The notes under the pieces are model-generated. The model made no database searches, was not told the origin of the DNA, and saw only the letters and a list, made by a program, of their open reading frames with translations. Shown here piece after piece: positions 1 to 64,000 of a DNA stretch of 64,000 nucleotides. The translations under genes were made by a program, and so were the position numbers. The number at the start of each line of letters is the position of its first letter. Position 1 is the first letter of the stretch. The stretch spans positions 199,889-263,888 of the forward strand of contig LBYD01000002.1 in assembly GCA_000995965.1 (NCBI GenBank), in the 5' to 3' direction. The DNA comes from Candidatus Moranbacteria bacterium GW2011_GWC2_40_12. Its GTDB lineage: Bacteria; Patescibacteriota; Minisyncoccia; Moranbacterales; UBA11712.

Positions 1-1347
1 GCAGAATTTTTTGATATGCAGGTTTTGCATTTCCGAATTGGTAATGATTCCATCAATATTTTGAAATCTTTCGCGCTGTTTTTTGCGGGCCGTTGTCACC
101 CGTTTGCGAACGGAAGCGCTCTCTTCGCCTACTTTCGTCTCGGCCAGTTTTTCAAATCTCATCCGCGGGACCTCGGCGTGGATATCAATCCGATCGAGAA
201 TAGGGCCGGAAATTTTGCGCTGATATTTCACTATTCCCGCCGGTGTGCAAGAGCAAAGTTTTTCCGGGTCAGTCGCATTGCCGCAGGGGCACGGGTTCAT
301 AGCGGCTATTAGCGTGAAGCGGGCTGGGAAAGAAAGCGTCGCCTGGGCGCGTGAGACGGAAATCATCCCGTCTTCGAGAGGTTGGCGCAAATTCTCGAGA
401 ACGTTTCGGGAAAATTCGGGAAACTCGTCGAGAAAAAGAACACCCCGATGAGACAAGCTGATCTCCCCGGGACGCGGAAATGTGCCTCCGCCGACAAGAG
501 AGACCGCCGAGGCGCTGTGATGAGGCGCGCGATAGGGCCGCTCGGAAATGAGCGATATCCCCCGAGAAAGTTTTCCGGCAATGGAGAATATTTTTGTGAT
601 TTCCAGAGCTTCAGGGAATGTAAGCGGCGGCATGATGGAAGGGAAGGTCCGGGCGAGAAGTGTCTTCCCTGATCCTGGCGGGCCGGAAAGAAGCACATTG
701 TGTCCGCCGGCCGCCGCCACCTCAAGGGCGCGTTTTGCGTATTCCTGGCCCTTGATATAAGCCATATCGGCGACATATTTTTGGGGTTCGAAAACTTTGG
801 AAAGGTCTTGGGGCGGTTCCGGGTCTATTTTTTTCTCTCCGGTGAGATGAAAGATCAGCTCTTTCAAATTGCTGGCCGGAATCACAGCAAGTCCCTCGAC
901 AATCGCCGCCTCCTTCGCATTTTTTTCCGGAACAATTATTTCGGTGACATTTTTTTCTTTGGCCATAATGGCGATTGGAAGGACTCCGTTTACTGGGCGA
1001 ATGGCGCCATTCAAAGAAAGTTCGCCGATAAAGAGCCGGTTTCCGATTTCAGCCCGAAGCTGTTTGGTGGCAAGAATAAATCCAAGGGCAATTGGAAGAT
1101 CATAGAGCGGACCCTCCTTTTTTATGTCGGCGGGAGCGAGATTCACAGTGATATGGCCGCAGCGGTGCGGCGGCCGGAAGCCGGAATTTTTGACAGCCGA
1201 ATCAACCCGGTCGCGTGATTCTTTCACGGCCGCATCAGGAAGCCCGACAATGGAAAAAATATGCGCTCCGGAATGAGTGTCAGCTTCAACCTCGACCAAG
1301 TGGCTCGTGAGTCCGAGAGTGGCGGCAGAGAGGACTTTGGAAGACAT
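1..1347 (-). CDS. comM: Mg-chelatase-like AAA+ ATPase YifB/ComM; start codon at 1347, C-terminus runs off the window start
   Basis: Reverse translation gives MSSKVLSAATLGLTSHLVEVEADTHS...GPPGSGKTLLAR (Walker A); N-terminal Lon-like domain plus AAA+, typical of YifB/ComM. Confidence 0.85.
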   Translation of the reverse strand, partial: MSSKVLSAATLGLTSHLVEVEADTHSGAHIFSIVGLPDAAVKESRDRVDSAVKNSGFRPPHRCGHITVNLAPADIKKEGPLYDLPIALGFILATKQLRAEIGNRLFIGELSLNGAIRPVNGVLPIAIMAKEKNVTEIIVPEKNAKEAAIVEGLAVIPASNLKELIFHLTGEKKIDPEPPQDLSKVFEPQKYVADMAYIKGQEYAKRALEVAAAGGHNVLLSGPPGSGKTLLARTFPSIMPPLTFPEALEITKIFSIAGKLSRGISLISERPYRAPHHSASAVSLVGGGTFPRPGEISLSHRGVLFLDEFPEFSRNVLENLRQPLEDGMISVSRAQATLSFPARFTLIAAMNPCPCGNATDPEKLCSCTPAGIVKYQRKISGPILDRIDIHAEVPRMRFEKLAETKVGEESASVRKRVTTARKKQRERFQNIDGIITNSEMQNLHIKKFC

Positions 1348-1383
1348 AAAAATAATTCAAAATTCAAAAATAAAAATGCAAAG

Positions 1384-1785
1384 TTATGGATTCGCTTCGC
1401 GACATTTACTTTTTATTGTATTTAATATCAGCATTGCCACTCCAATTGTAATATATATGTCAGCAAGATTGAATACGGGCCAGAAGTTTATATCTATAAA
1501 ATCGACCACACAGCCGCGAGCTATGCGGTCAATCATGTTTGAAATTGCGCCGGCAAGGATCAGAATGAAGGCTGTTTTATCAAAATATTTTCTACTTTTA
1601 AAAAATAAGAATGCCAGACAAACGATAATAATTATCCAGAAAAAATAAAAAAAACCCGGAGCAAGCGGGATGCTCCAGGCAAGGTTTTTGTTGCAGACTG
1701 AATTTTCTGAAAATAAAAATTTGAGAAATTGGTCCGACGCGATAAGCAGGATAAAAATAAAAAAAAGCTGAATACGATTTTTCAT
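1384..1785 (-). CDS. lspA: lipoprotein signal peptidase II
   Basis: 133-aa polytopic membrane ORF with NMIDR and FNLAD motifs characteristic of LspA. Confidence 0.8.
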   Translation of the reverse strand: MKNRIQLFFIFILLIASDQFLKFLFSENSVCNKNLAWSIPLAPGFFYFFWIIIIVCLAFLFFKSRKYFDKTAFILILAGAISNMIDRIARGCVVDFIDINFWPVFNLADIYITIGVAMLILNTIKSKCREANP

Positions 1786-1797
1786 TTTACTTTTTTC

Positions 1798-2154
1798 TTA
1801 TTTCTGACAGCCAAGGCAAGTATCAGCCTGGGGATAAGCCCGCAGTCTTTCAACCGGAATTTCCTGTTGGCAGTTTGAACATTTTCCATAAGTTCCTTTT
1901 TCCATTCGCAAAAGAGCCGCGTCTATTTTTTCAAGCTCTTTTTTCATTGATTCATCAACGGCCAGGTTGCTTTCATACATTTCCATCTCATCGGCGTTCT
2001 CTTCCTGGTCCCTTTCAATTTCAGGAAAAGATGTTTCATATTCGCGGTCAGTCCCTTTTTTGCCTGTTTCAGTTTTGGAAATATTTTCTTCGATTCGCTT
2101 TTTTTCTTCGAGAAGTTTTTGCTTGAGTTCTTCCTGTGTCTTTGAGTCGAGCAT
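1798..2154 (-). CDS. DksA/TraR-family C4-type zinc-finger protein
   Basis: 118 aa, acidic coiled-coil N-terminus, C-terminal CxxC-x17-CxxC (CSNCQQ...CLGCQ). Confidence 0.7.
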   Translation of the reverse strand: MLDSKTQEELKQKLLEEKKRIEENISKTETGKKGTDREYETSFPEIERDQEENADEMEMYESNLAVDESMKKELEKIDAALLRMEKGTYGKCSNCQQEIPVERLRAYPQADTCLGCQK

Positions 2155-2279
2155 ATGATTTCTTTACGAATTACGAATCTGCTTCGCTCTACGAATATAC
2201 GGATTACGAATATTTTTTGAATTATTATATTCGTAGGAGATCCGTAATCCGCAAAAGTTAGCTGCATTGAAAGTATAAC

Positions 2280-2669
2280 CTAGTAATATATATATTTCAA
2301 ATGCCGCAGTTTTGCTTTTCTTGAGCCCATATCCATTTCAATCGCTATTGCGTCAAGACGGTGCGGAGCATCATCGAGGTTATTTTGCCGCAAATACCGC
2401 CCGATAATGCGCGTGAGTTTTTTGTATTTCGCCCGAGTAATGGCGAGCTCGGGATTTTCCGCTCCCCAGCTTCCCTTTTTGCGCGCCTTCACTTCAACGA
2501 AAGCAAGCTCGCCCGTTTCATTTTCCCGGGCAATGATATCAATCTCGCCAACCCGATAGCCGAGGTTGTTTTGGAAATTCGTTTCCAGAATTTCGTATCC
2601 GTTTTTTTCGAGATAATCGGCGGCGATTGTTTCGCCCTGTTTGCCAATTGTCTTGATGTTCAGATCCAT
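2280..2669 (-). CDS. yraN: YraN-family (UPF0102) endonuclease-like protein
   Basis: 129 aa; GETIAADYL...GYEIL..N......GEIDIIA...E..FVEVK matches the UPF0102/YraN fold. Confidence 0.75.
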   Translation of the reverse strand: MDLNIKTIGKQGETIAADYLEKNGYEILETNFQNNLGYRVGEIDIIARENETGELAFVEVKARKKGSWGAENPELAITRAKYKKLTRIIGRYLRQNNLDDAPHRLDAIAIEMDMGSRKAKLRHLKYIYY

Positions 2670-3289
2670 GCATCAAGTATAACTTTTTTGGCTCGGCGAT
2701 CCAAGCGGATACTGATTGTCCCGGTTAATCAATAATTTTTAGCGTGGAACAAGGCAACAAAAAAACCGCCTATCAAAAGCCGATCTCTTCGCTACCCGTA
2801 TTTTCTAAATTGGTCAATCCGGCGGGCTCAAGCGCCCGCAAAAAATTATTTCAAGGCGGAGCCCGCCGGCGTTAGACATGTAACAACATGCCATAAGTAT
2901 CATTAGCCCGGGTGAAAGGCATTGTGATAACATTTTCAGCATGTAGTTTGACTACATGTCGTCTGTTATCATCAACTTTCCTACGGTTTTATAAGGAACC
3001 TATATTTTTATATTTATTTTATTCAACCCCGCACCGTTTTTCCGCAATGATTTTTTTGAGCAGGATATTTGCGAAGAAATGGCGCGGGGCAAGAATTTTT
3101 ATTTTTGTTTTTTACCCCTTCCGCGTTGGGAAGAAGAAATAGGAAAGCCAATGAGTTCCAATCGCAAATAGGGGGAAATTGCGATTGGAACTCATTGGCC
3201 AAGAAATATTGTGTTTTCAAGCTACATATACAGTATAGCAGATTTTTCGGAAAAGGTCAAATATATAATTTAAAATGAAAAAATCAAAA

Positions 3290-3400
3290 GTCAAAATGAC
3301 AGTGCAAAATGTAAAATTAGTTGAAAGCCAAAATGATTTTAATATTTGCCCAGTTTAAACTTTACATTGTCATTTCTCATTTTGATTTTTGAACTTTGCA
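3290..3400. repeat. ~110-130-bp AT-rich palindromic intergenic repeat (family with core aaaatgacagt.caaaatgtaaaatt ... tttgccca ... ttttacattgtcattt)
   Basis: Related copies at 25632-25765 and 53745-53875, and a half copy at 22925-22990. Confidence 0.6.
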
Positions 3401-3406
3401 TTCCTG

Positions 3407-4585
3407 CTATTTTTCCGACATATAGTCCAGGATTGCCCGAATGGAATCCTTGGAAGTGGAAAAAATGAAGTAACTGTTTTCCTTGCTGGAAAGGACCGTG
3501 TAGTCCAGGGAGGTATTGGCGGGGCTCGGAAAATTATAATATCGGATATCGGCATTCAAATATTTGCTGGAGTTGAAGTTTATCTGGGTGTCAGCTGGCA
3601 GCCTGTCAAGATAGAAAGAGTTCAAAATCGAGAAAAGGTCCCCCTCCTCGCTTTTCAGAGACTCAGCCAAATTTTCCGATTGCGCCAGTTTGAAAGCGGC
3701 ACCCAGTCGCGGCTCGCCGTTTTCATTAGAAACAAACAGGCTGTAGTCGCCTGTCAATTTTTCAGAAACGCTTGCCGGGAAAACGAAATCAAAAAATCCG
3801 GAAAAAACCTGGGGAGTGACCGGCTGGTCATCCTTTGAAACTAATTTCACCTCTGTTGCTTTTCCCTGAGAAACCGATCCGGCGAGGCTCTTTGCATATC
3901 TTTCGATGGCCAACTTATTGGCGATTTTGTCAGCTTCCAAGTCAAGAGCCCATTGTTTCAGATTGTTTTGGGCGGTATTTGTTGCTGATGCAGATGTTTT
4001 TTCGCTTTGGGAAGTTGTCGCGGGAGCTGTTGGTGCGGCCAATGGGCTGTCTGTTGCGGCGGATCTCATGAAAAACCACCAATAGCAAGCTCCGCCTCCT
4101 AAAATAACAAGGATTAGTAAGGATGAAAGGATTATACCAAGCTTGCTTGAAGATTTCGCAGGTGATTTTGCGGATTCTTTTTTCGGAACTCCCGCTTTTT
4201 CATCGAACGGCGAACGGGTTTGAAAAAAAGTATCTGAACCGAACGGATTGGGCATATCGCTTTTTTTTTCGCTCCTCGCCGCTGTTTCGGCCGATTCTTC
4301 CTTCTTCGCAGGGTTAGAATTGGGAAGAGGAACCATTTTTTCAGGTACCGGCGATTGGACCTCAAATTGCGGCCGGCCGGCCGGTTGGATTTCATCGGAA
4401 TGTGCCGGCATCGTCGGTTGGGAAAGCGGCTCCATTGGTGATTCTTTTTTCGCTGATTTTAGGTTCGCAAGGTCATCCTTGAGAGTGCGGATTTTGCCGT
4501 AGTTGTTCGGAAGAACTGTGCTTGTGAGATTGGCCGGGTTAGTCTCATTTAGGGGATGTTTCATTTGGAACATTTGTTTTTGCAA
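3407..4585 (-). CDS. hypothetical single-pass membrane protein with Pro/Ser-rich disordered N-terminus
   Basis: 392-aa ORF; one TM helix (LGIILSSLLILVILGGGACYWWFF); no recognisable catalytic motif. Confidence 0.6.
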   Translation of the reverse strand: MQKQMFQMKHPLNETNPANLTSTVLPNNYGKIRTLKDDLANLKSAKKESPMEPLSQPTMPAHSDEIQPAGRPQFEVQSPVPEKMVPLPNSNPAKKEESAETAARSEKKSDMPNPFGSDTFFQTRSPFDEKAGVPKKESAKSPAKSSSKLGIILSSLLILVILGGGACYWWFFMRSAATDSPLAAPTAPATTSQSEKTSASATNTAQNNLKQWALDLEADKIANKLAIERYAKSLAGSVSQGKATEVKLVSKDDQPVTPQVFSGFFDFVFPASVSEKLTGDYSLFVSNENGEPRLGAAFKLAQSENLAESLKSEEGDLFSILNSFYLDRLPADTQINFNSSKYLNADIRYYNFPSPANTSLDYTVLSSKENSYFIFSTSKDSIRAILDYMSEK

Positions 4586-4704
4586 ACGGGCTATGGCTCA
4601 TTTTGATTATACGAATTGCGAATGATGTTTTCCGCGCATTCGAATAAGCGCCTAATTCGTAAAGAGTTTTTAGCCCGTATTTTTTTGTTTTAAATAATGC
4701 AATA

Positions 4705-6831
4705 TTATTTTACACTATTTTCCAAACCTCGCATAGTAAGGTTGATTCTTCCGAGATTGTCTATTTCTTTTACTTTTACCGTGACCATTTGTCCGATCTT
4801 CAGCGCATCTTCGACTCGTTCGGTTCTTTTTTCGGAAATTTCAGAAATATGAACCATGCCTTCTTGTCCGGGGAGAATTTCGGCAAAAGCCCCAAAATTC
4901 ATTATACGCGTGATGCGACCCTGGAAAACTTCTCCGGGAACAACTTCATGCGTGAGATTTTTCACCCATTCGAGAGCTTTCGCGCCTGCCTCAGGATTAT
5001 CGGCAGTGATGAAAACCAAGCCATCGTCCTCAATATCAATTTCCACTCCGGTTTCATCAATAATCTGGTTGATGATTTTTCCTCCGGGGCCGATAACATC
5101 GCGAATTTTTTCCGGATTGATTTTAAGGGTGATAATGCGGGGTGCGTAGGCGGAAAGATCGGAACGAGGCGCGCCCAAAGTTTGGCTCATCACGTCGATG
5201 ATTTCAATCCGATTTTTCCTTGATTGTTCAAGAGTATCGCGGATCATTTCGGCTGTGAGTCCGTCGGTTTTCACATCAAGCTGGATCGCGGTGATTCCCT
5301 TTGTTGATCCTGCAATCTTGAAATCCATTCCGCCAAAATGATCTTCGGGTCCTTGAATATCTGTAAGGAGTTTGTATTTCCCGTCTTCGCCGATAACAAT
5401 TCCGACCGAAACGCCGCCGACCACTGATTTTATTGGAACGCCGGCATCAAGCAGAGCAAGGTTTGACCCGCAAGTGCTGGCCATTGAAGAAGAACCGTTT
5501 GAGGACAGTATTTCGCTTACCAGACGAATTGTATAAGGAAATGATTCTTTGTCCGGTATGACTGGCAGAAGGGCTTTTTCAGCCAAGGCTCCGTGTCCGA
5601 TTTCGCGCCGCCCCGGTCCGCGCATGGGACGGACTTCTCCGACTGAAAAGGGCGGGAAATTATAATGGTGCATAAAGCGTTTTTTTTCATCAAGCTCCAT
5701 GGTGTCGATAATTTGTTCCATGCCCGGAGCGCCGAGGGTCACGGTTGTGAGGGCTTGTGTTTCGCCCCGGGTGAAAAGGGCGCTTCCATGGGTGCGGGGC
5801 AAGATTCCAACTTGGCAGGAAATAGGACGAACTTCATCCAGCTTCCTTCCATCCGGCCGTTCGTCTTTCCCTAAAATCGCTTCATTGAAAAGCCTTTGTG
5901 TTTCGATGTCAACCGCAACGAGTGCCAGCTCTTTCTTTTGCGCACAGTCTTCCGGATATTTTTCCTTCACATAATCTCCGATCTCGGAGAAAAGCTCATT
6001 TTGGAGTTTCGTTTGGATGAAATAATCTTTTTGGAAAAGAGCCGGCCTGATACGCGCGGAAAATTTCTCCACGATTTCGCGTGCGAAATTTTCTTCCGGC
6101 AAAAACAAAATAGCCTCGGCTTTTGGTTTTCCAATTTCCTTTTGGATATTTTTTATGAAGCTGACGATTTGGTTGATAGTTTTTTGTCCTTCGGACAAAG
6201 CTTCAAAAATTTTCGCTTCCTCGGCTTCTTTGGCGCCTGTTTCAATCATGTTTATTTTTCCTTCAATTCCGCAGGCGAAAATATCATAAAGGCTTTTTTC
6301 TTTTTCTCCATTCACAGGGTTGACGACGGGCTGGCCGTTTTTTTCTCCGATTCGGACCGCAGCAATGGGGCCGTCCCAGGGGATGTCGGAGACAGTAAGC
6401 GCTGTGGAAGCGGCAATGGCGCCAACAAGCGCCGGATCATTTTCCTGGTCAATGGAAAGAACGGTGATGATCACCTGGACTTCATTTCGCATCTGCTGGT
6501 TGAAAAGCGGCCGGAGCGTCCGGTCGATAAGGCGGCCGTTTAGCACCGCTTCATCTGTTGGGCGGCCTTCGCGCTTGATAAAGCGGCTGCCTTTGATTTT
6601 TCCCGAAGCGTAGAATTTTTCTTCGTAGTCAACCATAAGAGGAAAATAATTCATTCCCTCTCTTGCTCCCGGGCTCATTACGGCAGTGGCGAGAACCATA
6701 GTATCGCCATAACGGACAGTGACAGAAGCGTTCGCTTGCTGCGCAAAAAGACCGGATTCAACGATTAGTTTTCGTCCGGCAATTTCCGTCTCGAATTTTT
6801 TTACTTTCTCCATTTTGAAGATTCTTTCCAA
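4705..6831 (-). CDS. pnp: polynucleotide phosphorylase (PNPase)
   Basis: 708 aa; two RNase PH domains plus C-terminal KH and S1 domains; located downstream of rpsO as in the canonical rpsO-pnp locus. Confidence 0.95.
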   Translation of the reverse strand: MERIFKMEKVKKFETEIAGRKLIVESGLFAQQANASVTVRYGDTMVLATAVMSPGAREGMNYFPLMVDYEEKFYASGKIKGSRFIKREGRPTDEAVLNGRLIDRTLRPLFNQQMRNEVQVIITVLSIDQENDPALVGAIAASTALTVSDIPWDGPIAAVRIGEKNGQPVVNPVNGEKEKSLYDIFACGIEGKINMIETGAKEAEEAKIFEALSEGQKTINQIVSFIKNIQKEIGKPKAEAILFLPEENFAREIVEKFSARIRPALFQKDYFIQTKLQNELFSEIGDYVKEKYPEDCAQKKELALVAVDIETQRLFNEAILGKDERPDGRKLDEVRPISCQVGILPRTHGSALFTRGETQALTTVTLGAPGMEQIIDTMELDEKKRFMHHYNFPPFSVGEVRPMRGPGRREIGHGALAEKALLPVIPDKESFPYTIRLVSEILSSNGSSSMASTCGSNLALLDAGVPIKSVVGGVSVGIVIGEDGKYKLLTDIQGPEDHFGGMDFKIAGSTKGITAIQLDVKTDGLTAEMIRDTLEQSRKNRIEIIDVMSQTLGAPRSDLSAYAPRIITLKINPEKIRDVIGPGGKIINQIIDETGVEIDIEDDGLVFITADNPEAGAKALEWVKNLTHEVVPGEVFQGRITRIMNFGAFAEILPGQEGMVHISEISEKRTERVEDALKIGQMVTVKVKEIDNLGRINLTMRGLENSVK

Positions 6832-6924
6832 ACAGCGCTAATAGACGAATAACACACAGCTGACACCAAAATTCAGTATCAATTGTGTGCGATTGGTTAT
6901 TAGGGCTGATAGAAATTAATTATT

Positions 6925-7040
6925 AGAATTGTGAATTCGGAATTTTGAATTGTGAATGGGAATCAAGAATAAAAATGCAGGATTCCATATTCAATATTCC
7001 TAATTCTATATTCTCAATTCTCAATTCCAAATTCTTTGAG
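6925..7040. repeat. GAAT(n)/ATTC(n) long imperfect palindrome upstream of pnp
   Basis: gaattgtgaattcggaattttgaattgtgaatgg...attcctaattctatattctcaattctcaattcc; a related block lies at 38255-38370 upstream of clpP. Confidence 0.55.
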
Positions 7041-7041
7041 T

Positions 7042-7545
7042 TTATATCAGGAACTTTCTCTTGTTTTCGCTTAAATTGATGAAATCGTCCGCGACTTCGA
7101 TCAGTTTTCCTGAAGCCGATTCCTGAAAAGCGATCACTTCCACGCGGCAACCCATGGTATTTTGGAGATAATGAACCAGGGGAATATAATCCCCGTCGCC
7201 TGTCACCAAAACGATAACATCGAGATGCCCGGCAAGCTTGACAGCGTCAACTGTGATGCCCACATCCCAATCCCCTTTTTTGGCGCCACCGGGGAAAATT
7301 TGAAGATCTTTTGTGCGGACTTCATAGCCGGACTTTTGGAGGGCGTCAAAAAAATTCTTCTCGAGGCCCTCAATCGTCTTGATGCCGTAGGCGATGGCGC
7401 GGATAAGCTTTCTCCCGGAAGTGGCCGTTTTGAGCACTTCTTTGAAATCAACCTTTTTTTTATAAAGAACCTTGGCGGAATAATACATATTCTGAATGTC
7501 CACCAAAACTCCAACCCGTTGTTCTGAAAATTTTCCAGTTGCCAT
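7042..7545 (-). CDS. NYN (LabA-like, PIN-related) domain protein
   Basis: 167 aa; GVLVDIQN...DxxxxGD...VLVTGDGDY pattern of PF01936. Confidence 0.7.
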   Translation of the reverse strand: MATGKFSEQRVGVLVDIQNMYYSAKVLYKKKVDFKEVLKTATSGRKLIRAIAYGIKTIEGLEKNFFDALQKSGYEVRTKDLQIFPGGAKKGDWDVGITVDAVKLAGHLDVIVLVTGDGDYIPLVHYLQNTMGCRVEVIAFQESASGKLIEVADDFINLSENKRKFLI

Positions 7546-7578
7546 GATAATCTGTTTTAAATAAAAATAAACTTGTTG

Positions 7579-7848
7579 CTACTCCTTTAATCCCAAGGAG
7601 GCCACAATCTTTTTGAGTCTCTTCGGATCTTTTCCCTTCAGATAAGCTAGAAGCTTTTTTCGCTTGGAGACCATCTTCAAAAGACCCCTGCGGGAGTGGT
7701 TGTCCTTCTTATTTTTTTTGAGATGAGAGGTCAGGCTCTTTATTTTTTCCGTGAAAAGGGAAATCTGGACTTCCGGTGAGCCAGTATCTTTCTCATGTGT
7801 TTTCGAGGTTGCGATAACTTTCGTCTTTTTCTGCTTGGTCAAAGCCAT
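7579..7848 (-). CDS. rpsO: 30S ribosomal protein S15
   Basis: 89 aa; [10 protein letters not shown]...[26 protein letters not shown] conserved S15 core. Confidence 0.95.
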
Positions 7849-7980
7849 AAGTTTTCCAATTTAGATTATTATTTCTGAAAAAAATGCCTGAGTTAATAAT
7901 ACCACCAATAGTGTAATTTGACAACTTTTTGGGGCGATATTTATTAATTTCGGCAGATGTTCTATTATACACAAGGTATC

Positions 7981-8060
7981 CCGGTAGTATAATAGTTTAC
8001 TTTCGGGTTTAGTCGTCTATCTGACAGAAACAAGCCAGTTAATCATTATACTACCGGGTA
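7981..8060 (+). promoter_or_regulatory. 14-bp perfect inverted repeat (ccggtagtataatag ... cattatactaccgg) spanning the putative -10 and the pcrA start codon
   Basis: Left arm contains tataat; right arm abuts the pcrA ATG; upstream ttgaca at ~7918. Confidence 0.4.
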
Positions 8061-10207
8061 TGGAAATAATCAAGGGCCTCAACGAACAGCAAAGGGAAGC
8101 GGTGCTCTCGACGGAAGGGCCGGTTTTGGTCGTGGCGGGTGCGGGAAGCGGAAAAACGCGGCTGCTTGTCCACCGAATCGCCTATCTGATCAAGGAGAAA
8201 AAAGTCAGTCCGCGTCAAATACTCGCGGTTACTTTCACGAACAAAGCGGCCGAAGAAATGAAAGAACGGATAAAGAAATTGCTGGTCGGCGATTTCCGTT
8301 TTCAGCCCTGGATGGGAACTTTTCATCATATTTGCGTGCGGATTTTGAGGTCCGAAATCGACAAAATCGGATATAAAAAAAATTTTGTGATTTATGACGA
8401 CTCGGACCAGCGGGCGCTGGTGAAGAAAATAATGAAAGAAAACGAGATCAGCGCCGAGCAATTCAATCCCCGGGCGATGCTGGCGGTGATTTCGAAAGCC
8501 AAAGGAGAGCTTATGAAAGTCGAGGACTACATTTCCGGCGAGAGCTACTTTGAAAGGATTGTCGCTCGGGTTTATGGCGCTTACCAAAAAAATCTTCTCG
8601 AGAACAACGCCCTTGATTTTGACGATATTTTGCAAAAAACAGTCGAACTCTTTCAAAAATTCCCTGATATTCTTGAAAAATACCAGAATGTTTTCCGCTA
8701 TATTCTGGTTGACGAATACCAGGACACAAACCAGGCCCAGTATGTTTTGGTGAATCTTTTAGCCCAGCGCCACCGCAATCTTTGCGTCGTGGGGGATGAT
8801 TGGCAGTCCATATACGCTTTCCGGGGAGCGGATGTGCGCAATATTCTTGATTTTGAAAAAGACTATCCGGAAGCAAAAGTCGTGAAACTGGAGCGGAATT
8901 ATCGCTCCACGCAGAAAATTCTTGATGCCGCCTACGGCGTCATTTCGAAAAATATCCGCCGCAAAGACAAGAAACTGTGGACGGATAACATCGAAGGGCA
9001 CGACGTGGTTTTGTACAAAGCCTCCGATGAGCAGGATGAGGCTGGTTTCATCATTCGCGAAATTCAAAGAATCGTTGAAGAAGAAGGTTTGAGTCTCGAT
9101 GATTTTGTGGTTCTATACCGTACCAATGCCCAGTCGCGGGCTATCGAGGAAGCTTTTCTCGAGTCGGCCGTTCCGTATCGAGTGGTTGGCGGCGTGCGTT
9201 TTTATGAGCGGCGGGAGATCAAAGACTTTTTGGCGTATTTGCGGTTTATAAGCAATCCTACTGACGAAATCAGCCTTGGAAGAATCGTCAATCTTCCGCC
9301 GCGGGGGATTGGGAATATTACGCTGGGGAAGTGGATAAGATTCACTCGGGAAAACAATCTTGATTTTGTGGCTTCAGCAAAAAAAACGGGTGACATTTGC
9401 GGTCTCAATGGGGCGAAAATGGACGCAATTGCAAAATTCGGAGCACAAATTGAGCGGCTGAGGAGTGAAGCCGGACGCGCAACGATCATTGATCTTATGG
9501 ATTCGATTCTGACAGAAACGGGATATCAAAAATTGCTGCTCTCTGAGGGTGAAGTGGGGCAAATCCGGTTTGAAAACGTCCGGGAACTGTTCACGGTGGC
9601 GGAAAAATACAAAAAAGAGGAAGGCCTTGAGGGACTCAATATGTTTTTGGAGGAAGTGGCGCTGATGGCCTCGACGGATAATATTGATTCAAAATCAGGC
9701 CTGGTGCATCTGATGACGCTTCACAGCGCAAAGGGACTCGAATTCAACACGGTTTTTATTGCTGGCATGGAAGAGGGCTTGTTTCCGCACTCAAGAGCGC
9801 TTCTCGATGAAAGAGAGCTCGAAGAGGAAAGAAGGCTCGCTTATGTCGGCATCACGAGGGCCAAAAAAAGAATTTATCTTCTTTGGGCGACAACGAGGAA
9901 CATTTTCGGGTCAACAAGGGTGAATGTCGCCTCGCGTTTTTTGGATGATATCCCAGCTGAGCTAAAGGCCGACTTTGAGGAATTTCGCGCTTTCCCAAAA
10001 GTGCGAAAGGGAAAAGCCGGACTTTTTGAAGAAAAAAAGGAAAAAAGCTTAGCTTTGGAAAAATTCAAAGACGGAGAAAGAGTCAGGCACTCTATATTCG
10101 GAGAAGGCATTGTGATTTCCACAAAGGATGACATTGTCACAGTCGCTTTCATGAAAGAGGGACTCAAAAAAATTTCTGCCAAGTTCGGGAAATTGAAGAA
10201 AATATAA
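8060..10207 (+). CDS. pcrA: ATP-dependent DNA helicase PcrA/UvrD (SF1)
   Basis: 715 aa; GAGSGKT Walker A, DEYQDTN, VGDDWQSIYAFRGA and other UvrD motifs. Confidence 0.95.
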   Translation: MEIIKGLNEQQREAVLSTEGPVLVVAGAGSGKTRLLVHRIAYLIKEKKVSPRQILAVTFTNKAAEEMKERIKKLLVGDFRFQPWMGTFHHICVRILRSEIDKIGYKKNFVIYDDSDQRALVKKIMKENEISAEQFNPRAMLAVISKAKGELMKVEDYISGESYFERIVARVYGAYQKNLLENNALDFDDILQKTVELFQKFPDILEKYQNVFRYILVDEYQDTNQAQYVLVNLLAQRHRNLCVVGDDWQSIYAFRGADVRNILDFEKDYPEAKVVKLERNYRSTQKILDAAYGVISKNIRRKDKKLWTDNIEGHDVVLYKASDEQDEAGFIIREIQRIVEEEGLSLDDFVVLYRTNAQSRAIEEAFLESAVPYRVVGGVRFYERREIKDFLAYLRFISNPTDEISLGRIVNLPPRGIGNITLGKWIRFTRENNLDFVASAKKTGDICGLNGAKMDAIAKFGAQIERLRSEAGRATIIDLMDSILTETGYQKLLLSEGEVGQIRFENVRELFTVAEKYKKEEGLEGLNMFLEEVALMASTDNIDSKSGLVHLMTLHSAKGLEFNTVFIAGMEEGLFPHSRALLDERELEEERRLAYVGITRAKKRIYLLWATTRNIFGSTRVNVASRFLDDIPAELKADFEEFRAFPKVRKGKAGLFEEKKEKSLALEKFKDGERVRHSIFGEGIVISTKDDIVTVAFMKEGLKKISAKFGKLKKI

Positions 10208-10453
10208 ACTATTTTTACTTTAAATAAGGCAAATTATTGGATTCGGAGATTCAAAAACTGGACAAAATTATAGAAATATGCTAACATAATCCGTTGGTTC
10301 TTTGTCATCCATGTTTGTGATAAGACGGGCATTTTGCGCGTTATTTTGGCTCTTAAAACGCTTGCCTCATAGAAGGGGCAAGTCTGTATCTGGCGGAACC
10401 AGAAGAATGGCGAACCCCATTAGGGAGAGCCTAAAAACCAAAGGAGGTCCGAT

Positions 10454-11227
10454 ATGGAAAGCCTGGTAAGAATTCCGCAGTCTGAGCTTAACGCAACACT
10501 GGAAAGGCTTAGCAAACTTGGTGTCACGCAAGAGCATTTCAAGCGTGTCCGCTCAAGCAGAAAATATGCTAAAGCCGTGGCGTCGGCATTTCTCGGCGAT
10601 GATGGTGTGGTGATGAGTTATAATGATGTTCGCACCATTCTCGGTCAGGATTTCATCACGCCCGAGGAAATCGCCATTGCTCGCAAGCTCACCTATGGCG
10701 ACGATGTGCTTCAGTATTTCACTGAAACGCTTCCGTCCGAGGAAGTGTTGCAGTGGCTCCGTGACAACGGCTTCGTGCTGATTGCGGGACCGCCCAGTCC
10801 GATGTCGCTCTTGGAAGTCCGCGACCTCAACGCCCAGCTCCTTTACACCAAGTCTGGCGGTTGGTATGCGGAAGCGAAGCAGAAATTCTCACGGGACGAT
10901 AAGGTGGTTTCTGAATGGCTTATGCTCCGCAAGGGCGTCGTGCCCAAATCCACGAGCAAAACGTGGGACGAACAGCAGAAGCTTCTTTCCGAGGCGGAAT
11001 GCGTTCCCAACGCTCCCGAAACGACGTGGGGCGAAACCACTTACAAGGAAGTCCGTAATGCGTGGCTGTTTCCCAGCATCTACGCCAGAACTTCTTCCGT
11101 GGACTCAGACGACAATCGCGTCTGCGTCGGCGATTCGGCGGGTGGCGGTGTCTACGTCGGCAGCGGCTGGGGCGACGACCGCCACGACGGCCTTGGTCTG
11201 GCGTCCGCTCAGAAACGAAACTCGTAA
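10454..11227 (+). CDS. DGR target protein (variable protein) with C-terminal variable region
   Basis: 257-aa ORF with a good RBS (aaaggaggt); the last ~40 codons (11095-11215) are a near-copy of the downstream TR with adenine-specific differences; GC (~52%) is higher than the surrounding genome; no signal peptide seen. Confidence 0.8.
   Translation: MESLVRIPQSELNATLERLSKLGVTQEHFKRVRSSRKYAKAVASAFLGDDGVVMSYNDVRTILGQDFITPEEIAIARKLTYGDDVLQYFTETLPSEEVLQWLRDNGFVLIAGPPSPMSLLEVRDLNAQLLYTKSGGWYAEAKQKFSRDDKVVSEWLMLRKGVVPKSTSKTWDEQQKLLSEAECVPNAPETTWGETTYKEVRNAWLFPSIYARTSSVDSDDNRVCVGDSAGGGVYVGSGWGDDRHDGLGLASAQKRNS
11095..11215 (+). other. DGR variable region (VR) inside the target gene
   Basis: 121-bp alignment to TR 11587-11707; 15 mismatches fall at TR adenines (to G, T or C), 1 T-to-G, 1 terminal G/A; the 3' 20 bp ccttggtctggcgtccgctc are identical (IMH-like). 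Confidence 0.85.
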
Positions 11228-11586
11228 CCTTGAAATCTTGTTCCTTTTGTATTCTTGAGCCTTCGGCGATTTTTTTTCTCGCTGGAGGCTCTTTTCTTTT
11301 GTCAAAAACACTGATAAGATAAAATCAATCTTGCTAATGCAAGTTAGGTTACGGCTTAACTTCGCGAGATGTCTTTTCTTTAGACCTTACCAGAATATCG
11401 TCGGCTACGGCTTGCGATAGCGTGCGAGCAAAGATGAGAGTTAATTTCTTGTTTGCTCTTAGTGGAGGTGTTCTGATTTTGTCATCGGAACTGCTCTCGA
11501 ATAAAATACAGGAAAGAGAGAATATAGTCCGCTTTTAGCGGAAGTAAATCTCAATTTCCAGTGGCTTTCAGACGGGAACAAACAAA

Positions 11587-11707
11587 TTCCGTGGACTCAG
11601 ACGACAATCACGTCAACGTCGGCAATTCGGCGAGTGGCGGTGTCAACGTCAACAACAACTGGGACGACAACCGCAACGACTACCTTGGTCTGGCGTCCGC
11701 TCGGAAA
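11587..11707 (+). other. DGR template region (TR), non-coding template repeat
   Basis: Direct repeat of VR, rich in AAC codons in the VR frame (NHVNVGNSASGGVNVNNNWDDNRND); lies between the target gene and avd, upstream of the RT. Confidence 0.85.
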
Positions 11708-11723
11708 TTATCTCAAGTCGAAA

Positions 11724-11756
11724 GTAAACGCTCTCCTTTTTTGGGAGAGCGTTTAC
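11724..11756. terminator. perfect hairpin (gtaaacgctctcc-tttttt-ggagagcgtttac) immediately 3' of avd on the minus strand and 3' of TR on the plus strand
   Basis: 13-bp stem with a 6-nt T/A loop, read directly from the sequence. Confidence 0.6.
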
Positions 11757-11757
11757 T

Positions 11758-12108
11758 TTAGCAGTCCTTTACGGATTTTATCCAGCCGCCGAGCATTCTT
11801 CCTATTTCATCCGTTTTTTCCTGAAGCAGGACATACTTTTTGCTGTCAATCGCTTTCACTTCTTTGGCAAGGCGGACAAAAATTCTGAAAAGGTTCAACT
11901 TCAAGCTGGCTTTTTCAAGGACTGGCAATTTTTCCACTTTGGACATTTGGCTGGCCAGCAGGATACTTTCCAGTGTTTCCAGCAAAATGTTTTCGCATTT
12001 CTGCCAGAGCGTATAGCGGTCTTGTTTGGGGACTGAATTTCTGAAGCTATAAAAGTTCCGATACAACTCGTAGATTTTTTTAAAGATCGGTATGTCAAAT
12101 TCTTCCAT
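11758..12108 (-). CDS. avd: Avd-like accessory variability determinant (four-helix-bundle protein)
   Basis: 117 aa from MEEFDIPIFKKIYELYRNFYSF...; basic helical protein of the 23S-rRNA-intervening-sequence/four-helix-bundle family that includes DGR Avd; adjacent to the DGR RT. Confidence 0.7.
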   Translation of the reverse strand: MEEFDIPIFKKIYELYRNFYSFRNSVPKQDRYTLWQKCENILLETLESILLASQMSKVEKLPVLEKASLKLNLFRIFVRLAKEVKAIDSKKYVLLQEKTDEIGRMLGGWIKSVKDC

Positions 12109-12120
12109 AGGTTTATTGTT

Positions 12121-13170
12121 ATGAAGATTTATAAAGATGTTTTTGAGAAAATAATTTCGCCTGAAAATCTTTTTTCGGCTTGGGACAATTTCAAAGTCGG
12201 AAAGATAAAAAAGAAAGATGTCCAGGCGTTTGAATCGAAGCTGGAACAAAACATTTTCCAGCTTCATCGGGAATTGAGGGGACGCTCGTATAGGCACGGC
12301 AGTTATGCCTCATTTTATATACGTGATCCGAAACAAAGACATATTCACAAAGCCGAAGTCAGAGACAGAATTTTGCATCATGCCGTTTTTTCTATCCTCA
12401 ACCCCATTTTTGAGGCAACCTTTATTTCCCATTCTTTTTCTTGCCGAATTGGAAAGGGAACGCATAAAGGCGTTATCGCTTTGGAAAAAATGATAAGAAA
12501 AGAGACGCAAAATTATTCCAGACGTTGCTTTATTTTGAAGTGCGACGTGAGGAAGTTTTTTGATACGGTTGACCACGGAATTTTGATGAGGATTTTGAAA
12601 AAGCGGATTAAGGACGAAAATGCACTCTGTCTGTTAAGAGAAATTATTAGCAGTTTTTCCTCCGAGCATTCGGACATTTTCACAGTCCGAGGTTTGCCGA
12701 TTGGCAATCTCACCTCCCAGCTTTTTGCCAATATCTTCCTCAACGAGCTTGACCAGTTTGTCAAAAACAAAATGCGTTTGAAATTCTATGCTCGCTATAC
12801 CGATGATTTCGTCATTGTCGGGAAAGACGAAAGAGAATTGAAAAATATGCTTTCGGAAATACGCTCATTCTTGAAAGATAGATTGTCCCTGGAACTCCAC
12901 CCGAAAAAAATCGTGATTAGAAAATATAGCCAAGGAATTGATTATCTTGGCTATATCGTTTTGCCTCACTATCAGCTACTCCGAACAAAAACGAAAAAGC
13001 GAGTGTTCAAAAAGTTGAAAATGCGGATTGGGCAATACAGGGCGGGGGAAATTAGCGAAAAATCTTTGAACCAATCCCTGCAATCCTATCTCGGCGTTTT
13101 TTCCCACGCCGACACGCACGAATTGGAGCAGGAACTTCTTAATCAATTTTGGTTTTGGTTGAATGAATAA
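12121..13170 (+). CDS. diversity-generating retroelement reverse transcriptase
   Basis: 349 aa; RT motifs including KCDVRKFFDTVDH and YARYTDDFVIVG (YxDD); DGR-hallmark motif LPIGNLTSQ ([I/L]GxxxSQ) replaces the group II intron QGxxxSP. Confidence 0.85.
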   Translation: MKIYKDVFEKIISPENLFSAWDNFKVGKIKKKDVQAFESKLEQNIFQLHRELRGRSYRHGSYASFYIRDPKQRHIHKAEVRDRILHHAVFSILNPIFEATFISHSFSCRIGKGTHKGVIALEKMIRKETQNYSRRCFILKCDVRKFFDTVDHGILMRILKKRIKDENALCLLREIISSFSSEHSDIFTVRGLPIGNLTSQLFANIFLNELDQFVKNKMRLKFYARYTDDFVIVGKDERELKNMLSEIRSFLKDRLSLELHPKKIVIRKYSQGIDYLGYIVLPHYQLLRTKTKKRVFKKLKMRIGQYRAGEISEKSLNQSLQSYLGVFSHADTHELEQELLNQFWFWLNE

Positions 13171-13212
13171 TATTTGCGCAAAATAACTCGCCTAAAATTT
13201 TTCATAAACAAA

Positions 13213-13248
13213 AAACGGGGCTCTTTCAGAGGCATCCCGTTTTGTATT
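13213..13248. terminator. bidirectional hairpin terminator between the RT (+) and the LysM-CHAP gene (-)
   Basis: aaaacgggg...ccccgtttt stem flanked by A/T runs. Confidence 0.5.
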
Positions 13249-13259
13249 TAGAAAATATT

Positions 13260-14489
13260 TTAATATATGAAACCCTTTACAGTCCGGCTGTTGGCATTGA
13301 TAGTCCGGGTTGATTTTTTTCCGAATCCGGCGTAGTTCATTTCGGAAATAGTTACGGAATTCCCGTTTACTTTCTCGACAATCCCGACATGGCCCCAGCG
13401 CGATTCTCCGGTTACGATAATCGCTCCTGCCTTTGGCGTCCGGCCGGTGGCCTTTCCGGAAGCGCGGGCGTTTGTCAGCCAGGCTCCGGCGTTTCCGCCC
13501 CAGGGAACGTATTTTCTTTGGGCTACGTACCATGTGCAATATCCGTATGGAAAGCGATGGCCGCCTCCAGCTCTTGCATCCATCCGATAAGAGCTTGACG
13601 CGGTTGCGTATTGCGCTCCATAAGCCCCTGTTCTGTAAGCAGGCGCTGTCGGAGCGGCAGATGGCGTCGGAGCTGAAATGTATCCGTCAGGAAGGATTAT
13701 TTCCTGGCCGACAGCTAGCTTTTCATCGGCTGGAAGCTCATTGTAAGCCAGAACCTTTTGCTTGTCAGAATTATATTTTGCCACAATAGCATCAAGAGTG
13801 TCACTTTTTTGGATTTTGTATCTAACGCCTGTAACTGGAAGAACAGAAAGCTTATCTCCCGGCTTGAGGAGCGAAGTATCAGAAAGATTGTTAGCCCAGA
13901 GTATCGTGCTTACGGAAATTCCATGTCGGGCGGCAATTGATCCGGCGGTATCCCCCTCCTTTACGATATAAGTCTTAGCCTCTCTTCCGTTTCCTCCCAT
14001 CACGGTTGGATTATAGGAAGCCAAAGTCACCTGGCTTTGAATGGTTGGAGCCCTGAAGTATGAAGCCGTATCATCATAACCTTCTTCTTGAATTTCCTCT
14101 AAAATAAAATACGCCGGATCAGCAAGTGGCGCAGTAGCAAGATTATTTTTGCTTTCGTTCTGAAGAGCGATTTTTTGCTTGAGCGTATTGTTTTCTTTTG
14201 AATTAATTCCAAAGGCGTCGAACAGCGAACCCGGAGCTCCCTTTGCAGAAGAAAAGTTTATGAGAGCCACGGTGGCAACACAGACCGCGACGACGATAGT
14301 TGCCGAATATTCCCTGAAAAATGAAAGAAGTTTTCGAGCGGCAAATCTTTTTTTGAGGAAAAAAACCAACCTTCTCTGAAGAGAGCGGTCGGTTCCATAA
14401 TGAATCACCTGATCCGCGCTGCGGATGGCGAGCGGATCTCCCAAAGTATTTTTTCCTCTTAGCACTATTCGCAATCTCTTCCAGGTCAT
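13260..14489 (-). CDS. membrane-anchored peptidoglycan hydrolase with two LysM domains and a C-terminal CHAP domain
   Basis: 409 aa; N-terminal TM anchor; two LysM repeats (YIVKEGDTAGSIAARHGISVSTILWANNL and YKIQKSDTLDAIVAKYN); CHAP-like Cys/His (GYCTWYV...GHVGIV). Confidence 0.8.
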   Translation of the reverse strand: MTWKRLRIVLRGKNTLGDPLAIRSADQVIHYGTDRSLQRRLVFFLKKRFAARKLLSFFREYSATIVVAVCVATVALINFSSAKGAPGSLFDAFGINSKENNTLKQKIALQNESKNNLATAPLADPAYFILEEIQEEGYDDTASYFRAPTIQSQVTLASYNPTVMGGNGREAKTYIVKEGDTAGSIAARHGISVSTILWANNLSDTSLLKPGDKLSVLPVTGVRYKIQKSDTLDAIVAKYNSDKQKVLAYNELPADEKLAVGQEIILPDGYISAPTPSAAPTAPAYRTGAYGAQYATASSSYRMDARAGGGHRFPYGYCTWYVAQRKYVPWGGNAGAWLTNARASGKATGRTPKAGAIIVTGESRWGHVGIVEKVNGNSVTISEMNYAGFGKKSTRTINANSRTVKGFIY

Positions 14490-14775
14490 TCGGAAAAAGC
14501 TTTTGAAAAAGTTGCTAATCGATTTTACCTTTCTCTTGGATCAGGGGCTCGTAGCCAGCTCGGCGTTTTTTGAATGTTCCGGTGCGATTTCCGCCTGATC
14601 CCTAATTTTTATGACGGGTAATAGGTTATCACAATCAGATATAATGTCAAGTCTCATTTTTTTGGAAAATATTGGGATAAACGGATATTTTGGCTTGTAT
14701 AAGCCATTATTGTAAATAGCACTCCACTCTGTATGTTTTTTCTGTTAATATAAATGTGCTACTAAGCATTTCGCG

Positions 14776-15696
14776 ATGAATTTGAGCCAGCTTAAAAATC
14801 AATATCTAGAGCATCTTGAAATTGAGAAGGATCGCTCGCAAAAAACAATCGAAAATTATGACCATTATCTTGAGCGTTTTTTGAAATGGGCAAAAATAAG
14901 TTCGGCAAGTGATATTACAGATGAATTGGTTCGCCGATATCGTCTCCAGCTCAACCGCTTTGCGGATGAGAAAGGTTCGTCACTCAAAAAAATTACTCAA
15001 AACTATCATGTTATCGCCCTTCGCAATTTTTTGAAGTATCTCGCGAGACATGACGTAAAGACTTTGCCGGCGGAAAAGGTGGAGCTTGGAAAAACAAGCG
15101 AGAGACAGATTGATTTTTTGGAAATGGAGGAAGTGGAGCGGATTTTTGAAGCGGCCGGCGGTTTAGATCAGAAATCTTTGAGGGACAGGGCCATACTTGA
15201 ATTGCTTTTTAGCTCCGGACTTCGAGTCTCAGAGCTTGTCGGCCTGAATCGCGATCAGGTGAACCTCAAAACGGGAGAATTCAGCGTTCGGGGGAAAGGA
15301 AGCAAAGTGAGGGTGGTGTTTGTGTCCGACCGAGCGAAAGCGACGCTTCAAAGATACATGGAAAAAAGACTCGATATTGATCCGGCGCTGTTTGTGAGAG
15401 TTGGAATAAAGCATCTTGAAAAAAAGAGCAAGGCCGACAATCTGCGGATTACTCCGCGGACGGTTCAGCGCATTGTGAAACACTGCGCGCTGAAAGCCGG
15501 GATCGTGAAAGACGTCCATCCGCATACTCTTCGCCACTCATTTGCCACTGATCTCATCCAAAACGGCGCCGATATCCGCTCGGTGCAGGAAATGCTCGGG
15601 CACTCCTCCGTCACCACGACGCAAATATATACGCACGTCACTAATAAGCAATTAAAAGAAGTTCATAAAGCTTTCCATGGGAAAAGACGCAAATAG
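14776..15696 (+). CDS. tyrosine site-specific recombinase (XerC/XerD family)
   Basis: 306 aa; N-terminal SAM-like core-binding domain; catalytic R...HTLRHSFATDL...GHSSVTTTQIYTHV with Tyr nucleophile. Confidence 0.9.
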   Translation: MNLSQLKNQYLEHLEIEKDRSQKTIENYDHYLERFLKWAKISSASDITDELVRRYRLQLNRFADEKGSSLKKITQNYHVIALRNFLKYLARHDVKTLPAEKVELGKTSERQIDFLEMEEVERIFEAAGGLDQKSLRDRAILELLFSSGLRVSELVGLNRDQVNLKTGEFSVRGKGSKVRVVFVSDRAKATLQRYMEKRLDIDPALFVRVGIKHLEKKSKADNLRITPRTVQRIVKHCALKAGIVKDVHPHTLRHSFATDLIQNGADIRSVQEMLGHSSVTTTQIYTHVTNKQLKEVHKAFHGKRRK

Positions 15697-15707
15697 TTTG
15701 TCTTTTC

Positions 15708-15775
15708 CAAAGCTCGGCTTTTCCCTTCCCCGACTAAACGCCCGGGAATTCCTCAAAGCCAAGCTTATAAGAAGT
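15708..15775. repeat. ~65-bp MITE-like element with 13-bp terminal inverted repeats (aaagctcggcttt ... aaagccaagctt), intergenic copy
   Basis: Termini match the copy at 52399-52466 inside the cca gene; the internal sequence differs. Confidence 0.55.
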
Positions 15776-15947
15776 CCGCAAAGCGTTTCACGAAAAAAGG
15801 CGGAAATAACCGAGAGCTTAGATCTTGGGTGAAGAACCCCGTGGCGGCGGGTATTTTTTCTTTTTCTCAATGAAACATCAAATTTCAAGGGAGTCAAATA
15901 TATTCACGTGGATTTAATTGACTACCTTGAAGAATAGCCAAGATAAA

Positions 15948-15990
15948 AAAGAGAACCCGGGAGGTCAAACCGCCCCGGGTTCTTTTGATA
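15948..15990 (-). terminator. rho-independent terminator of the purD-like gene
   Basis: gaacccggg-N13-cccgggttc hairpin followed by a T-run on the minus strand, just 3' of the stop at 16013. Confidence 0.6.
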
Positions 15991-16012
15991 ATGCTGAAAA
16001 TGAAAGTTTCCC

Positions 16013-17530
16013 CTACTTCGTTTTCAGTGCTTCGGCTTTGCTGAAGTGTGCCCCGATGTCCCTCCGGCAATCGAGGCGGTTGCCGGCGTCGTCTTCCCGG
16101 GGGATCACCCGGATTTTGCCGTTGTCGAAGGCCGCGAGCAGTCGCTGGCGCAGAATCTCGGCTGTCTGGCCCCGGGTTTGTCCGGACTTGACTGTGGTAT
16201 TGGCCAGAAGATAGGCCACGCGGGAGCCGTCGGATTTGAAGACGCCGTCTTCGTAGTCCATGGCGGACGGGATGACGGTGATCTTCTTCTTGTCGAAATA
16301 ATCGAAGTCGATCTCCATGACCTCGCCTTTGGTGAGCGACCAGGGGTAGCCTTTTTGCTGTTTAGGACCGCCTGGACCGGTAACCAGGGCAAAGCAAATC
16401 GAAATCTGATCCGTCCGTATTTCGGGCTCCACCTTGTGCAAGTTGCCCTGAACCGCAGCCTTAAGCAGAGCGCCCAAGTTCCGTATCCTCTTCACGACCG
16501 GCTGGAATTCCGGCTCGCCCGGGCGAACGTTGATCTCGCAGACCCGGATCGCTTTCGGCTTTCCGTCAGGCAGGAAAGATACGAAACATCCGGGGTATAT
16601 AACACATGGACGAAGGACATTCTTCAGCCACATAGCCTGGGTAAGAGGATAGATAATAGATTCGTCGACAAGTTTTAAAAGTTCTGGGGATTCCCAGGGA
16701 TGCGGGGAGATGGCACCCATTCCTCCGGTAATCGGGTTCCAAATTCCAGAGGGGCCGGGGAACCTTTCCGGGTAGTCCATCGCCGTGGGAAGAATTTGAT
16801 AATGCGCGTGTTCGTCGGCTAGAACTGTGAAGCTGATTTCAACTCCAGACATTCTGGCTTCGATAAGAAGCGGCCAAGGAGCCTTTTCACCGCAGACATT
16901 GGTGTAAGAATCCTTGAAGTCCTTGATCAGGAGGTCGTAGGTATCCCTGATGCCCCAGCTGTCGAGGATGACGCGGGATCCCTTGCCGCCGGCGCTGTAA
17001 GGATATTTCAGAACGGCGCCGCCATGTTCATGCAAATAGTCCAGACAGATACCGGCCACTGCCCGGAAATCACGGGCATCAACCTCGGCCGCGGGGGCGA
17101 CGGGAATATTTGCTTCGCGGCAAAAGCGTTTACATGCGATCTTATCGCCCTCAAGGGTGTTAGCGCCCACCTTTCCAAGACCTATGATGCGGTTGCCGAA
17201 ACCGGCTTCCGTCACCAGATCCACCAAGCCGTTGAAGAGCAGACCTTCGGGTCCGACCATTGCTATGTCCAATTGCCCGTTTCCGAAGGCTTCGATCAGG
17301 GCAGCAGCGTAATCTGCTGCTGAATTGCTCCTGGTTGGGATAAAGTCAATTGGCCATTGGTGGTTTGGCAGCCGTGCCCAAGGCTCCATCGCTGGGGTTC
17401 CCCGCACGACGACACCCCGATAGTTTCCGGGATGGAGTTCACTTTTAGCTCGGCTTGTTTCCAGCGCGGCCTCGAGCATTCTCCCGTCTGTTCCCGAAAA
17501 TGCAATTTTGCAAGGTTCTGATTCTGGCAT
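16013..17530 (-). CDS. phosphoribosylamine--glycine ligase (PurD/GARS)-like ATP-grasp protein, compositionally foreign
   Basis: 505 aa; GARS N-domain, ATP-grasp and C-domain order; ITGGMGAISP resembles the PurD GGMGAYSP motif; GC ~58-63% against ~40% in the neighbours. Confidence 0.7.
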   Translation of the reverse strand: MPESEPCKIAFSGTDGRMLEAALETSRAKSELHPGNYRGVVVRGTPAMEPWARLPNHQWPIDFIPTRSNSAADYAAALIEAFGNGQLDIAMVGPEGLLFNGLVDLVTEAGFGNRIIGLGKVGANTLEGDKIACKRFCREANIPVAPAAEVDARDFRAVAGICLDYLHEHGGAVLKYPYSAGGKGSRVILDSWGIRDTYDLLIKDFKDSYTNVCGEKAPWPLLIEARMSGVEISFTVLADEHAHYQILPTAMDYPERFPGPSGIWNPITGGMGAISPHPWESPELLKLVDESIIYPLTQAMWLKNVLRPCVIYPGCFVSFLPDGKPKAIRVCEINVRPGEPEFQPVVKRIRNLGALLKAAVQGNLHKVEPEIRTDQISICFALVTGPGGPKQQKGYPWSLTKGEVMEIDFDYFDKKKITVIPSAMDYEDGVFKSDGSRVAYLLANTTVKSGQTRGQTAEILRQRLLAAFDNGKIRVIPREDDAGNRLDCRRDIGAHFSKAEALKTK

Positions 17531-17692
17531 AAGCTTCTCCTTTAAGCTTTATTTTCTTTGATTTCAGCCTATCTTAGGAAGAGGAGTGATGTCAATAATT
17601 ATTCAACTGTTGCCGAAACAAAAAAGCGCTCAAATTTATCCAAGCGGATAGAGTTGAGCGCTATGCTTCAATGTCGCAAAAAGTCCATATTT

Positions 17693-17992
17693 TCAAATTT
17701 TTTTATCCTTTTTCTTCTTCATCTTCTCGACAATTCTTGTGAGGCGGTAAGTGACGATGACCACGGCCGCGGTAACGACGCCGGCATAGATAAACATGGC
17801 GGTGATGTCGCCTGCCCCCTGTGTTCCGAAGACGCGCTCGAAAAGTTTGCGGATGGCATCATTCCAGGCAAGAGCGGCCACGAGTCCCATCGCTCCTGTC
17901 ATGAGCGTCACCACTTTTTCAACAAAAAAGACATGAAGAGTTTCCTCTTCTTTCTTCGTAAGCTCTTTTTCCTTTGATTTTTCTTCGGACAT
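17693..17992 (-). CDS. small two-TM membrane protein (hypothetical)
   Basis: Start chosen at MSEEKSKEKE...; hydrophobic helices LMTGAMGLVAALAW and AMFIYAGVVTAAVVIV; terminator hairpin at 17620-17665. Confidence 0.55.
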   Translation of the reverse strand: MSEEKSKEKELTKKEEETLHVFFVEKVVTLMTGAMGLVAALAWNDAIRKLFERVFGTQGAGDITAMFIYAGVVTAAVVIVTYRLTRIVEKMKKKKDKKI

Positions 17993-18183
17993 AATCGTTG
18001 GGTTGAAATGAAAGACGGAATATTGGCTTCTTGGATTATAATATATCAAAAATTATCATTGACGCAACCCAATTATTACATTACGCTTTATATGAGAATT
18101 TAATTCCTCAGGAAAGGGGTCGAAAACAGGATTTTTTCCGGGTCGAAATTATTCAAGCCGGAGGTTTGAAAGAGCGTAACGAC

Positions 18184-18256
18184 GGGACTGTAGCTCAGCG
18201 GTTAGAGCGGCCGACTCATAATCGGTTGGTCGTAGGTTCGAATCCTACCAGTCCCA
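18184..18256 (+). tRNA. tRNA-Met (anticodon CAT; could instead be a lysidine-modified tRNA-Ile2)
   Basis: Cloverleaf folded by hand: acceptor gggactg/cagtccc, anticodon loop ctCATaa, T-loop ttcgaat; no encoded CCA. Confidence 0.85.
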
Positions 18257-18270
18257 CGTTGAAATATTGA

Positions 18271-18344
18271 GGGCGTATAGCTCAGTTGGTTAGAGCGTCT
18301 GCTCGACACGCAGAAGGTCTCCCGTTCGAGTCGGGATACGCCCA
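18271..18344 (+). tRNA. tRNA-Val (anticodon GAC) with unusual C at position 33
   Basis: acceptor gggcgta/tacgccc, anticodon stem tctgc/gcaga, loop tcGACac, T-arm tcccg-ttcgagt-cggga. Confidence 0.7.
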
Positions 18345-18473
18345 CAGCACAAGAGATTAAAAAGGAGCGCCCCGACGTCACGTCGGGGAGGTCAGTGGTC
18401 CGATCCCACTATTGCCCACGAAAAATCCGTCCCGCTATGCGGGACGGATTTGCTATGAGAAAATGCTTCAAGC

Positions 18474-19442
18474 CTACGCCTTTTCCGGTGCCGCGGCAAT
18501 TTCTTTTTCCGGCTCTTCTTCGGAAACTTTTTCAGCTTCAGGAATTTCGGCTTTGGCGATTTCACGGAAAAACAAAGTCCAGGCGGTAGTTTTGTAGGTG
18601 AGAAAGATGGAAGAGACGAAAAGCAAAACAGCAAGAGCGAGGAGAATTGCGAAAGCCAGGAAAATTCCAAAAATGATTTTGCTCAAGCTATAAAAGAGAA
18701 TACCGCTGGGGACAAGAATGAGAAGAGCGATTCCAAAAACAGGGAGAAGGGCAACGCCGGCAGCCATATTCACAGCGAGAATAAGGAGAGAAAACAAGAG
18801 AGAACTTTTTATGTTTTTGAGGAGCAAGTTATAGCCGGCTTCGACGGCACTCCAGACTTGAAGATCGGAGAGAATGATATAGAATTCAGCGAATAAATTT
18901 GTAAGCGCCAAAATAAACACGAGAGGAATAAAAATGGCAACCGCTAAAAGCCCTACCAGAACAGCACTCACCCACGATCCCTTGACGGCCAAAAATATTG
19001 TTGGAATGGCCAGAACCAAAACGATGACAATTGTCGCAAAAAAGAAAAGAAGAAAAAGTTTGAACAAATTTCGCATGTATTTCTTTCCCGATTTCCAACC
19101 TTCGCGGAAGTTCGCCTTTTTGTTTTGGGTTATGAGGCTAACTGACTGGATGAGCCCCGCTTTTCCAATAAGGGAGATCAAAAAAAGAACGATTCCAATC
19201 GCAAAGAGAATAAGCGTGACAATCAATACTATTTGCCAGTGAGTTTCAACGAAGTTTTGAACCATACTGCCTTTCTCTTCCCAACTTTCACTGCCTCCGA
19301 CGTTGAAACTTCCCGGAGATCCCAGAGCCAAAAGGACTCCAAACCAAAGAAGAAATTTGTTTTGCCAGACAATTCGGGCGGATTCTTTCAGAATCTCAAT
19401 ATATGGGATTTCTTTTTTCACGGGCTTATTTATTTCACTCAT
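18474..19442 (-). CDS. polytopic membrane protein (hypothetical)
   Basis: 322 aa with 7 or more hydrophobic helices; acidic C-terminal tail. Confidence 0.6.
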   Translation of the reverse strand: MSEINKPVKKEIPYIEILKESARIVWQNKFLLWFGVLLALGSPGSFNVGGSESWEEKGSMVQNFVETHWQIVLIVTLILFAIGIVLFLISLIGKAGLIQSVSLITQNKKANFREGWKSGKKYMRNLFKLFLLFFFATIVIVLVLAIPTIFLAVKGSWVSAVLVGLLAVAIFIPLVFILALTNLFAEFYIILSDLQVWSAVEAGYNLLLKNIKSSLLFSLLILAVNMAAGVALLPVFGIALLILVPSGILFYSLSKIIFGIFLAFAILLALAVLLFVSSIFLTYKTTAWTLFFREIAKAEIPEAEKVSEEEPEKEIAAAPEKA

Positions 19443-21355
19443 TTTTTTTCATTAGTAGTCGCGTCCGTGATATTTTCGCCTGCTTCGCTAAGCACGCCTG
19501 CCTTGTCAGGCGAATCCTTTTGGGCAGGTTCGTCTGCGTTTTTTCCAATCAATTCATTGAATTCATCTTGTTCAATTGTTTCTTTTTCAAGAAGTGTTTT
19601 GGCAATCTTCTCAAGTATCTCTTTTTTCTCGCTGATAATCTTACTGGCGGTCCGGAAAGCGCCTTCAATGAATTTTGAAACCTCCTGGTCAATTTTCGTG
19701 GCAGTCGATTCGGAATAATTTTTTTCTTCGCTGATTTCTTTTCCCAGGAAGACGAGTTCTTCTTTGTGCCCGAAGGTTCGCGGTCCAAGGGCGCTCATGC
19801 CGTATCTTGTGACGAGCTTTCGGGCTATGTTAGTCGCACGCTCAAGGTCATTTGAAGCGCCGGTGGTGACATCTCCAAAAGTTATTTTCTCGCTTACATA
19901 TCCGCCGAGAAGAACAGCCAGTTCATCAATGAAATAGGCGCGTGAATAGAGCCTTTTATCTTCCTGAGGAGCGGCAAGGGTATAACCGGCGGCTTGTCCC
20001 CGGGAAATGACGGAAACTTTCTGGACCGGGTCAGCATTCGGGAGACTGGCTCCGACAAGCGCGTGCCCGGCTTCATGAAAGGCAGTGATTTCCTTTTCTT
20101 TCAAGTTCAAGACTTTACTTTTTCGCTCAGGACCGAGGATCACTTTTTCGATTGAAATTCGCAGTTCATCCGGACCAATTTGTTTTTTTCCTTTGCGGGC
20201 GGCCAGAATCGCCGCTTCATTAACTAAATTGGATATATCTGCTCCGGAAAAACCAGGAGTGCGGGATGCGATTTGTTTCATATCAACGTTTTTTTCAAGA
20301 GGCTTGTTTTTGGCGTGAATTTTGAGAATGGCCTCACGCTCTTTTATATCGGGTAAATCCATAACGACGCGCCGGTCAAATCTTCCCGGCCGCAGAAGCG
20401 CCGGATCAAGAACATCCGGGCGGTTGGTAGCAGCAACAACGATGACGTTGGTATTGGTTTCAAAACCGTCCATTTCAACCAGAATCTGATTGAGAGTTTG
20501 CTCACGTTCATCGTGTCCTCCGCCAAGACCAGCGCCTCGGTGGCGCCCGACAGCGTCAATTTCATCAATAAAAACAATGGCCGGCGCGTTCTTCTTGGCT
20601 GTTTTAAAAAGGTCGCGTACGCGGCTGGCGCCCACGCCGACAAACATTTCCACAAATTCCGAACCAGAGATACTAAAGAAGGGGACATTGGCCTCTCCGG
20701 CGACGGCTTTGGCAATAAGGGTCTTTCCGGTTCCGGGAGAGCCGAGAAGAAGGACACCTTTGGGGATTCGTGCGCCGAGATCCAGAAATTTTTTCGGATG
20801 TTTCAAAAATTCAACGATTTCTTTGAGCTCTTCCTTTGCCTCCTCCGCTCCAGCCACGTCGGCGAAGGTTATTTTTTTCTTGCCGTTTTTTTGCGGCTGC
20901 GTGAGGCGCGCCCGGGACATGCCGAAAGACATGGCCTGGTTGTTTCCGCGCTGGGCCGAACGCATCATAAACCAGAGGAATACCCCGATGATTATAAAAG
21001 GGAGAAGAAAAGGGATGATCGTGTTTACCCAAAAAGCGGCAGTTGTCGTGTCCTTTATATCAACGCTGACCCCGCGCAGCTTTTCCGGGTCGACGCCATA
21101 GTTTTTGAGTGATTCAGAAAGCGAAGATTCGGCTTCTTTGCGGGAGCTTTCTTTGGTGTCGTCCATGAGCGTGATGTTCAATTTTTCGCCCTCAACCTGA
21201 ATATCTTTCACTTTTTGGTCGTTGATCTGGTTAGCCAGTTCGTTCAGCGTGATACTTTGCACCTTTTGGACAGGCGTGTTGTAAACCATCACGATTCCGG
21301 AGATGACGAAAAAGACCAGAAGGACGATTATTATATTCTTTGCGAAATTTTTCAT
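19439..21355 (-). CDS. ftsH: ATP-dependent zinc metalloprotease FtsH
   Basis: 638 aa; N-terminal TMs, AAA+ Walker [18 protein letters not shown] zinc-binding motif. Confidence 0.95.
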
Positions 21356-22335
21356 AATTTTTCTATATTTAACTTATCACCTTTTCTCTGAATTTTCAAT
21401 TTTTTAAATTTAATAACGTGTTTCTTGCTTTTCCTGCTCTTTATAATTTTCAAAATTTCATCAATGTGTCCCGATTCAATTTCCCGCAAATGAGGATTAT
21501 ATCTTTCAATCGCCAGGCGAAGAATTTCTCTTTGAATAGCCGGATGCAGACTGCCAAGCCTCGAAGCACGCAAATTTTTTTCCGACTCAAGCCATTCTTT
21601 CGAAAATCGGGTGATGAAATCATGATCTTCGGCGGCTGATTGCGAAAGCCTACACAAAACCTCTTCTATGTTGGGGTTATATTCTTTTACAATATATGGA
21701 AGAAGTTTGTTGCGGATTTTGTTTCGCGTGAAATCTGCCCCGAGGTTGGTTTTGTCAGTACGGAAAGGCAACTTATTCTTACGCAAATAGGCCAAAATCT
21801 CTTTTCGGGGAATGCTGAGCAGCGGCCGGATAATATTTCCATTTTTGAATTTAATCGCGCCTAGTCCCCGAAGTCCCGTGCCCCGCAAAATTCGCATCAA
21901 AACGGTTTCGGCCTGGTCGTTGAGGTTATGCCCGACAGCGATGGCGTCGGCGCCGTATTTTTCGCGGATTTTTTCGAAGAAATTGTAGCGAATGTTGCGA
22001 AGATAATCCTCAGAACGCTGAATGCTGAACGCTGAACGCTGAACATTTTTGATTTCGACTGGCAGAGAATATTTTTCAGCTATTTTTTTGACCAGTGCCT
22101 CGTCTTTTTCCGAATCTTTTCCCCGCAGGCTGTAATTCACGTGCGCGACGATGATTTCAAGGTCGTATTTATTTTTCAATTTATATAGCGCGTCCAAAAG
22201 GCAAACCGAATCCGGCCCGCCGGAAACGCCGACCACAATTTTTCCGCCGGAGGCGGATCCGCCTTTGGCGGATGCTCCTCTCCCAAACAACTCGTGGCGA
22301 AAAACATTTTCCTGGATTTTTTTGATGAGGTTCAT
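21352..22335 (-). CDS. tilS: tRNA(Ile)-lysidine synthetase
   Basis: 327 aa; PP-loop SGGPDS; overlaps ftsH by 4 nt; carries an in-frame tandem repeat SAFSIQRSAFSIQRS (gctgaac repeats at 22015-22045). Confidence 0.85.
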   Translation of the reverse strand: MNLIKKIQENVFRHELFGRGASAKGGSASGGKIVVGVSGGPDSVCLLDALYKLKNKYDLEIIVAHVNYSLRGKDSEKDEALVKKIAEKYSLPVEIKNVQRSAFSIQRSEDYLRNIRYNFFEKIREKYGADAIAVGHNLNDQAETVLMRILRGTGLRGLGAIKFKNGNIIRPLLSIPRKEILAYLRKNKLPFRTDKTNLGADFTRNKIRNKLLPYIVKEYNPNIEEVLCRLSQSAAEDHDFITRFSKEWLESEKNLRASRLGSLHPAIQREILRLAIERYNPHLREIESGHIDEILKIIKSRKSKKHVIKFKKLKIQRKGDKLNIEKL

Positions 22336-22356
22336 TACTGTAAAGAAGTTAAACCT

Positions 22357-22914
22357 CTATGATTTATGCTTTTTGATATAAGTAATCACTTGCTTGAAAA
22401 CTTCTTCGCGAGTCAATTTGGTCGTATCCAAAAAGAAATCGTAATTTTTCGAATTGCGGATATCTATTCCGTAATATTTTTTATACCGTAAATCGTCGGT
22501 TTCTTTTCGTTTGCGATTACTGGCGAGCACGTCTTCGAGAGAATCTATTTTTCTATCTTCGTTTCTTGAATTATTTTTCTGCAATTGCTTAAATATCCTT
22601 TTTGCGCCTTCTTTCTCGTCAACTTTCAGATATATTTTTAAAGATTGCGGAATGAGATGCCAAGCAGTCCGGCTTTCGATGATAAAGTCATTGCTTTCCT
22701 CTGCCAATTGAAGAAGATGATCATCTACTTCCTTATCTATATTCGGATCGACTTCTCCGAGTTTGAGATATTCTACAAGCGTCATCCCTCTTTTTTTCGC
22801 CATATCGCGAAAAATTTGACCCATATAATATCTAGGGTATCCAAGAACTTTTGCAACTTTTTCGGCAATAGTGCTTTTCCCTGAACCCTCATCGCCATTG
22901 AAAGAGATAATCAT
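22357..22914 (-). CDS. cmk: cytidylate kinase-like (d)CMP kinase
   Basis: 185 aa; P-loop GDEGSGKST; sits immediately upstream of rpsA as in the common cmk-rpsA arrangement. Confidence 0.75.
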   Translation of the reverse strand: MIISFNGDEGSGKSTIAEKVAKVLGYPRYYMGQIFRDMAKKRGMTLVEYLKLGEVDPNIDKEVDDHLLQLAEESNDFIIESRTAWHLIPQSLKIYLKVDEKEGAKRIFKQLQKNNSRNEDRKIDSLEDVLASNRKRKETDDLRYKKYYGIDIRNSKNYDFFLDTTKLTREEVFKQVITYIKKHKS

Positions 22915-22994
22915 TGAAAGCTATTTAATAATAACATAAAAGATATTTTTACATTTTGAAATGTAATTTTGATTTTTAATATTTGAATTTTGCA

Positions 22995-24263
22995 TTATTT
23001 CACAAGCCCCAATCCCATCCGGTGCTCTTTGGGCTCGATGGAAAGTATTTTCCATTTGTAGGTTTTTCCGGTCTCAAGGATGTCCTCGATGTTTTTTCCC
23101 GGATTTTGCTCAAGGAGCTCCGAGATATGGGCGAGGCCGTGAATATCATCGTCAAGATATACAAAAGCTCCGAAGTGGTTTATTTTTCGAACTTGTCCCT
23201 CGTAGGTTTCCCCGGCTTTGTATTTTTTCTCCACAATGGACCAGGGATCTTTCTGGAGGGCTTTGATGGAAAGCGAAACGCGGGTGTCGTCAATGCCGAT
23301 GATTTGGCACTTCACCCTGTCGCCGGTTTTCACCACTTCGCGAGGGTTGTCAATGAGTTGCCAGGCCAGTTCTGAAATATGGACCAGTCCTTCGAGCTTG
23401 TCTTCTTCGCGGGTTGAATCCAGCCTGCTCGGCGGAAGGAATTTCACAAAAGCGCCGAAGTCGACCACGCCGCTGACTTCGCCTTCAATGACGTCCCCCG
23501 CTTTAAGCTCGGAAATAGCCTTTTTTTCCTCATCGGAATAGGCTGCTTTTTCGCTCACAATCAGTTTCTCGCCCTCGCGGTCCGTATCAAGCACTTTCAC
23601 TTTCATTTCCGTCCCGATAAAAGAGCGTAATTTTTCAAGAATTTTGCTTTTTTCTCCCTCTTCGACACGCGGGTAATGCTCGTTGGTGAGCTGGGAAACA
23701 GGAAGAAAACCGTTGATGCCGTTTACTTCCACGATGAGTCCGCCCTTGTTGGCATCGAGAATTTTGGTTGAAAAAGATTCTCCATTTACCTGTTTTTCCT
23801 CAAGATCCTGCCAGGCACGATCAATGGAGGCTTCTCGGATAGAGAGTTCGATATATCCATCTTCATTTTCAAGGTCAGTCACGGTAGCGGAAACTTTGTC
23901 GCCGATCTTGATTTTGTCGGTCGCGCCGAGCCCGTCTTTGATTTCGCGCCCCATTACGATGCCTGTTCCGAAAACTCCCAGATCAAGATAGATGGCGTTT
24001 GAATCAAGGGCGATCACGCTGCCTTCGATTACGTCTCCCTCTTTAGGAAAAGCTATTTTTTGTTGGTTTAAAAAATCAGCCATCACGGAAGTTTGACTGA
24101 TTGGATCTTCGCGCAAGGCGGATCCGCTGCTGGTGGAATCTTCTGCTTTTTTCGCTTCAATTGTTTCTCTTGCTTCTTCCCTTTTTTCCAATCCGACTTC
24201 TTTCTTTTCATCGGAAATTTTGTCGACCTCTTGAGCCAGAGTGTCGAGAATGTCGTTTGCCAT
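22995..24263 (-). CDS. rpsA: 30S ribosomal protein S1 (four S1 domains)
   Basis: 422 aa with repeated S1 OB-fold domains (GDVIEGSVIAL..., GDRVKCQIIGID..., GETYEGQVRKINHFGAFV...). Confidence 0.9.
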   Translation of the reverse strand: MANDILDTLAQEVDKISDEKKEVGLEKREEARETIEAKKAEDSTSSGSALREDPISQTSVMADFLNQQKIAFPKEGDVIEGSVIALDSNAIYLDLGVFGTGIVMGREIKDGLGATDKIKIGDKVSATVTDLENEDGYIELSIREASIDRAWQDLEEKQVNGESFSTKILDANKGGLIVEVNGINGFLPVSQLTNEHYPRVEEGEKSKILEKLRSFIGTEMKVKVLDTDREGEKLIVSEKAAYSDEEKKAISELKAGDVIEGEVSGVVDFGAFVKFLPPSRLDSTREEDKLEGLVHISELAWQLIDNPREVVKTGDRVKCQIIGIDDTRVSLSIKALQKDPWSIVEKKYKAGETYEGQVRKINHFGAFVYLDDDIHGLAHISELLEQNPGKNIEDILETGKTYKWKILSIEPKEHRMGLGLVK

Positions 24264-24289
24264 TTGGTTTAATGGTTAGGTTAATAATT

Positions 24290-24345
24290 AGACTTCTCTA
24301 CGAATTACGAATCTGTACGAATATACGTAATAGCGCAACTCGTTA
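24290..24345. promoter_or_regulatory. cluster of TACGAAT/ATTCGTA heptamers in the rpsA promoter region
   Basis: ctacgaattacgaatctgtacgaatatacgtaat; near-identical composite at 2160-2270 (upstream of the dksA-like gene); related clusters at 4600-4660 and 59035-59100. Confidence 0.45.
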
Positions 24346-24491
24346 TTACTGGTGGAGTATATAATAGAATGATTAATTTGGCAAGGAGTGGGGTTGATAT
24401 GCGGATTATGATATGCTATCATTTCTATATCACCCCGGAAAGGTGATCACCCGCGAGGGTGATTAATTTTGGTTAATTTATTTTATAAAAT

Positions 24492-25160
24492 ATGACCATT
24501 CAATGGTACGGACACGCGTGTTTCAAGATTTCGACCAAGCCCGAGGGGCGCGGTTCGGGCGAGGACGTGGTGATTTTCACCGATCCCTTTGGCAAGGAAG
24601 TGGGGCTTCGTCCGCCGCAGGGACGGGCTGATATCGTCACTGTTAGCCATGATCATTTTGACCACAATAATTCCGCCGCGCTTCGAGGCGAACCGGCCGT
24701 TCTGGATCTGCCAGGAGAATATTCGATAAAAGGCGTTTCTATCAAAGGGGTGAATTCTTTCCATGACAAAAAAGAGGGCGCTGAACGCGGACTTAATACT
24801 ATTTTCGTTTTCGAAAGTGAGGGAATCCGGTTTTGCCATCTTGGGGACCTTGCAACAATGCTCGACAAAAAACAGCTCGAAGAAATAAACGGAGTGGATA
24901 TTCTGGCCGTTCCAGTCGGCGGGCCATTTTCGCTTATGTCGAAAGATGCCAAAGCGGTAGTTGACCAGGTTGAGCCGAAAATTGTCCTCCCGATGCATTA
25001 TCACACTCCGGGCAACAAATTGAAGCTCGAAGATGAGAAAAAATTCTGCAAAGAAATCGGAATCTGCCCGCGGGAAAAAATGCCAAAAATCATTCTCAAG
25101 AAAAAGGATTTGGAAAGCGAGAAAATTCAGGTTATTTTGATGGAAGCGGTGAATAGTTAG
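24492..25160 (+). CDS. MBL-fold metallo-hydrolase
   Basis: 222 aa; HDHFDHNN (HxHxDH) metallo-beta-lactamase motif. Confidence 0.8.
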   Translation: MTIQWYGHACFKISTKPEGRGSGEDVVIFTDPFGKEVGLRPPQGRADIVTVSHDHFDHNNSAALRGEPAVLDLPGEYSIKGVSIKGVNSFHDKKEGAERGLNTIFVFESEGIRFCHLGDLATMLDKKQLEEINGVDILAVPVGGPFSLMSKDAKAVVDQVEPKIVLPMHYHTPGNKLKLEDEKKFCKEIGICPREKMPKIILKKKDLESEKIQVILMEAVNS

Positions 25161-25256
25161 ATCAAAAATCAAATATCGAAAATCGAAAATGCGGTATGCG
25201 CCCGCCTGCAACAATATTGCATTTCGGGCGGGCTTCGCGCATGATTTTATAAATAT

Positions 25257-25631
25257 ATGAGTTTGCAGAGTTACATTGACAAGTTGAGAGAGAAACCAAT
25301 TCGTGAGCGGGAAAGAATCGCCGTGATTGCTACAGGCGTTGCTTTTTCTGTCGTTTTTGTGATTTGGCTGCTATCTTTTTCAGAAATGAACAAAAATGAA
25401 AGCCCGGAATCGGCAACTTCTCCGGTAACAAACCAGCTGGAGGATCTCAAAAAAAATATTGACAGCGACAAGCAATCAGTCCAGGAGATGCTTCAGAGCC
25501 TGCCGAAAAATTTTGATGAGGATGAGGAGGATATCAATGACGAAAGTTTTCCGAATAACGAGCCTGAAAACCAGAATCAAAATGCAAACGAGAGCCAGAA
25601 CAACTTGCCGGAGATACCGAGCCTGCCGTAG
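25257..25631 (+). CDS. hypothetical membrane-anchored acidic protein
   Basis: 124 aa; one N-terminal TM (IAVIATGVAFSVVFVIWLL); acidic, low-complexity C-terminus. Confidence 0.5.
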   Translation: MSLQSYIDKLREKPIRERERIAVIATGVAFSVVFVIWLLSFSEMNKNESPESATSPVTNQLEDLKKNIDSDKQSVQEMLQSLPKNFDEDEEDINDESFPNNEPENQNQNANESQNNLPEIPSLP

Positions 25632-25765
25632 TAAACGCAAAGTGCAAAAATCAAAATGCAAAATGACAGTTCAAAATGTAAAATTATCAGATATCAAAAT
25701 AGATTTCGATGTTTGCCCATTTTTAATTTTACATTGTAATTTTGAGCTTTGATTTTTAAATTTTG
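25632..25765. repeat. second copy of the AAAATG/CATTTT palindromic intergenic repeat family
   Basis: gcaaaatgacagttcaaaatgtaaaatta...tttgcccattttta attttacattgtaatttt; lies between a hypothetical gene and gyrA. Confidence 0.6.
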
Positions 25766-25775
25766 AATTATTATC

Positions 25776-28208
25776 GTGGAGATTGGCTACATAAAACCTC
25801 GTGAAATTACGTCCGAGATGAAAGAGTCTTATCTTGCCTATGCGATGAGCGTCATCGTGTCGCGGGCGCTTCCGGATGTCAGGGACGGGATGAAGCCGGT
25901 TCATCGCCGGATACTTTTTGCAATGCGCGAACTCGGCCTCACGCACTCGGCTAAATACAGAAAATCGGCGACGGTAGTCGGGGAGGTGCTTGGAAAATAC
26001 CACCCGCATGGAGACACAGCCGTTTACGACTCGATGGTGCGGCTCGCCCAGGATTTCTCAATGCGCTATCCCCTTGTCGACGGGCAGGGAAATTTCGGTT
26101 CGATGGACGGCGACAATGCGGCGGCGATGAGATACACGGAAGCGAAGCTCACGTCCCTTGCCGAAGAAATGATGGCCGATATTGAAAAAGACACGGTTGA
26201 TTTTGTTCCAAACTACGACGCGTCGCGAAAAGAGCCCTCCGTTCTTCCGGCCAAAGCGCCTCAATTGCTTCTCAATGGAACGATGGGAATCGCAGTCGGA
26301 ATGGCGACGAATATTCCTCCGCACAATCTTGGTGAATTGGTTGATGGGATTGCCCATATTATCGAAAATCCGGATTGCGAAGTGAAAGATCTCGTGAAAT
26401 TTGTGAAAGGCCCCGATTTTCCGACCGGCGGGACAATATACAACCAGTCGGATATCAATCAGGCTTATCTCACCGGACGGGGAAGTATTGTCACCCGGGC
26501 CGAAGCGGAAATCGTGGAAACGAAAAACGGGCAATTTCAAATTATTGTGACGGAGATGACTTATGCCTCCAACAAGGCGACGACAATCACAAAGATTGCC
26601 GAACTCGTGAAGACGGGAAAACTGGAGGGCATCCGGGATATCCGTGACGAATCCGACAAGGACGGGGTGCGGATCGTGATAGAACTCAAAAAAGAGGCTT
26701 TCCCGAAGAAAATTCTCAACAAACTCTATACTCTCACTGACCTTCAAAAATCGTTTCACGTGAATATGCTGGCGCTGGTGGACGGAATCGAGCCCAAGAT
26801 CCTGAATCTCAAAGCCGCTTTGGAACATTTTATCGAACATAGAAAAGTTGTTGTCACCCGCCGCACGAAATTTGACCTTGAAAAAGCAAAAGACAGGGCT
26901 CATATTCTCGAAGGCCTCAAGAAAGCGCTCGACCGCATTGACGCGGTCATAAGCGTAATCAGAAAATCGGCCACGAAAGAAATTGCCCACCAGAATTTGA
27001 TGAAGCGCTTCAAATTGTCGGACAAGCAGTCAGCGGCGATTCTTGAGATGAGGCTTCAGACGCTGGCGGGCCTTGAGCGAAAAAAAATCGAAGATGAGCT
27101 CAAAGAAAAAAAGAGGCTGATTGCCGAACTCGAAGATCTCCTCAAGAGTCCCAAGAAAATATTGGGTGTAATTAAAAAAGAACTCCAGGATCTCAAAGAA
27201 AAATACGGAGATGAGCGGAAAACGAGGGTGGTGAAATCGGCAGTGGGCGAATTCAAGCAGGAAGATCTGATACCCAACGAAGAAACGATCATCGTGCTGA
27301 CAGAGGATGACTATGTCAAGCGGATGCCGCCTTCGCTCTATCGTGTCCAAAAGCGGGGCGGAAAGGGCGTGATAGGCGCGACGACTAAGGAAGGCGACAC
27401 GATTGATAAGGTCGTCTCTGCAATGACGCATGACGATCTGTTCTTCTTCACGAACAGCGGAAAAGTCTTTCAATCAAAAGCTTATGAAATTCCGGTCTCA
27501 TCGAGAACTGCCAAAGGGCAGGCCATTGTGAATTTTCTTCAGGTCGCTCCGGGCGAAAATATAACGGCTATTATTTCGACAGGAAGAGACAGTGAAGCCA
27601 AATATCTTTTTATGGCCACAAAATCCGGAACCGTCAAAAAATCGGCCATTTCTGATTTTGAAAAGGTGCGCCGAAGCGGCCTGATCGCGATAAATCTGCC
27701 CAAGGACGATGAATTGCGTTGGATTTCTCCCACGACCGGGAAAGACGAGGTGATCATCACAACTTCCGGCGGACAAGCCATTCATTTCAAAGAAACTGAC
27801 GTTCGCCCGATGGGGCGCGGCGCAGCCGGGGTGCGAGGAATCAGGCTGAAAAAGGACGACGAAGTGGTTGGAATGGACGTTGTTCTGAAAAATCAAAAGG
27901 GAAATCAGCTTTTAGTTTTTGCTCAAAACGGATTTGGAAAAAGGTCGGACCTAAAGGGATACAAGATTCAAAAACGCGGTGGCAGCGGAATCAAGACGGC
28001 CAAGGTTACATCCAAAACCGGAAAACTTGTTTCGGCGCATATCGTGAACACGGACAATCTTGAAACGGATCTGATTTGCTCGAGCGCAAAAGGACAAATT
28101 ATACGCGTGCCTTTGAAAAGTGTTCCGGCTCTTGGCCGGGCGACACAAGGAGTCAGGGTAATGCGTTTCAACGCCGACGACAAGATAGCCGCAACTGCGG
28201 TCTTATAA
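25776..28208 (+). CDS. gyrA: DNA gyrase subunit A
   Basis: 810 aa; [10 protein letters not shown] active-site Tyr region and C-terminal beta-pinwheel repeats. Confidence 0.95.
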
Positions 28209-28362
28209 CCTGTAGTTTAAAATTGATAAAATGCGCTCAAAGCCCTCACCTTCCGAAAAGTGAGGGCTTTTGGCATGTTGTTGGATTATTCTAAATAGTG
28301 TAAAATTATATCGAGGGAAAAACTTGCGGTATACGCCATTTGTTGCGAGCCGTATTCATTAT

Positions 28363-29838
28363 ATGAAAAAGAAAAACAAAAAATATCTTGAAAATAAAAT
28401 TATAATTCTTTTTTTTGCTGTGTTTATTGCGCTGACGCTTTCCGGATGCGGCGCTCCGAAGGAAACTAGCTATAAAGTTGACCTTGAAATTTGGGGGCTT
28501 TTTGACGATTCGGATGCGTTTTCAAAAGCAATCCAAGAATACAAAAAAAGAAACAGCAGGGTAGGCGCGATTACCTATAAAAAAATGCCGGTTGATTCCT
28601 ATGAAAATGACCTTCGGGACGCTTTGGCGATCGGGAAAGGGCCGGATATCTTTCTTATCCATCACACCTGGCTGGCAAAGCATCTCGACAAACTTGAGCC
28701 TGCGCCACTGGAAATGGGAACCGGCAATGGCGAAAAGGCTGTCTTCATCACGCCAAGAAAAGTCCAGGAATATTTTGCGGATGTTGTCCAGAAAGATTTC
28801 GTGAACGGCTCAAATGTTTATGCGCTGCCCCTCTCGGTCGATTCTTTGGCTCTTTATTATAATAAAGATATTCTCAATCAGGCGGGGATTTCACGTCCTC
28901 CAAAAACGTGGGAAGAATTTGACAGTGATGTCCAGAAAATCACCAAGATTGACTCATTTGGGAACATCATTCTTGCCGGAGCGGCGATGGGAGTCTCCAG
29001 CGACCGTCCCGAAAATCTCGGCGGCGGAAAAATCAACCGGGCTACCGACATCTTGACGCTTCTTATGATGCAGGCAGGAACCGAAATGTTTGATTCCGAG
29101 AGAAAAATGGCCAAGTTTTCCGAATTCTCTTCTTCTGATACCGGAAAAGACAAATTTCCCGGACAAATGGCGCTTGAATACTACACGAAATTTTCAAATC
29201 TCAATTCAAGCCAATATACTTGGAATGCGCAAATGCATAATTCGATTGATGCTTTCGTAGAAGGAAAGACAGCTATGACAATCAACTATTCTTGGCTTAT
29301 TCCGCGAATCCAAGACAAAGCTCCGAAGCTCAATTTTGGCATTGCCCCAGTTCCTCAAAATAAGGATCAAAACAATAAAGGAATCAACGCTAACTTTGCC
29401 AATTATTGGGGCTTGGCAGTTTCAAAAAGCAAGATTATGGCAACTGACGAGGGGCAACCAGCCACGGCGACAAATGAACAGAGGATCACCGAAGCCTGGA
29501 GGTTTCTTGCTTATCTCACGATGGGTTCTGAAGAAATTTCTCCTTTTATCGGAGCAGCATCCAGTGAAGTGGCTGGATACAATCCAGCGGAGGAATATGC
29601 CGAAAAACAAAGAAAGCCCGCAGCGCGGCGGGACCTTATTGAAAAGCAGAAAGAAGATTTGCTTCTCTCGCCTTTTGCCCAAGGGAACCTCATTGCCCGT
29701 TCCTGGCCGGAACCGGACAATCTGGCGGTGGAGAAAATATTTGATGAGATGATTGACGATGTGGTTCTCCGGAATGAAAAATCAGGTGAAGTCATCCGCC
29801 AAGCCCAAAATAGCGTCAATCTGCTGATAAAGAGATAA
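28363..29838 (+). CDS. ABC-transporter-type extracellular solute-binding lipoprotein (family 1, sugar-type); no permease or ATPase adjacent
   Basis: Start chosen at MKKKNKKYLENKIIILFFAVFIALTLSGCG (lipobox LSGC); SBP_bac_1-like sequence; stop overlaps the start of the next gene (taATGtcc). Confidence 0.7.
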   Translation: MKKKNKKYLENKIIILFFAVFIALTLSGCGAPKETSYKVDLEIWGLFDDSDAFSKAIQEYKKRNSRVGAITYKKMPVDSYENDLRDALAIGKGPDIFLIHHTWLAKHLDKLEPAPLEMGTGNGEKAVFITPRKVQEYFADVVQKDFVNGSNVYALPLSVDSLALYYNKDILNQAGISRPPKTWEEFDSDVQKITKIDSFGNIILAGAAMGVSSDRPENLGGGKINRATDILTLLMMQAGTEMFDSERKMAKFSEFSSSDTGKDKFPGQMALEYYTKFSNLNSSQYTWNAQMHNSIDAFVEGKTAMTINYSWLIPRIQDKAPKLNFGIAPVPQNKDQNNKGINANFANYWGLAVSKSKIMATDEGQPATATNEQRITEAWRFLAYLTMGSEEISPFIGAASSEVAGYNPAEEYAEKQRKPAARRDLIEKQKEDLLLSPFAQGNLIARSWPEPDNLAVEKIFDEMIDDVVLRNEKSGEVIRQAQNSVNLLIKR

Positions 29839-30518
29839 TGTCCCAAGTTACAAAAATTATAAAGGAAAATAAAATTTTGATGAAAACGATATATTTTACA
29901 GGAAAGAAATATATTATCGGATTATTTTTGATTGTCTTGTTTATCCTTAGTGCAAAAATATCTGAAGCGGCTTATTTAACAAACGCTCAGTGTGCTGCAC
30001 AGGGAGGAAGATGTAATTGGGTTTCAAATATTTGCTCATCTGACGAGACACTGGTGGGTCTCTGTGAAGGAGGAGCTTTTTCACAGGGAGCCTGTTGTAA
30101 ACCAAACACAACCCCATCACCTACCCCATCACCTACCCCATCACCTACCCCATCACCTACCCCATCACCTACCCCATCACCTACCCCAATATCAACAGCA
30201 GATACTAGCGGATCACTTGTCCCCTGCACCAATAATTGCACACTTTGCGACATTATCGTCGGCCTCAACAGAATTTTCAAATATCTGGGCACTCTTTTGG
30301 TCATTGTTGCGATTCTTTTCATCATAATTGCCGGAATTGCCTATATGGTTTCGGGCGGAAGCAAGAATTTGACTGAATGGGCGAAAAAAGCGCTGATGTA
30401 CGCTCTGGTCGGTTTTGTAATATATCTCGCTTCCTGGATGATTGTTGGTTCGATTCTTTCAGCTATGGGATACAACAGAACTGGCTGGTCGACATTTGAT
30501 TGCGAAAGCGGATCTTAG
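29838..30518 (+). CDS. secreted protein: signal peptide, Cys-rich domain, (PTPS)n linker, T4SS-pilin-like (TrbC/VirB2-type, PF18895-like) two-TM domain
   Basis: 226 aa; CAAQGGRCNWVSNICSSDETLVGLCEGGAFSQGACC, then PSPTPSPTPS..., then LVPCTNNCTLCDIIVGLNRIFKYLG plus two TM helices; an alternative start is MKTIYF at 29880. Confidence 0.7.
   Translation: MSQVTKIIKENKILMKTIYFTGKKYIIGLFLIVLFILSAKISEAAYLTNAQCAAQGGRCNWVSNICSSDETLVGLCEGGAFSQGACCKPNTTPSPTPSPTPSPTPSPTPSPTPSPTPISTADTSGSLVPCTNNCTLCDIIVGLNRIFKYLGTLLVIVAILFIIIAGIAYMVSGGSKNLTEWAKKALMYALVGFVIYLASWMIVGSILSAMGYNRTGWSTFDCESGS
30111..30190 (+). repeat. 12-bp tandem repeat (cccatcacctac x ~6) encoding the PSPT linker
   Basis: Direct perfect tandem copies within a CDS; a degenerate copy lies at 30976-31020 in the next gene. 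Confidence 0.8.
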
Positions 30519-30535
30519 CCGAAAAAAAACAAAAA

Positions 30536-31621
30536 ATGAAAAAGTCATATTTTCAACCCGTTATCGTTTTCACGATTGTTCTTTTGACAATAATATTTTT
30601 TTTGCAAATCGCAATTTTATCCCCGGCCGTGCTTGCCGATGACGACAGCACCGGAGGACTGGTTCCCTGCAACAACAAATGCACCCTTTGCCATATTCTG
30701 ATCGGTCTTCAAAACATATTCAAATATCTCATTGGCCTGCTTTTTGTCGCTACGATGTTTTTTGTCACCTTAAATGGCGCGCTGATGATGGTTTCAGCCG
30801 GAAGCAAGAAGATTATCGGCCAGGTAAAAACCGCTCTTGGCTACTGCCTGAAAGGTTTCCTCCTTTTTCTTATCTGCTGGGTTATTGTCACGGGTATCAT
30901 GAAAACACTGGGCTACAGGCAACTCAACAATTGGTGGCAGTTTGAATGTGACACGACTCAAGCAGAACCACCGGTATCACCTACCCCATCACCAACCCCG
31001 TCACCGACCCCAACTCCTACAAATAAATCATGCAAAGACATTGGCGGTATCTGTCGAATTTGGCATCCTTCGATGGAGGGGCAATCGAAGTGCGAGGAAG
31101 GAGAGCAGCCCCGAGAAGATTACAAGTGCCCAAATTCGGGAGAAATTTGCTGTATCACAAAGGCAATCTGGAATTGTGCCGACGCTGCGGCCGCGGCTCG
31201 AGAAGTAATTAATAATTATATGAAACTAGTAAACAGTGGCCAGCAATATGGTGCTAAGTTACCAGGCGATATAATAAAGGAAACTGCAAACTGTGGTTCA
31301 TCGTGCAATTGGTCTTGGCAGTCTGCCGGTCTGCCGGATTTCTGGAGTCTGAAACGGAGTGAATGGGACGGAAACCCAAATTCTTTGCAGCCGGGCGACA
31401 TTTGCTTACTAGTTTCGAATGATCCTAACGCACAAGGTGACGCTAAATATCCGCATGCGTTTATGATTTTGGATCAAAATGGCATGACAACTATGGCAAG
31501 CCCTAAAATCAATATCACATATAGTAAGGATGGGTTAAACTATAATATTAATCGACTAAAACCAGAAAATTTACATATTGAAGTAGTTCGTATTTCAGAC
31601 GTGGTTTGCAAGAACAAATAG
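30536..31621 (+). CDS. secreted fusion protein: T4SS-pilin-like domain, PT linker, Cys-rich domain, C-terminal putative papain-like (CHAP/NlpC-P60-like) cysteine peptidase domain
   Basis: Start chosen at MKKSYFQPVIVFTIVLL; LVPCNNKCTLCHILIGLQNIFKYL pilin core; CKDIGGICRIW...CEEGEQPREDYKCPNSGEICC; C-terminal domain with candidate catalytic Cys (ANCGSSCNWSW) and His (PHAFMIL). Confidence 0.6.
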   Translation: MKKSYFQPVIVFTIVLLTIIFFLQIAILSPAVLADDDSTGGLVPCNNKCTLCHILIGLQNIFKYLIGLLFVATMFFVTLNGALMMVSAGSKKIIGQVKTALGYCLKGFLLFLICWVIVTGIMKTLGYRQLNNWWQFECDTTQAEPPVSPTPSPTPSPTPTPTNKSCKDIGGICRIWHPSMEGQSKCEEGEQPREDYKCPNSGEICCITKAIWNCADAAAAAREVINNYMKLVNSGQQYGAKLPGDIIKETANCGSSCNWSWQSAGLPDFWSLKRSEWDGNPNSLQPGDICLLVSNDPNAQGDAKYPHAFMILDQNGMTTMASPKINITYSKDGLNYNINRLKPENLHIEVVRISDVVCKNK

Positions 31622-31641
31622 AATTAAGGTGGAATAAACTC

Positions 31642-32379
31642 ATGTCTCTCAAAAAAATTTTTATTGCTACCGGAATTGTTATAATCATCGCCGTTTCGGT
31701 GATTTGGCTCTATCTCTCGTCCCAAAAAGAGGAAAATATTTCCCCAGAGCCAACGCAAAACGAGGAGAGTGCTGTTCCGGCCGCTCTTCCCTCTGGAACA
31801 GAATCTTCTGGAAATTTGGAAAATGTCGAAAAAGCGCGAAAAATATTTGAAAATCTCATTCAGGAAAAGATTTCCGACAAAACAAAAAAAGACGGATCAA
31901 AAAAAGTTGATTTCAGGGATCAAAAAGGGAATCTGATCCCCCTTTCGGATTTCGAAAATGCGCTTGGCGTCGAAATATACCCTAAACTTAAGGAATATTT
32001 GAACAATGGATATCAAGTATTTTATTGCCCTGGAGCGGACGGGGAAAAAACATTCGGTGTTTATCTGGAGTATAATCAAGAAAAAGTTTATAAGGGGTTC
32101 ACTTATGATGTTTTGGATATGATGAAAGGTTGGGAAAATTCAATTTTCCCCAATTTTCACACAGTTTTGTTTCCCGATTTTGATTTCAATAAAGACAGCT
32201 TGAATCAAAAAATCGAGTTTCGAGATGGAAAATACAGATATGCCGAAGTAAATTTTCCCGACGGAAAAAAGAGCTCCATTCAATACGATGCTGTTGAATC
32301 TGGAATTATTATCGCCGCTTCCTCCTCTTGTCTCGACAATGTGCATCAATATTATGAACCCATATTGCCGCAGCCATAA
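31642..32379 (+). CDS. hypothetical N-terminally membrane-anchored protein
   Basis: Start chosen at MSLKKIFIATGIVIIIAVSVIW (TM anchor); no recognisable domain. Confidence 0.5.
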   Translation: MSLKKIFIATGIVIIIAVSVIWLYLSSQKEENISPEPTQNEESAVPAALPSGTESSGNLENVEKARKIFENLIQEKISDKTKKDGSKKVDFRDQKGNLIPLSDFENALGVEIYPKLKEYLNNGYQVFYCPGADGEKTFGVYLEYNQEKVYKGFTYDVLDMMKGWENSIFPNFHTVLFPDFDFNKDSLNQKIEFRDGKYRYAEVNFPDGKKSSIQYDAVESGIIIAASSSCLDNVHQYYEPILPQP

Positions 32380-32400
32380 TCATAATTTTTTTACAAAACA

Positions 32401-32985
32401 ATGAAAAAAATCATACTCCCCCTCGTTATTCTCTTGGCAATATTTTTTCTTCAAGCCAGGCCGGCATTTGCCGCCTCCATTGATTTCACAAACCCTTTGA
32501 CTGCCACCGATCTCAAGACCGTTTTGACGAATATCATGACATACCTCAGAAACATTGCCGGATCAATCGCCCTCCTTTTTATCGTTATCGGCGGGATTAT
32601 GTATATTGTCTCAACCGGCGACAAGGATAGAATGGAGCGCGCGAAAAACACTCTCATTTACGCCCTTGCCGGGTTTGCCATCGTATTAGCCGCATCTACT
32701 TTCACCTCCGAAATTCAGACGGCTCTCGGAGAGAGCGTGACATCCACCGGCGGACCCACTCTAGCGCAGATTATCCTCAATGTTTTGAGACTCCTTTTGT
32801 CAATCGTGGGATCTCTTGCTATAATAAGCATAGTGATCGGCGCCATTTGGATGTTCTCCGCCGGGGGAGATAAAGAAAGGTATGAGCTCGGGAAAAAAAC
32901 TGTGATCTATTCAATAGTCGGCGTGACGGTCGTTTTGATTTCCGTAATCGTCCTCAACCAAATCAAGACATTGATTGGCGGATAA
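32401..32985 (+). CDS. tandem-duplicated T4SS-pilin-like (PF18895-like) protein, two pilin modules
   Basis: 194 aa; signal peptide; two repeats of the pattern [amphipathic helix]-TM-SxGD/GGDKER-AK.T.IY-TM. Confidence 0.7.
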   Translation: MKKIILPLVILLAIFFLQARPAFAASIDFTNPLTATDLKTVLTNIMTYLRNIAGSIALLFIVIGGIMYIVSTGDKDRMERAKNTLIYALAGFAIVLAASTFTSEIQTALGESVTSTGGPTLAQIILNVLRLLLSIVGSLAIISIVIGAIWMFSAGGDKERYELGKKTVIYSIVGVTVVLISVIVLNQIKTLIGG

Positions 32986-33035
32986 AAACCCGAAAAAAAA
33001 TAATTTCGATGAAATTTGTGAGAGGAGGTGAATAA

Positions 33036-33392
33036 ATGAAAAAGAAAATACAATCTGTTGTGAGAAAAGTTTGGGCGGTGGCCTTTCTGTTTCCGCTGGT
33101 GGCATCGGCTCAATTTACAAAGCCCGGGAATACTGGTTTGCCTACTGGAACAATTTTCAACATTATCAAAGGTATTATGAACTGGCTTTTGGGAATTCTG
33201 GGGTTTGTGGCCGTTATTGGTTTTGTCGTAAGCGGAATCATGTTTCTTATTGCAGCTGGTGATGAAGACCGCCAAAAAACCGCCAAAAAAGCCATGTTTT
33301 ATTCAATTACGGGTGTCATTGTGGGCTTGGTTGGTTATGTAGCCTTGTTGGCGATTGAGGCAATGTTGAACGCGTCATCCGCGACATTCTGA
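33036..33392 (+). CDS. T4SS-pilin-like (PF18895-like) protein
   Basis: 118 aa; signal peptide (AVAFLFPLVASAQ); IIKGIMNWLLGILGFVAVIGFVVSGIMFLIAAGDEDRQKTAKKAMFYSITGVIVGLVGY. Confidence 0.7.
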   Translation: MKKKIQSVVRKVWAVAFLFPLVASAQFTKPGNTGLPTGTIFNIIKGIMNWLLGILGFVAVIGFVVSGIMFLIAAGDEDRQKTAKKAMFYSITGVIVGLVGYVALLAIEAMLNASSATF

Positions 33393-33532
33393 CCAGATAA
33401 ATATTTCTGAAAAGGTTTCCTTTGCGGCTTCGTTTCCAATGGAGCCGCTTTTTATTTGGATTGTATATTGCATAGTCTTCCTCGAAAAGCTATAATAAGC
33501 TCGGCGAGAAAAATAATTATTTTGAGACAAAA

Positions 33533-33931
33533 ATGAAAAAGACAATATGTTGCTATCTCACAACGACTAGAAATAAAAAGAAAATATTTATCGAAATATT
33601 TTTTGCTGTTTTCTTTTTAGTTATTTTTCTTCCAGGAGCGATTTTTGCTCAAGGTGTGCCCATTCCATCCGAGAGCCTGCCCGCGGGCAGTGATTTGAAA
33701 ACGGTGGTTGAGAATTTCATGAAGTGGCTTCTTGGCATCTTTGGTTTTTTGGCAATTATCGCTTTTATCGTAAGTGGAATAATGTATCTTACTTCTGGCG
33801 GTGACAAGGAGAGAGCGGAAACAGCTAAAAAAGCCATGAATTATTCCGTCATAGGGGTAATTGCAGGTTTATCGGGATATCTGATTATCCAAGCCATTGA
33901 AAGCTGGCTCGGTGGTTCTACTACTTTTTAG
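33533..33931 (+). CDS. T4SS-pilin-like (PF18895-like) protein
   Basis: 132 aa; signal peptide; MKWLLGIFGFLAIIAFIVSGIMYLTSGGDKERAETAKKAMNYSVIGVIAGLSGY. Confidence 0.7.
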   Translation: MKKTICCYLTTTRNKKKIFIEIFFAVFFLVIFLPGAIFAQGVPIPSESLPAGSDLKTVVENFMKWLLGIFGFLAIIAFIVSGIMYLTSGGDKERAETAKKAMNYSVIGVIAGLSGYLIIQAIESWLGGSTTF

Positions 33932-34072
33932 CCACAGCGCAGGCAATGCTTGTTTTTAAATTTCTCTGCGCGAAACTTTTCGCTCCGCGCTTTTTTATGG
34001 CTTGATTATATAATGAGCAGGAGTTATTATAATAAATGCTTCTGGAATGGCAGATTCACCCCGCACCATTTT

Positions 34073-34154
34073 GGGTGAGTGGCGAAATTGGCATACGCAC
34101 TAGCCTTAGGAGCTAGCGGGGCGACCCATGGAGGTTCGAGTCCTCTCTCACCCA
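34073..34154 (+). tRNA. tRNA-Leu (anticodon TAG), class II with long variable arm
   Basis: acceptor gggtgag/ctcaccc, 3-bp D-stem, anticodon arm ctagc-ctTAGga-gctag, variable arm gggg-cga-ccc, T-arm ggagg-ttcgagt-cctct. Confidence 0.8.
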
Positions 34155-34214
34155 AAAAATTAGATCAAAAAATGGTGCGGGGCACACCAGCCCCCGCACT
34201 AAATTGCTCCGCAA

Positions 34215-34272
34215 TTAGTGCGGGGTAAACTTAGGAGCTAGCGCCGCAAGGCATGAGGGTTCAACTCCCTCC
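34215..34272 (+). pseudogene. tRNA-Leu 3'-half-like element (anticodon loop to acceptor 3' strand); no cognate 5' half found
   Basis: cttaggagctag + gcc-gcaa-ggc variable arm + gaggg-ttcaact-ccctc T-arm + cctgccca; compensatory changes relative to tRNA-Leu(TAG); preceded by gtgcgggg. Confidence 0.4.
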
Positions 34273-34364
34273 CTGCCCACAAGATATTTCAAATGGAGGT
34301 TTTTACCCCGACTTTACGTCGGGGCAAGTCCCTGCCTGCCGGCAGGCAGGCTCTCCCCGGCACA

Positions 34365-35072
34365 ATGCTCAAAATTATTTTTCAAAACAAAGGTTATATT
34401 GTCGTCAACAAGCCAGCGGGGCTGGCTGTTCACTCCGGCGTGGGGATCAAAGAAAAAACTCTGGTTGATTTTTTAGTCGACAAATTTCCCGAAATCAAAA
34501 ATGTTGGCGATGAGCCGGAAATGAGGCCGGGAATTGTTCACCGCCTCGACAAAGATACTTCCGGCGTGATGGTTGTGGCGCGAAATCAGAAAACTTTTGA
34601 ATATCTCAAAAACCTTTTCAAAAAGCGCGAAGTCGAAAAAAAATATCTGGCATTGGTTTATGGGGAGCTGAAAAACAAGGAAGGAAAAATTGAAGGAGAA
34701 ATGGGCCGGTCAAAAAGGGACTTCCGGAAACAATCTTTCGTAAGAGGAAAAGTCGAAGTCAGAAAAGAAAGGTATTCCCTGACGCATTATATGGTTATTA
34801 AAGAATTTGGGAATTATTCCCTTCTTGAAGTATCCCCGAAAACTGGCCGGACGCACCAAATCCGGGTCCATCTTCATTCTATTGGCCATCCAGTCGTGGG
34901 AGATAGAAAATATTCTTTCAAAGAATATAAGCGCCAAAAATGCGCTCGGATGTTCCTCCACGCAAATGAAATAGTATTTGTTGGCCAGGAAGGGAAAAAA
35001 ATGAGATTTGTTTCTCCCGCGCCAAAAGAAATGAAAGAGCATCTAGGCGGGGTTGACTGCGGAGGAAAATAA
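34365..35072 (+). CDS. RluA-family pseudouridine synthase
   Basis: Start chosen at MLKIIFQNKGYIVVNKPAG; HRLDKDTSGVMVVA catalytic Asp motif; the ORF extends upstream to 34293 across a palindromic repeat. Confidence 0.8.
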   Translation: MLKIIFQNKGYIVVNKPAGLAVHSGVGIKEKTLVDFLVDKFPEIKNVGDEPEMRPGIVHRLDKDTSGVMVVARNQKTFEYLKNLFKKREVEKKYLALVYGELKNKEGKIEGEMGRSKRDFRKQSFVRGKVEVRKERYSLTHYMVIKEFGNYSLLEVSPKTGRTHQIRVHLHSIGHPVVGDRKYSFKEYKRQKCARMFLHANEIVFVGQEGKKMRFVSPAPKEMKEHLGGVDCGGK

Positions 35073-35124
35073 TTATATGATATACTGGCTTGTAAGAAGC
35101 GGTTTTTTTATTTAATCTAATACT

Positions 35125-35607
35125 ATGAAGAAGGTGACGGAATACAATCAAAAAGTGCGGGCCTCAAGAAAAATGCCCCAGCTGCGGTCCGGTGATATCG
35201 TTAAGGTGCATAGGAAAGTAAAAGAGGGAGAGAAAGAAAGAACGCAGGTCTTTGAAGGGATCATTATTTCCATAAAGGGAAAACAAAGCTCTTCACCAAT
35301 GATCACAGTGAGGAAAGTTTCTTTCGGAGTGGGAGTGGAGATTATCGTGCCAGTTTTTTCTCCGCTAATTGAAAAGATCGAAGTTATCAAGAAAGCGAAA
35401 ACAAAGCAATCGAAACTCTATTATCTCCGGCGCAAAGACTTCAAACTTTCGAAGCTCAAAATGAAAGAACTGGATAAATTTATTGCAGAAGACAAGGAAG
35501 AAGAGATAGAAGAGCCGCCTGAAGAGAAAGCTGAAAAAATTGGCGAGGGAGAAAACAATGTGGCAAAAAAAGAAATTGCTGAAGAGAAAGAGATTAAAAA
35601 AGATTAG
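35125..35607 (+). CDS. rplS: 50S ribosomal protein L19 with a ~45-aa Lys/Glu-rich C-terminal extension
   Basis: L19 core MPQLRSGDIVKVH...ERTQVFEGIIISIKG...ITVRKVSFGVGVE; total 160 aa. Confidence 0.9.
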   Translation: MKKVTEYNQKVRASRKMPQLRSGDIVKVHRKVKEGEKERTQVFEGIIISIKGKQSSSPMITVRKVSFGVGVEIIVPVFSPLIEKIEVIKKAKTKQSKLYYLRRKDFKLSKLKMKELDKFIAEDKEEEIEEPPEEKAEKIGEGENNVAKKEIAEEKEIKKD

Positions 35608-35621
35608 ATTTTTTATATCTT

Positions 35622-35705
35622 GCCGTGGTGCCGGAACTGGTAGACGGGCCAGCTTGAGGGGCTGGTGTCCATTAGGGCGTGGGAGTTCGAGTCTCCCCCA
35701 CGGCA
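35622..35705 (+). tRNA. tRNA-Leu (anticodon GAG), class II
   Basis: acceptor gccgtgg/ccacggc, anticodon arm ccagc-ttGAGgg-gctgg, long variable arm, T-arm gggag-ttcgagt-ctccc. Confidence 0.8.
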
Positions 35706-35775
35706 CTCGAACAGGAAAATTATTCCTGTTGGAAAGCAGATGTTCTCACAAAATATATTTAGAAAGCAAAACGAC

Positions 35776-35849
35776 GGGCGCGTAGCTCAGTTGGTTAGAG
35801 CATCTGTCTTACAAACAGAGGGTCAGAGGTTCGAGTCCTCTCGCGCCCA
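35776..35849 (+). tRNA. tRNA-Val (anticodon TAC)
   Basis: acceptor gggcgcg/cgcgccc, anticodon arm tctgt-ctTACaa-acaga, T-arm agagg-ttcgagt-cctct. Confidence 0.85.
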
Positions 35850-35858
35850 CGAGTATAT

Positions 35859-35874
35859 GCCGGGCTAGCTCAGT
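35859..35874 (+). pseudogene. 16-nt duplicate of the tRNA-Phe 5' end (gccgggctagctcagt) followed by a cccgcc motif, 88 nt upstream of the real tRNA-Phe start
   Basis: Exact direct repeat of 35947-35962. Confidence 0.6.
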
Positions 35875-35946
35875 CCCGCCAGAGGCGGATAAAGTCCGAG
35901 CAGAGGACTTGAGGTTAGCGTCGGAATTAACAATCGAATAATTTTT

Positions 35947-36314
35947 GCCGGGCTAGCTCAGTGGTAGAGCAGAAGACTGATTTTCGGTCCATTCCGCAGC
36001 GATGCGGAAAAGAAAAATCGGGTGAATTCGAGGAAACCTAATCTCCGACGTTATGTTGGAGCAGGGCAATCTCGAGCCAATCCTTCGCCGGGAGGCTACG
36101 GATTGCAAGCAAGCTAATTTTAGAAGGCTTGCCTGCCGTAGCTTTAGCGGAGGCAGGTGTAGAGACTAGCAGGTGAGTTCCAACAATAATCCTGCGCCAG
36201 CGCCCGACCGCTCCCTTCGCGAAGGGAGGGGATGAAATAGTCCGATCCTTGGGGAAACTCAAGCAAACGACGAGGAAAATCTTTGTGTGCCCAGTTCGAT
36301 TCTGGGGCCCGGCA
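35947..36314 (+). tRNA. tRNA-Phe (anticodon GAA) interrupted by a group I intron between positions 33 and 34
   Basis: Exon 1 is 35947-35978 (acceptor gccgggc, D-arm tagctcagtggtagagca ~ E. coli tRNA-Phe, anticodon stem gaaga, ct). Exon 2 is 36275-36314 (gaaaa-tcttt, variable gtgtg, T-arm cccag-ttcgatt-ctggg, acceptor gcccggc, a). The spliced loop is ctGAAaa. Confidence 0.75.
35979..36274 (+). ncRNA. group I self-splicing intron (~296 nt, no ORF) in the tRNA-Phe anticodon loop
   Basis: P1 with U.G at the 5' splice site (exon gacu / intron gguc); P7 halves gAGACUAg (36163-36169) and auAGUCC (36237-36243); terminal G before exon 2. Confidence 0.7.
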
Positions 36315-36388
36315 CAAACAATTTATAAACTACGCCAAAGCGGGATTGCCCGCCGAAGCCTGCCTGCCAGCAGGCAGGCGTAGCGCAG

Positions 36389-36460
36389 GCGGGTATCGTA
36401 TAGCGGCTATTATGTGTCCTTGCCAAGGACAAGATACGGGTTCGACTCCCGTTACCCGCT
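36389..36460 (+). tRNA. tRNA-Gly (anticodon GCC)
   Basis: acceptor gcgggta/tacccgc, anticodon arm tgtcc-ttGCCaa-ggaca, T-arm acggg-ttcgact-cccgt, discriminator U. Confidence 0.8.
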
Positions 36461-36645
36461 CACGAAACGAAAATCTTCTTCAGGGGATTTATGTTTCGCT
36501 GAAAATCAGAATTGGATTGACAAGAATATTTTTCTGCGCTATACTGTCATAGTGCCAATTTAAAATAAGGCACCCGAAATGAATAAAAACTACTTTCCAG
36601 CGAAGTTGTTTTTTGTTTTTCAAAAATTATAAAATAACATAAAAA

Positions 36646-36813
36646 TATGTCAAAATTCGAACTTCTGAAACAACTGGAATATCTCATCGCCTTTCAGGCA
36701 AATTGTCTTGATAGCGGAGACTGGGAGAGTTTTGACAAGACGGAAAACGAGATAAAGAAGATTGAAGAAAGAATTATAAATTGGGATAAAAATATAGCCA
36801 ATATAGCGTGAAA
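36646..36813 (+). CDS. small hypothetical protein (55 aa)
   Basis: ORF MSKFELLKQLEYLIAFQANCLDSGDWESFDKTENEIKKIEERIINWDKNIANIA; below the ORF-track cutoff; weak evidence. Confidence 0.3.
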
Positions 36814-36998
36814 CACTTGAATTTACCGTGAAACAATAGGCACCCGGGACGCTTGACATTTTTGGATTAGAGTGATATAATTGTCCGTTAAGTCCTGAAA
36901 AGGGCTTTTTTGATTGGAGAGCTTGCTCGACAATCAATCCGCCTTTGGCGGATAGGCCTGAAGTAAAGATTTAACTTTAACAATTCACTCATTTTGCC

Positions 36999-37550
36999 AT
37001 GCGTATTTTGGCGACGCTGGCTCTTTTGGGGGCAGTCTTCGCAAATCCTCAATTTTCCTCGAAGGCTTTGGCCCAGGGAGCCTCTGACCAAAATATAGAG
37101 CAAAAATCAAAAAGTGAATCAAATACAATTGAAAACAAGATAATTTCAGCAAATGATAATTTTATCGCTTCAGCTTATATTCCGGAAGTGAATCCCAAGA
37201 AGCTTGCGTATTTCGAACGATTGAGAAAAAATATCAAGCTAATTGACTATTCAAAGCTTCCCAGCGGCGATTTCACCATCAATGCTTCTGCCTATACGGC
37301 GGCGGCTGATGAGTGCGGAAAGTCAGACGGGATTACCGCCAGCGGACGGAAAGTTATGGAAGGCCGGACGCTCGCTTGTCCTCCGGGATATACTTTTGGA
37401 ACCAAGATTGAGATTGACGGAATGGGAACCTATGTCTGTGAGGACCGCGGCGGAGCGATCAAAGGAAACCACTTTGACATCTATGTTGAGACAAAAAAAC
37501 AAGCTTTCGCTTTCGGACGAAGAAATCTTTTGGCGAGAGTCGTGAAATAA
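36999..37550 (+). CDS. secreted 3D-domain (MltA/YuiC-like) cell-wall protein
   Basis: 183 aa; signal peptide; C-terminal ADECGKSDGITASG...GTYVCEDRGGAIKGNHFDIYV with three conserved Asp (3D domain). Confidence 0.75.
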   Translation: MRILATLALLGAVFANPQFSSKALAQGASDQNIEQKSKSESNTIENKIISANDNFIASAYIPEVNPKKLAYFERLRKNIKLIDYSKLPSGDFTINASAYTAAADECGKSDGITASGRKVMEGRTLACPPGYTFGTKIEIDGMGTYVCEDRGGAIKGNHFDIYVETKKQAFAFGRRNLLARVVK

Positions 37551-37551
37551 A

Positions 37552-37576
37552 CAAACGCCCCCGATCGGGGGCGTTT
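37552..37576. terminator. bidirectional hairpin terminator (aaacgccccc-gatc-gggggcgttt)
   Basis: 10-bp GC-rich stem between convergent genes, read from sequence. Confidence 0.7.
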
Positions 37577-37662
37577 GTTGTAATTAGCAATCTGCAATTT
37601 GTAATGCGGATAATAAAAGGAAAATCCCGATTACCAATTACGAATTGCCGGTTGCGATAAGA

Positions 37663-38250
37663 TCATTTTATTATCTTATCCACCACTCCATAATCCCTGG
37701 CTTCCTCCGCGCTCATGAAATAATCGCGGTCGGTGTCTTTTTCGATTCTTGAAAGAGACTGTCCGGTGTGCTTGGCCAGAATTTTGTTTATCCGATCCTT
37801 GGTCTTGATGATTTGCCTCGCGTGAATAGCCACGTCAGCTGCCTGTCCGGTCGCTCCTCCCATCACCTGATGAAGAAGGACTTCGCTGTTGGGGAGGCAC
37901 AGCCTTTTTCCTTTAGCGCCGGCGGTGAGAAGTAGTGCGCCTGCTGAAGCGGCGAGGCCAACACAGATTGTGGAAACATCGCACTTCACGTATTGCATCG
38001 TATCATAGATGGCAAGTGCCGCGCTCACCGACCCGCCGGGAGAGTTGACATAAATCCGGATGTCTTCTTTTGAATTTTGGTTATAGAGGAAAAGAAGCTG
38101 GGCAATGATTGAGTTGGCGACGTGGTCGTCAATCGGCCCGCCGAGAAAAATAATCCGTTCCTTGAGAAGCCGGGAATAAATGTCATACGCCCGCTCGCCA
38201 TAGGCGGTTTTTTCAATGACAGTGGGGATGAGAAGTTGGTTTTTGATCAT
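37663..38250 (-). CDS. clpP: ATP-dependent Clp protease proteolytic subunit
   Basis: 195 aa; Ser-His-Asp triad context GLAASAG...H; tig-clpP gene order. Confidence 0.95.
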
Positions 38251-38254
38251 TTGA

Positions 38255-38370
38255 ATTGAGAATCATGAATTGTGAATTCTGAATGTGAATATTGAATATT
38301 GAATTTAGTTAATGACTTTTTATTCTAAATTCTTTATTCTCATTCTCAATTCTAAATTCCCAATTCGCAA
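38255..38370. repeat. second GAAT(n)/ATTC(n) palindromic block, upstream of clpP
   Basis: ttgaattgagaatcatgaattgtgaattctgaatgtgaatattgaat...ttctttattctcattctcaattctaaattcccaattcgcaattc. Confidence 0.55.
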
Positions 38371-38375
38371 TTCTT

Positions 38376-39665
38376 TTACAATTTTTCTAAAAATTCAAAT
38401 ACTTTTTGATTTGTCAACGTGCCTTTTACATAATCATATAGCCTTTCCATATCAACATTTCTTTCCATATCTCGCTGGCCTTTGAAATAAGCAAGGGTCT
38501 TGTTCATCTCCTCTTCAATTTCGGCGCTCTCGGGGCTAAGATTTTCGAGCTTGGCGATTTCACGAAGAGCAAGGGCTGATTTCACCCTTTTTTCAGCGCT
38601 TTCTTTCCAGCTGTTTCGCACCTCGCTCCGAGTCTTCTTTATATTTACGAAATAGTCGTCCACTTTCATTCCCATTCCCGCGATATTCTGCTCAAATTCG
38701 GCCATCATTTTGTCGATTTCGTTTTCAAGGAGAATCTCCGGAATTTCCGTTTTGTAATCGGAGATTATTTTTTCAATAATCTCCTGCCGCCTTTTTTCCT
38801 TATTCTTTTTTCTCTGCTCTATTTCCATTCCTTCGAAGACGCTCTTTTTCAGACTTTCGAGGTTTTCAAATTTACCGAGGCTTTTGGCGAAGTCATCGTT
38901 CATTTCCGGAAGTATTTTTTCCTGCACGAGATTCATCTTCACTTTGAACTTGGCGGGCTTTCCGGCTAATTCTTTTTTGTGGTAATCTCTTGGGAACTCG
39001 AGGTCGAATTCTTTCTCGTCATTCGCCTTCATTCCAATGAGATTTTCCTCAAAACCGGGAATAAAGTAGCTCTCGCCGATGGTGAGCGGATGATTTTGGC
39101 TTTTTCCTCCTTCAATCCGCCGGCTGGCGGACTTTTCTTCAATCAAAAAAACATCGAAATCAATTTCGACATAATCATTTTTTCTTGCTTCACGCGAAAC
39201 AGTGATGAGTTTGGCCCGGCTTTTTCTCAAGATGTCGAGCTCTTTTTTGATTTCCTCCGGTTTGATTTTTTCCAGTTCACTTTTTTTGAGACCTTTGATG
39301 CTTTTTTTGTAGTCCCCCAGGCTGATTTCTGGCATTATGGCGATAACCGCCTTAAATTCGAGGTCGTTTCCGGGAGCAATTTTTGTGATGGTGATTTTTG
39401 GCTCTCCGATCGCCTCAATTTTGTTTTTTATGATCGATTCGGTATAGGTTTTTCTGACTGCTTTTTCGGCGGCGTGCGCCAAAACTTTTTCAGAACCAAC
39501 CTGTTGCTCAACTATTTTCCGAGGAGCTTTTCCGGGGCGGAATCCGGCTATTTTAAAATCTTTCGAAAGCTCTTCGGCGGCCATATCCAAAAATTTTTCA
39601 AGCTCTTTAGCCGGAACGGTGATCTTTAGTTCAAGCTGGGATTTAGGAAGTTTGCGAATGATCAT
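38376..39665 (-). CDS. tig: trigger factor
   Basis: 429 aa; N-terminal ribosome-binding domain (GFRPGKAPRKIVE), FKBP-like PPIase, C-terminal arm. Confidence 0.9.
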   Translation of the reverse strand: MIIRKLPKSQLELKITVPAKELEKFLDMAAEELSKDFKIAGFRPGKAPRKIVEQQVGSEKVLAHAAEKAVRKTYTESIIKNKIEAIGEPKITITKIAPGNDLEFKAVIAIMPEISLGDYKKSIKGLKKSELEKIKPEEIKKELDILRKSRAKLITVSREARKNDYVEIDFDVFLIEEKSASRRIEGGKSQNHPLTIGESYFIPGFEENLIGMKANDEKEFDLEFPRDYHKKELAGKPAKFKVKMNLVQEKILPEMNDDFAKSLGKFENLESLKKSVFEGMEIEQRKKNKEKRRQEIIEKIISDYKTEIPEILLENEIDKMMAEFEQNIAGMGMKVDDYFVNIKKTRSEVRNSWKESAEKRVKSALALREIAKLENLSPESAEIEEEMNKTLAYFKGQRDMERNVDMERLYDYVKGTLTNQKVFEFLEKL

Positions 39666-41659
39666 TAGACGATGAAACCGGCGATTAGAAGCGCCACAAT
39701 ATTGATTATCTTGATCATCGGGTTGATGGCCGGGCCAGCCGTATCCTTATATGGATCACCTACCGTGTCGCCGGTGACAGCCGCTTGGTGGGCGAGAGAT
39801 CCCTTTCCCCCATAATGTCCTTCTTCAATATATTTTTTGGCATTGTCCCAGGCGCCCCCTCCAGAAGTCATGGAAATCGCCACGAAAATTCCAGTGATGA
39901 TTGAGCCAACCAAAAGACCGCCCAGCGCCGCAGGACCCAAGATAAACCCGACCAGAATCGGAGCGGCAACCGGAAGAAGAGCTGGAACAATCATTTCTTT
40001 GATGGCCGCTTTGGTCACGATGTCAACACTTGTCGCGTAGTCAGGTTTGGCTGTTCCTTCAAGGAGTCCCTTGATTTCACGGAATTGCCTTCGAACTTCC
40101 TCAACCACGGCTCCGGCCGCTTTTGAGACTGCCCGCATGCAGATTGATCCGAAAAGATAAGGAATGAGTCCGCCGATGAAAAGTCCGATCAAAACATAAA
40201 CATCATCTAGCTGAAAGGTTATGTTTTTGGCGCCTTTTTCAGAAAGCTCCTGAACGTAGGAAGCGAAAAGAACCACGGCGGCCAGTCCAGCGGAAGCAAT
40301 AGCATATCCTTTCGTGACAGCTTTGGTAGTGTTTCCAACTGCGTCGAGCGCATCAGTCACTTTTCGGACTTCTTCATTCATGCCGGACATCTCCGCGATT
40401 CCGCCGGCATTGTCGGTGATTGGCCCGAACGAATCAATTGCGACGATGATGCCGGTCATCGAAAGCATGCTCATCACCGCGACCGCCACACCATAAAGGC
40501 CGGCGAGCCAGAAAGAGCCCAAAATTCCGGCAACAATGAGAATCACCGGGCCAGCGGTTGACTCCATGCTCATGGCGAGACCCATGATGATATTGGTTCC
40601 ATGTCCGGTCTTGGACGCTTTGGCAATTTCCTTTACTGGCCGGTATTTTTTGGAGGTGTAGTATTCGGTTATGATCACCATTCCGGCAGTTACAAAAATT
40701 CCAATTGCCGAAGCGAGGTATAGATTTGTAAAACTATAAAGCCCGTTTTCTCCCATCAGGCTTTTTGTTAGCGGATAAAAAACAACAAGCGAAATTGCAG
40801 AAGAAGCAATAAGCCCTTTATAAAGAGCGCCCATAATATTTTTCCCCCGGCCCAAGCGGACGAAATAAATTCCGATGATGGATGCAATGATTGAAACCGC
40901 TCCGATCATAAGAGGAAAGAAAATCGCGTTTGGAAAACTGGCAAAAGTAAGTGAACCCAAAATCATAGCCGCGATCGCCGTGACAGCGTATGTTTCAAAA
41001 AGATCAGCCGCCATCCCTGCGCAGTCTCCCACGTTATCTCCGACGTTGTCGGCAATCACAGCCGGGTTGCGGGGATCATCCTCGGGAATTCCAGCTTCAA
41101 TTTTTCCAACGAGATCTGCTCCAACGTCGGCCGCTTTGGTGAAAATGCCTCCGCCGAGCCGGGCAAAGACACTAATAAGACTTCCTCCGAATCCCACTCC
41201 GATAAGCGCTCTTACGTCTCCGGTTAAGAGATAAAAAACAGATACAACGAGAAGTCCAAGTCCGATTACCAGAAGGCCGGTGACCGCGCCTCCCTTGAAA
41301 GCAATATCAAGAGCGTTTCGAAGGCTCTTTTTGGCTCCTTCAGCTGTCCGAACATTGGCTCTTACTGCCACATTCATTCCGATATATCCGGCTAAGGCAG
41401 AAGCAACCGCGCCGATCAAAAATCCGACGGCTGTGTTGAAGCCAAGAAAAAAATAAAGAACCAATGCGACGGCGACTGCCACATAAGCGACAGTTTTATA
41501 TTGGCGGTTTAAAAAGGCCTTGGCGCCCTCTTTTATGGCACCGGCTATTTCAACCATTTTTCCTTCTCCCTCAGGAAAACTATTTACTTTCCAGCTCAGA
41601 TAAAGGGCGAAGGCAACGGCAATAAGCGATGCAGCGATGGGATAGAGTTCGATGTTCAT
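39665..41659 (-). CDS. hppA: membrane-bound proton/sodium-translocating pyrophosphatase
   Basis: 664 aa, ~16 TMs; motifs [17 protein letters not shown] and DNVGDNVGD. Confidence 0.9.
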
Positions 41660-41695
41660 TTTTTATGAATTAAGAATTAGGAATTATGAAACTAA

Positions 41696-43174
41696 TTACT
41701 CATCAATTGCCTTTTCTTCTGAATCTTCTTTTATCTCTTCGGCCTTCTCTCCTTTCGAATCCCCTTTTTCTTCCCGTTTTACTTCTTTTTCAGTTTTCGC
41801 TGTCTTTTTTGCGGCTTTTTTCTTTTTTTCCGGAGATTTATTCTCCTCCGCGTTTTCTTCGTCACCTTTTTCTTCAAGCTCCCCTATTTTTTCATTTCCA
41901 GCAGTTTCTTTTTTCTCCTCGCCTGAAACAACATCAATTTTCCAGCCGGTGAGTTTGGCGGCGAGTCGGACATTTTGTCCCTGCTTTCCAATAGCGAGGG
42001 AAAGCTGATCGGAGGGAACGGAAACCCGCGCCTCTTTTTTGCTTTCAATGACTTTCACCCCCAAAACTTTGGCTGGAGAAAGCGCATTTGAAATGAATTT
42101 TGCCACATCGTCGTTCCATTCGATAATATCAATTTTCTCCCCGCCCAATTCGTCAATGACTGCCTGGACGCGAGTCCCTTTTTGCCCGACGCAGGAGCCA
42201 ATCGGATCAATTCCATCTTCATTTGAAGCTACGGCAATTTTGGTCCGTGATCCGGCTTCCCGGGCCATAGCTCGAATTTCAACAGTTCCGGCAAAAATTT
42301 CCGGAACCTCGATTTCAAAAAGTTTCTGAACCAAGGCCGAATGAGAACGTGAGAGAAGGATTCCCGGACCTTTCGGATCAGCCTCGACTTTCATAACATA
42401 GACCTTGAGGCGCTGGCCGATGCGGTATCTTTCGTTTTCAACCTGCTCTGAGGGAAAAAGGACGCCAACTGATTTTCCAAGATCAACAAAAATATTTCGT
42501 CCTTCGATTCTTTGGATAACTCCGCTCACAACCTCACCTTCTTTTTGCTTGTATTCGTCATACATTGCGTCTCGTTCCGCCTCACGGATTTTTTGGATAA
42601 TCACCTGCTTGGCGGTTTGAGCAGCCACACGGCCGTAGTCGCTCTTTTCCTCCAATTTCGTTTCAATAATATCCCCCGCCTTGGCGCCCGTTTTAAGTTC
42701 TCGGGCTTCTTCCAAAGTCAAATCTCTCTCCGGATTATAACGGGGTATTTTTATTTCTTCCCCGTCTGTTGTAATCTTAGCGGAAGCAGACTCGTCTTCC
42801 TTTTTTTCAAGTTCTTTATACTCCTTTTTTTTACTTTGTTCTTTTTGTTCGGTCACAGTCTTGGCGTTTTCTTTCTCTACCTCTGAATCTTTATCCTCCT
42901 CGGTTTCAAAAACGCGTGTAGTTTCGTCAACCACTTCTTTCACAAGAAAAAAATTGGCGCCACCGGTTACTTCATCAAATTCAGCGCGGATATGCTGGCC
43001 TCTCTTCCCGTAGTCTTTTTTATAGGCGGCGGCGAGCGCAGATTCAATTGCTTCAACCACTTTTTCTTTTGGAATCCCTTTTTCTTCGCAAATTTGGGCA
43101 ATAGCACTGCCAAATTGGCCCAGCCGGCCTGATTGCGCCTCTTCGTCCTGTGTTATTTTTTTTCGTTTAGCCAT
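41696..43174 (-). CDS. nusA: transcription termination/antitermination factor NusA with a long Lys/Glu-rich C-terminal tail
   Basis: N-terminal domain, S1 and two KH domains (GSCVGQKGTRVQAV, AIGKQGQNVRLAAKLTG); C-terminal ~120 aa low-complexity KE-rich. Confidence 0.9.
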   Translation of the reverse strand: MAKRKKITQDEEAQSGRLGQFGSAIAQICEEKGIPKEKVVEAIESALAAAYKKDYGKRGQHIRAEFDEVTGGANFFLVKEVVDETTRVFETEEDKDSEVEKENAKTVTEQKEQSKKKEYKELEKKEDESASAKITTDGEEIKIPRYNPERDLTLEEARELKTGAKAGDIIETKLEEKSDYGRVAAQTAKQVIIQKIREAERDAMYDEYKQKEGEVVSGVIQRIEGRNIFVDLGKSVGVLFPSEQVENERYRIGQRLKVYVMKVEADPKGPGILLSRSHSALVQKLFEIEVPEIFAGTVEIRAMAREAGSRTKIAVASNEDGIDPIGSCVGQKGTRVQAVIDELGGEKIDIIEWNDDVAKFISNALSPAKVLGVKVIESKKEARVSVPSDQLSLAIGKQGQNVRLAAKLTGWKIDVVSGEEKKETAGNEKIGELEEKGDEENAEENKSPEKKKKAAKKTAKTEKEVKREEKGDSKGEKAEEIKEDSEEKAIDE

Positions 43175-43390
43175 GGTAATTAGATAAGAAATTAGAAATA
43201 AGATAGAAGATATATTTTTGAATTATTTCTTCTATTTTATATCTTATATCTCATTTGATAATAAAATGCCCGTTCACACGGACATCGCAAACAGCTTCAG
43301 GATCAGTAATTATAATCTAATTGATAATCAATCTTCTGTCAAATAAAAACCCCCGCTTTTTGAGCGAGGGTTATTATTCAATAATCAGTT

Positions 43391-46009
43391 TTATGGATTT
43401 GGATTCGGCTGTTCTGCGGGCGGGTTCTGCTCCTGATTCTGTTCTGTGGATGGGCTCTGGATGGGTGTTTCAGGTGGAACAGGCTCCTGTTCGCGCCTGA
43501 CAGTCGGGGCATTTTGTCCACTCTGTGCTCCTTGATCTGAATCGGTCACGTCCAAACCGTCAAGAGCGTTATTGCCGGACTTGAGATTAGAAACGATTTT
43601 TTTCACGTCCTCATTGTCCGGATTGAGCTCGGCGACTTTTTCAAATTGTTCAAGAGCTTTCGCTTTATCGTTCTTTTTGTCATAAACAAGGCCCAGGAAA
43701 TATCGGGCGTTAGAATAGTTTTCCGCCAACTTCACGGTTTGCTCCAGCTCCGTCTGAGCCTGGTCATATTTTTCCGCTTTGTAGTAGAAAACCCCGAGCT
43801 GGAAGGTGATTCCCGGATCCTGCGGATTCATTTTCTTGCTTTCTTCGAGTTTGGCGATAGCCTGGTCTATTTCGCCGAGACGGTCAAGGCAAACCGCAAT
43901 CATGAATTGAGCAGGAATATAGTTTCCCTTTTGCTCAACTGATTTTTCAAAATTTTGCCGGGCTGAAGCGATATATTCCTTAGCCTTTTCTGGAAGCTGA
44001 ACACTTTTTCCGGTTTGTTGCTGACCAGCGCTCTTAGCAGTTTCGATATCAGCCATCATGAGATAAATTTGACCGATTTGATAATAGACCGAAGGATTCT
44101 TTGGATCGTATTTCAATGCTTCCATATAATTATCGCGGGCAGTTTGGTCAGCGCCGTCCTTTGAGCCTACAACGTTTTGATTTATCTGGGCCATTTGGAC
44201 CAGGTTATCGGGATTTTTTGGATTGAGATTGATAGCGGCTCGAGCTTGATCTTCAGCAGCAAAATAAAGGCTTGAAATTTGAGCCCTGTCATCGTCGCTC
44301 AAATTGGCAAGGCCTTTTTCGGAAACTTTTTGGTTGAGCATCGCGAAAAGAGCCACTGACAAATTGCGATGATAAAGATCCCTCGAGGGGTCGAGGTTGA
44401 CCACCTTCGAGAGATTATTGACTAAATCCTCGACATTTCCTCCCTGAACGTCGCTTGCAAGAGCCTTATTGTAAGCGGCGGCGGCAACGTACCTTTGGCC
44501 TTCAAGAAAGATAAGAGAGATAAAGCCGACAATAATCAGGACAAAGACGAAAGAAAGTATCAGAGACACCCGAGGCGAAGAAGTTTCACTGATGAGCTCT
44601 TCTTTTTTTCGAAAAACAATTGATGTCAGAACAACCATTGAAGCCGTAATTACCCACCAAAGAAAATCTAAAGTGATATTTGACGGATAGAAGAAGAAAG
44701 CGATAGTGAGATATATCCAAACAGCCGCAATTCCTATCAATGTATAAGCTCCCTCTTCGCTTCGGCCGAAGATTTTTACAAACGAGGAAAATATGTGAAC
44801 TAGGATTGCCCCCATAAGAAAAATAATCGCCAAAGCCCCAAGAAATCCAGTTGATGTGGCCAAAGTGAAGAATCGGCTGCTTCCCTCATTGAACTTCACC
44901 GACCAAAAATTTGTAAGATTGATTTCAGCAGGTTTGCTCTTCAAATAAGCAAGGTCATAAGCCGAAAGTCCGGATCCCAAAAGAAATTTATCTTTCCATG
45001 TTCCTTTGATAACGTCAAAAGAAGCACTTTGAGAAAGGCCGACTTCAACCGGAAGTTGGACGCTTACGATGGAACGGCTTTTTCCAATAAGAGCTGCTAA
45101 AAGAACAAGAGTGAGTATAACCATAGGAAAAACCAAGGTTCGATTTTTCTCTTCATTTCCTCCAGTTATGATTGAAAGTCCCAAGAGGACTGCCATACCG
45201 ACCAAGAAAATAACGAGTGTTGTGGAAAAATTGATCATAATCAGAGTAAAAGTAAAAAGAAGAGCCAGAATGATCAGGGCAATTTTCACAATAATAGGCT
45301 GCTTCTCAAGAAGCATAGCGACAGAGATTATCAGGATTGCTCCAATAAAAATAGAAAAGGCATAAATAGAACCAACCGAGTTAAAAGAGTTTTGGGCGAT
45401 CGCTGGATTTTTAAACATAAACTTTCCGAAAAGCTGGAAGAGGGCATAAATATTGGCAATGGCCGCGGAACCAATCAAAGTGAGAATAAGAATCTGTATT
45501 TTCTTCCTCGAGTTAAAATTATTAGTTATAACAAAAAATAGGGCAATAAGACCAATAAAACTAACAAGAGACAAACTTTCTGTTCCGAGGGCTCCCCACA
45601 TGCTTTGGTCACGGTAGGTAGAAAATATTGTACTTAAAGAATAAATTAGAAGAAGCAGCAACAAAGGCACAAGAAGAAAATTTTTCTTTATACGAATCCG
45701 GCCCTCCCAGGCAAGTTTTCCTATCCATGCAAGAAAAGCAATCCCGCCCAAACCCACAATCAGAAGCTGCTTATTGAGTTCAAGAATACTCGGTACCGTG
45801 GGAAGAAAAAATAAAGGAGTTAAAAAAGCCAGCAAATAGACAACTCCGATGATTATCCAGTCAATGACTATTGGTATTCGAGTGTCCTTTTTGAAATTAG
45901 GAGCCGGAGAGTGCGGCGTTGACGCGTTTTTTTGTTCAGGTCTGGGACCAGTAAAACTAATTTCGGGCCTTTTTGGCGCAATTCCCTCTCTTCTAAGATC
46001 GATTTTCAT
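43391..46009 (-). CDS. large polytopic membrane protein with O-antigen-ligase-like TM core and C-terminal TPR repeats
   Basis: Start chosen at MKIDLRREG; ~12 TMs followed by ~8 TPR-like repeats (AEDQARAAINLNPKNPDN...YYKAEKYDQAQTELEQ...). Confidence 0.65.
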   Translation of the reverse strand: MKIDLRREGIAPKRPEISFTGPRPEQKNASTPHSPAPNFKKDTRIPIVIDWIIIGVVYLLAFLTPLFFLPTVPSILELNKQLLIVGLGGIAFLAWIGKLAWEGRIRIKKNFLLVPLLLLLLIYSLSTIFSTYRDQSMWGALGTESLSLVSFIGLIALFFVITNNFNSRKKIQILILTLIGSAAIANIYALFQLFGKFMFKNPAIAQNSFNSVGSIYAFSIFIGAILIISVAMLLEKQPIIVKIALIILALLFTFTLIMINFSTTLVIFLVGMAVLLGLSIITGGNEEKNRTLVFPMVILTLVLLAALIGKSRSIVSVQLPVEVGLSQSASFDVIKGTWKDKFLLGSGLSAYDLAYLKSKPAEINLTNFWSVKFNEGSSRFFTLATSTGFLGALAIIFLMGAILVHIFSSFVKIFGRSEEGAYTLIGIAAVWIYLTIAFFFYPSNITLDFLWWVITASMVVLTSIVFRKKEELISETSSPRVSLILSFVFVLIIVGFISLIFLEGQRYVAAAAYNKALASDVQGGNVEDLVNNLSKVVNLDPSRDLYHRNLSVALFAMLNQKVSEKGLANLSDDDRAQISSLYFAAEDQARAAINLNPKNPDNLVQMAQINQNVVGSKDGADQTARDNYMEALKYDPKNPSVYYQIGQIYLMMADIETAKSAGQQQTGKSVQLPEKAKEYIASARQNFEKSVEQKGNYIPAQFMIAVCLDRLGEIDQAIAKLEESKKMNPQDPGITFQLGVFYYKAEKYDQAQTELEQTVKLAENYSNARYFLGLVYDKKNDKAKALEQFEKVAELNPDNEDVKKIVSNLKSGNNALDGLDVTDSDQGAQSGQNAPTVRREQEPVPPETPIQSPSTEQNQEQNPPAEQPNPNP

Positions 46010-46360
46010 TTTAGTGTCTTTGATAATTATTAAAAAATGTATTTTTAGGCATAACAATACCCCGCTTCTTCCATGGGTCAAGAAATATATCCTATTCGGT
46101 TGTTTTTTTACCCCTCACCAATTCCAACCAGCTTCTTTATTTATTCACAGCAGATAGCGGTGCGACTGCCTTCTTTCCGCGTGAATTAAGTAAAAATGTA
46201 TTCAGAATTAGTGAGAAGTGAATTTTGACCCGAGACTGCGGGGTGGTTTTGTAATTTCATTATAACAGTTCAAAATAAATACGCAAACCCATTAAATAAT
46301 CTAAACATTTTGCAGGTTTTTGTCTTTGCAATTTTCGTGCTGGAGCTAATCATAAAATAA

Positions 46361-47854
46361 CTATGCTTCATTCTTTTCTCCGTATGGGAAACTTATTTGC
46401 GACAAAATAAAAGGAATCGCGAAAATTATTATTCCCGGTTTGATATCCCAAAAGTAGTGGTCGAAAAAAGAGATGAACAGATAGCAAAGAATTATAATAC
46501 AATAAGGATAGTTTGTCAATAATACGGATTTAATACGCATAAAGCAACAATTATATAATAATGTCAATAGATATAGCAGGAAAAACATAAGCCCCGTCAT
46601 CCCCAGCTCCGAAGTTATTAATAGATAAATATTATGGACCGGTTGATATTGCCAACCAGCCCAAGAGGGTTGGGAAATTATTTCTTGATATATAAATTGA
46701 CCCAACCCAACCCCAAGCCATGGATGTTCAGAAATTGTTTCTCGTGAAACATTCAGAAATAGAACTCTTTCTTCAAGCGATTGGGTCGAGTATAAAGAAT
46801 AATTTAAATTTAGTGAGGCTAAAATATATCCAAGCAATAAAAGAATTATGAATGTTGTGAATATAAGCAAAATTCGATTCCTTATGAGTCTGATATTTAC
46901 TATCAAAAGTGCCAAACCTGCTAAAAAGATGCTTAGAAAAGCAGATCGAGAAAATGTCAGAAAAAAGCTTGATAAATTGATAACTAAAACAGAAATAAAT
47001 AACCACGTGGGAATTTTTGACAAAATTGTTTCATGTGGAACATTTTTGTCACCTCGCTTGTTCTGTATCTGACGCTTCACAAGCACAGAAATGAGCAAGA
47101 TAATCTGAAGAACAAGAAAGCCGGCAAGTATATTCGGGTGAGGAAATGTTCCATAAGCCCGGATATGTTTCATGCCTGAAACAACAATCTTAGCAACGCC
47201 CGGAATATCTGGACCCAGCAGGCTCTCGCCGAAAAACTTAAAACCCAAAGAACGGTTGAGGATAAACTGCAAAATTCCTATTAAGGATTGGATAATTCCA
47301 CCCATAAACAGACCTAGATAAATAAATTCGGCTTTTATATACCCTTTTTTAGCCTGATTTCTAATAATAATCGAAAAGTTGACAATTAAAAGTATTATAA
47401 GCAAGCGATAAGCCGCGATAAGTTGTAACGGTGCCCAAAATATAGAAATAGCCATCCAGATCATAAAAAGCTTCAAAAAAAATGTTTCACTGCGGGCTGA
47501 AAAAATCATGATCTTAAATGAACCTGTAATACGGTGTAAGAGAACCGTAATACAGTTCGTATTACTTGACAACGTACCATTATTGTTGTTTACATAATGT
47601 AATGCTTTTTCTGGCTTTGCCTCTTGACTGAAAATGTATTTTATTATATAAATAATTATGACAGATAAGATCAAGACATCTGACCAACTTAGACTCGGCG
47701 TCATATATTCATTGAACTCCCCATGGAAGTATGATAAAAACGTGGGAAAAACTTTTCGAAGATTAAACGAGAAAGTGGCAAAGAAGAGGAAAATCAGAAT
47801 TTTCTCTGCGTTGTTCCATAGCCAGCTTGTTTTTGTCGTGAAACTGTTTCTCAT
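46361..47854 (-). CDS. polytopic membrane protein, O-antigen ligase (Wzy_C)-like
   Basis: 497 aa, 10 or more TMs, large periplasmic loop; second paralogue adjacent to the first. Confidence 0.55.
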   Translation of the reverse strand: MRNSFTTKTSWLWNNAEKILIFLFFATFSFNLRKVFPTFLSYFHGEFNEYMTPSLSWSDVLILSVIIIYIIKYIFSQEAKPEKALHYVNNNNGTLSSNTNCITVLLHRITGSFKIMIFSARSETFFLKLFMIWMAISIFWAPLQLIAAYRLLIILLIVNFSIIIRNQAKKGYIKAEFIYLGLFMGGIIQSLIGILQFILNRSLGFKFFGESLLGPDIPGVAKIVVSGMKHIRAYGTFPHPNILAGFLVLQIILLISVLVKRQIQNKRGDKNVPHETILSKIPTWLFISVLVINLSSFFLTFSRSAFLSIFLAGLALLIVNIRLIRNRILLIFTTFIILLLLGYILASLNLNYSLYSTQSLEERVLFLNVSRETISEHPWLGVGLGQFIYQEIISQPSWAGWQYQPVHNIYLLITSELGMTGLMFFLLYLLTLLYNCCFMRIKSVLLTNYPYCIIILCYLFISFFDHYFWDIKPGIIIFAIPFILSQISFPYGEKNEA

Positions 47855-47921
47855 ATGACAAGTCTAACACATACTTTTCATTGACTGAAAGCGTTTTTAG
47901 AAATAGTATAGAAAAGTATAT

Positions 47922-47994
47922 GGGCCGTTGGCGCAGTTGGTAGCGCGTCTCGATGGCATCGAGAAGGTCACCGGTTCAAGTCCGGTACGGTCCA
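47922..47994 (+). tRNA. tRNA-Ala (anticodon GGC)
   Basis: G3.U70 identity pair in acceptor gggccgt/acggtcc; anticodon arm tctcg-atGGCat-cgaga. Confidence 0.8.
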
Positions 47995-48040
47995 CTGGAT
48001 TAAGTCCTTCGTGAAACTGTTTCACAGATAACATTCAAAA

Positions 48041-48343
48041 ATGACAGATCAAAGAAAATTCCAACGTCGAATCGAGAACTTTGTTTGCGAGAACTGCGGA
48101 GCGGAAGTGAAAGGCAATGGTTTCACAGACCATTGCCCCGTTTGCCTTTGGGGGCGCCACGTGGATGTGAATCCGGGTGATCGCGCGTCGAGTTGCCGCG
48201 GTATGATGAGACCGATAAGGGTAGAAGCAAAAAGCGGAAAATATCTGCTCTATTATAAATGTAAGGAATGTAGGCATAAGTTTCGAGTAAGATCAGCACC
48301 AAATGATGAATTCGATTTGATTATTAAATTGATTAACAAATAA
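48041..48343 (+). CDS. RNHCP-domain zinc-ribbon protein
   Basis: 100 aa; CENCG...FTDHCPVCLWGRH...CRGMM...YKCKECRHKF. Confidence 0.7.
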   Translation: MTDQRKFQRRIENFVCENCGAEVKGNGFTDHCPVCLWGRHVDVNPGDRASSCRGMMRPIRVEAKSGKYLLYYKCKECRHKFRVRSAPNDEFDLIIKLINK

Positions 48344-48348
48344 TATTT

Positions 48349-48389
48349 GCCCCCGTAGTTCAATGACAAGGGACTCCTAAGCCCTAGAT
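48349..48389 (+). pseudogene. truncated 5' two-thirds copy of tRNA-Arg(CCT) (acceptor 5' through variable region) followed by ccatgcccgcccg
   Basis: gcccccgtagttcaatgacaagggactcctaagccctagat matches the intact tRNA at 48415 over the D and anticodon arms but lacks a T-arm and acceptor 3' strand. Confidence 0.55.
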
Positions 48390-48414
48390 CCATGCCCGCC
48401 CGTTCACTTTTTTA

Positions 48415-48486
48415 CTCCTCATAGTTCAATGGATAGAACAAGGGACTCCTAAGCCCTAGATGCAGGTCCGATTCCTGCTGAGGAGA
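48415..48486 (+). tRNA. tRNA-Arg (anticodon CCT), C1:G72
   Basis: acceptor ctcctca/tgaggag, anticodon arm aggga-ctCCTaa-gccct (31:39 A.G mismatch), T-arm gcagg-tccgatt-cctgc. Confidence 0.65.
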
Positions 48487-48544
48487 CAAAAAGTGTTCGG
48501 GTGAAACTCATGACGGGGACACATAAAATTTTTAAATTATAATT

Positions 48545-49624
48545 ATGAACAAAAAAATCAATCTTGCGGTCATCTTTGGCGGGCGGTCTGGAGAGCATGA
48601 AGTTTCGCTTTCCTCGGCGCGGGGAGTGATGAAAAATCTGGACAAGGAAAAATATAATGTGATTCCGATCGCGATAACGAAGAAAGGGAACTGGCTGATC
48701 GGGGACAAAGGAAAAAAATACATCGAAATGAACGAGGATAAGATCGGAAAAGAAGGGGCGATCAGCCTTGAAGAATCGCAGAGCCTTGTAACAATAAAAG
48801 ATGACGACAGAAGTTTGGCCAATTACGCGGAAGGAAACGCGGGAGCGAAAATTGATTTGGTTTTTCCGATTCTCCACGGACCGTTTGGCGAGGATGGTAG
48901 GCTGCAAGGGATGCTTGATATGCTTGGCATGCCATATGTTTTTTCGGGAGTGCTGGCGCACGCGATCGGAATGAACAAACCGAAAGCCAAAATCATTGCC
49001 GCAAAGTTTGGAGTGCCGGTGCCAAAAGATATCGTTATAAAAAAAGAAGAGAAGCGTGATCTTGACGAAATAACTGAAAAACTGTCGCTTCCCATGATGG
49101 TGAAGCCGTCGGAGCTGGGCTCCTCGGTCGGAATATCTCTCGTGAAAACAAAAGAAGAATTGGAGAGGGGAATTGAAGACGCATTTTCGCATGGAGACGA
49201 AGTAATTTTGGAGCAGTATATAAAAGGAAGAGAGTTTACGGTGACAGTAATGGGAAATGAAAGGCCTGAAGCTTTGGCTATCACTGAAATTATTCCCGTC
49301 GTTTCCGAATTTTATGACTATAAAGCCAAATACGAAGACGGCGGATCAAAGCATGTTTGCCCGGCCGAAATTTCAAAAGAGGATGAAGAAAAACTCAAGG
49401 GCTATGCCGCAGCCACTTTCAAGGCGATTGGCTGCGCTGACCTTGCCCGAGTCGATTTTCTCTGGGATGAGAAAAAAAATGAATATTATTTCACCGACAT
49501 CAACACCATTCCCGGCATGACCCCAACGAGCCTTGCGCCTGAAGCGGCGGCTCTCGCCGGCATGAATTTCACGCAGTTTTTGGATGCGCTGATTGAAGGG
49601 GCGATGAAACGCGTGAGAAAATAA
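48545..49624 (+). CDS. ddl: D-alanine--D-alanine ligase
   Basis: 359 aa; VIFGGRSGEHEVSL N-terminus, ATP-grasp core. Confidence 0.9.
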   Translation: MNKKINLAVIFGGRSGEHEVSLSSARGVMKNLDKEKYNVIPIAITKKGNWLIGDKGKKYIEMNEDKIGKEGAISLEESQSLVTIKDDDRSLANYAEGNAGAKIDLVFPILHGPFGEDGRLQGMLDMLGMPYVFSGVLAHAIGMNKPKAKIIAAKFGVPVPKDIVIKKEEKRDLDEITEKLSLPMMVKPSELGSSVGISLVKTKEELERGIEDAFSHGDEVILEQYIKGREFTVTVMGNERPEALAITEIIPVVSEFYDYKAKYEDGGSKHVCPAEISKEDEEKLKGYAAATFKAIGCADLARVDFLWDEKKNEYYFTDINTIPGMTPTSLAPEAAALAGMNFTQFLDALIEGAMKRVRK

Positions 49625-49796
49625 TCAACATTTGGAATTTAGCCAATCACATGATAAACTTTTTGTATGAATACGGTGACAAAAGAATCAGTAATAGCCC
49701 AGGAAGTGCAAGACAAAATTTTTCGCCGGATGCCGGTGGAGAAAAAGCTTGAAATGCTTGGCGATTTTTACTATTTAGCAAAAGATTTAAATCGGA

Positions 49797-50360
49797 TTGG
49801 CGATAAAAATGGATCAGCTGACACTTCTAAAAAAAATCACAAAAACATTAGGCGATCTTGAGGTTCCATATCTCGTCACTGGAGGGGTGGCGGTGACTGT
49901 CTGGGGCCGGCCGCGCTTCACGGCGGATATTGATATTGTCATCGAAATATCCTTGCCGCAATCAAAAAATCTGATCAAGGTTCTGCGAAAGATTAATAAG
50001 AAAATTTATCTTAGCGAAACGGCAGTCAACCAAGCCATTCATAACAGCGGGGAATTCAATCTCATTCATCCGGATGGATTGAAAGTTGATTTTTGGATTT
50101 TAGAGAACGATATTTTTGATCGATCTCGCTTAAAAAGAAAGATAACAAAAAAAGTCTGGGGGGAAAATATCTCATTTATCTCTCCAGAAGATCTAATTAT
50201 TTCTAAACTTGATTGGTATAAAAAAAGCCGTTCCACGCGGCATTTGGAAGATGTCGAATCTGTCATAGCAATCCAAAAAAAAATGGACTGGAGATATATC
50301 AGAAAATGGGTGAGGATCCAATCAACGGAAAAATACTTGAAACTGATTTTGAAAAAATAA
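49797..50360 (+). CDS. putative minimal nucleotidyltransferase (MNT-fold) protein
   Basis: 187 aa; TGGVAVTVWGRPRFTADIDIVIE matches hG[GS]...D.D of the Pol-beta-like NTase fold; overlapped by a 64-aa upstream ORF (49667-49861). Confidence 0.55.
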   Translation: MAIKMDQLTLLKKITKTLGDLEVPYLVTGGVAVTVWGRPRFTADIDIVIEISLPQSKNLIKVLRKINKKIYLSETAVNQAIHNSGEFNLIHPDGLKVDFWILENDIFDRSRLKRKITKKVWGENISFISPEDLIISKLDWYKKSRSTRHLEDVESVIAIQKKMDWRYIRKWVRIQSTEKYLKLILKK

Positions 50361-50560
50361 GGAAAGATTTCGAAAGTGCTCAAATTTATCCATATGGATA
50401 TAAATGAGCACTTTTTTTATTTTGTAATAATGGATGCACCAGTATACCAGTTTACTGGTGTGAGGATTCGCGGGCCATTGTTTCAGGTTGTGATTTTCCA
50501 AAAAGAAAAACCCCAACCGCCGCGAGGGCAAGTTGGGGATAATTTAGGGCATTCAACCCT

Positions 50561-51082
50561 TTAAGATCTCAGTTCCATTTCTTGTTTTGCAATTTTCTTT
50601 TCTAGGTTGGTTAGATCTTCCTTTTCGCAAACCAGCCTTTCCTTGAGCCGAAGAACTTCGCGGATTTTGCAAAGTTTTTCCGCTAGTCTTCCCCCATCAT
50701 CAGTTGTTAAGGTATCTTGAACCAGAGGATCGAGAATGTCCGCAAACTCTGGTCTCTCCTTTATGATGGCTTGCGCATTTTGCGCAACCACTTCGGGAAG
50801 ATTTTCTTTCTCGGTTATGAGCGCTATAGACTTAATAAGCAGAAAAAACGACAAAGTGAACAAGGGAATCAGCCAATAGATTAAGTATTGGTCCAATGAA
50901 AGGGAAGCTAACAGGCTACCAACGGCTGCCTGCTCCGAAAGCTCCTTGTTCGACAGCGTGAGCTTGTAAAGAAGCAGCATCCCACTAACATCCGCAGCCG
51001 CAACAGAAACAGCAACAATAACAACCCTGATCCAAACGGCTGACCTCAACACCCATTTTTGCCAAGGCTTTAGTGTTTTCAT
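50561..51082 (-). CDS. hypothetical membrane protein
   Basis: 173 aa; three predicted TMs, C-terminal coiled coil. Confidence 0.5.
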   Translation of the reverse strand: MKTLKPWQKWVLRSAVWIRVVIVAVSVAAADVSGMLLLYKLTLSNKELSEQAAVGSLLASLSLDQYLIYWLIPLFTLSFFLLIKSIALITEKENLPEVVAQNAQAIIKERPEFADILDPLVQDTLTTDDGGRLAEKLCKIREVLRLKERLVCEKEDLTNLEKKIAKQEMELRS

Positions 51083-51393
51083 GGCAGTCTCCTTTCGTTA
51101 GTTTGCAGTATTTATCCTGCGAGCAGGTTCAACAACCAATGTATCAAAATCCAAATACCACCCAAACTCATACCGATTATAAAATACCATCCATGCGGTC
51201 GCATATGCGCATTCTCCTGTTATCAAAGAATTTGCCAAACTATTTTTAGCCTGACTGGCTATTATATAAGATTATTCTATAGTAGTCAATAATAATATTA
51301 GTATATATTATTTATAATGGCTTATATAAAGCATTACTAAATATATTTGTCATAATTATTGACAATATGGCTATATTTTGCTAGGCTACTGGC

Positions 51394-52134
51394 ATGGACA
51401 ATGACCTATTGAAAACAATCGAATCCATCGGTTTTCGGCCGAAAGAATCGCAGGTATATTTGGCGCTTTTGGAATTGGGCACGGGAACTGTGTCGCAGAT
51501 AGCAAAAACGGCCGAGCTTAAGCGACCAGTGACTTATATAATTCTTGAAAACTTGATTGGGCAGGGATACGCGACGCAAGTTCCCGGAGGGAAAATAAAT
51601 CGCTATCAGGCAATCGATCCGTCGGCGATTCTCATTCGCCAAAAAACAAATCTCAAAAATTTTTCCGAAATGCTTCCCCTGCTTCAGACACTGCATAACA
51701 AGGGAAAACAGCGGCCGAAGATTCATTATGTCGAAACAAAAGAAGGAATAGAAGATATTTATGAAAGTCTGAATTACGCGAAGGAAGCTTTCTATGTCTC
51801 CTCCTATAAAAAACTTCATGAGCATTTTCCAAAAAAAGTTGAAGAGTGGATGAAAGACTATGGCAAGGGAATATACAATGTGGATGCCAAGCATATCATT
51901 CCGGACGATCCCGAAGAATTGAAATTCGGAAAAACATATGCCGAAAGCGGTCAGAAAGTCAGAATTTTGCCAAAACAAAAAAATTTCGATACGGATATTG
52001 TTTTAACAGAGAATAAATTTTCGGTATCTTCGCTTGAAGAAGAACCCTTTTTGGTTTTGATAGAATCAGAAAAACTGGCAAAGTCTCTCAAGCCGCTTTT
52101 CGAAATAATTTGGGAAGCGAGCCGGGAAATTTGA
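51394..52134 (+). CDS. TrmB-family transcriptional regulator
   Basis: 246 aa; N-terminal wHTH (ESQVYLALLELGTGTVSQIAKTAELKRPVTYIIL) typical of TrmB. Confidence 0.7.
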   Translation: MDNDLLKTIESIGFRPKESQVYLALLELGTGTVSQIAKTAELKRPVTYIILENLIGQGYATQVPGGKINRYQAIDPSAILIRQKTNLKNFSEMLPLLQTLHNKGKQRPKIHYVETKEGIEDIYESLNYAKEAFYVSSYKKLHEHFPKKVEEWMKDYGKGIYNVDAKHIIPDDPEELKFGKTYAESGQKVRILPKQKNFDTDIVLTENKFSVSSLEEEPFLVLIESEKLAKSLKPLFEIIWEASREI

Positions 52135-52164
52135 AATATATCTTTGCCGTGTTAGGATAAATTT

Positions 52165-53736
52165 ATGGTCAAGAAAATTCCGAAACCCATAATCGAAATT
52201 ATCCAAAAACTCGAAGCCGCTGGTTTTGAGGCTTTTGTCGTGGGCGGGTGCGTTCGGGACTTGCTGATGGGCGTTGAGCCCAAGGATTGGGACGTGACGA
52301 CAAACGCAAAGCCGGAGGAAGTATCAAAATTATTTCCGGATAGTTTTTATGAGAACAAGTTTGGGACGGTAGGTGTAAAGATTCCGAAGCTTACGAATCA
52401 AAGCTCGGCTTTACCCTCGCGAGAGCGGAGCTCTCGCGATTCCTCAAAGCCAAGCTTTTCAGAAGTTGTTGAAGTGACAACCTATCGAATCGAAAGCAAG
52501 TATTTGGACAAGCGGCATCCGGATGAGGTGCGGTTCGCGAAGACGCTCGAAGAGGATTTATCGAGGCGGGATTTTACGATCAATGCGCTGGCACTTAAAA
52601 TCGTTAATTCTGATTTTGAAATAGTGGATCTCTTCGATGGCCAGAAAGATCAGAAGAAAAATATAATTCGGGCAGTGGGAAATGCGAACGAGCGTTTTGA
52701 TGAGGATGCGCTTCGAATGATGCGGGCAATTCGTTTTGCGACAACACTCACAAATGAAAGCGAAGTAAAGCGAAGCAGAGCGAATAGTGGCCCAAGAAAA
52801 TTAGCAAAGAAAACACCATTTGAGATTGAAGAAAAAACGAAAAAAGCAATTGCAAAGAATGCGAAAAACTTGAAACATATCGCTCTCGAAAGAATCCAGG
52901 ATGAGCTGAACAAAATCATGCTGTCTGATTTTGCGGCGGAAGGAATTGAACTTTTGCGCGAACTAAAATTATTGCAATATATCATTTCCGAGCTTGAGAA
53001 AGGCTATGGCGTCGGCCAAAACCGGCACCATATCTATACCATCTGGGAGCACTCGATTTTGTCCCTCAAAAATTGCCCGTCGGAAAAGTTGGAAGTTAGA
53101 TTAGCAACCCTTTTACATGACATTGCGAAGCCCGATACGAAAAGAGGCGAAGGCGCTTATTCGACATTCTATAATCACGACCATGTCGGAGCGCGGGTGG
53201 TCGAAAAAATTTTGAAACGCTTGAAATATTCTTCGGACATAATCAAAAAAGTTCGATTGCTTGTCGATAATCATATGTTCTACTACAACGTTGAGGAAGT
53301 GGGGGCTTCGAGTGTGCGGCGCCTCGTGAAAAAAGTGGGACTTGAAAACATCGATGACCTCATTGATCTTCGCGTGGGTGACCGGCTGGGAAGCGGCGTG
53401 CCCAAAGCCGTGCCGTACAAGCTCCGCCATTTCAAATATATGGTCGACAAGATTTCAAGCGACCCGCTCTCGGTCAAAATGCTGAAAGTCAACGGCAACG
53501 ATTTGATGCGTGAATTGAAACTCAAACCAGGCCCGATGCTCGGAGCGATTTTAGACGTGCTTCTTTCGGAAGTTATAGAAAATCCAGAGGAAAACAAAAA
53601 AGATATATTGCTGAACCGAGCGAAAGAACTCGCAAAAGAAAACTTGACGAAACTTCGTGAGATGGCGAAGGAGAAAATTGAAGAGAAAAAAGAAGAAGAA
53701 GACAAAGAGATTAAGAGCAAGTATTGGGTCAAGTGA
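52165..53736 (+). CDS. cca: CCA-adding enzyme (tRNA nucleotidyltransferase head domain plus HD domain) carrying an in-frame ~22-aa low-complexity insertion
   Basis: GGCVRDLLMG...DWDV NTase motif; HD motif (LLHDIAKP); the insertion NQSSALPSRERSSRDSSKPSFSE is encoded by the MITE-like element at 52399-52466. Confidence 0.85.
   Translation: MVKKIPKPIIEIIQKLEAAGFEAFVVGGCVRDLLMGVEPKDWDVTTNAKPEEVSKLFPDSFYENKFGTVGVKIPKLTNQSSALPSRERSSRDSSKPSFSEVVEVTTYRIESKYLDKRHPDEVRFAKTLEEDLSRRDFTINALALKIVNSDFEIVDLFDGQKDQKKNIIRAVGNANERFDEDALRMMRAIRFATTLTNESEVKRSRANSGPRKLAKKTPFEIEEKTKKAIAKNAKNLKHIALERIQDELNKIMLSDFAAEGIELLRELKLLQYIISELEKGYGVGQNRHHIYTIWEHSILSLKNCPSEKLEVRLATLLHDIAKPDTKRGEGAYSTFYNHDHVGARVVEKILKRLKYSSDIIKKVRLLVDNHMFYYNVEEVGASSVRRLVKKVGLENIDDLIDLRVGDRLGSGVPKAVPYKLRHFKYMVDKISSDPLSVKMLKVNGNDLMRELKLKPGPMLGAILDVLLSEVIENPEENKKDILLNRAKELAKENLTKLREMAKEKIEEKKEEEDKEIKSKYWVK
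52399..52466. repeat. ~65-bp MITE-like element with 13-bp TIRs and an internal perfect hairpin (cgcgagagc-gga-gctctcgcg), inserted in-frame in cca
   Basis: Termini aaagctcggcttt / aaagccaagcttt shared with the intergenic copy at 15708-15775. Confidence 0.55.
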
Positions 53737-53744
53737 ATGCAAAT

Positions 53745-64000: not shown

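Follow-up and report, generated by a model that had tools for sequence, protein, structure and literature searches.

A chromosomal diversity-generating retroelement of Candidatus Moranbacteria with a conserved structured leader 5′ of its TR

In diversity-generating retroelements (DGRs), the VR usually lies at the 3′ end of a gene, and the adenines of the TR fall on codon positions 1 and 2 (AAY codons). The 3′ end of the repeats is conserved, with an IMH in VR and a non-identical IMH* in TR, and an inverted repeat follows VR. In reverse transcriptases (RTs) of the DGR lineage an IGxxxSQ motif replaces the QG of other RTs, and the catalytic motif is YxDD. CPR bacteria are rich in DGRs. The mechanistic knowledge on DGRs currently comes from one phage element with another layout.

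The DGR of Bordetella phage BPP-1 consists of Mtd, Avd, TR and bRT (PMC6182149), and the elements of its DGR RNA that we use for comparison are those of a recent preprint (bioRxiv 10.1101/2023.10.23.563531). RNAs of conserved structure beside bacterial RT genes were described as RT-1 to RT-19 and are contained in Rfam (Weinberg et al. 2017, PMC5737381); among these, RT-10 lies in the TR-RT spacer of BPP-1, with a proposed role in priming (PMC5737381). For CPR bacteria, the text of Wu et al. 2018 (PMC5758913) assigns 90% of the CPR set studied there to an architecture called B3. Roux et al. 2021 (PMC8144416) described a DGR clade 2 restricted to Patescibacteria, with targets that typically lack recognisable domains.

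The window analysed here is a 64,000-nt stretch of contig LBYD01000002.1 (positions 199,889 to 263,888) of Candidatus Moranbacteria bacterium GW2011_GWC2_40_12. Judged by its sequence, it contains a genuine and complete chromosomal DGR of this CPR lineage; the reading frames for RT, Avd and the target are uninterrupted and all DGR parts are present. The initial annotation had proposed a complete DGR of target with VR, TR, avd and RT, and each of the four parts tested positive; it had missed the inverted avd and the structured RNA around TR, and had not recognised the element as the standard CPR form of DGR. The best explanation overall, which we consider very probable, is a chromosomal DGR of the form typical for CPR/Patescibacteria, in the order target with 3′ VR, TR, avd on the opposite strand, and RT. 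Because this order recurs in relatives and appears to be the published B3 architecture, as far as its layout can be taken from the text of PMC5758913, the element belongs to an already known sort of DGR and is of the standard CPR kind, not an unusual one. According to the accessible text of the publications, B3 and DGR clade 2 elements share with it the Patescibacteria host, the chromosomal site, an order and orientation of avd and TR unlike the Bordetella type, and a short target without recognisable conserved or transmembrane domain; these texts yield no difference in the cassette and do not mention a 260-nt leader. As a DGR, it is nothing new in kind, and its genome has been publicly available since 2015.

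A repeat search of the window paired VR at 11095–11215 with TR at 11587–11707, both on the forward strand (121 nt, 86% identity, spacing of 492 nt, a multiple of 3). Tabulating the pair yielded 17 mismatches in 121 positions, of which 15 are at TR adenines (12 A>G, 2 A>T, 1 A>C). Changes thus affect 15 of the 31 TR adenines and 2 of the 90 other bases (Fisher one-sided p = 5.6e-9). The same repeats and the same counts had been given in the initial annotation, and the adenine enrichment that it proposed to check by a computed alignment was clearly present. The two remaining mismatches are T>G (TR 11681) and G>A (TR 11703). Since the TR of a related locus (L004) carries an A where the window TR has the T at 11681, this mismatch probably marks an old A site, which would bring the count to 16 of 17. 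Codon positions 1 and 2 hold 29 of the 31 TR adenines, and the AAC-rich character ascribed earlier to the TR corresponds to 7 AAC codons. VR encodes residues 214–254 of the 257-aa target and so sits at the 3′ end of this ORF, as had been claimed. We searched both strands of the 64-kb window for a further VR-like copy and found none.

The 3′ end of the repeats contains a GC-rich stretch of 20 identical bp (11683–11702), followed by the G/A mismatch at 11703, which is private to the window strain, and by 4 more identical bases. The 20 identical bp had been noted before as the very last of the repeats; the stretch exists, but its terminal position was only roughly right. Related loci show a systematic TR-C/VR-A difference in this 3′ end that is absent from the window. 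A 66-aa ORF (11561–11761) overlaps the TR, which had been described as non-coding, and keeps the VR frame; the gene caller reported it in L004, but it lacks support as a gene.

The RT gene (12121–13170, forward strand, 349 aa) encodes the DGR-specific motif IGNLTSQ at residues 194–200, already recognised in the initial annotation, and YTDD at residues 226–229, both invariant in relatives. In a PDB search, the Bordetella DGR RT (8ub7_A) was the best solved structure, with E 2e-49 over residues 4–338, indicating full-length homology, while the best group II intron RT followed far behind at E 7e-26. The RT thus sides with DGR RTs and not with those of group II introns or retrons, the grouping that had been considered as a counter-indication. 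Its clade comprises >5000 RT proteins at E <= 1e-60.

The avd gene (11758–12108) is located on the reverse strand, antisense to TR and RT, and encodes 116 aa. It was recognised by the Pfam model bAvd PF22296 (69.7 bits, cut-off 40) and the NCBIfam model NF033474 “diversity-generating retroelement protein Avd” (80 bits, cut-off 80), with weak matches to the solved structures of Bbp7/Avd, 4dwl and 8ub7_B. A 117-aa Avd-like gene between TR and RT had been suggested; its identity holds, but it lies on the minus strand, divergent from RT. The start codons of avd and RT are only 12 nt apart. Read-through from the TR RNA into RT is possible.

One could also regard the repeats as an ordinary duplication that diverged by drift, beside an RT of the group II intron, retron or defence type. 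The top NCBIfam model for the RT is in fact a group II intron RT/maturase, but its 165 bits fall far short of the cut-off (300); the models for retrons and DRTs scored lower still, again below their cut-offs. The lead of the Bordetella DGR RT in the PDB search speaks against drift, as do the bona fide Avd and the adenine bias, which recurs beyond the window in ~25 independent related loci. Rfam detected no RT-family RNA (RT-1 to RT-19), group II intron or retron msr/msd in the window at the gathering threshold, and no relevant match in 11150–12200 even at E <= 1. We assign this reading a negligible probability; as far as sequence analysis goes, it is refuted.

The target gene (10454–11227, forward strand, 257 aa) encodes a variable helical region at the N-terminus and, after it, a C-type-lectin/FGE-like domain. 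The protein models confidently, with a fold similar to the C-type-lectin/FGE one seen in known variable proteins of DGRs, and VR maps to the C-terminal strands. The structure model thus assigns to the target a C-type-lectin (CLec)/FGE-like fold with VR on its C-terminal face. A Pfam profile search returned no FGE-sulfatase or DUF1566 match, and none of ~150 homologs of this family carries a Pfam domain, which agrees with the initial annotation in that no C-type-lectin motif was seen by sequence; the fold it had left open is now predicted. It had also seen no recognisable signal peptide, and our inspection of the sequence found neither a hydrophobic N-terminal segment nor a recognisable export signal. 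The FGE-type CLec variable proteins TvpA of Treponema denticola and TaqVP of Thermus show 10–13% identity to the window target, which differs from them in its N-terminal helical part and in having no visible lipoprotein signal. In GenBank, the protein is already present as a hypothetical protein of Candidatus Moranbacteria (exact match to Moranbacteria MAGs). The family is widespread in Patescibacteria and annotated as hypothetical only, and a C-type-lectin fold can now be assigned to it. A target without visible export signal bears on the open question of what the DGRs of CPR bacteria diversify.

The arrangement is conserved among relatives. All 27 cassettes compared have TR (+), a hairpin, avd (−) and RT (+), with adenine-biased VR/TR pairs, and in RT-anchored loci avd (−) is found upstream of RT (+). 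In L004 the gene neighbourhood is kept and 16 of 16 VR/TR mismatches are at A. Five loci carry the entire TR-avd-RT module in the opposite orientation to the target.

Directly 5′ of TR, we delineated a conserved and structured leader of ~260 nt (11326–11586, forward strand) that consists of two domains. Domain I (11326–11441) contains the helices 11328–34/11364–70, 11339–50/11353–63, 11387–90/11424–27, 11396–99/11416–19 and 11403–05/11410–12. Domain II (11442–11586) is closed by an outer helix (11449–60/11574–85) that ends 1 nt before TR and encloses the inner helices 11464–74/11487–97, 11511–19/11551–59 and 11528–30/11540–42. The loops of the leader are large and conserved, including GAAUAAAAUACAG in domain II. 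Compensatory changes were found for 40 of the 60 predicted pairs. In the leader alignment, 96.9% of the cells are paired compared with 36–50% when the partners were slid, and the observed values were reached in none of 500 shuffles. Because G-U pairs are frequent in domain II, the structure was assigned to the forward strand. The leader matched no Rfam family, and in the accessible literature, including the papers on CPR DGRs, we found no description of it or of the ~440-nt RNA delineated below.

Covariance models of both domains recovered the leader in related loci. Model R2 (domain I) scored 101.3 bits in the window (E 1.5e-23) and matched 53 RT-anchored loci; model R1 (domain II) scored 122.4 bits (E 1.7e-31) and matched 64 of 80 RT-anchored metagenome loci, with 14 of the 16 loci without a match having no upstream sequence. 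Matches were also obtained in 28 target-anchored loci, exactly one per DGR locus and always abutting TR, and none in ~40 loci with target homologs that lack an RT. L141 and L147 stand out as exceptions, and in L129, L130 and L153 the leader is on the opposite strand. A TATAAT-like hexamer precedes the conserved leader start by ~5–8 nt in nearly all of ~50 loci. In the window, this corresponds to TAAGAT (11314–11319, forward strand), a putative −10 box of a template-RNA promoter by its consensus only. Another promoter candidate for TR, TTGTCA-17-TAAAAT (11479–11507), was dropped because this stretch proved to be the conserved loop GAAUAAAAUACAG inside the structured leader.

The leader is predicted to pair with the other side of TR. 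Its segment GAGUUAAUUUC (11438–11448, forward strand) is complementary to GAAAUUAUCUC (11704–11714, forward strand), which comprises the last 4 nt of TR and 7 nt of the spacer; a near-invariant CUUG is located at 11448–51. With the search limited to the tail, cognate duplexes had a mean of −13.0 kcal/mol versus −9.8 kcal/mol for non-cognate ones (mean z −3.1). Unconstrained RNAduplex runs that set the leader against the complete TR and the tail gave −18.4 and −17.7 kcal/mol, respectively, too noisy to separate the two, and the signal is visible only with the restricted search or by reading across lineages by eye. Several lineages exhibit compensatory sets, such as GGAUAGAG/CUCUAUCC versus GGAUGGAG/CUCCAUCC, GAGGAGA/UCUCCUC versus AAAGAGA/UCUCUUU, and ACUAC/GUAGU, with AUUUC/GAAAU in the window. 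In the primer:template-like part of this pairing, several lineages have one mismatch (U·C, C·C or G·A), and an automated search for the site was noisy.

On the 3′ side, 14 nt after TR, follows a hairpin with a perfect 16-bp stem (11721–11759; −28.2 kcal/mol, z −6.5) that overlaps the avd stop codon. A clear stem was found at this position in 26 of the 27 listed related loci, with a different sequence in each. By its position, this hairpin is a candidate for an Avd-binding stem-loop and/or a bidirectional terminator; it may be a terminator only.

We infer that a unit of ~440 nt (roughly 11326–11760), comprising the two-domain leader, TR, the long-range helix and the 3′ hairpin, constitutes the DGR RNA and has its own promoter. 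By analogy to the Bordetella phage DGR, the RNA containing TR would be copied into cDNA by an RT-Avd complex, with random nucleotides entering opposite template adenines. The cDNA would then replace VR and rewrite as many as 19 codons for the ligand-binding face of the C-type-lectin-fold target, from which ~1e16 protein variants without stop codons could result. The helix 11449–60/11574–85 would stop cDNA synthesis at the 5′ edge of TR, comparable to the “cPRT Stop” of Bordetella. The leader sequence AAUUUC (11443–48), paired with TR positions 118–121 (GAAA) and the first two spacer bases, would be the counterpart of the Bordetella primer:template duplex, and cDNA synthesis would start near TR G117 (11703), primed from a 2′-OH near the near-invariant C11448-UUG. 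The 3′ hairpin would correspond to the Avd-binding stem-loop and also terminate avd.

In common with the BPP-1 DGR, the element has Avd, adenine-specific mismatches and a CLec-fold target whose VR is C-terminal and precedes an inverted repeat, as well as a stem-loop just 3′ of TR, the site of the Avd-binding stem-loop in Bordetella. In both, a duplex closes the 5′ edge of TR, and a distal RNA segment, directly followed by one strand of this duplex, pairs with the 3′ end of TR. The window element differs in being cellular instead of phage-borne, in its target without recognisable export signal, and in the large structured RNA 5′ of TR, whereas Bordetella needs only 20 nt upstream of TR and has its docking, priming and stop functions in the 140-nt spacer 3′ of TR. 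Furthermore, the leader supplies the two strands of the stop-like helix in the window. RT-10 and the leader likewise lie on opposite sides of TR, 3′ and 5′, respectively. Elements located 3′ of TR in Bordetella would thus be mostly 5′ of TR here, and we infer from this comparison that the structured RNA corresponds to the Bordetella DGR RNA in a rearranged form. For the Patescibacteria DGR clade as a whole, we tentatively propose, at slightly less than even chances, a rearranged DGR RNA that would represent a new RNA family, in which the ~260-nt 5′ leader bears the docking site for RT/Avd, the priming function (a branch-point primer paired to TR 118–121) and the stop (the helix at the TR 5′ edge). 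If true, a minimal RNA (~11326–11760), the 349-aa RT and the 116-aa Avd are defined for reconstitution. For the largest cellular DGR clade, the leader, long-range helix and hairpin clearly delimit the template RNA and give it a secondary structure that can be tested. If the priming and stop elements are in the leader, the scaffold of a DGR RNA would be rearrangeable around its template, which would be relevant to engineering DGRs for targeted mutagenesis.

The leader is tied to the DGR by sequence comparison, and its large conserved loops might be binding sites for a ligand or an unrelated protein. Together with the promoter-like box upstream, this would also fit a small RNA of its own, a riboswitch-like element regulating the transcription of TR, or a 3′ UTR belonging to the target gene, all outside the working RNA of the retroelement. 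A role as target 3′ UTR does not hold because the leader moves with TR in the modules inverted relative to the target. The constant position of the leader next to TR, on the TR strand, its pairing, backed by compensatory changes, with the spacer and the 3′ end of TR, and its absence from target homologs without RT make a placement outside the working RNA quite improbable; moreover, the leader tracks the RT/avd clade even at loci where the target has no detectable homology to that of the window.

The population data raise the question of current activity. An identical target protein, and hence the same VR, occurs on 16 contigs. Within its 90% cluster, the remaining members show this VR unchanged, a single SNP at a non-A site, or assembly artefacts. 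The sole strain with a different VR (L002) differs also at non-A sites and upstream of VR, which goes beyond retrohoming from the window TR alone. For strain GWF2_44_10, a divergent VR allele was found on three contigs, all ending just after VR; an RT-bearing contig (L156) considered as its TR source carries the TR of the window and could not be linked to that strain. The single VR across the assemblies, the adenine lost from TR (A>T at 11681) and the private G>A of VR at 11211, within the conserved 3′ end, are consistent with a real DGR that is now inactive or very rarely active, with VR effectively frozen and the cassette kept by inheritance only. A constant consensus VR is weak evidence, however, because consensus assemblies mask minority variants. 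In addition, RT, avd and the target gene have intact ORFs with the catalytic motifs kept, the TR still has 31 adenines, and the leader scores (122 and 101 bits) match those of other loci. We therefore consider a frozen element unlikely, though less so than a leader outside the working RNA.

Downstream of VR, an element at 11229–11300 (forward strand) contains three CTTG repeats (11229–32, 11237–40 and 11254–57), a 13-bp GC-rich hairpin (11257–11269/11279–11291) and a U-run. The hairpin begins 42 nt after VR (−22.9 kcal/mol, z −4.3) and, according to its predicted fold, is the terminator of the target gene. It is the positional counterpart of the inverted repeat after the IMH in the Bordetella DGR. 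The CTTG array and hairpin follow almost every VR examined in the related loci, including those with multiple VRs and those with inverted TR modules.

The DGR of the window consists of a target gene (10454–11227, plus strand) containing the variable repeat (VR), a template repeat (TR), an avd gene and a reverse transcriptase (RT) gene. This complete set had been proposed in the initial annotation; the observation was confirmed and its interpretation is supported. A repeat finder returned the same 121-nt pair at 11095–11215 (VR) and 11587–11707 (TR), with 86% identity and 492 nt apart, a spacing that preserves the reading frame. An adenine-specific mismatch pattern had also been claimed, and the alignment tabulated by TR base bears it out, with 15 of the 17 mismatches at TR adenines (12 A>G, two A>T, one A>C). 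Adenines were changed at 15 of 31 positions versus 2 of 90 for the other TR bases (Fisher, one-sided p = 5.6e-9). The two non-A mismatches are T>G at TR 11681 and G>A at TR 11703. The former is most simply a former A site, because the TR of the related locus L004 has an A there; the latter is private to the window VR. In L004, all 16 VR/TR mismatches lie at TR adenines. Twenty-nine of the 31 window TR adenines occupy codon positions 1–2, seven TR codons are AAC, and the 19 A-containing codons (residues 217–246) give room for about 1e16 stop-free protein variants. No further VR-like copies were found in the window on either strand.

The 349-aa ORF at 12121–13170 encodes a reverse transcriptase (RVT_1 match). 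Its nearest solved structure is the Bordetella phage DGR RT (8ub7_A, E 2e-49, residues 4–338), whereas group II intron RTs reached only about 1e-25, and the relevant NCBIfam models (group II intron, retron, DRT) each stayed far under their cut-offs. The motifs IGNLTSQ (194–200) and YTDD (226–229) are invariant among relatives. Profile and structure searches thus agree with the earlier assignment to the DGR-type RTs. For the Avd-like gene noted between TR and RT, the identity stood (Pfam bAvd 69.7 bits, cut-off 40; NCBIfam DGR-Avd 80 bits, cut-off 80), to which we add its orientation: avd (11758–12108) lies on the minus strand, divergent from RT. The two start codons (12106–12123) are divergent and 12 nt apart; therefore, either each promoter lies inside the other gene, or RT is expressed via read-through from the TR RNA across antisense avd, as may be the case.

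The element is surrounded by genes for PNPase, an NYN-domain protein, ribosomal protein S15, a UvrD/PcrA helicase, a LysM-CHAP hydrolase and a XerC-like recombinase. L004, with a target 82% identical to that of the window, retains the same neighbourhood, which shows that the element is chromosomal and inherited rather than phage-borne. Scanning one genome per species for relatives of the target, we identified 69 loci in Patescibacteria. In 25 of these, avd and RT adjoin the target relative (one with only avd before the locus end), and one further locus on a short contig contains the leader RNA described below. Including the window and L004, this yielded 27 cassettes, all with the order TR on the RT strand, hairpin, avd on the opposite strand and RT. 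The related VR/TR pairs are 109–131 nt long, except for one truncated match, with mismatches overwhelmingly at TR adenines (for example 17/17, 16/16, 12/12 and 10/10). Five loci have the entire TR-avd-RT module in inverted orientation, upstream of the target. More than 5000 RT proteins match the window RT at E ≤ 1e-60, and a DGR clade confined to Patescibacteria, with targets lacking recognisable domains, has been described (Roux et al. 2021, PMC8144416). As a DGR, the element is therefore one of a known, abundant kind, a standard CPR-type system with its proteins already deposited in public databases.

Several variants were seen among these loci. L010, L043 and L046 are multi-target cassettes, in which a single TR is matched by every VR of the two or three target paralogs; in L025, an additional, partial avd and a TR-like copy lie upstream. 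An imperfect palindrome of ~50–60 nt lies ~80–130 nt upstream of many target-gene starts in L011–L075 (e.g., L031:3702–3752), irrespective of whether the Patescibacteria locus has a DGR, and is absent before the window's target.

The main addition of this analysis is a covariation-supported structure of the template RNA, which makes the mechanism of a very large DGR clade testable. The window and L004 share 95% identity over the 360 nt separating VR from TR, compared with just 82% for their target proteins. In distant loci the final ~260 nt before TR can be aligned, from a conserved AUCUUGCU onward. For this leader, RNAalifold predicted nine helices with 60 pairs, 40 of them with compensatory changes, mapping to 11328–11585 of the window. 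Standard pairs fill 96.9% of the cells, versus 36–50% when partners are slid by 1–3 columns, 240 cells are changed on both sides of the pair, and none of 500 shuffles equalled the observed pairing values. Frequent G-U pairs assign the structure to the TR/RT strand. The outer helix of domain II (11449–60/11574–85, plus strand) stops 1 nt short of TR. A TATAAT-like box precedes the leader start by ~5–8 nt in nearly all loci (TAAGAT at 11314–19, plus strand, in the window). The leader region matched no Rfam family even at E ≤ 1, and the structure was found neither in Rfam nor in the literature examined.

We built one covariance model per leader domain, R1 for domain II and R2 for domain I; on the window they score 122.4 and 101.3 bits, respectively. 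Across target-anchored loci totalling 604 kb, R1 gave exactly one strong match per DGR cassette, always abutting TR and including three loci left out of model building, and no match in ~40 target-homolog loci without RT. Among 80 metagenomic loci gathered by RT similarity (48–78% identity), R1 matched 64, with 14 of the 16 misses lacking upstream sequence, and R2 matched 53, immediately 5′ of the R1 match. Since most of these loci have no detectable homolog of the window target, it is the RT/Avd clade, rather than the target family, that the leader RNA accompanies. L141 and L147, RT relatives with upstream sequence present, have no detectable leader. In L076:134–563, the nearest RT relative from metagenomes (78% identity), domains I and II do not adjoin but are separated by ~160 nt, and the domain II score is poor (57 bits). 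L129:2895–3008, L130:288–401 and L153:2963–3064 represent a further architectural variant, with the leader on the avd strand, opposite RT; their TR presumably lies on the avd strand as well.

Just upstream of domain II, a stretch of the leader forms a predicted long-range helix with the 3′ end of TR and the spacer beyond it; its window strands are GAGUUAAUUUC (11438–48) and GAAAUUAUCUC (11704–14), both on the plus strand. Cognate duplexes have a mean energy of −13.0 kcal/mol versus −9.8 for non-cognate ones (mean z versus shuffles −3.1). Lineages carry compensatory versions, such as GGAUAGAG/CUCUAUCC versus GGAUGGAG/CUCCAUCC, GGUAGGGA/UCCUUACC, GAGGAGA/UCUCCUC versus AAAGAGA/UCUCUUU and UUUUAGA/UCUAAAA, and at the TR end proper ACUAC/GUAGU, GCU/AGC and AUUUC/GAAAU; several lineages retain a single mismatch.

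In Bordetella, RT-Avd copies the TR RNA primed by the 2′-OH of spacer A56, with spacer 53–56 paired to TR 118–121 and G117 as the first copied base; spacer 59–70 and the 20 nt upstream of TR form an essential stop duplex, and an Avd-binding stem-loop lies directly 3′ of TR (bioRxiv 10.1101/2023.10.23.563531). In the window element, the parts, the adenine signature and the RNA structure are observed features, and the following correspondence with the Bordetella system is proposed. Leader AAUUUC (11443–48), paired with TR 118–121 (GAAA) and the two spacer bases next to it, would form the primer:template duplex, making G117 (11703) the next template base. The near-invariant CUUG (11448–51) would then lead directly into the helix whose second strand stops 1 nt short of TR. 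The connectivity from primer to stop duplex would thus be shared, whereas most of the functional RNA would lie 5′ of TR here and 3′ of TR in Bordetella. A perfect 16-bp hairpin (11721–59; −28.2 kcal/mol, z −6.5) begins 14 nt past TR and overlaps the avd stop codon; 26 of the 27 related loci examined have a clear stem here, its sequence differing from locus to locus. By position, it would be the counterpart of the Bordetella Avd-binding stem-loop and may in addition serve as terminator for avd and the TR RNA; alternatively, it may be a terminator only.

Assemblies of the window's population share one common VR. Other members of the 90% cluster showed one non-A SNP, a VR/TR chimaera and a deletion, most likely assembly artefacts. 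Between the window and L002 (strain GW2011_GWF2_44_10), 42 substitutions fall in a 171-nt patch (window 11041–11211, L002:6588–6758), and there are no differences in the 2.6 kb before it (8454–11040) or the 176 nt after it (11212–11387). Simple retrohoming from the window TR is contradicted by non-A changes, which make up 12 of the 28 differences between L002 and that TR, and by ten changes upstream of the VR/TR homology. This suggests a different TR in that strain or an allele swap by recombination. Contigs of the strain stop just past VR, and the sole RT contig recovered carries the window TR. Several non-A states of the patch match the L004 TR.

The analysis also adds a fold assignment for the target. 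Its structural matches include many C-type lectins, and in Foldseek the same families ranked first, without significance. The target is accordingly assigned, as a distant member, to the C-type-lectin/FGE fold on which known DGR variable proteins are built; in the model, VR falls on its C-terminal strands. By inspection, no hydrophobic stretch was found at its N-terminus. The protein exactly matches the Candidatus Moranbacteria MAG entries KKR44174.1 and KKU00735.1 (GenBank), and 16 contigs, the longest of 482 kb, bear it in identical form.

Between the target stop codon and a GC-rich terminator hairpin lies an array of CTTG(A) motifs, three to five in number, at intervals of ~9–10 nt (11229–11257 in the window). 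This array follows almost every VR examined (also in L010, L011, L017, L022, L027, L030, L031, L036, L040, L043, L046 and L048), the exception being the third VR of L010. Its CUUG tetramer is the same as that of the leader junction.

Elsewhere in the window, a tRNA gene at 35947–36313, on which ARAGORN alone made no call, has its anticodon loop split by a group I intron (35969–36264; Rfam RF00028, 57 bits versus a gathering score of 50). The gene is Phe-like once the halves are joined and is flanked by tRNA-Val and tRNA-Gly.

Follow-up and report, generated by a model that had tools for sequence, protein, structure and literature searches.

Retron msr-msd ncRNAs consist of a structured 5' RNA that carries the priming nucleotide, followed 3' by the template, whose 3' end pairs back to the 5' region beside the priming residue; the ncRNA is autonomous, and the reverse transcriptase (RT) is translated separately. 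In contrast, the template of a diversity-generating retroelement (DGR), a system in which the accessory protein Avd is required, is a protein-coding repeat (TR) whose copy, mutagenised at adenines, enters a target gene. For the order of elements in the DGR of phage BPP-1, we follow bioRxiv 10.1101/2023.10.23.563531 and Handa et al. (NAR 2018; PMC6182149). The RT-10 RNA motif (Weinberg et al. 2017; PMC5737381) corresponds to the TR-brt spacer of BPP-1, and a role in priming has been proposed for it. Furthermore, Handa et al. reported Sp-like elements downstream of TR in CPR DGRs, in a survey that covered 40 nt upstream and 100 nt downstream of the repeat. With respect to gene order, Wu et al. 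2018 (NAR 46:11; PMC5758913) defined architecture B3 as TR-(avd)-RT and assigned to it 90% of the CPR DGRs in their set.

The DGR locus and its gene order

The locus analysed here lies in a 64-kb stretch of DNA, which in its whole length we call the window, and carries the hallmarks of a DGR: an adenine-biased TR/VR pair with VR at the 3' end of its gene, an IMH/IMH* pair, a DGR-type RT, and Avd. The target gene is an ORF of 257 aa on the plus strand (10454-11227) with no Pfam or NCBIfam match in family searches. Its 3' end contains VR (11095-11215, plus strand), a 121-nt repeat that ends 12 nt before the stop codon and has a GC-rich, IMH-like 3' end at 11199-11212. TR, also 121 nt long, lies at 11587-11707 on the same strand. 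The two repeats are 86% identical, and 15 of their 17 mismatches over 121 nt fall on TR adenines (12 A>G, 2 A>T, and 1 A>C; binomial P = 1e-7 for at least 15 of 17). All 15 variable adenine sites occupy codon positions 1-2, and the TR codons include 8 AAC and 2 AAT. VR differs from TR at half of the TR adenines, and differences of this kind show past diversification only. The 3' boundary of the pair is sharp: TGGCGTCCGCTCAG in VR (11199-11212) stands against TGGCGTCCGCTCGG in TR (11691-11704), similarity is gone past 11707, and G11703 is the sole non-adenine TR/VR difference at this boundary, separating IMH* from IMH. Downstream of the target gene, a terminator-like hairpin can be read from the sequence at 11257-11300 on the plus strand (GAGCCTTCGGCGA / TCGCTGGAGGCTC, then TTTTCTTTT), and related loci keep both the hairpin and its T-run in position.

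The avd gene occupies 11758-12108 on the minus strand, with its ATG at 12108 and its stop codon at 11760-11758, and encodes 116 aa; it is thus convergent with the TR RNA described below and divergent from the RT gene. The RT (12121-13170, plus strand, 349 aa) matches RVT_1 with an E value of 5.5e-27 and carries IGNLTSQ at residue 194 and YTDD at 226, in agreement with the DGR-type motifs [I/L/V]GxxxSQ and YxDD. It is up to 77% identical to RTs from CPR DGR loci, and its nearest homologues lie in loci that have TR/VR pairs of their own. The original prediction had placed avd on the minus strand, head-to-head with an RT gene starting 13 nt from the avd start, and TR beyond the avd stop in the orientation of VR and RT, some 400 bp upstream of RT. 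Our coordinates bear this out: the two start codons are separated by 12 nt (12109-12120), and the end of TR lies 50 nt from the avd stop and 413 nt from the RT start. The start-codon gap is likewise 0-14 nt in 20 of 21 related loci.

Because the inverted gene is central to this layout, we re-examined its strand. The possibility that the minus-strand ORF is spurious, with the true accessory gene elsewhere, found nothing in its favor beyond an NCBIfam score (NF033474, "DGR protein Avd") of 80.0 bits, exactly at the cut-off of 80. The protein matches the Pfam family bAvd (PF22296) over the full profile with an E value of 3.4e-19, homologues with 52-92% identity are found at the equivalent place on the minus strand in 31 of 34 related loci and in 54 of 55 loci from metagenomes, and there is no plus-strand avd alternative within the 64-kb window. 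The assignment to the minus strand therefore holds, and the spurious-ORF reading, to which we give next to no credence, is effectively refuted already.

The arrangement had been called unusual, which is true only against the Bordetella phage prototype. Set beside the catalogued CPR architectures, the locus fits B3: TR precedes RT in the same orientation, and the avd gene that separates them is encoded on the reverse strand. It shares with B3 its order and orientations, including the upstream target gene and VR, and we found no gene-order difference. Judged by record title, the 34 closest RT relatives come nearly all from CPR/Patescibacteria MAGs; avd is inverted beside RT in 31 of them, and the full VR-TR-(avd)-RT order is present in 29. 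We are virtually certain that this is a chromosomal DGR of the architecture typical of CPR. The inverted-avd order is the catalogued standard CPR layout and no discovery. The classes of Wu et al. rest on gene order only, and a search of their text found no structured RNA upstream of TR, no separate TR transcription unit, and no shared hairpin.

A structured RNA domain upstream of TR

The interval between the target gene and TR is conserved, and RNAalifold predicts 59 base pairs in it, 50 of which show compensatory changes. The resulting 5' domain is 255 nt long and comprises helices P1-P6. Its 5' subdomain (11330-11428, plus strand) contains P1 (11331-11334/11364-11367), P2 (11341-11349/11354-11362), and P3 (11387-11405/11410-11427), which were defined by RNAalifold and pair counts across 25 loci; in these loci most P1-P3 pairs show compensatory changes, and the loops accept variable hairpin insertions. 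The core domain (11449-11585) is closed by P4 (11449-11460 with 11574-11585) and holds P5 (11464-11497), a conserved single-stranded joiner, CGAATAAAATACA (11498-11510), and P6 (11511-11559). Pair counts found 94.5% of cells paired, compared with 43-49% when partners were slid, and a covariation score of 0.63 against 0.13-0.16 for slid partners; the observed values were reached in 0 of 500 shuffles. For the core, 85 distinct sequences gave 97.5% pairing, compared with 38-62% in slid controls, with compensatory changes in 25 of 29 pairs.

A covariance model, R1, scores this locus at 132 bits (11429-11587), and in the window together with the fetched loci it found 95 matches representing 85 distinct sequences. 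A search of metagenomes from the RNA alone returned at least 116 pattern matches; 80 of these loci were fetched, and 68 were positive with the covariance model. In 54 of the 55 loci with enough flank, avd follows on the minus strand 137-230 nt past the RNA, with RT on the plus strand nearly always next. These comparisons establish the anatomy, conservation, and covariation of the RNA domain and its obligate linkage to the TR-(avd)-RT order. Some loci depart from this order: in L012 the TR module is inverted, on the strand opposite RT and unlinked from avd and RT, while in L124 and L133 RT lies ~2 kb upstream on the opposite strand. R1 misses the most divergent B3 loci, L021, L024, L025, and L033, as well as the archaeal locus L029, the avd-RT-TR locus L031, and Lachnospiraceae-type DGRs. 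A pattern scan of IMG/VR returned one match, negative with the covariance model, and gave no sign that the class is phage-borne.

The conserved interval does not read as a small-protein gene, since it has 3-6 stops per frame, non-triplet insertions, and compensatory pair changes. A search of positions 10000-14000 against Rfam gave no match at E values up to 1, and neither Rfam nor the searchable papers yielded a description that would correspond to this RNA domain. Like the domain described here, the RT-10 motif is a conserved structured DGR RNA that has been proposed to act in priming, but it lies between TR and RT. The 255-nt structured domain, overlooked in the first reading of this DNA, is the most informative part of the locus.

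Upstream of the domain, a putative extended -10 element (TGaTAAGAT, 11312-11320, plus strand) predicts a transcript start at ~11327-11330. The candidate of this locus, TAAGAT, is weak, and no convincing -35 element was found at 17 nt from it. Across the alignment of 25 related loci, a TAnnnT box (TATAAT, TATACT, TAAAAT, or similar) can be seen by eye in most, ~14-19 nt upstream of the first helix, P1. We discounted the best match in a sigma-70 scan (11479-11507, 10/12) as a promoter for TR. It falls within the structured RNA, where its TAAAAT coincides with the conserved single-stranded joiner, and it is spanned by covarying helices, namely P4 and the primer-like duplex described below.

The hairpin between TR and avd

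Beginning 13 nt past the end of TR, a perfect hairpin occupies 11721-11759, with arms at 11721-11736 and 11744-11759 that form 16 pairs around a 7-nt loop; beyond it lies antisense avd, and its 3' arm overlaps the avd stop codon. A perfect hairpin had been anticipated between TR and the avd stop, and it is present, with a 16-bp stem in place of the 13 bp given for 11724-11756. It has a GC core (CGCTCTCC/GGAGAGCG) with an A-run 5' and TTTACTTT 3' on both strands, and the chance expectation for such hairpins in 64 kb is ~1.5e-4. Of 29 loci with the B3 layout, 26 have a hairpin in the interval from TR to the avd stop codon, with a median stem of 12 bp and usually 0-6 nt from that codon. The stems vary among loci (GGAGAGCG, GGGTATTCC, GGACACC, and others). 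Flanking sequence is rich in A on the 5' side and in T on the 3' side (median 4 A and 5 T), and 14 of the 26 pass both thresholds. In L012 the hairpin stays with TR, which there is not beside avd.

We propose that this hairpin may serve as a bidirectional terminator of the TR RNA on the plus strand and of avd on the minus strand. The basis for a terminator role is comparative evidence only: a consensus terminator scan did not call the hairpin, and when the full 16-bp stem is considered the tail is not T-rich. The hairpin is also a proposed positional counterpart, by analogy, of the Avd-binding stem-loop of BPP-1 (Sp 3-33), which directly follows TR and so has the same relative position. That Avd binding is its main function, in place of termination, is a reading we consider doubtful but worth keeping in view. 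Handa et al. report such stem-loops just 3' of TR in 207 of 278 DGRs, and the retention of the hairpin with TR in L012, with avd elsewhere, would fit this role. However, the stems are long and perfect and lack the flipped-out bases described for BPP-1, the loops in many loci are not tetraloops, and the A-run and T-run flanks on both strands, together with the position next to the avd stop, suit a shared terminator. Avd binding could also be a second role of the hairpin within the main explanation.

The original prediction had left two options for a plus-strand RNA containing TR: linkage to the RT transcript by reading antisense through avd, or separate production. The conserved -10 box, the covarying RNA domain, the terminator-like hairpin, and the loci in which TR is unlinked or inverted together favor an RNA made separately, and the comparative evidence disfavors linkage by antisense read-through. 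Hence, TR is very probably the 3' part of its own structured RNA gene of ~440 nt, with predicted ends at ~11327 and ~11766 on the plus strand.

Two predicted duplexes bracket TR

A single continuous strand of the 5' domain pairs with both flanks of TR. Residues 11429-11448 (CAAAGATGAGAGTTAATTTC), which we term the primer-like strand, pair with the 3' end and flank of TR at 11703-11720 (GGAAATTATCTCAAGTCG), while the adjoining residues 11449-11460 form P4 with 11574-11585, just upstream of TR. TR would thereby form a loop between the two duplexes. In the primer-like duplex, the partner of G11704 is the invariant C11448. The distal helix of the primer-like duplex varies by locus (GGATGGAG/CTCCATCC, TGAGGAGA/TCTCCTCA, CATTACC/GGTAATG), and the duplex contains bulges and a recurrent mismatch at the penultimate pair. 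Because of these bulges, and because MAFFT places the TR 3' ends in two registers, the duplex could not be counted column by column and was assessed by comparing cognate with non-cognate duplex energies. Under permutation tests that ignore phylogeny and so overstate significance, the cognate primer-like duplexes were more stable than non-cognate ones (-13.7 vs -10.0 kcal/mol, 0/20000 permutations; -14.2 vs -10.0 kcal/mol, 0/5000, in a second comparison; 0/5000 with 65 unique loci), as was P4 (-17.7 vs -12.4 kcal/mol, 0/5000). Nine of the 12 P4 pairs show compensatory changes. Its first two pairs (U-A, U-A) are invariant and hence have no covariation support, and their residues may instead be unpaired functional nucleotides. 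By eye and by folding, the two-duplex core is also kept in the four divergent B3 loci missed by R1, whose sequences are unrelated.

These pairings bear on the possibility that TR and RT are co-transcribed in canonical style, through the hairpin and antisense avd, with spacer-like elements on the 3' side of TR, like those of BPP-1. In favor of this, TR and RT point the same way and are close together, a clear RT promoter was not identified, and the terminator scan passed over the hairpin; Handa et al., moreover, describe candidate Avd-binding stem-loops and stop duplexes at downstream positions in DGRs from CPR. Yet when a partner for the TR flank was sought in 140 nt of antisense avd, there was no cognate signal (2291/5000), and the segment upstream of TR gave only a weak one (241/5000), whereas each of them pairs strongly with a cognate partner in the 5' domain. 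The hairpin with its A/T flanks is conserved, and the arrangements of L012, L124, and L133, with RT on the opposite strand, mean that co-transcription of TR and RT cannot be required. We consider a canonical-style RNA very unlikely. Nor did we find at this locus a structured spacer of the BPP-1 type, which would separate TR from RT within one transcript and supply the primer and stop strands.

The BPP-1 DGR RNA consists of the avd 3' end, TR, and Sp; it forms an RNP with RT and Avd and is cis-primed from a 2'-OH of its spacer. In the BPP-1 bRT-Avd RNP, one strand likewise anneals to the 3' end of TR and, adjacent to this, to the segment immediately upstream of TR, so that TR is looped out, and a template:primer duplex lies beside the "cPRT Stop" duplex, the same geometry as predicted here. 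As a control, the duplex method applied to BPP-1 recovered the published avd:Sp duplex as strong (-18.5 kcal/mol) and the TR:Sp duplex as weaker (-8.7 kcal/mol). The two RNAs share the order that follows the duplexes, namely a small stem-loop, then a stretch that is A-rich or single-stranded, and finally a long stem-loop; they also share a stem-loop directly after TR, and in both, initiation is predicted at a template G within IMH*. They differ in that the Sp-like strand and its stem-loops lie 3' of TR in BPP-1 and 5' of TR here, a circular permutation. Furthermore, our locus has the additional P1-P3 subdomain, which has no BPP-1 counterpart, and an inverted avd outside the RNA, and its RNA would stop at the terminator-like hairpin, whereas that of BPP-1 runs on into brt. 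There is no sequence similarity between the two, and R1 misses BPP-1 as Rfam misses our RNA; the suggested equivalence to the BPP-1 Sp is one of order and topology only. The linear logic of the TR RNA, primer 5' and template 3', is that of retron msr-msd, a topological analogy only; the retron RT belongs to another clade, and no msDNA product or defence role is involved here.

The 5' domain might alternatively be a real structured RNA that acts outside priming, as a cis-regulatory leader or as a stability or processing element that sets TR RNA levels. Priming could then take place in some other way, for instance from a nicked or processed 3' end, and there is an alternative BPP-1 model in which priming occurs from nicked template RNA (PMC5703328). 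The absence of P1-P3 from BPP-1 would suit such a function, and the role of the 5' domain is read from sequence comparison. Against this stands the placement of two covarying long-range helices, formed by one strand, whose positions coincide exactly with the 5' and 3' limits of TR. This bracket is the geometry of the active BPP-1 complex and is not expected of a leader, and avd and RT accompany the RNA in all but one of the loci with enough flank. We regard a non-priming role as unlikely.

A proposed route from TR RNA to VR

We favor an explanation in which a B3 DGR has a separate structured TR-RNA gene whose permuted RNA is cis-primed, and as a whole we consider it probable. The locus would comprise four transcription units: the target gene with its own terminator hairpin, the TR-RNA gene on the plus strand, avd on the minus strand, and RT on the plus strand. 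The TR RNA would start at the conserved -10 box, cross the 5' domain from P1 to P6 and then TR, and end at the hairpin, where it would converge with avd. In the folded RNA, 11429-11448 would pair with the TR 3' flank and 11449-11460 with the 12 nt upstream of TR, leaving TR as a loop, and RT-Avd would bind this RNA. Synthesis of cDNA would be cis-primed at the C11448/U11449 junction, start opposite G11703, and halt at P4, and the adenine-mutagenised cDNA would then replace VR. What we infer from the comparative data are the two ends of the transcript, the terminator role of the hairpin, the binding of proteins, and the site of priming. Within this scheme, we lean slightly towards a permuted equivalent of Sp with priming at the junction. 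The broader proposition, that the RNA of CPR-type (B3) DGRs is a circular permutation, autonomous and ~440 nt long, with recruiting, priming, and stop elements 5' of TR and cis-priming at C11448/U11449, appears to us evenly balanced.

Implications for CPR DGRs

A large share of the known DGRs come from CPR bacteria, and the comparative data address how a functional template RNA can arise when an inverted avd stands between TR and RT. The answer offered is concrete. It consists of a defined RNA gene whose helices are mapped and for which a priming junction and a stop helix are predicted, and a covariance model can find this element from sequence alone. If the proposition of a permuted RNA is true, most CPR DGRs use an RNA layout that has no description in the searchable literature, and one that a survey window of 40 nt upstream and 100 nt downstream of TR would miss. 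The move of the elements upstream would also explain the inversion of avd and the existence of TR modules unlinked from RT. If the permutation is true, the DGR ribonucleoprotein core tolerates rewiring of its RNA, which bears on the evolution of DGRs and their relation to retrons, and CPR DGRs would provide, for the engineering of DGR-based mutagenesis, a compact template RNA that acts in trans and does not depend on the RT transcript.

The cassette has a catalogued gene order

The region carries a diversity-generating retroelement (DGR) with all the elements listed in the original prediction: variable repeat (VR), template repeat (TR), avd and reverse transcriptase (RT). VR (11095-11215) and TR (11587-11707) form a direct repeat of 121 nt with 86% identity, in which 15 of the 17 mismatches fall at TR adenines (chance of at least 15 of 17, 1e-7; binomial, TR composition 31 A in 121). 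All 15 lie in codon positions 1 or 2 of the ORF at 10454-11227, and TR contains eight AAC codons. The minus-strand ORF proposed to be avd (ATG at 12108, stop at 11760-11758, 116 aa) is borne out as such, its product matching Pfam bAvd (PF22296) over the whole profile (E = 3.4e-19) and NCBIfam NF033474, 'diversity-generating retroelement protein Avd', at 80.0 bits, right at the limit set by the cut-off of 80. The plus-strand RT gene (12121-13170) matches RVT_1 (E = 5.5e-27) with the motifs IGNLTSQ and YTDD, and no second [ILV]GxxxSQ RT motif was found in an open frame elsewhere in the window. Since the surrounding genes encode a UvrD-type helicase, a LysM-CHAP hydrolase and a XerC-type recombinase, the chromosomal setting of the DGR is an ordinary one. 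A hairpin with a T-run (13200-13245, AAAAAACGGGGCTC...CCCGTTTTGTATTT), placed after the RT stop and before the convergent LysM-CHAP gene, looks like a second shared terminator.

The layout had been described as unusual, which holds against Bordetella phage BPP-1 alone, whose order is avd, TR, Sp (the spacer 3' of TR), brt. The cassette itself has an already known layout, architecture B3, 'TR-(avd)-RT' with parentheses marking the reverse strand (Wu et al. 2018, PMC5758913). Scanning the window RT against one genome per species returned 286 relatives, of which we used the closest 34 (30-77% identity); by their labels these are mostly metagenome-assembled genomes of the candidate phyla radiation (CPR), one being a Woesearchaeota archaeon and a few carrying other names. 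Of these 34, 31 have a minus-strand avd directly next to RT, by an iterated search with the window Avd, and 29 have the full order VR(+), TR(+), (avd-), RT(+), by a TR/VR search. The locus is a typical member of B3, the standard layout catalogued for CPR. Only 12 nt separate the start codons of avd and RT, and 20 of 21 related loci have a gap of 0-14 nt, with a literal CATATG in two (L006 and L015); such back-to-back starts imply that the promoter and ribosome-binding site of each gene lie within the other's coding sequence, or that the mRNAs are leaderless. Two loci have a second, plus-strand avd homologue near the B3 element (L008:1-841 and L025:4441-4851), and L008 also carries another TR/VR pair, a sign that a single CPR genome may hold two neighbouring DGRs.

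A structured RNA domain precedes TR

The spacing between VR and TR is nearly constant across related loci (~480-600 nt), and the intervening ~360 nt are strongly conserved. The target gene ends in a hairpin with a T-run (11257-11300). Directly 3' of VR and its GC-rich 3' end (IMH), and 5' of this terminator hairpin, are four to five tandem CTYGNNNN units of ~8 nt (11222-11262; CTCGTAAC CTTGAAAT CTTGTTCC TTTTGTATT CTTGAGCC), whose counterpart, periodic yTTGA units, is kept in at least 20 related loci; next to the IMH, they may serve for protein binding or target recognition.

Beyond the hairpin, a plus-strand -10-like box (TGaTAAGAT, 11312-11320) is followed by a plus-strand stretch of 255 nt (11330-11586) with the hallmarks of structured RNA. 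A TAnnnT box, judged by eye on the alignment, lies ~14-19 nt 5' of the first helix in most of 25 aligned loci. Across these loci RNAalifold predicted 59 pairs, 50 of them kept through two-sided changes. Standard pairs fill 94.5% of the cells in this structure, versus 43-49% when partners are slid by 1-3 columns, and the covariation score is 0.63 versus 0.13-0.16; none of 500 shuffles reached the observed value of any measure. Some loci carry variable hairpins inserted in the loops of the domain, and every reading frame contains 3-6 stop codons, so selection acts on RNA pairing rather than on a peptide. No Rfam family matches the domain.

Of the sigma-70-like matches in the region, the best (TTGTCA-17-TAAAAT, 10/12, 11479-11507) could be read as an internal transcription start, but it lies inside the structured RNA, where the conserved single-stranded joiner CGAAUAAAAUACA makes up its -10 hexamer; a promoter function is unlikely.

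Long-range helices and a hairpin flank TR

Two long-range pairings bracket TR. The helix P4 (11449-11460 with 11574-11585) has 12 pairs and ends one base before TR. Compensatory changes occur in nine of these pairs; the first two never vary, and their U residues may just as well be unpaired nucleotides with a function of their own. Directly 5' of P4 on the same strand, a primer-like strand (11429-11448) can base-pair with the 3' end of TR and its flank (11703-11720), the invariant C11448 being matched with G11704. The sequence of this duplex differs by locus (GGATGGAG/CTCCATCC, TGAGGAGA/TCTCCTCA, CATTACC/GGTAATG, TGAGA...TAATTTC/GAAATTA...TCTCA).

Because indels block column-wise counting of the primer-like duplex, we compared cognate with non-cognate duplex energies. 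In permutation tests that ignore phylogeny, and whose significance is therefore overstated, the primer-like duplex gave -13.7 versus -10.0 kcal/mol in 25 loci (0/20000 permutations reaching the observed value) and -14.6 versus -12.7 kcal/mol in 65 unique loci including metagenomes (0/5000), and P4 gave -17.7 versus -12.4 kcal/mol in the same test (0/5000). As controls, neither the TR flank against 140 nt of antisense avd (-12.6 versus -12.5 kcal/mol; 2291/5000) nor the segment upstream of TR against antisense avd (-14.3 versus -13.5 kcal/mol; 241/5000) gave a clear signal. The distinct helix variants are a stronger argument than these tests. Four distant B3 loci of unrelated sequence (L021, L024, L025 and L033) likewise have a strand upstream of TR that pairs with two stretches in turn, the 3' end of TR and, without a gap, the bases immediately 5' of TR.

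A perfect hairpin between TR and the avd stop, predicted with a 13-bp stem, is present but longer, with 16 pairs (11721-11736 with 11744-11759), a 7-nt loop and a 3' arm overlapping the avd stop codon; chance alone would give ~1.5e-4 hairpins of this kind in the window. A hairpin recurs at this place in 26 of 29 B3-layout loci with a stem of varying sequence (median 12 bp), usually 0-6 nt from the avd stop and with flanks A-rich 5' and T-rich 3'. This arrangement would fit a terminator common to the convergent TR RNA and avd; a generic terminator scan of the region did not call the hairpin.

The RNA may be a permuted form of the BPP-1 DGR RNA

In BPP-1, the Sp strand forms two adjacent duplexes with TR looped out between them (Handa et al., bioRxiv 10.1101/2023.10.23.563531): a template:primer duplex with the TR 3' end, priming from Sp A56 with TR G117 as first template base, and a 'cPRT Stop' duplex with the avd segment just 5' of TR. 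Further along Sp come a small stem-loop, adenosines engaged in A-minor contacts, the single-stranded 'Thumb Ring' and a long stem-loop bound by bRT, and an Avd-binding stem-loop lies directly 3' of TR (same source). Applied to the BPP-1 sequence, our duplex method returned a strong avd:Sp pairing (-18.5 kcal/mol) and a weaker TR:Sp pairing (-8.7 kcal/mol).

The window RNA shares these elements and their cyclic order, without sequence similarity. From 5' to 3' it comprises the primer-like strand (11429-11448), a stop-like strand (the P4 5' strand, 11449-11460), the P5 stem-loop (11464-11497), the joiner (11498-11510), which is the most conserved single-stranded stretch, the P6 stem-loop (11511-11559), the P4 3' strand, TR, the partner of the primer-like strand and the hairpin. 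The break point is shifted, so that all Sp elements, 3' of TR in BPP-1, precede TR here, and an extra P1-P3 subdomain is present. Judging from this topology, we infer that the window RNA may be a circular permutation of the BPP-1 DGR RNA. The hairpin stands where BPP-1 has its Avd-binding stem-loop, and may serve both as that element and as a terminator.

A survey of further DGRs by Handa et al., with CPR examples among them, took in 40 nt on the upstream and 100 nt on the downstream side of TR, limits within which the 5' domain would not be contained. Full-text literature searches turned up neither a structured domain 5' of TR nor a permuted DGR RNA, although a prior description is possible; whether the RNA organisation of this locus is a new variant of DGR RNA we judge to be evenly balanced.

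The TR RNA is a widespread and separable module

A covariance model of the RNA core (150 positions) finds the element in most B3 relatives, including loci outside its training set; it misses the four most divergent B3 loci (L021, L024, L025 and L033) and detects none in Lachnospiraceae-type DGR loci or in BPP-1. A weak match at 58224-58319 (15.5 bits, E = 0.68) is most likely due to chance.

The placement of the module with respect to avd and RT varies. In L012 (2078-2357, minus strand), the RNA and TR are inverted relative to RT and 1.3 kb away from avd, and TR still has its own 13-bp hairpin followed by a T-run; in L124 and L133, RT lies ~2 kb upstream on the other strand. In L019 (951-2404), a 1.45-kb insertion between the TR flank and avd breaks the hairpin. 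Of the two options in the original prediction, the comparative evidence favours the second, that the TR RNA is made separately.

An RNA-only pattern matched at least 116 metagenome stretches, and 68 of the 80 metagenome loci fetched score 90-157 bits with the covariance model. A minus-strand avd begins 137-230 nt after the RNA in 54 of 55 loci with at least 700 nt downstream, with RT nearly always next. Across 85 distinct sequences, pairing in the core reaches 97.5%, and 25 of its 29 pairs show compensatory changes. Scanning IMG/VR with the RNA pattern yielded a single viral contig (L198, the same contig as L152), which the covariance model scored negative. A real and widespread structured RNA behind this locus is well supported, and, within the collections searched, this class of DGR and RNA appears to be cellular rather than phage-borne.

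Follow-up and report, generated by a model that had tools for sequence, protein, structure and literature searches.

A chromosomal array of VirB2/TrbC-type pilin genes carries extracellular cargo on its lead subunits. In the window, i.e., the whole 64,000-nucleotide stretch of DNA analysed here, five same-strand pilin genes, A to E, occupy positions 29838-33931 and encode six pilin modules in total. The products of genes A and B bear a six-cysteine domain, and B also ends in a domain predicted to cut peptidoglycan. We consider it somewhat probable that the lead subunits of this pilin array, located away from the virB4 machinery genes, display wall-attacking heads.

The window comes from Candidatus Moranbacteria, an ultrasmall groundwater bacterium. 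Gene calls and a Pfam scan agree with the coordinates and domain anatomy that an earlier note gave for the cluster. Its description of five consecutive same-strand genes needs amending: all five lie on the plus strand, and a non-pilin gene that the note overlooked, X (31642..32379, +), separates B from C. Terminator-like hairpins follow gene D (33424..33448, +; an 11-bp stem, then a T run) and gene E (33939..33953, +; the end of the array), and a tRNA-Leu gene (34072-34155) lies downstream of the latter. The context is a conserved housekeeping one, gyrA - SBP - array - rluD - rplS, distant relatives included. No phage genes were found near the array, and gene calls and Pfam revealed no protease gene in the locus.

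The SBP gene (28363..29838, +) encodes a solute-binding lipoprotein (SBP_bac_1, PF01547, E 2.6e-23) of 491 aa, counted from the start MKKKNKKYL, with an LSGC lipobox and one hydrophobic segment. Its proposed translational coupling to gene A was confirmed by reading the sequence, where the SBP stop overlaps the gene A start as TAATG. Of 15 related loci or contigs, 13 have an SBP gene upstream of the array (L009-L017, L019, L021, L022, and the P0010 contig), adjoining it in most; in the other two, L008 and L018, the contig stops short of the upstream region. That is, the lipoprotein gene stands ahead of the array wherever the upstream region of a related locus was recovered, an arrangement for which we found no published description.

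The assignment of the modules to PF18895 or TrbC/VirB2 holds in profile searches (curated cut-offs 26.6 and 27.9 bits, respectively): A, C (twice), D, and E score above cut-off, and B is assigned by paralogy, its module being 43% identical to that of A over 112 aa (BLASTP, E 4e-30). Gene A reaches 35.6 bits for PF18895. Gene C (32401..32985, +) encodes a signal peptide and two tandem pilin modules (~nt 32473-32736 and 32737-32982), as the earlier note had it; Pfam finds two PF18895 stretches (74.8 bits, E 5.7e-21; TrbC 44.7 bits), and four hydrophobic segments lie beyond the signal peptide. Genes D (33036..33392, +; 118 aa; PF18895 41.2 bits, E 1.7e-10) and E (33533..33931, +; 132 aa including a long signal peptide; PF18895 39.2 bits, E 7.3e-10; TrbC 36.7 bits) encode small single-module pilins and are candidate major subunits. 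A single homologue of E carries the NCBI name 'TrbC/VirB2 family protein'.

The six modules align in gapless register through the hairpin, share a loop of the form SxG(D/S)K...AK...Y, and show paralogue identities of 23-43%. A search of the six-frame translation of the window with a hidden Markov model built on the modules found no further copies. Each of A to E has its own Sec signal peptide, each module consists of two hydrophobic helices, and no type IV pilus prepilin motif is present in the five proteins. As expected, the AlphaFold2 model of B contains a helical hairpin (H47-86 and H91-125), with moderate confidence in that region (pLDDT 65-76). A and B form a distinct four-cysteine (Cys4) pilin subfamily, which always heads the array and bears cargo; the four conserved cysteines, located at the module ends, could staple the module.

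Gene A (29838-30518, +; 226 aa) encodes, in order, a signal peptide (~aa 1-44), a six-Cys domain (aa 52-87, nt 29991-30098), a PT linker (~nt 30105-30194), and a Cys4-type VirB2-like pilin module (aa 121-226, nt 30198-30515). Its hydrophobic segments span residues 20-47, 145-175, and 185-210. The linker contains a (TPSP)n stalk encoded by 6.5 perfect copies of a 12-nt tandem repeat, ACCCCATCACCT (30111-30188, +; TRF, 100% matches). The copy number of ACCCCATCACCT varies among near-identical assemblies: in loci otherwise at least 99.9% identical, the repeat forms runs of 2, 3, 6, and 7 copies, or runs split as 3+6 and 7+5.

The six-Cys domain of A and B resembles beta-defensins. An hhalign comparison gave a probability of 85%, a score matched by 0 of 150 shuffles, and the only PDB sequence matches of the six-Cys profile are beta-defensins and the tick carboxypeptidase inhibitor, whose domains have the beta-defensin fold. 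All six cysteines align on the framework C-x3-GG-x-C ... [ILV]-G-x-C ... CC common to beta-defensins and trans-defensins, and AlphaFold2 predicts three short strands. Unlike beta-defensins, the A/B head is bacterial, belongs to a larger protein, and has longer loops, and the domain of A is not cationic. Trans-defensins have been described from animals only (PMC11561630). As a sequence likeness, the resemblance would fit homology and convergence alike. We found no earlier account of a beta-defensin-framework head on a pilin.

Gene B (30536..31621, +; 361 aa) encodes a signal peptide (aa 1-34), a Cys4-type pilin module (aa 35-145, nt 30638-30970) that terminates in WWQFECDTTQ, a PT linker (aa 144-163), a six-Cys domain (aa 166-206, nt 31031-31153), and an NlpC/P60-like domain (aa 214-361, nt 31175-31618); the anatomy is drawn from BLASTP to A, alignment, AlphaFold2, Foldseek, and a PDB profile search. 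A relative, P0010, supports the view that A and B are domain-shuffled paralogues: it joins the head of A, a pilin module, and the enzyme domain of B in one protein. The earlier note had recorded the extra C-terminal domain of B and missed its enzymatic, NlpC/P60-like nature. We predict it to be a divergent NlpC/P60 peptidoglycan endopeptidase and found no published description of it. B itself has no Pfam match, falling below the cut-offs of both PF18895 and PF00877. Its orthologues pass PF18895, and the PF00877-positive ones (24.8-29.9 bits, cut-off 23) align with the C-terminal domain of B. Cys253 (nt 31292-31294) and His307 (nt 31454-31456) are invariant across the alignment of B with its orthologues; in the subtype of B, the third residue of the NlpC/P60 catalytic set is not conserved. 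In the AlphaFold2 model of the domain (pLDDT 85-93), C253 opens a helix and H307 opens a strand. The best Foldseek matches are papain-like wall hydrolases, including 9ubf_A (probability 1.0, TM-score 0.62), at E-values of only ~3e-3, and the family profile searched against the PDB retrieves CwlO (6.5e-5), MepS (6.9e-5), Spr, and Tn916-like conjugative-element hydrolases.

The cargo is exchanged while the pilin module is kept. Between orthologous loci the module is 88-92% identical, and the cargo is 71% identical, 41% identical, or unalignable; a third cargo type is found in L012-L014 and L017. An invariant motif, WWxFxCDTTQ, lies at the exact border of the conserved and variable parts. The Cys4 module profile matches 24,636 representative proteins, and the best 144 of these include 16 with NlpC/P60, 3 with SLT, 3 with SLT_3, and 1 with Amidase_5. 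Among the 25 families listed there is no other recurring non-pilin extracellular domain, the rest being scattered low-count membrane-protein families. All cargo assigned so far consists of peptidoglycan hydrolases.

Gene X encodes a 245-aa protein with an N-terminal membrane anchor, a low-complexity linker, and an alpha/beta ectodomain (aa 57-240; AlphaFold2 pLDDT >90; two invariant Cys). It has no Pfam or NCBIfam match, and Foldseek searches of PDB and BFVD gave no match to its fold. Its 30 homologues are all syntenic; they are present in L007-L017, and L022 gives a weaker tblastn match at 24%. X follows the cargo-bearing Cys4 pilin in all Moranbacteria-type loci examined. The divergence of X tracks that of the cargo, a relation not found described in print. 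X is a membrane-anchored ectoprotein inherited in a block with the cargo, and is most likely a partner of the cargo, although physical linkage alone could produce the co-variation. Tentatively, it may be an inhibitor or immunity-like protein, or otherwise an assembly factor; an immunity protein would not usually be homologous, as X is, across mutually unrelated cargo types.

As the earlier note stated, the window holds no secretion ATPase: no T4SS or type IV pilus ATPase was found among the Walker-A ORFs. Those with an identity are ComM/Mg-chelatase, UvrD, FtsH, cytidylate kinase, and IF-2; the other motif matches lie in one TPR protein, one 3D-domain protein, and two short unscanned ORFs (137-153 aa). 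Within 10 kb of the array, neither VirB4 nor another T4SS gene is found in the window or in 13 related loci. The missing ATPase is probably encoded elsewhere in the genome. The locus of GCA_001000395.1 is at least 99.9% identical to the window, and this assembly is listed as 'VirB4: Yes'; a second near-identical assembly, GCA_001784895.1, is listed as 'VirB4: No' (PMC12102498). Because a near-identical assembly is listed as VirB4-positive, a point that escaped the earlier note, the absence from the window is not anomalous. Across Patescibacteria, a pilin gene lies near virB4 in 1135 of 1948 VirB4-positive assemblies (PMC12102498), and in the Saccharibacterium S. epibionticum a pilin array lies within an essential T4SS cluster (PMC10633639).

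In the pilus model that we favour, Sec export and signal-peptide cleavage would leave the hairpins in the membrane with both ends outside. A VirB4/VirB6/VirB3 machine, encoded elsewhere, would extract D, E, and probably C into a filament, which A and B would enter as rare or tip subunits with their heads outward on stalks. The heads would bind and cut the peptidoglycan that the pilus meets. As to topology, only those module ends that are outside the membrane bear fused cargo. In F- and T-pilus structures, those ends are also on the pilus surface. The published accounts consulted describe no experiment in which PF18895 proteins are shown to polymerise. In a VirB2-type helical lattice, a head of 200 aa is a possible misfit, a point against a filament. 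The wall of a partner or host cell is a credible but tentative target, since the enzyme domain is exchanged among close relatives like a polymorphic effector.

The hairpins might instead be membrane anchors only, with A (an adhesin-like knot) and B (a wall hydrolase) tethered at the surface, the PT stalk bridging the wall, and no filament. Stalks rich in PT commonly serve as wall-spanning spacers. The array is never beside T4SS machinery genes in this lineage, bulky cargo fits a pilus lattice poorly, and the Gram-positive T4SS hydrolases PrgK and TraG are membrane-anchored, as far as the reference list of PMC12102498 indicates. We nevertheless regard anchoring alone as unlikely: it leaves unexplained the cargo-free genes C, D, and E, retained in the operon of every relative, the tandem proteins of up to 8 modules found with the Cys4 module profile, the frequent proximity of the family to virB4 in other Patescibacteria (PMC12102498), and the essential array of S. 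epibionticum (PMC10633639). It is also doubtful that the enzyme acts on the cell's own wall in a VirB1-like opening function. B would then be the missing VirB1 equivalent, opening the wall for passage of the T4SS or pilus, with X regulating it, a proposal of much the same doubtful standing. Most VirB2-bearing Patescibacteria are without a recognisable VirB1 (PMC12102498), the enzyme is anchored beside the cell's own wall, and the closest solved relatives of B include wall hydrolases of Tn916-like conjugative elements, 9ubf_A and 4hpe. A housekeeping wall-opener should, however, stay conserved, whereas the enzyme domains differ between relatives with 88-92% identical pilin modules, and local remodelling needs neither a defensin-like head nor a stalk of variable length.

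That the pilin module is a carrier, with cargo cut off after WWxFxCDTTQ so that a defensin-like peptide and a hydrolase are freed as soluble effectors, seems improbable. The invariant motif does stand exactly at the boundary of conserved and variable parts. This layout resembles the pre-toxin demarcation motifs of polymorphic toxins, and TrbC/VirB2 pilins undergo C-terminal processing. Against this, gene calls and Pfam show no protease gene in the locus, and the motif cysteine is more simply a disulfide staple with the N-terminal PCxxxCTLC motif. The cargo of A is N-terminal, so one C-terminal cleavage rule cannot serve both A and B. We find a defective prophage or phage-type lysis cassette of holin-like two-helix proteins and an endolysin hardly credible. 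Small two-transmembrane proteins adjoining a wall hydrolase and weak Pfam hints of endolysin-like domains in relatives suggest it; the conserved housekeeping position, the cleavable signal peptides on all proteins, the TrbC matches above cut-off, and the lack of phage genes in the vicinity all oppose it.

The earlier note identified the T4SS-pilin-like cluster correctly and missed that such arrays in Patescibacteria are already published. In 383 Patescibacteria assemblies, VirB2-like genes stand in arrays of 2-11, sometimes with one non-pilin gene inside (Quinonero-Coronel et al. 2025, PMC12102498); further examples are the TM7x 'Sec secreted array' and, in S. epibionticum, SEML1_0006-0019 (Wang et al. 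2023, PMC10633639). The Moranbacteria array shares with these its tandem, divergent PF18895/TrbC genes, a monoderm host, and a T4SS related to the MPF-FATA class, and its paralogue identities lie inside the published range (mean 25%, maximum 54%). Published arrays are reported as commonest in Microgenomatia and Saccharimonadia (PMC12102498, PMC10633639), and the present one is in Paceibacteria. It differs in being unlinked from virB4, at a fixed housekeeping site behind a coupled SBP gene, and in having two cargo subunits (a beta-defensin-like head and an exchangeable peptidoglycan hydrolase) and the conserved partner gene X. No mention of this site, of cargo heads, or of X was found in the published accounts (PMC12102498, PMC10633639).

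The TrbC/VirB2/TraA pilins of RP4, Ti, and F share the signal peptide, two hydrophobic helices, and short charged loop, and C and E exceed the TrbC cut-off. In contrast to these Gram-negative plasmid systems, the array has a monoderm host, tandem and cargo-bearing forms, no evident head-to-tail cyclisation machinery, and no adjacent virB3/virB4. Gram-positive T4SS wall hydrolases (PrgK of pCF10, TraG of pIP501, Tn916 Orf14-like CTn; PDB 9ubf, 4hpe), which rank with the best matches of the B domain by structure and by sequence profile, are likewise membrane-tethered NlpC/P60- or CHAP-type cysteine peptidases; B differs in its VirB2-like hairpin tether, rather than a plain transmembrane helix, in its polymorphism among close relatives, and in the six-Cys domain before the enzyme. 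Mbov_0395/MMCAP2_0565 of Mycoplasma ICEs (NCBIfam NF045849) is also a VirB2-like two-helix protein of a wall-less or monoderm lineage. In NCBIfam this family ranks first for A, D, and E and near the top for C (E 3e-8 to 3e-5); since all scores (23.6-33.1 bits, D the highest at 33.1) lie below the family cut-off of 40, the four are not members.

Like polymorphic toxins (T6SS VgrG/PAAR-toxin fusions, CdiA-CT, Rhs), B combines a conserved delivery module, an invariant boundary motif, and an exchangeable C-terminal enzyme with a small neighbouring gene that varies alongside it. It differs in that every assigned cargo is a peptidoglycan hydrolase, in that X, unlike classical immunity genes, is homologous across cargo types, and in that the delivery module is a T4SS pilin, for which we found no published precedent. 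Nor did we find a published description of pilin orthologues that swap their enzyme cargo and keep the pilin module. The pilin array itself was already known for Patescibacteria; the addition here, for which no published description was found, is its cargo-bearing subunits.

Seven genes lie on one strand across 28.3–34.0 kb of the window, as follows. A solute-binding lipoprotein gene, SBP (28363–29838, + strand; PF01547, E 2.6e-23; lipobox LSGC), precedes two genes for cargo-bearing pilins, A (29838–30518, + strand) and B (30536–31621, + strand), the cargo being the non-pilin part of these lead proteins. There follow X (31642–32379, + strand), a 245-residue non-pilin gene; C (32401–32985, + strand), a pilin gene with two tandem modules; and two small pilin genes, D (33036–33392, + strand) and E (33533–33931, + strand). 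The intergenic gaps from A through B and X to C are about 20 nt or less, and terminator-like hairpins follow D (33424–33448) and E (33939–33953). The earlier note had described five consecutive pilin genes translationally coupled to the solute-binding gene. Its anatomy of the five genes stands and the TAATG stop/start overlap is there to be read; the consecutive order does not stand, as X was overlooked between B and C.

Genes A to E encode six VirB2/TrbC-type modules. The PF18895 T4SS_pilin profile scores 35.6 bits with A, 74.8 with C (in two stretches), 41.2 with D and 39.2 with E (cut-off 26.6), and PF04956 TrbC/VirB2 scores 44.7 with C and 36.7 with E (cut-off 27.9). B is without any match in a Pfam profile search; its module is 43% identical to that of A over 112 residues (E 4e-30), and its orthologues P0010 and P0014 exceed the PF18895 cut-off. 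The six modules align without gaps across both helices and the SxG(D/S)K...AK...Y turn, with identities relative to A of 23–43%. Each pilin has a signal-like N-terminal segment and two hydrophobic segments per module by hydropathy, cleavage sites having been placed by eye only, and the AlphaFold2 model of B contains the expected helical hairpin (helices 47–86 and 91–125). Thus the pilin assignment made from the sequence alone is borne out, by PF18895 for A, C, D and E and by way of A and the orthologues for B, and so are the tandem modules of C and the hairpin that structure prediction was to look for. Searching the six-frame translation of the window with a six-module model gave no seventh copy, and X has no pilin module by Pfam, NCBIfam or that model. 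Type IV pilus pilins were considered and rejected, as the class III prepilin signal G|F(T/S)L(I/V)E, looked for with a regular expression, has no match in the six proteins. The C-termini of D and E are alike, ending in S-x-TF (ASSATF at 33375–33392 and GGSTTF at 33914–33931); the shared tail could serve as a signal for processing or recognition.

Arrays of this kind have been described. In a survey of 3,035 Patescibacteria genomes, VirB2-like pilins were found in 1,948 VirB4-positive assemblies, near virB4 in only 1,135, with a mean paralogue identity of 25% (PMC12102498). In S. epibionticum an essential array of this type forms part of the T4SS cluster (PMC10633639; PMC12857230). It follows that a VirB2-like array, possibly unlinked from virB4, was already known in Patescibacteria. 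Judged by its sequence, the present array has the properties by which such arrays are recognized (2–11 pilins, in tandem or split by one gene, of low paralogue identity), and it is itself a member of the published kind.

The locus is present at ≥99.9% nucleotide identity in six public contigs, among them GCA_001000395.1 (Candidatus Moranbacteria GW2011_GWF2_44_10), GCA_001784895.1 and a 294-kb JGI contig. The comparison also took in 15 related loci or contigs of other species; a locus search with a narrower module alignment gave only 11 loci. The solute-binding gene lies upstream of the array in 13 of the 15 (L009–L017, L019, L021, L022 and the contig of P0010), adjacent to it in most; the contigs of L008 and L018 are too short to include the region upstream. 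Loci with flanking sequence usually run MBL-fold protein, small membrane protein, GyrA, solute-binding lipoprotein, four-cysteine (Cys4) pilin, X where present, further pilins, RluD and L19. L021 deviates: its 20-kb locus lacks gyrA, and a gene for a BipA-type GTPase separates the pilins from the binding-protein gene. SBP and the first pilin gene overlap by one base in the window, in L016 and in L019, the last a distant locus with a module only 20% identical and a binding protein matching SBP_bac_1 at E 3e-40. The array is at a vertically inherited housekeeping position, not on a mobile element. A prophage or lysis-cassette reading was rejected on the synteny and the signal peptides. The window has no ABC permease or ATPase gene that could partner the solute-binding protein.

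Nor does the 64-kb window contain VirB4, VirD4, VirB11 or PilB, or any further T4SS assembly gene. Its Walker-A ORFs of assigned identity are only ComM, UvrD, FtsH, Cmk and IF-2, none of T4SS or PilB type, in agreement with the earlier note, which saw no secretion ATPase. The 8.6 kb to the left of the window have no T4SS gene either, and neither VirB4 nor another T4SS assembly gene lies within 10 kb of the array in 13 related loci. Table S1 of the 2025 survey lists GCA_001000395.1 as VirB4-positive and GCA_001784895.1 as VirB4-negative (PMC12102498). Since these are draft genomes assembled from metagenomes, the positive listing is taken as the informative one; according to that table, VirB4 is encoded elsewhere in the near-identical GCA_001000395.1.

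The surroundings hold several other features. A diversity-generating retroelement occupies 10454–13170. Its variable repeat (11095–11215) is at the 3′ end of a 257-aa ORF without a Pfam family, its template repeat (11587–11707) is 121 nt long and 86% identical, with 15 of 17 mismatches on template adenines, and its reverse transcriptase gene (12121–13170) matches RVT_1 at E 5.5e-27; on the public contig a bAvd accessory gene is called between these elements. Two genes near the array encode further wall-active proteins, a LysM-LysM-CHAP hydrolase (13260–14489, − strand) and a 3D-domain (MltA/RlpA-like) protein (36999–37550, + strand), the latter keeping its position downstream of the array in relatives. 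An 896-aa protein (43391–46081, − strand) has C-terminal TPR repeats and a 640-aa N-terminal part without assignment, and a LAGLIDADG-type homing endonuclease ORF (56853–57887; PF14528, E 8e-13) lies between tRNA-Ala (56754–56827) and tRNA-Ser (57966–58055).

The modules of A and B belong to the Cys4 subfamily, in which four cysteines are invariant, those of PC-x3-CTLC ahead of helix 1 and of W-x-F-x-C behind helix 2. Searched as a profile, the module finds 24,636 representative proteins at E ≤1e-3, of which 4,230 reach ≤1e-10. Most of the closest 150 of the 24,636 are 250–850 aa long, with the module N-terminal, central or C-terminal, and some have up to eight modules in tandem. P0081, P0075, P0088 and P0046, for example, carry 6–8 per polypeptide and reach 820 aa. 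Two-module C is the short end of this multi-module series. Pfam was run on the closest 144 of the 24,636 representatives: PF18895 matched 126 members, TrbC 16, NlpC/P60 16, SLT 3, SLT_3 3 and Amidase_5 1. All recurrent recognizable non-pilin extracellular domains in these 144 are peptidoglycan hydrolases, the other families being scattered, low-count membrane-protein matches. With at least 23 hydrolase domain matches in the set, the fusion of pilin to hydrolase is not a one-off.

Such a fusion is probable in B, by its C-terminal domain (aa 214–361). B scores below the PF00877 NlpC/P60 gathering threshold; the domain can be aligned with those of P0005, P0008, P0009 and L011, which at the equivalent position score 24.8, 26.1, 25.1 and 29.9 bits (cut-off 23). 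Cys253 and His307 are invariant in 11 aligned sequences. In papain-like hydrolases the catalytic Cys opens a helix and the His opens a strand. In the AlphaFold2 model of B, Cys253 opens helix 253–263 and His307 opens strand 307–311, with pLDDT near 90 at these positions and 85–93 over the whole domain. With the whole protein as query, six of the top eight Foldseek matches are papain-like or wall hydrolases (among them 1ukf, 9ubf_A, 8auc and 4q68), the best E-values being only 3e-3. By name, the top matches are AvrPphB, Cg1735, a Bacteroides amidase and Acd33800; the last is an autolysin of C. difficile described as a ‘Tn916-like CTn7-Orf16’ wall hydrolase, and 9ubf_A matches with probability 1.0 and a TM-score of 0.62. 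Against PDB sequences a family profile is needed: the C-terminal domain of B alone gives only a chance Fn3 match (E 0.36), and the profile including B finds CwlO and MepS at about 7e-5, plus Spr and two Tn916-like hydrolases. The third catalytic position, His in the PF00877-type orthologues, is Ser or Ala in the B subtype, and for this reason we use the term NlpC/P60-like and claim no proven membership. Alignment, model, structure matches and family profile favour its assignment to the NlpC/P60 superfamily, as a putative peptidoglycan endopeptidase.

The other part of the cargo in B, and the head of A, is a six-cysteine domain (aa 52–87 of A, aa 166–206 of B) with the common pattern C-x3-GG-x-C ... 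C ... [ILV]G-x-C ... CC. It is present in 22 of about 190 family proteins collected, some with two or three copies. Its profile has seven PDB matches at E ≤10, all of the beta-defensin fold (best E 0.006): four beta-defensins and three chains of tick carboxypeptidase inhibitor. Compared by hhalign, profile against profile, with a hand-assembled set of ten beta-defensin sequences, it scores 24.85 (probability 84.9%, P 6.4e-6), with six of six Cys aligned. None of 150 column shuffles reaches this score (mean 7.1, standard deviation 1.1, maximum 11.4), and the controls, alpha-defensins at 9.0 and cis-defensins at 11.1, have probabilities of about 1% or less. In the AlphaFold2 model of B the region has three short strands at pLDDT 62–75. 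As read from these alignments, the likeness to beta-defensins is real at the level of the Cys framework and motifs. Beta-defensins are defined by C1–C5, C2–C4 and C3–C6 disulfides and a three-stranded sheet, whereas the likeness of the A/B domain comes from framework and predicted strands. Trans-defensins are known only from animals, and in bacteria only cis-defensins are known (PMC11561630). A literature search, with subscription journals outside its reach, gave nothing relevant on bacterial beta-defensins. A true beta-defensin fold in this domain would have a bearing on how trans-defensins arose.

The cargo of B is exchanged between relatives, with the switch point directly after the invariant ...WWxFxCDTTQ at the module end. 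Identities to the window proteins, from tblastn across loci and, for the P0010 contig, from separate comparisons, are as follows. The B pilin module, B cargo and X ectodomain are 92%, 71% and 80% identical in L010; 91%, 41% and 69% in L009; 46%, 30% and 68% in L015; and 44%, 48% and 60% in the P0010 contig. In L007 and L008 the module is 89% and 88% identical, the cargo is not alignable and the X ectodomain is 45% and 31% identical. The L008 cargo is a distinct PF00877-type NlpC/P60 domain from which the six-Cys head is absent. A third, unalignable Cys-rich cargo occurs in the B orthologues at L012:9659–10807, L013:5545–6810, L014:5557–6912 and L017:3478–4485, in which His, Asp and HxH are invariant (SCHxGG...AAD...HxHxS...CGC). 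On visual inspection it possibly resembles an LAS/M15 zinc peptidase, an identity that gained no support from Pfam or a PDB profile search, and it is left unassigned. P0015 has another cargo, with a motif similar to that of the third and a faint Hedgehog-domain match. In P0010 an A-type head, one pilin module and a B-type enzyme are joined in a single protein, which supports the earlier suggestion that A and B are domain-shuffled paralogues.

X follows the cargo-bearing pilin in all Moranbacteria-type loci (L007–L017 and, with a match of only 24%, L022); it is missing from L018 and L019, where the lead pilin has no cargo, and from distant L021. The X ectodomain is 60–80% identical in exactly those 4 of 13 loci in which the cargo is alignable (L010, L009, L015 and the P0010 contig), and 24–45% identical in the other nine, L007 and L008 included. 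L015 and the P0010 contig are from distant genomes. Across the 13 loci, X and cargo are inherited as a block: X divergence follows the cargo, not the remainder of the genome, and is independent of pilin identity. By simple combinatorics, with kinship between loci ignored, the exact 4-of-13 split has a chance of 1 in 715. X is predicted by hydropathy and AlphaFold2 to consist of an N-terminal anchor and an ectodomain (pLDDT >90 for aa 57–240). It has no Pfam or NCBIfam family, and its fold has no Foldseek match in the PDB (best E 0.098, probability 0.08) or BFVD. Equivalence to VirB8 or VirB5 was considered and dropped, there being no VirB8-like (NTF2-like) structure among the top 50 Foldseek matches.

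The stalk of A, (TPSP)n, is encoded by a perfect 12-nt repeat at 30111–30188, and its length varies between assemblies. The window site and L001–L006, otherwise ≥99.9% identical, have runs of 2, 3, 6 or 7 copies and split runs of 3+6 and 7+5, and two of these near-identical assemblies have A called as a broken gene. The copy differences may be real variation in stalk length or assembly collapse, and some may be artefact.

In VirB2-type pilins both ends are exposed on the surface of the pilus, outside the membrane, and the loop faces the lumen. The hairpins of A to E would be disposed likewise, ends outward and loop toward the lumen. With both ends outside, cargo at either end of a module would be displayed outward, and tandem modules such as those of C would be topologically possible; cargo is fused to the ends of modules only. 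The bulk of the pilus is probably made of D and E. Rare or tip positions are likely for A and B, which always come first, bear cargo and are putatively stapled by cysteines. We hold this overall picture, a pilus of D/E bulk subunits with outward cargo on rare or tip A/B, to be probable, if narrowly so. The main rival takes the hairpins of A and B to be mere membrane anchors, which we judge unlikely.

Within the picture of a cargo-bearing pilus, the target of the hydrolase has to be weighed separately. Polymorphism of the cargo, the defensin-like head and the variable stalk point to the wall of a partner or host, a tentative proposal that we rate as plausible and short of probable. Alternatively, the enzyme may be the ‘missing VirB1’ and act on the wall of the cell that makes it. 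The closeness of the B domain to Tn916-type hydrolases speaks for this, as does the reported scarcity of VirB1, VirB1-type wall hydrolases being missing from most surveyed genomes (PMC12102498); we think it rather unlikely. The inheritance of X with the cargo has the logic of a polymorphic effector and its co-inherited partner, a tentative reading, as linkage alone could explain the pattern: plain linkage, together with recombination in the conserved pilin modules on either side, would produce just such co-variation. X moreover keeps its homology between cargo types that are themselves unrelated, an unusual property in an immunity protein. The boldest reading is of a weaponized T4SS filament, with polymorphic warhead pilins carrying exchangeable hydrolases and a genuine beta-defensin-fold domain, and X as co-inherited self-protection; this must be called a long shot.

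In the literature, with subscription journals beyond our coverage, we found no account of pilins with exchangeable peptidoglycan hydrolases, and nothing relevant on pilin-borne polymorphic toxins. The beta-defensin-like head on pilins, the partner gene X and the conserved coupling of the array to a solute-binding lipoprotein were likewise not found described. Since such fusions are in principle visible in the domain-architecture listings of PF18895, we claim that they are ‘not discussed’, not that they were ‘never seen’.

If the weaponized filament were true, it would provide the first trans-defensin-type module outside animals, a new delivery class for polymorphic toxin systems and a concrete mechanism by which Patescibacteria breach the host wall. 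The role of the essential patescibacterial T4SS and its pilin arrays has been called ‘completely unknown’ (PMC11665869). The fusions suggest testable answers to two questions, as follows: the hydrolase function of the missing VirB1 may be hidden inside pilin fusions, and the role of the T4SS may be that its pilus acts directly on a cell wall.

What the first reader, a model, noticed from the sequence alone, without database searches (positions are those of the whole stretch)
30536..31621. Pilin-like domain fused to a Cys-rich knottin-like domain and a putative papain-like (CHAP/NlpC-P60-like) peptidase domain
The C-terminal ~155 aa contain a candidate nucleophile Cys (ANCGSSCNWSW), a hydrophobic strand (GDICLLV) and a His (PHAFMIL) spaced as in CHAP/NlpC-P60 amidases. 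This domain is tethered by a PT-rich linker to a pilin-like membrane anchor. It could be a surface-displayed cell-wall hydrolase or effector delivered along a pilus-like structure. Such a fusion is not a standard annotation.
Basis: inference. Interest (0 to 1): 0.55.

Follow-up and report, generated by a model that had tools for sequence, protein, structure and literature searches.

The report
Pilin-anchored cell-wall-cutting enzyme, swappable cassette
A tiny symbiotic (CPR/Patescibacteria) bacterium encodes a conjugative-pilus-type pilin whose outward-facing tail carries a very divergent cell-wall-cutting cysteine peptidase, and close relatives swap this enzyme head together with the next gene, so it looks like an exchangeable tool for breaching cell walls.

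Summary
Window 30536-31621 (+) encodes a 361-aa protein. In order it has a signal peptide, a VirB2/TrbC-like "T4SS_pilin" two-helix domain, a Pro/Thr linker, a six-Cys module and a 155-aa C-terminal domain.

No library HMM recognises the C-terminal domain. It belongs to a family of about 12 sequences, all fused to this pilin. Cys253 and His307 are invariant in every member. Profile-profile comparison (93-98% probability) and an AlphaFold model (pLDDT 87) place it in the NlpC/P60 papain-like peptidoglycan-hydrolase fold. The best solved matches are conjugative-transposon cell-wall hydrolases. The canonical third catalytic residue is missing. "Knottin" could not be tested.

New here: the gene lies in a chromosomal array of five VirB2-like pilin genes in Moranbacteria-type genomes. 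At this same locus, relatives carry a canonical NlpC/P60 domain or a possible M15/LAS-like domain instead. The replaced DNA block is exactly the C-terminal domain plus the downstream 245-aa membrane protein.

The most likely role is a pilin- or pilus-displayed wall hydrolase with a cognate partner. Whether it targets the cell's own wall or a host's is unresolved. I found no published description of such a fusion.

The parts
30536..31621 (+). Whole gene: 361-aa fusion of a VirB2-like pilin and an NlpC/P60-like domain
   Evidence: ORF and translation. The same 361-aa product is called in NCBI, JGI and ENA assemblies.
30536..30637 (+). Signal peptide, residues 1-34 (hydrophobic core at 3-36; probable cleavage after VLA34 before DDD)
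   Evidence: Hydropathy and charge count. The cleavage site is inferred from the -3/-1 small-residue rule and was not tested.
30638..30955 (+). VirB2/TrbC-like T4SS_pilin domain, residues 35-140. It has two hydrophobic helices (~53-88 and ~99-127) joined by a basic loop (SAGSKKIIGQVKT). Conserved Cys45/49/52 lie before the helices and Cys138 after them.
   Evidence: 44% identity (E 8e-28) to the neighbouring protein, which passes the PF18895 threshold. hhalign against bona fide array pilins gives 95.6% probability. A profile of this domain retrieves PF18895-annotated proteins. The four Cys are invariant in 9 sequences.
30956..31030 (+). Pro/Thr/Ser-rich linker, residues 141-165
   Evidence: 76% P/T/S. 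Length and sequence vary among relatives.
31031..31153 (+). Six-Cys module, residues 166-206 (C-x6-C-x12-C-x11-C-x6-CC, with a 'C-x3-GG-x-C' start and a 'CC' end). The module is optional within the family.
   Evidence: It is present in some relatives and absent in others. It is modelled as three short strands at pLDDT 69-79. It has no Pfam or PDB sequence match.
31154..31618 (+). Divergent NlpC/P60-fold (papain-like) domain, residues 207-361
   Evidence: Model block pLDDT is 86-96 over this domain, except 79 for the last block. Foldseek finds NlpC/P60 hydrolases. hhalign to canonical NlpC/P60 gives 97.8% and 92.8% probability.
31292..31294 (+). Codon of Cys253, the putative nucleophile
   Evidence: Invariant in 16 of 16 aligned sequences. 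It is the first residue of a helix in the model. It aligns with the catalytic Cys of CwlO and CTn7-Orf16.
31454..31456 (+). Codon of His307, the putative general base
   Evidence: Invariant in 16 of 16 aligned sequences. It is the first residue of a beta-strand in the model. It aligns with the catalytic His of canonical NlpC/P60.
31642..32379 (+). Downstream gene 'p245': a 245-aa protein with an N-terminal membrane helix and no known family. It is exchanged together with the C-terminal enzyme domain.
   Evidence: Conserved in synteny. Its sequence clusters by the enzyme type of the upstream gene. DNA similarity between relatives is lost exactly from the start of the C-terminal domain to the end of p245. 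No Pfam, NCBIfam or PDB match.
29838..30518 (+). Upstream paralogue: signal/anchor, six-Cys module (29991-30098), a (PTPS)n linker and a T4SS_pilin domain
   Evidence: PF18895 at 35.6 bits, above the threshold of 26.6. Cys module found.
32401..32985 (+). Tandem double VirB2-like pilin (194 aa)
   Evidence: PF18895 at 74.8 bits with two matched stretches; PF04956 TrbC/VirB2 at 44.7 bits, above the threshold of 27.9.
33036..33392 (+). VirB2-like pilin (118 aa)
   Evidence: PF18895 at 41.2 bits.
33424..33448 (+). Terminator-like hairpin after the fourth pilin-domain gene (33036-33392); probable end of the main transcription unit
   Evidence: 11-pair stem followed by a T-run. This is a consensus match only.
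33533..33931 (+). VirB2-like pilin (132 aa), the last gene of the array
   Evidence: PF18895 at 39.2 bits and PF04956 at 36.7 bits.

Best explanation
The gene encodes a VirB2-type (conjugative, type IV secretion) pilin whose C-terminus has been extended into an enzyme arm.

Shown:
- The protein has a Sec-type signal peptide and then two hydrophobic helices joined by a short basic loop. This is the VirB2/TraA layout, in which both ends face outward.
- After these come a flexible Pro/Thr linker, a small six-Cys module and a 155-residue domain with the NlpC/P60 papain-like fold.
- In that domain Cys253 and His307 are invariant and sit in the canonical positions.
- The gene sits in a chromosomal array of five genes with a VirB2-like pilin domain in a Moranbacteria-like CPR genome.
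- In close relatives, the C-terminal domain and the next gene (p245) are replaced together as one block. The replacement enzyme is either a canonical NlpC/P60 domain or a possible M15/LAS-like peptidase.

Inferred:
- The protein inserts in the cytoplasmic membrane as a helical hairpin. This places the enzyme outside the cell on a tether of about 25 residues.
- Like other VirB2 pilins, it may be taken up into a pilus as a minor subunit, with the enzyme on the pilus surface.
- The thiol enzyme cleaves peptide stems or cross-links of peptidoglycan where the pilus meets a wall.
- I think the target is more likely the wall of the host or neighbour cell that this epibiont-type bacterium attaches to than only its own wall. 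The reason is that the enzyme head is exchanged between close relatives like an effector.
- p245, a membrane-anchored extracytoplasmic protein that co-varies with the enzyme type, is its cognate partner. It is most plausibly an inhibitor that protects the producer's own wall, or else a specificity factor.
For: Domain identities:
- Pilin domain: 44% identity (E 8e-28) to a neighbour that passes the PF18895 threshold. hhalign to the array's own pilins gives 95.6% probability. The domain profile retrieves PF18895 proteins down to E 1e-42. Hydropathy and charge fit a VirB2 hairpin.
- Enzyme domain: AF2 pLDDT 87.4, with Cys at a helix N-terminus and His at a strand start. Foldseek top hits are NlpC/P60 hydrolases in the PDB and phage peptidoglycan hydrolases. 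hhalign gives 97.8% and 92.8% probability with Cys and His aligned. Cys and His are invariant in all relatives. Upstream GxxY and PGD motifs are also conserved.

Wall-directed role:
- On the same scaffold at the same locus, relatives carry canonical NLPC_P60 domains that pass the Pfam threshold (P0006; L014 and L018; P0033). Others carry an M15/LAS-like domain.
- In other CPR lineages, T4SS_pilin is fused to an SLT lytic transglycosylase, with both domains above threshold.

Outward display:
- The extracellular segments are rich in conserved Cys.

Cassette exchange:
- Flanking genes are 70-90% identical, while the C-terminal domain is replaced and p245 drops to 25-33% identity.
- blastn similarity stops at window position 31152 (the C-terminal domain starts at 31154) and resumes at 32392 (p245 ends at 32379).
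- p245 sequences cluster by enzyme type.

Literature context:
- VirB2-like pilin arrays are widespread in Patescibacteria and essential in one cultivated species.
- Most genomes with VirB2 lack a recognisable VirB1 wall hydrolase (PMC12102498; PMC12857230).
Against: - The target itself matches no Pfam or NCBIfam model.
- Direct BLASTP of its C-terminal domain against the canonical relative P0006 is not significant (E 1.3).
- The family profile alone finds no PDB sequence. The assignment therefore rests on profile-profile comparison and a predicted structure, whose input alignment included two canonical NlpC/P60 sequences.
- The canonical third catalytic residue (His in 'QIIHAS') aligns with a variable position, Met320 in the target. 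Activity could be weak, altered or lost.
- No T4SS machinery (VirB4, VirB6 or VirD4) is encoded in the 64-kb window. Assembly into a pilus is untested.
- A 200-residue appendage on every subunit could not pack into a VirB2 filament, so at most a minor or terminal role is possible.
- p245 variants are all homologous to one another (25-33% identity), even next to unrelated enzyme folds. That is unusual for immunity proteins.
- No biochemical data exist for any family member.
Confidence: 0.55

Rival explanations
1. Self-directed VirB1 substitute. The fused hydrolase only opens the producer's own peptidoglycan locally so that the VirB2-like pilus or T4SS can pass. This is what SLT or NlpC/P60-CHAP enzymes (PrgK, TraG, CwlT, Tn916 Orf14) do in Gram-positive conjugation systems.
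For: - The best solved structural and sequence neighbours are conjugative-transposon cell-wall hydrolases of Clostridioides difficile (4hpe CTn1-Orf17, 9ubf CTn7-Orf16).
- The Patescibacteria T4SS is homologous to the monoderm conjugation class, and most genomes with VirB2 lack a detectable VirB1 (PMC12102498).
- A pilin-SLT fusion exists in Yanofskybacteria.
- Tethering to the pilin would localise the cut to the right place.
Against: - A housekeeping assembly factor acting on one constant substrate (the cell's own wall) would not be expected to be replaced by unrelated enzyme folds between close relatives. Nor would it be expected to co-vary with a partner gene.
- No T4SS machinery genes lie near the array.
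Confidence: 0.3
2. The pilin-like hairpin serves only as a membrane anchor. The protein is a membrane-tethered autolysin for the cell's own wall turnover or division, and no pilus is involved.
For: - No T4SS genes in the window.
- The target's pilin domain scores below the Pfam threshold.
- Bulky C-terminal domains are hard to fit into a filament.
- Several other enzymes (HExxH proteins) use the same anchor.
Against: - The gene is embedded in an array of five VirB2-like genes, with conserved synteny.
- The pilin domain is more conserved (71-89% identity) than the enzyme domain. It also keeps the four invariant extracellular Cys shared with its enzyme-free paralogue, the upstream pilin 29838-30518.
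- Cassette exchange is not typical of division autolysins.
Confidence: 0.2
3. The C-terminal domain is a catalytically weakened or inactive NlpC/P60 derivative that works as a wall- or ligand-binding (adhesin) module rather than as an enzyme. Alternatively, it acts on a substrate other than peptidoglycan, as a protease, acyltransferase or lipid-directed enzyme, like some members of the NlpC/P60-LRAT superfamily.
For: - The canonical third catalytic residue is missing and that position is variable.
- Library HMMs fail to recognise the domain.
- Foldseek also lists non-peptidoglycan papain-like proteins (AvrPphB, Josephin) at lower quality.
Against: - Strict invariance of Cys253 and His307 across about 30-70% sequence divergence argues for retained chemistry.
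- Some relatives that pass the NLPC_P60 threshold (P0006, P0033) also lack the third His.
- The domains that replace it in relatives are wall hydrolases.
Confidence: 0.12
4. The Cys/His pattern is a chance resemblance and the C-terminal region is not a papain-like domain at all.
For: - No direct library hit.
- The single-sequence AlphaFold model was uninformative (pLDDT 45).
- The family profile alone finds nothing in the PDB.
Against: - Two independent profile-profile comparisons.
- A confident alignment-based model whose top hits are NlpC/P60 or phage peptidoglycan-hydrolase proteins in two structure libraries.
- Motif-by-motif correspondence (GxxY, xCxS, PGD, H).
Confidence: 0.03

Closest known systems
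NlpC/P60 peptidoglycan endopeptidases (Pfam PF00877; e.g. B. subtilis CwlO, E. coli MepS/Spr)
   Same: Same predicted fold. The nucleophile Cys is at a helix N-terminus and the His at a strand start. The upstream G-x-x-Y and P-G-D motifs are shared. The domain is extracytoplasmic.
   Different: - Too divergent for the Pfam or NCBIfam models.
- The third catalytic residue is not conserved.
- Found only fused to a VirB2-like pilin. About 12 sequences were found: 7 of them in a library of 1.84 billion representative proteins, the rest from a second database search and related metagenome contigs.
- Probable extra disulfide between Cys214 and Cys358 (inferred).
Cell-wall hydrolases of Gram-positive conjugation systems (Tn916 Orf14 type: C. 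difficile CTn1-Orf17, PDB 4hpe, and CTn7-Orf16/Acd33800, PDB 9ubf; functional analogues CwlT, PrgK, TraG; 'VirB1-like')
   Same: These are the best structural and profile matches. Like them, the target is an NlpC/P60-type enzyme genetically tied to type IV secretion components. The Patescibacteria T4SS is homologous to this monoderm class (PMC12102498).
   Different: Those enzymes are separate proteins, often with an SLT or CHAP partner domain and their own N-terminal anchor, and they are encoded inside a full T4SS cluster. Here the enzyme is fused to the pilin itself, lies in a pilin-only array, and is exchanged as a cassette.
VirB2/TrbC/TraA conjugative pilins and the VirB2-like pilin arrays of Patescibacteria (PF04956, PF18895; Wang et al. 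2023, PMC10633639; Quinonero-Coronel et al. 2025, PMC12102498)
   Same: Signal peptide followed by a two-helix hairpin with a basic loop. Tandem arrays of divergent paralogues, sometimes interrupted by a non-pilin gene.
   Different: - Known VirB2 pilins are small (about 70-130 aa when mature) and carry no enzymatic domains.
- The papers searched describe arrays but no pilin-hydrolase fusions.
- This array is not next to virB4 within 64 kb.
Polymorphic toxin systems (CdiA-CT/CdiI, Rhs, LXG toxins; Zhang et al. 2012, PMC3482391)
   Same: A conserved N-terminal delivery part and a variable C-terminal enzymatic domain. The variable domain is replaced by recombination at a sharp junction together with the gene immediately downstream.
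   Different: - The carrier is a VirB2-like pilin, not a known toxin-trafficking domain.
- The 'payloads' seen so far are wall hydrolases only.
- The downstream proteins all belong to one homologous family rather than to unrelated immunity families.
- Neutralisation is untested.

Membership tests
NlpC/P60 superfamily (papain-like, Pfam clan Peptidase_CA) | Match to the family HMM (PF00877 NLPC_P60 or PF05257 CHAP) above the curated threshold | tested here: not met
   The target has no Pfam hit even at E<=1 and no relevant NCBIfam hit. Relatives on the same scaffold do pass PF00877: P0006 at 24.8 bits, L014 at 26.3 and L018 at 25.1, against a threshold of 23.
NlpC/P60 superfamily (papain-like, Pfam clan Peptidase_CA) | Detectable homology to canonical members by profile methods | tested here: met
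   hhalign of the family profile (no canonical sequences) against P0006/P0016/CwlO/CTn7-Orf16 gives 97.8% probability and E 1e-12. Against L014/L018/CwlO/CTn7-Orf16 it gives 92.8% and E 4e-7. HMMER of the family profile alone against PDB sequences finds no hit.
NlpC/P60 superfamily (papain-like, Pfam clan Peptidase_CA) | Alpha+beta papain-like fold with the nucleophile Cys at the N-terminus of a helix and the His on the following beta-sheet | tested here: met
   AF2 model with pLDDT 87.4. Cys253 is the first residue of helix 253-263 and His307 the first residue of strand 307-311. Foldseek against the PDB gives 4hpe, 9ubf, 8xud, 6biq and 4fdy at probability 1.00. The viral library gives phage peptidoglycan hydrolases. 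This is a predicted structure, not a solved one.
NlpC/P60 superfamily (papain-like, Pfam clan Peptidase_CA) | Conserved catalytic Cys and His | tested here: met
   Invariant in 12 of 12 family members and in 4 of 4 canonical relatives.
NlpC/P60 superfamily (papain-like, Pfam clan Peptidase_CA) | Third polar catalytic residue (His, Asn, Gln, Asp or Glu) on the strand after the His | tested here: not met
   The canonical His of 'QIIHAS' aligns with a variable position: Met320 in the target and S, A, G, N or L in relatives. Invariant Thr318 and Asn337 are possible substitutes, but this is untested.
NlpC/P60 superfamily (papain-like, Pfam clan Peptidase_CA) | Peptidoglycan-cleaving activity | not testable with these tools
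   Needs a zymogram or muropeptide analysis.
VirB2/TrbC-type T4SS pilins (PF18895 T4SS_pilin, PF04956 TrbC) | Match to the family HMM above the curated threshold | tested here: not met
   The target has no hit. Close relatives score 14.7-28.9 bits against a threshold of 26.6. The paralogue 29838-30518 (44% identical over the domain) scores 35.6 bits.
VirB2/TrbC-type T4SS pilins (PF18895 T4SS_pilin, PF04956 TrbC) | Homology to bona fide members by profile methods | tested here: met
   hhalign against the array's own PF18895/PF04956 pilins gives 95.6% probability and E 1e-8 over helix-loop-helix 55-127. The domain profile retrieves 81 proteins, nearly all annotated PF18895.
VirB2/TrbC-type T4SS pilins (PF18895 T4SS_pilin, PF04956 TrbC) | Signal peptide followed by two hydrophobic helices joined by a short basic loop | tested here: met
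   Hydropathy segments at 3-36, 53-88 and 99-127. The loop at 87-99 has 3 Lys and no acidic residue.
VirB2/TrbC-type T4SS pilins (PF18895 T4SS_pilin, PF04956 TrbC) | Encoded with T4SS machinery (VirB4 and others) | tested here: not met
   No VirB4-, VirB6- or VirD4-like protein was found among the ORFs scanned: 16 of the 17 non-nested ORFs of 400 aa or more, plus genes flanking the array. Only other pilins are nearby. The rest of the genome could not be searched.
VirB2/TrbC-type T4SS pilins (PF18895 T4SS_pilin, PF04956 TrbC) | Polymerises into an extracellular pilus | not testable with these tools
   Needs microscopy or proteomics.
Knottins (inhibitor cystine knot) | Six Cys forming a I-IV, II-V, III-VI knot on a small triple-stranded sheet | not testable with these tools
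   - Six Cys and three short strands are predicted at pLDDT 69-79.
- Model coordinates could not be inspected or searched separately.
- No Pfam or PDB sequence match.
- The Cys spacing (C-x6-C...C-x6-CC) also recalls beta-defensins. That is my own recollection: a lead, not a test.
Polymorphic toxin / immunity systems | Conserved N-terminal part with C-terminal domains replaced by recombination among close relatives | tested here: met
   The N-terminal domain is 71-89% identical, while the C-terminal domain is type A, type B, canonical NlpC/P60 or M15-like. The junction is sharp, at window position 31152.
Polymorphic toxin / immunity systems | The gene immediately downstream co-varies with the C-terminal domain | tested here: met
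   p245 is 62-79% identical within enzyme types A/B and 56-99% within type C, but 25-33% between types. It lies inside the replaced DNA block.
Polymorphic toxin / immunity systems | The downstream protein neutralises the toxin; different toxin folds pair with unrelated immunity proteins | tested here: inconclusive
   Neutralisation is not testable here. All p245 variants are homologous to one another, which is atypical for immunity proteins.

The most novel reading that the evidence does not exclude
The Moranbacteria pilin array encodes a pilin-borne polymorphic effector system. A VirB2-like pilin carries interchangeable wall-degrading heads (divergent NlpC/P60, canonical NlpC/P60, M15/LAS-like), and each head travels with a cognate downstream membrane protein (p245) that protects the producer or sets specificity. 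Displayed on a T4SS pilus, the head cuts the peptidoglycan of the host or a rival cell at the contact point. This would be a previously undescribed delivery scaffold for polymorphic toxins. It would also be a concrete mechanism for how ultrasmall CPR epibionts breach host walls, and a candidate for the 'missing VirB1' of Patescibacteria T4SS.
Probability: 0.3. Interest if true: 0.8.

Novelty: new variant of a known kind. Interest (0 to 1): 0.62.

Why it matters
VirB2-like pilin arrays were recently shown to be widespread in Patescibacteria and essential in the one genetically tractable species. What the pili do, and how they cross cell walls without a recognisable VirB1 hydrolase, remains open (PMC12102498, PMC12857230, PMC10633639).

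This locus shows that some of these pilins are physically fused to wall hydrolases. At one locus the heads seen are NlpC/P60-type or possibly M15-like; elsewhere an SLT domain is fused. The enzyme head and the next gene are exchanged as a unit between close relatives.

That gives a directly testable hypothesis for wall breaching, or for host specificity, by CPR bacteria. It also adds a lineage-specific NlpC/P60 subfamily that current HMM libraries miss, and a possible new carrier type for polymorphic effectors.

Tried and rejected
- Direct library searches on the target found nothing useful: Pfam and NCBIfam and PDB phmmer.
- The word-indexed search with residues 163-361 found no homologue. 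The exhaustive HMMER search was needed.
- Single-sequence AlphaFold was uninformative (pLDDT 45).
- BLASTP of the target's C-terminal domain against P0006's canonical NlpC/P60 domain was not significant (E 1.3). The strong phmmer score to P0006 therefore came mainly from the shared six-Cys module.
- The family profile without P0006 found no PDB sequence. The link to NlpC/P60 needed profile-profile comparison and structure.
- The M15/LAS assignment of the alternative head remains weak. Pfam Peptidase_M15_3 gives E 0.014. The PDB profile gives only Sonic hedgehog at E 0.55, plus a His-tag artefact. It rests on the H...D and H-x-H pattern conserved in two sequences.
- p245 has no Pfam, NCBIfam or PDB relative.
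- The six-Cys module has no PDB sequence match.
- The alignment of distant pilin domains was too variable for the search for related loci, so a closer set was used.
- Type IV pilus (PilA-type) pilin was considered and rejected. The domain is the VirB2/TrbC type.
- A phage endolysin origin was considered. Phage hydrolases match only at the level of fold, and the context is chromosomal housekeeping genes.
Full report
**1. What is there**

Window 30536-31621 (+) is a clean ORF of 361 codons starting at ATG. Gene callers produced the identical 361-aa product on independent public assemblies (NCBI GCA_001784895.1 and GCA_001000395.1, a 294-kb JGI contig and an ENA contig), always in the same neighbourhood.

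- ANCGSSCNWSW at residues 251-261, with Cys253.
- GDICLLV at residues 287-293.
- PHAFMIL at residues 306-312, with His307.

The domain order is as follows:

| Residues | Feature |
|---|---|
| 1-34 | signal peptide |
| 35-140 | two-helix hydrophobic domain |
| 141-165 | Pro/Thr/Ser linker (76% P/T/S) |
| 166-206 | six-Cys block, C-x6-C-x12-C-x11-C-x6-CC |
| 207-361 | C-terminal domain |

**2. The N-terminal domain is a VirB2/TrbC-type pilin, not a type IV pilus pilin**

- The target itself matches no Pfam or NCBIfam model.
- Residues 37-140 are 44% identical (E 8e-28) to the C-terminal half of the upstream gene 29838-30518. That gene passes the curated threshold of PF18895 (T4SS_pilin).
- Three further genes just downstream pass PF18895: 32401-32985, 33036-33392 and 33533-33931. 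Two of them also pass PF04956 (TrbC/VirB2).
- A profile of the target's domain aligns with these small pilins at 95.6% probability. It retrieves 81 database proteins, almost all annotated PF18895.
- The hydropathy pattern is the VirB2 layout: a leader, helix 53-88, a basic loop at 87-99 with three Lys and no acidic residue, and helix 99-127.
- Four Cys flanking the hairpin on the outside (45, 49, 52 and 138) are invariant in nine sequences.
[quoted passage not shown] A C-terminal extension would therefore point outward, either from the membrane or from a filament.

**3. The C-terminal domain is a very divergent NlpC/P60-fold domain**

Direct searches failed. Pfam and NCBIfam gave nothing. PDB phmmer gave nothing. 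The word-indexed protein search gave nothing. A single-sequence AlphaFold run was uninformative (pLDDT 45).

An exhaustive HMMER scan of 1.84 billion representative proteins found only eight real relatives. A second search and related loci added a few more. Every one of them is attached to the same kind of pilin domain or is a fragment of such a protein.

In the 12 members of the target's own family, Cys253 and His307 are invariant. So are a G-x-x-Y motif, Ser255, a P-G(-D) motif, Gly316, Thr318, Ala321 and Asn337.

One relative with the same scaffold and the same six-Cys module, P0006, carries a C-terminal domain that passes the Pfam NLPC_P60 threshold (24.8 against 23 bits). Direct BLASTP between the two C-terminal domains is not significant (E 1.3). 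The family profile without P0006 finds nothing in the PDB by HMMER. I therefore tested the link in three other ways.

- Profile-profile comparison. The family, with no canonical sequence in it, matched a small NlpC/P60 set at 97.8% probability and E 1e-12. It matched a second set that excludes P0006 and P0016 at 92.8% and E 4e-7. In both cases Cys aligned with Cys and His with His.
- Structure prediction. An alignment-based AlphaFold2 model of residues 163-361 reached mean pLDDT 87.4 and pTM 0.75. Cys253 is the first residue of a helix and His307 the first residue of a strand.
- Fold search. Foldseek against the PDB returned NlpC/P60 hydrolases as the top matches: C. difficile CTn1-Orf17 (4hpe), Acd33800/CTn7-Orf16 (9ubf), MepS (8xud), Trichomonas NlpC2 (6biq) and SAV0400 (4fdy), at E 5e-4 to 6e-3 and probability 1.00. 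The viral library returned phage peptidoglycan hydrolases and CHAP/NlpC-P60 proteins.

One defining feature is not met. The third catalytic residue of canonical enzymes (His in 'QIIHAS') aligns with a variable position, Met320 in the target. Two relatives that pass the Pfam threshold (P0006, P0033) also lack that His. A Cys-His dyad, or a substitute residue, is therefore plausible but unproven.

**4. The six-Cys module**

- It is a separable, optional unit. It is present between the linker and the enzyme in the target, P0001, P0006, P0007, L011, L019 and L021. It is absent in other family members.
- In the window's upstream pilin (29991-30098), in P0002 and in an L009 pilin it sits at the N-terminus instead.
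- It is modelled as three short strands at moderate confidence. It has no Pfam or PDB sequence relative.
- The Cys spacing also recalls beta-defensins. That is my recollection only.

**5. Genomic setting**

The gene order is gyrA, a solute-binding protein, the pilin with the N-terminal Cys module, the target, p245, a double pilin, two further pilins, then tRNA-Leu, rluA and rplS. All lie on the + strand with 18-140 bp gaps. The first strong terminator-like hairpin is at 33424-33448.

This arrangement is conserved in related assemblies whose records name Candidatus Moranbacteria / Moraniibacteriota.

I scanned 16 of the window's 17 non-nested ORFs of 400 aa or more, plus genes flanking the array. 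They are housekeeping genes or otherwise unrelated to type IV secretion, and none resembles VirB4, VirB6 or VirD4.

[quoted passage not shown] It notes that most genomes with VirB2 lack VirB1 (PMC12102498). It reports that such an array is essential in Southlakia epibionticum (PMC10633639; PMC12857230). I found no mention of pilin-hydrolase fusions.

**6. The enzyme head and the next gene are exchanged together**

At the orthologous locus, relatives carry different heads on the same pilin:

| Head type | Where seen |
|---|---|
| A, 'NCGSS' | window, L011, P0002/3/4/5/13 |
| B, 'HCWST' | P0001/L007, L019, P0008, P0014/L009 |
| Canonical NlpC/P60 with a full Cys-His-His triad | L014-L016, L018 (L014 and L018 scanned: above the Pfam threshold) |
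| Canonical NlpC/P60 without the third His | P0006, P0016, P0033 |
| Domain with an H...D / H-x-H pattern, weakly matching Peptidase_M15_3 and Sonic hedgehog (LAS-like) | P0007/L006, L021 |

Flanking genes and the pilin part stay 70-90% identical. The head is replaced, and the downstream 245-aa protein falls to 25-33% identity.

p245 sequences cluster by head type. Identity is 62-79% among types A and B and 56-99% among the canonical type, but 25-33% between types. The two M15-like loci are only 25% identical to each other.

At the DNA level the boundaries are sharp:
- Similarity between the window and L006 stops at 31152, and the head starts at 31154.
- It resumes at 32392. p245 ends at 32379 and the next gene starts at 32401.
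- L006 against L007 shows the same boundaries.

p245 homologues occur only at this type of locus among all loci fetched. p245 has an N-terminal membrane helix, two invariant Cys and no known relative.

**7. The theme is broader in CPR**

- A Yanofskybacteria protein combines T4SS_pilin with an SLT lytic transglycosylase, both above threshold (L013/L024).
- Other pilins carry long tails with HExxH motifs (L022, L023 and the L026 double pilin).
- Most T4SS_pilin proteins remain small and unfused.

**8. How it most likely works**

Shown: the domain identities, the outward-facing logic of the topology, the invariant Cys and His, membership of a pilin array, and the cassette exchange.

Inferred:
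- The protein is exported by Sec and sits in the membrane as a hairpin, with the enzyme outside on a flexible tether.
- It may be incorporated sparsely or terminally into a VirB2-type filament.
- It cuts peptidoglycan peptide stems.

The target of the enzyme is unresolved.
- Exchange of unrelated wall-hydrolase folds between close relatives, and the co-varying partner gene, fit an effector used on another cell's wall (host or rival), with p245 as protector or specificity factor.
- The structural kinship with conjugation-system hydrolases, and the reported lack of VirB1 in these bacteria, fit a self-directed role in opening the wall.
The homology among all p245 variants is a point against a classical immunity protein.

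**9. Verdict**

It should be refined to 'VirB2-type pilin' and 'NlpC/P60-fold, Cys-His conserved, third residue missing', with 'knottin' left open.

It is a new variant of known kinds: a new domain architecture and a new, HMM-invisible NlpC/P60 subfamily, with a cassette behaviour I did not find described in the papers searched. I score interest as moderate to high. The result bears directly on the open question of what the essential pilin arrays of Patescibacteria do.

Noticed in passing
window 35946-36312 (+), intron at 35969-36264: A group I intron (Rfam RF00028, 57 bits against a gathering score of 50) interrupts a tRNA gene that ARAGORN missed on the raw sequence. The flanks read GCCGGGCTAGCTCAGTGGTAGAGCAGAAG... 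and ...CCCAGTTCGATTCTGGGGCCCGGCACA. Joining the flanks gives tRNA calls, most often Phe.
   Followed up: partly
window 31642-32379 (+): A 245-aa membrane-anchored protein of unknown family (p245). It is replaced together with the enzyme head of the upstream gene, and its sequence clusters by head type. It is a candidate cognate partner or immunity protein.
   Followed up: partly
window 29838-30518 (+), Cys module at 29991-30098: The upstream pilin paralogue carries a variant of the same six-Cys module (C-x6-C-x6-C-x9-C-x9-CC) at its N-terminus. A (PTPS)n linker and the T4SS_pilin domain follow. This is the same set of modules as the target in a different order. P0002 combines both arrangements in one protein.
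   Followed up: partly
L013 5446-6975 and L024 (Candidatus Yanofskybacteria); L022 4923-6635; L023 4998-7643; L026 11675-13552: Other CPR proteins use the T4SS_pilin domain as a carrier. One is fused to an SLT lytic transglycosylase (both domains above the Pfam threshold). Several carry long Cys-rich tails containing HExxH metalloprotease-like motifs.
   Followed up: partly
L006 833-1831 (P0007) and L021 1-768: The alternative head on the same scaffold has a conserved H-x13-D and H-x-H pattern. It matches Peptidase_M15_3 (E 0.014) and Sonic hedgehog (E 0.55) only weakly, so it is a possible LAS-type metallopeptidase. The two examples are 46% identical, and their downstream p245 genes are only 25% identical.
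   Followed up: partly
window 32401-32985 (+): A 194-aa protein made of two tandem VirB2-like pilin domains (two PF18895 stretches; it also passes PF04956). It is conserved at 71-80% identity in most related loci, but extended to 251-625 aa with extra modules in L009 and L026.
   Followed up: no
window 36999-37550 (+): A 183-aa protein with a C-terminal 3D domain (PF06725, found in RlpA/MltA-type wall-active proteins). It is conserved a few kb downstream of the pilin array in most related contigs.
   Followed up: no
L010 and L026 (ENA contigs contig_43189 and contig_31154): Many genes on these two contigs, including gyrA and the pilin-hydrolase fusion, are broken by frameshifts or in-frame stops. 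This looks like assembly or sequencing error rather than pseudogenisation. P0016 is therefore a truncated call of a P0006-like protein.
   Followed up: partly
window 16013-17530 (-): A 505-aa ORF in the highest-GC stretch of the window (GC 0.53 against about 0.44). Its only Pfam match is a partial ATP-grasp domain (GARS_A).
   Followed up: no
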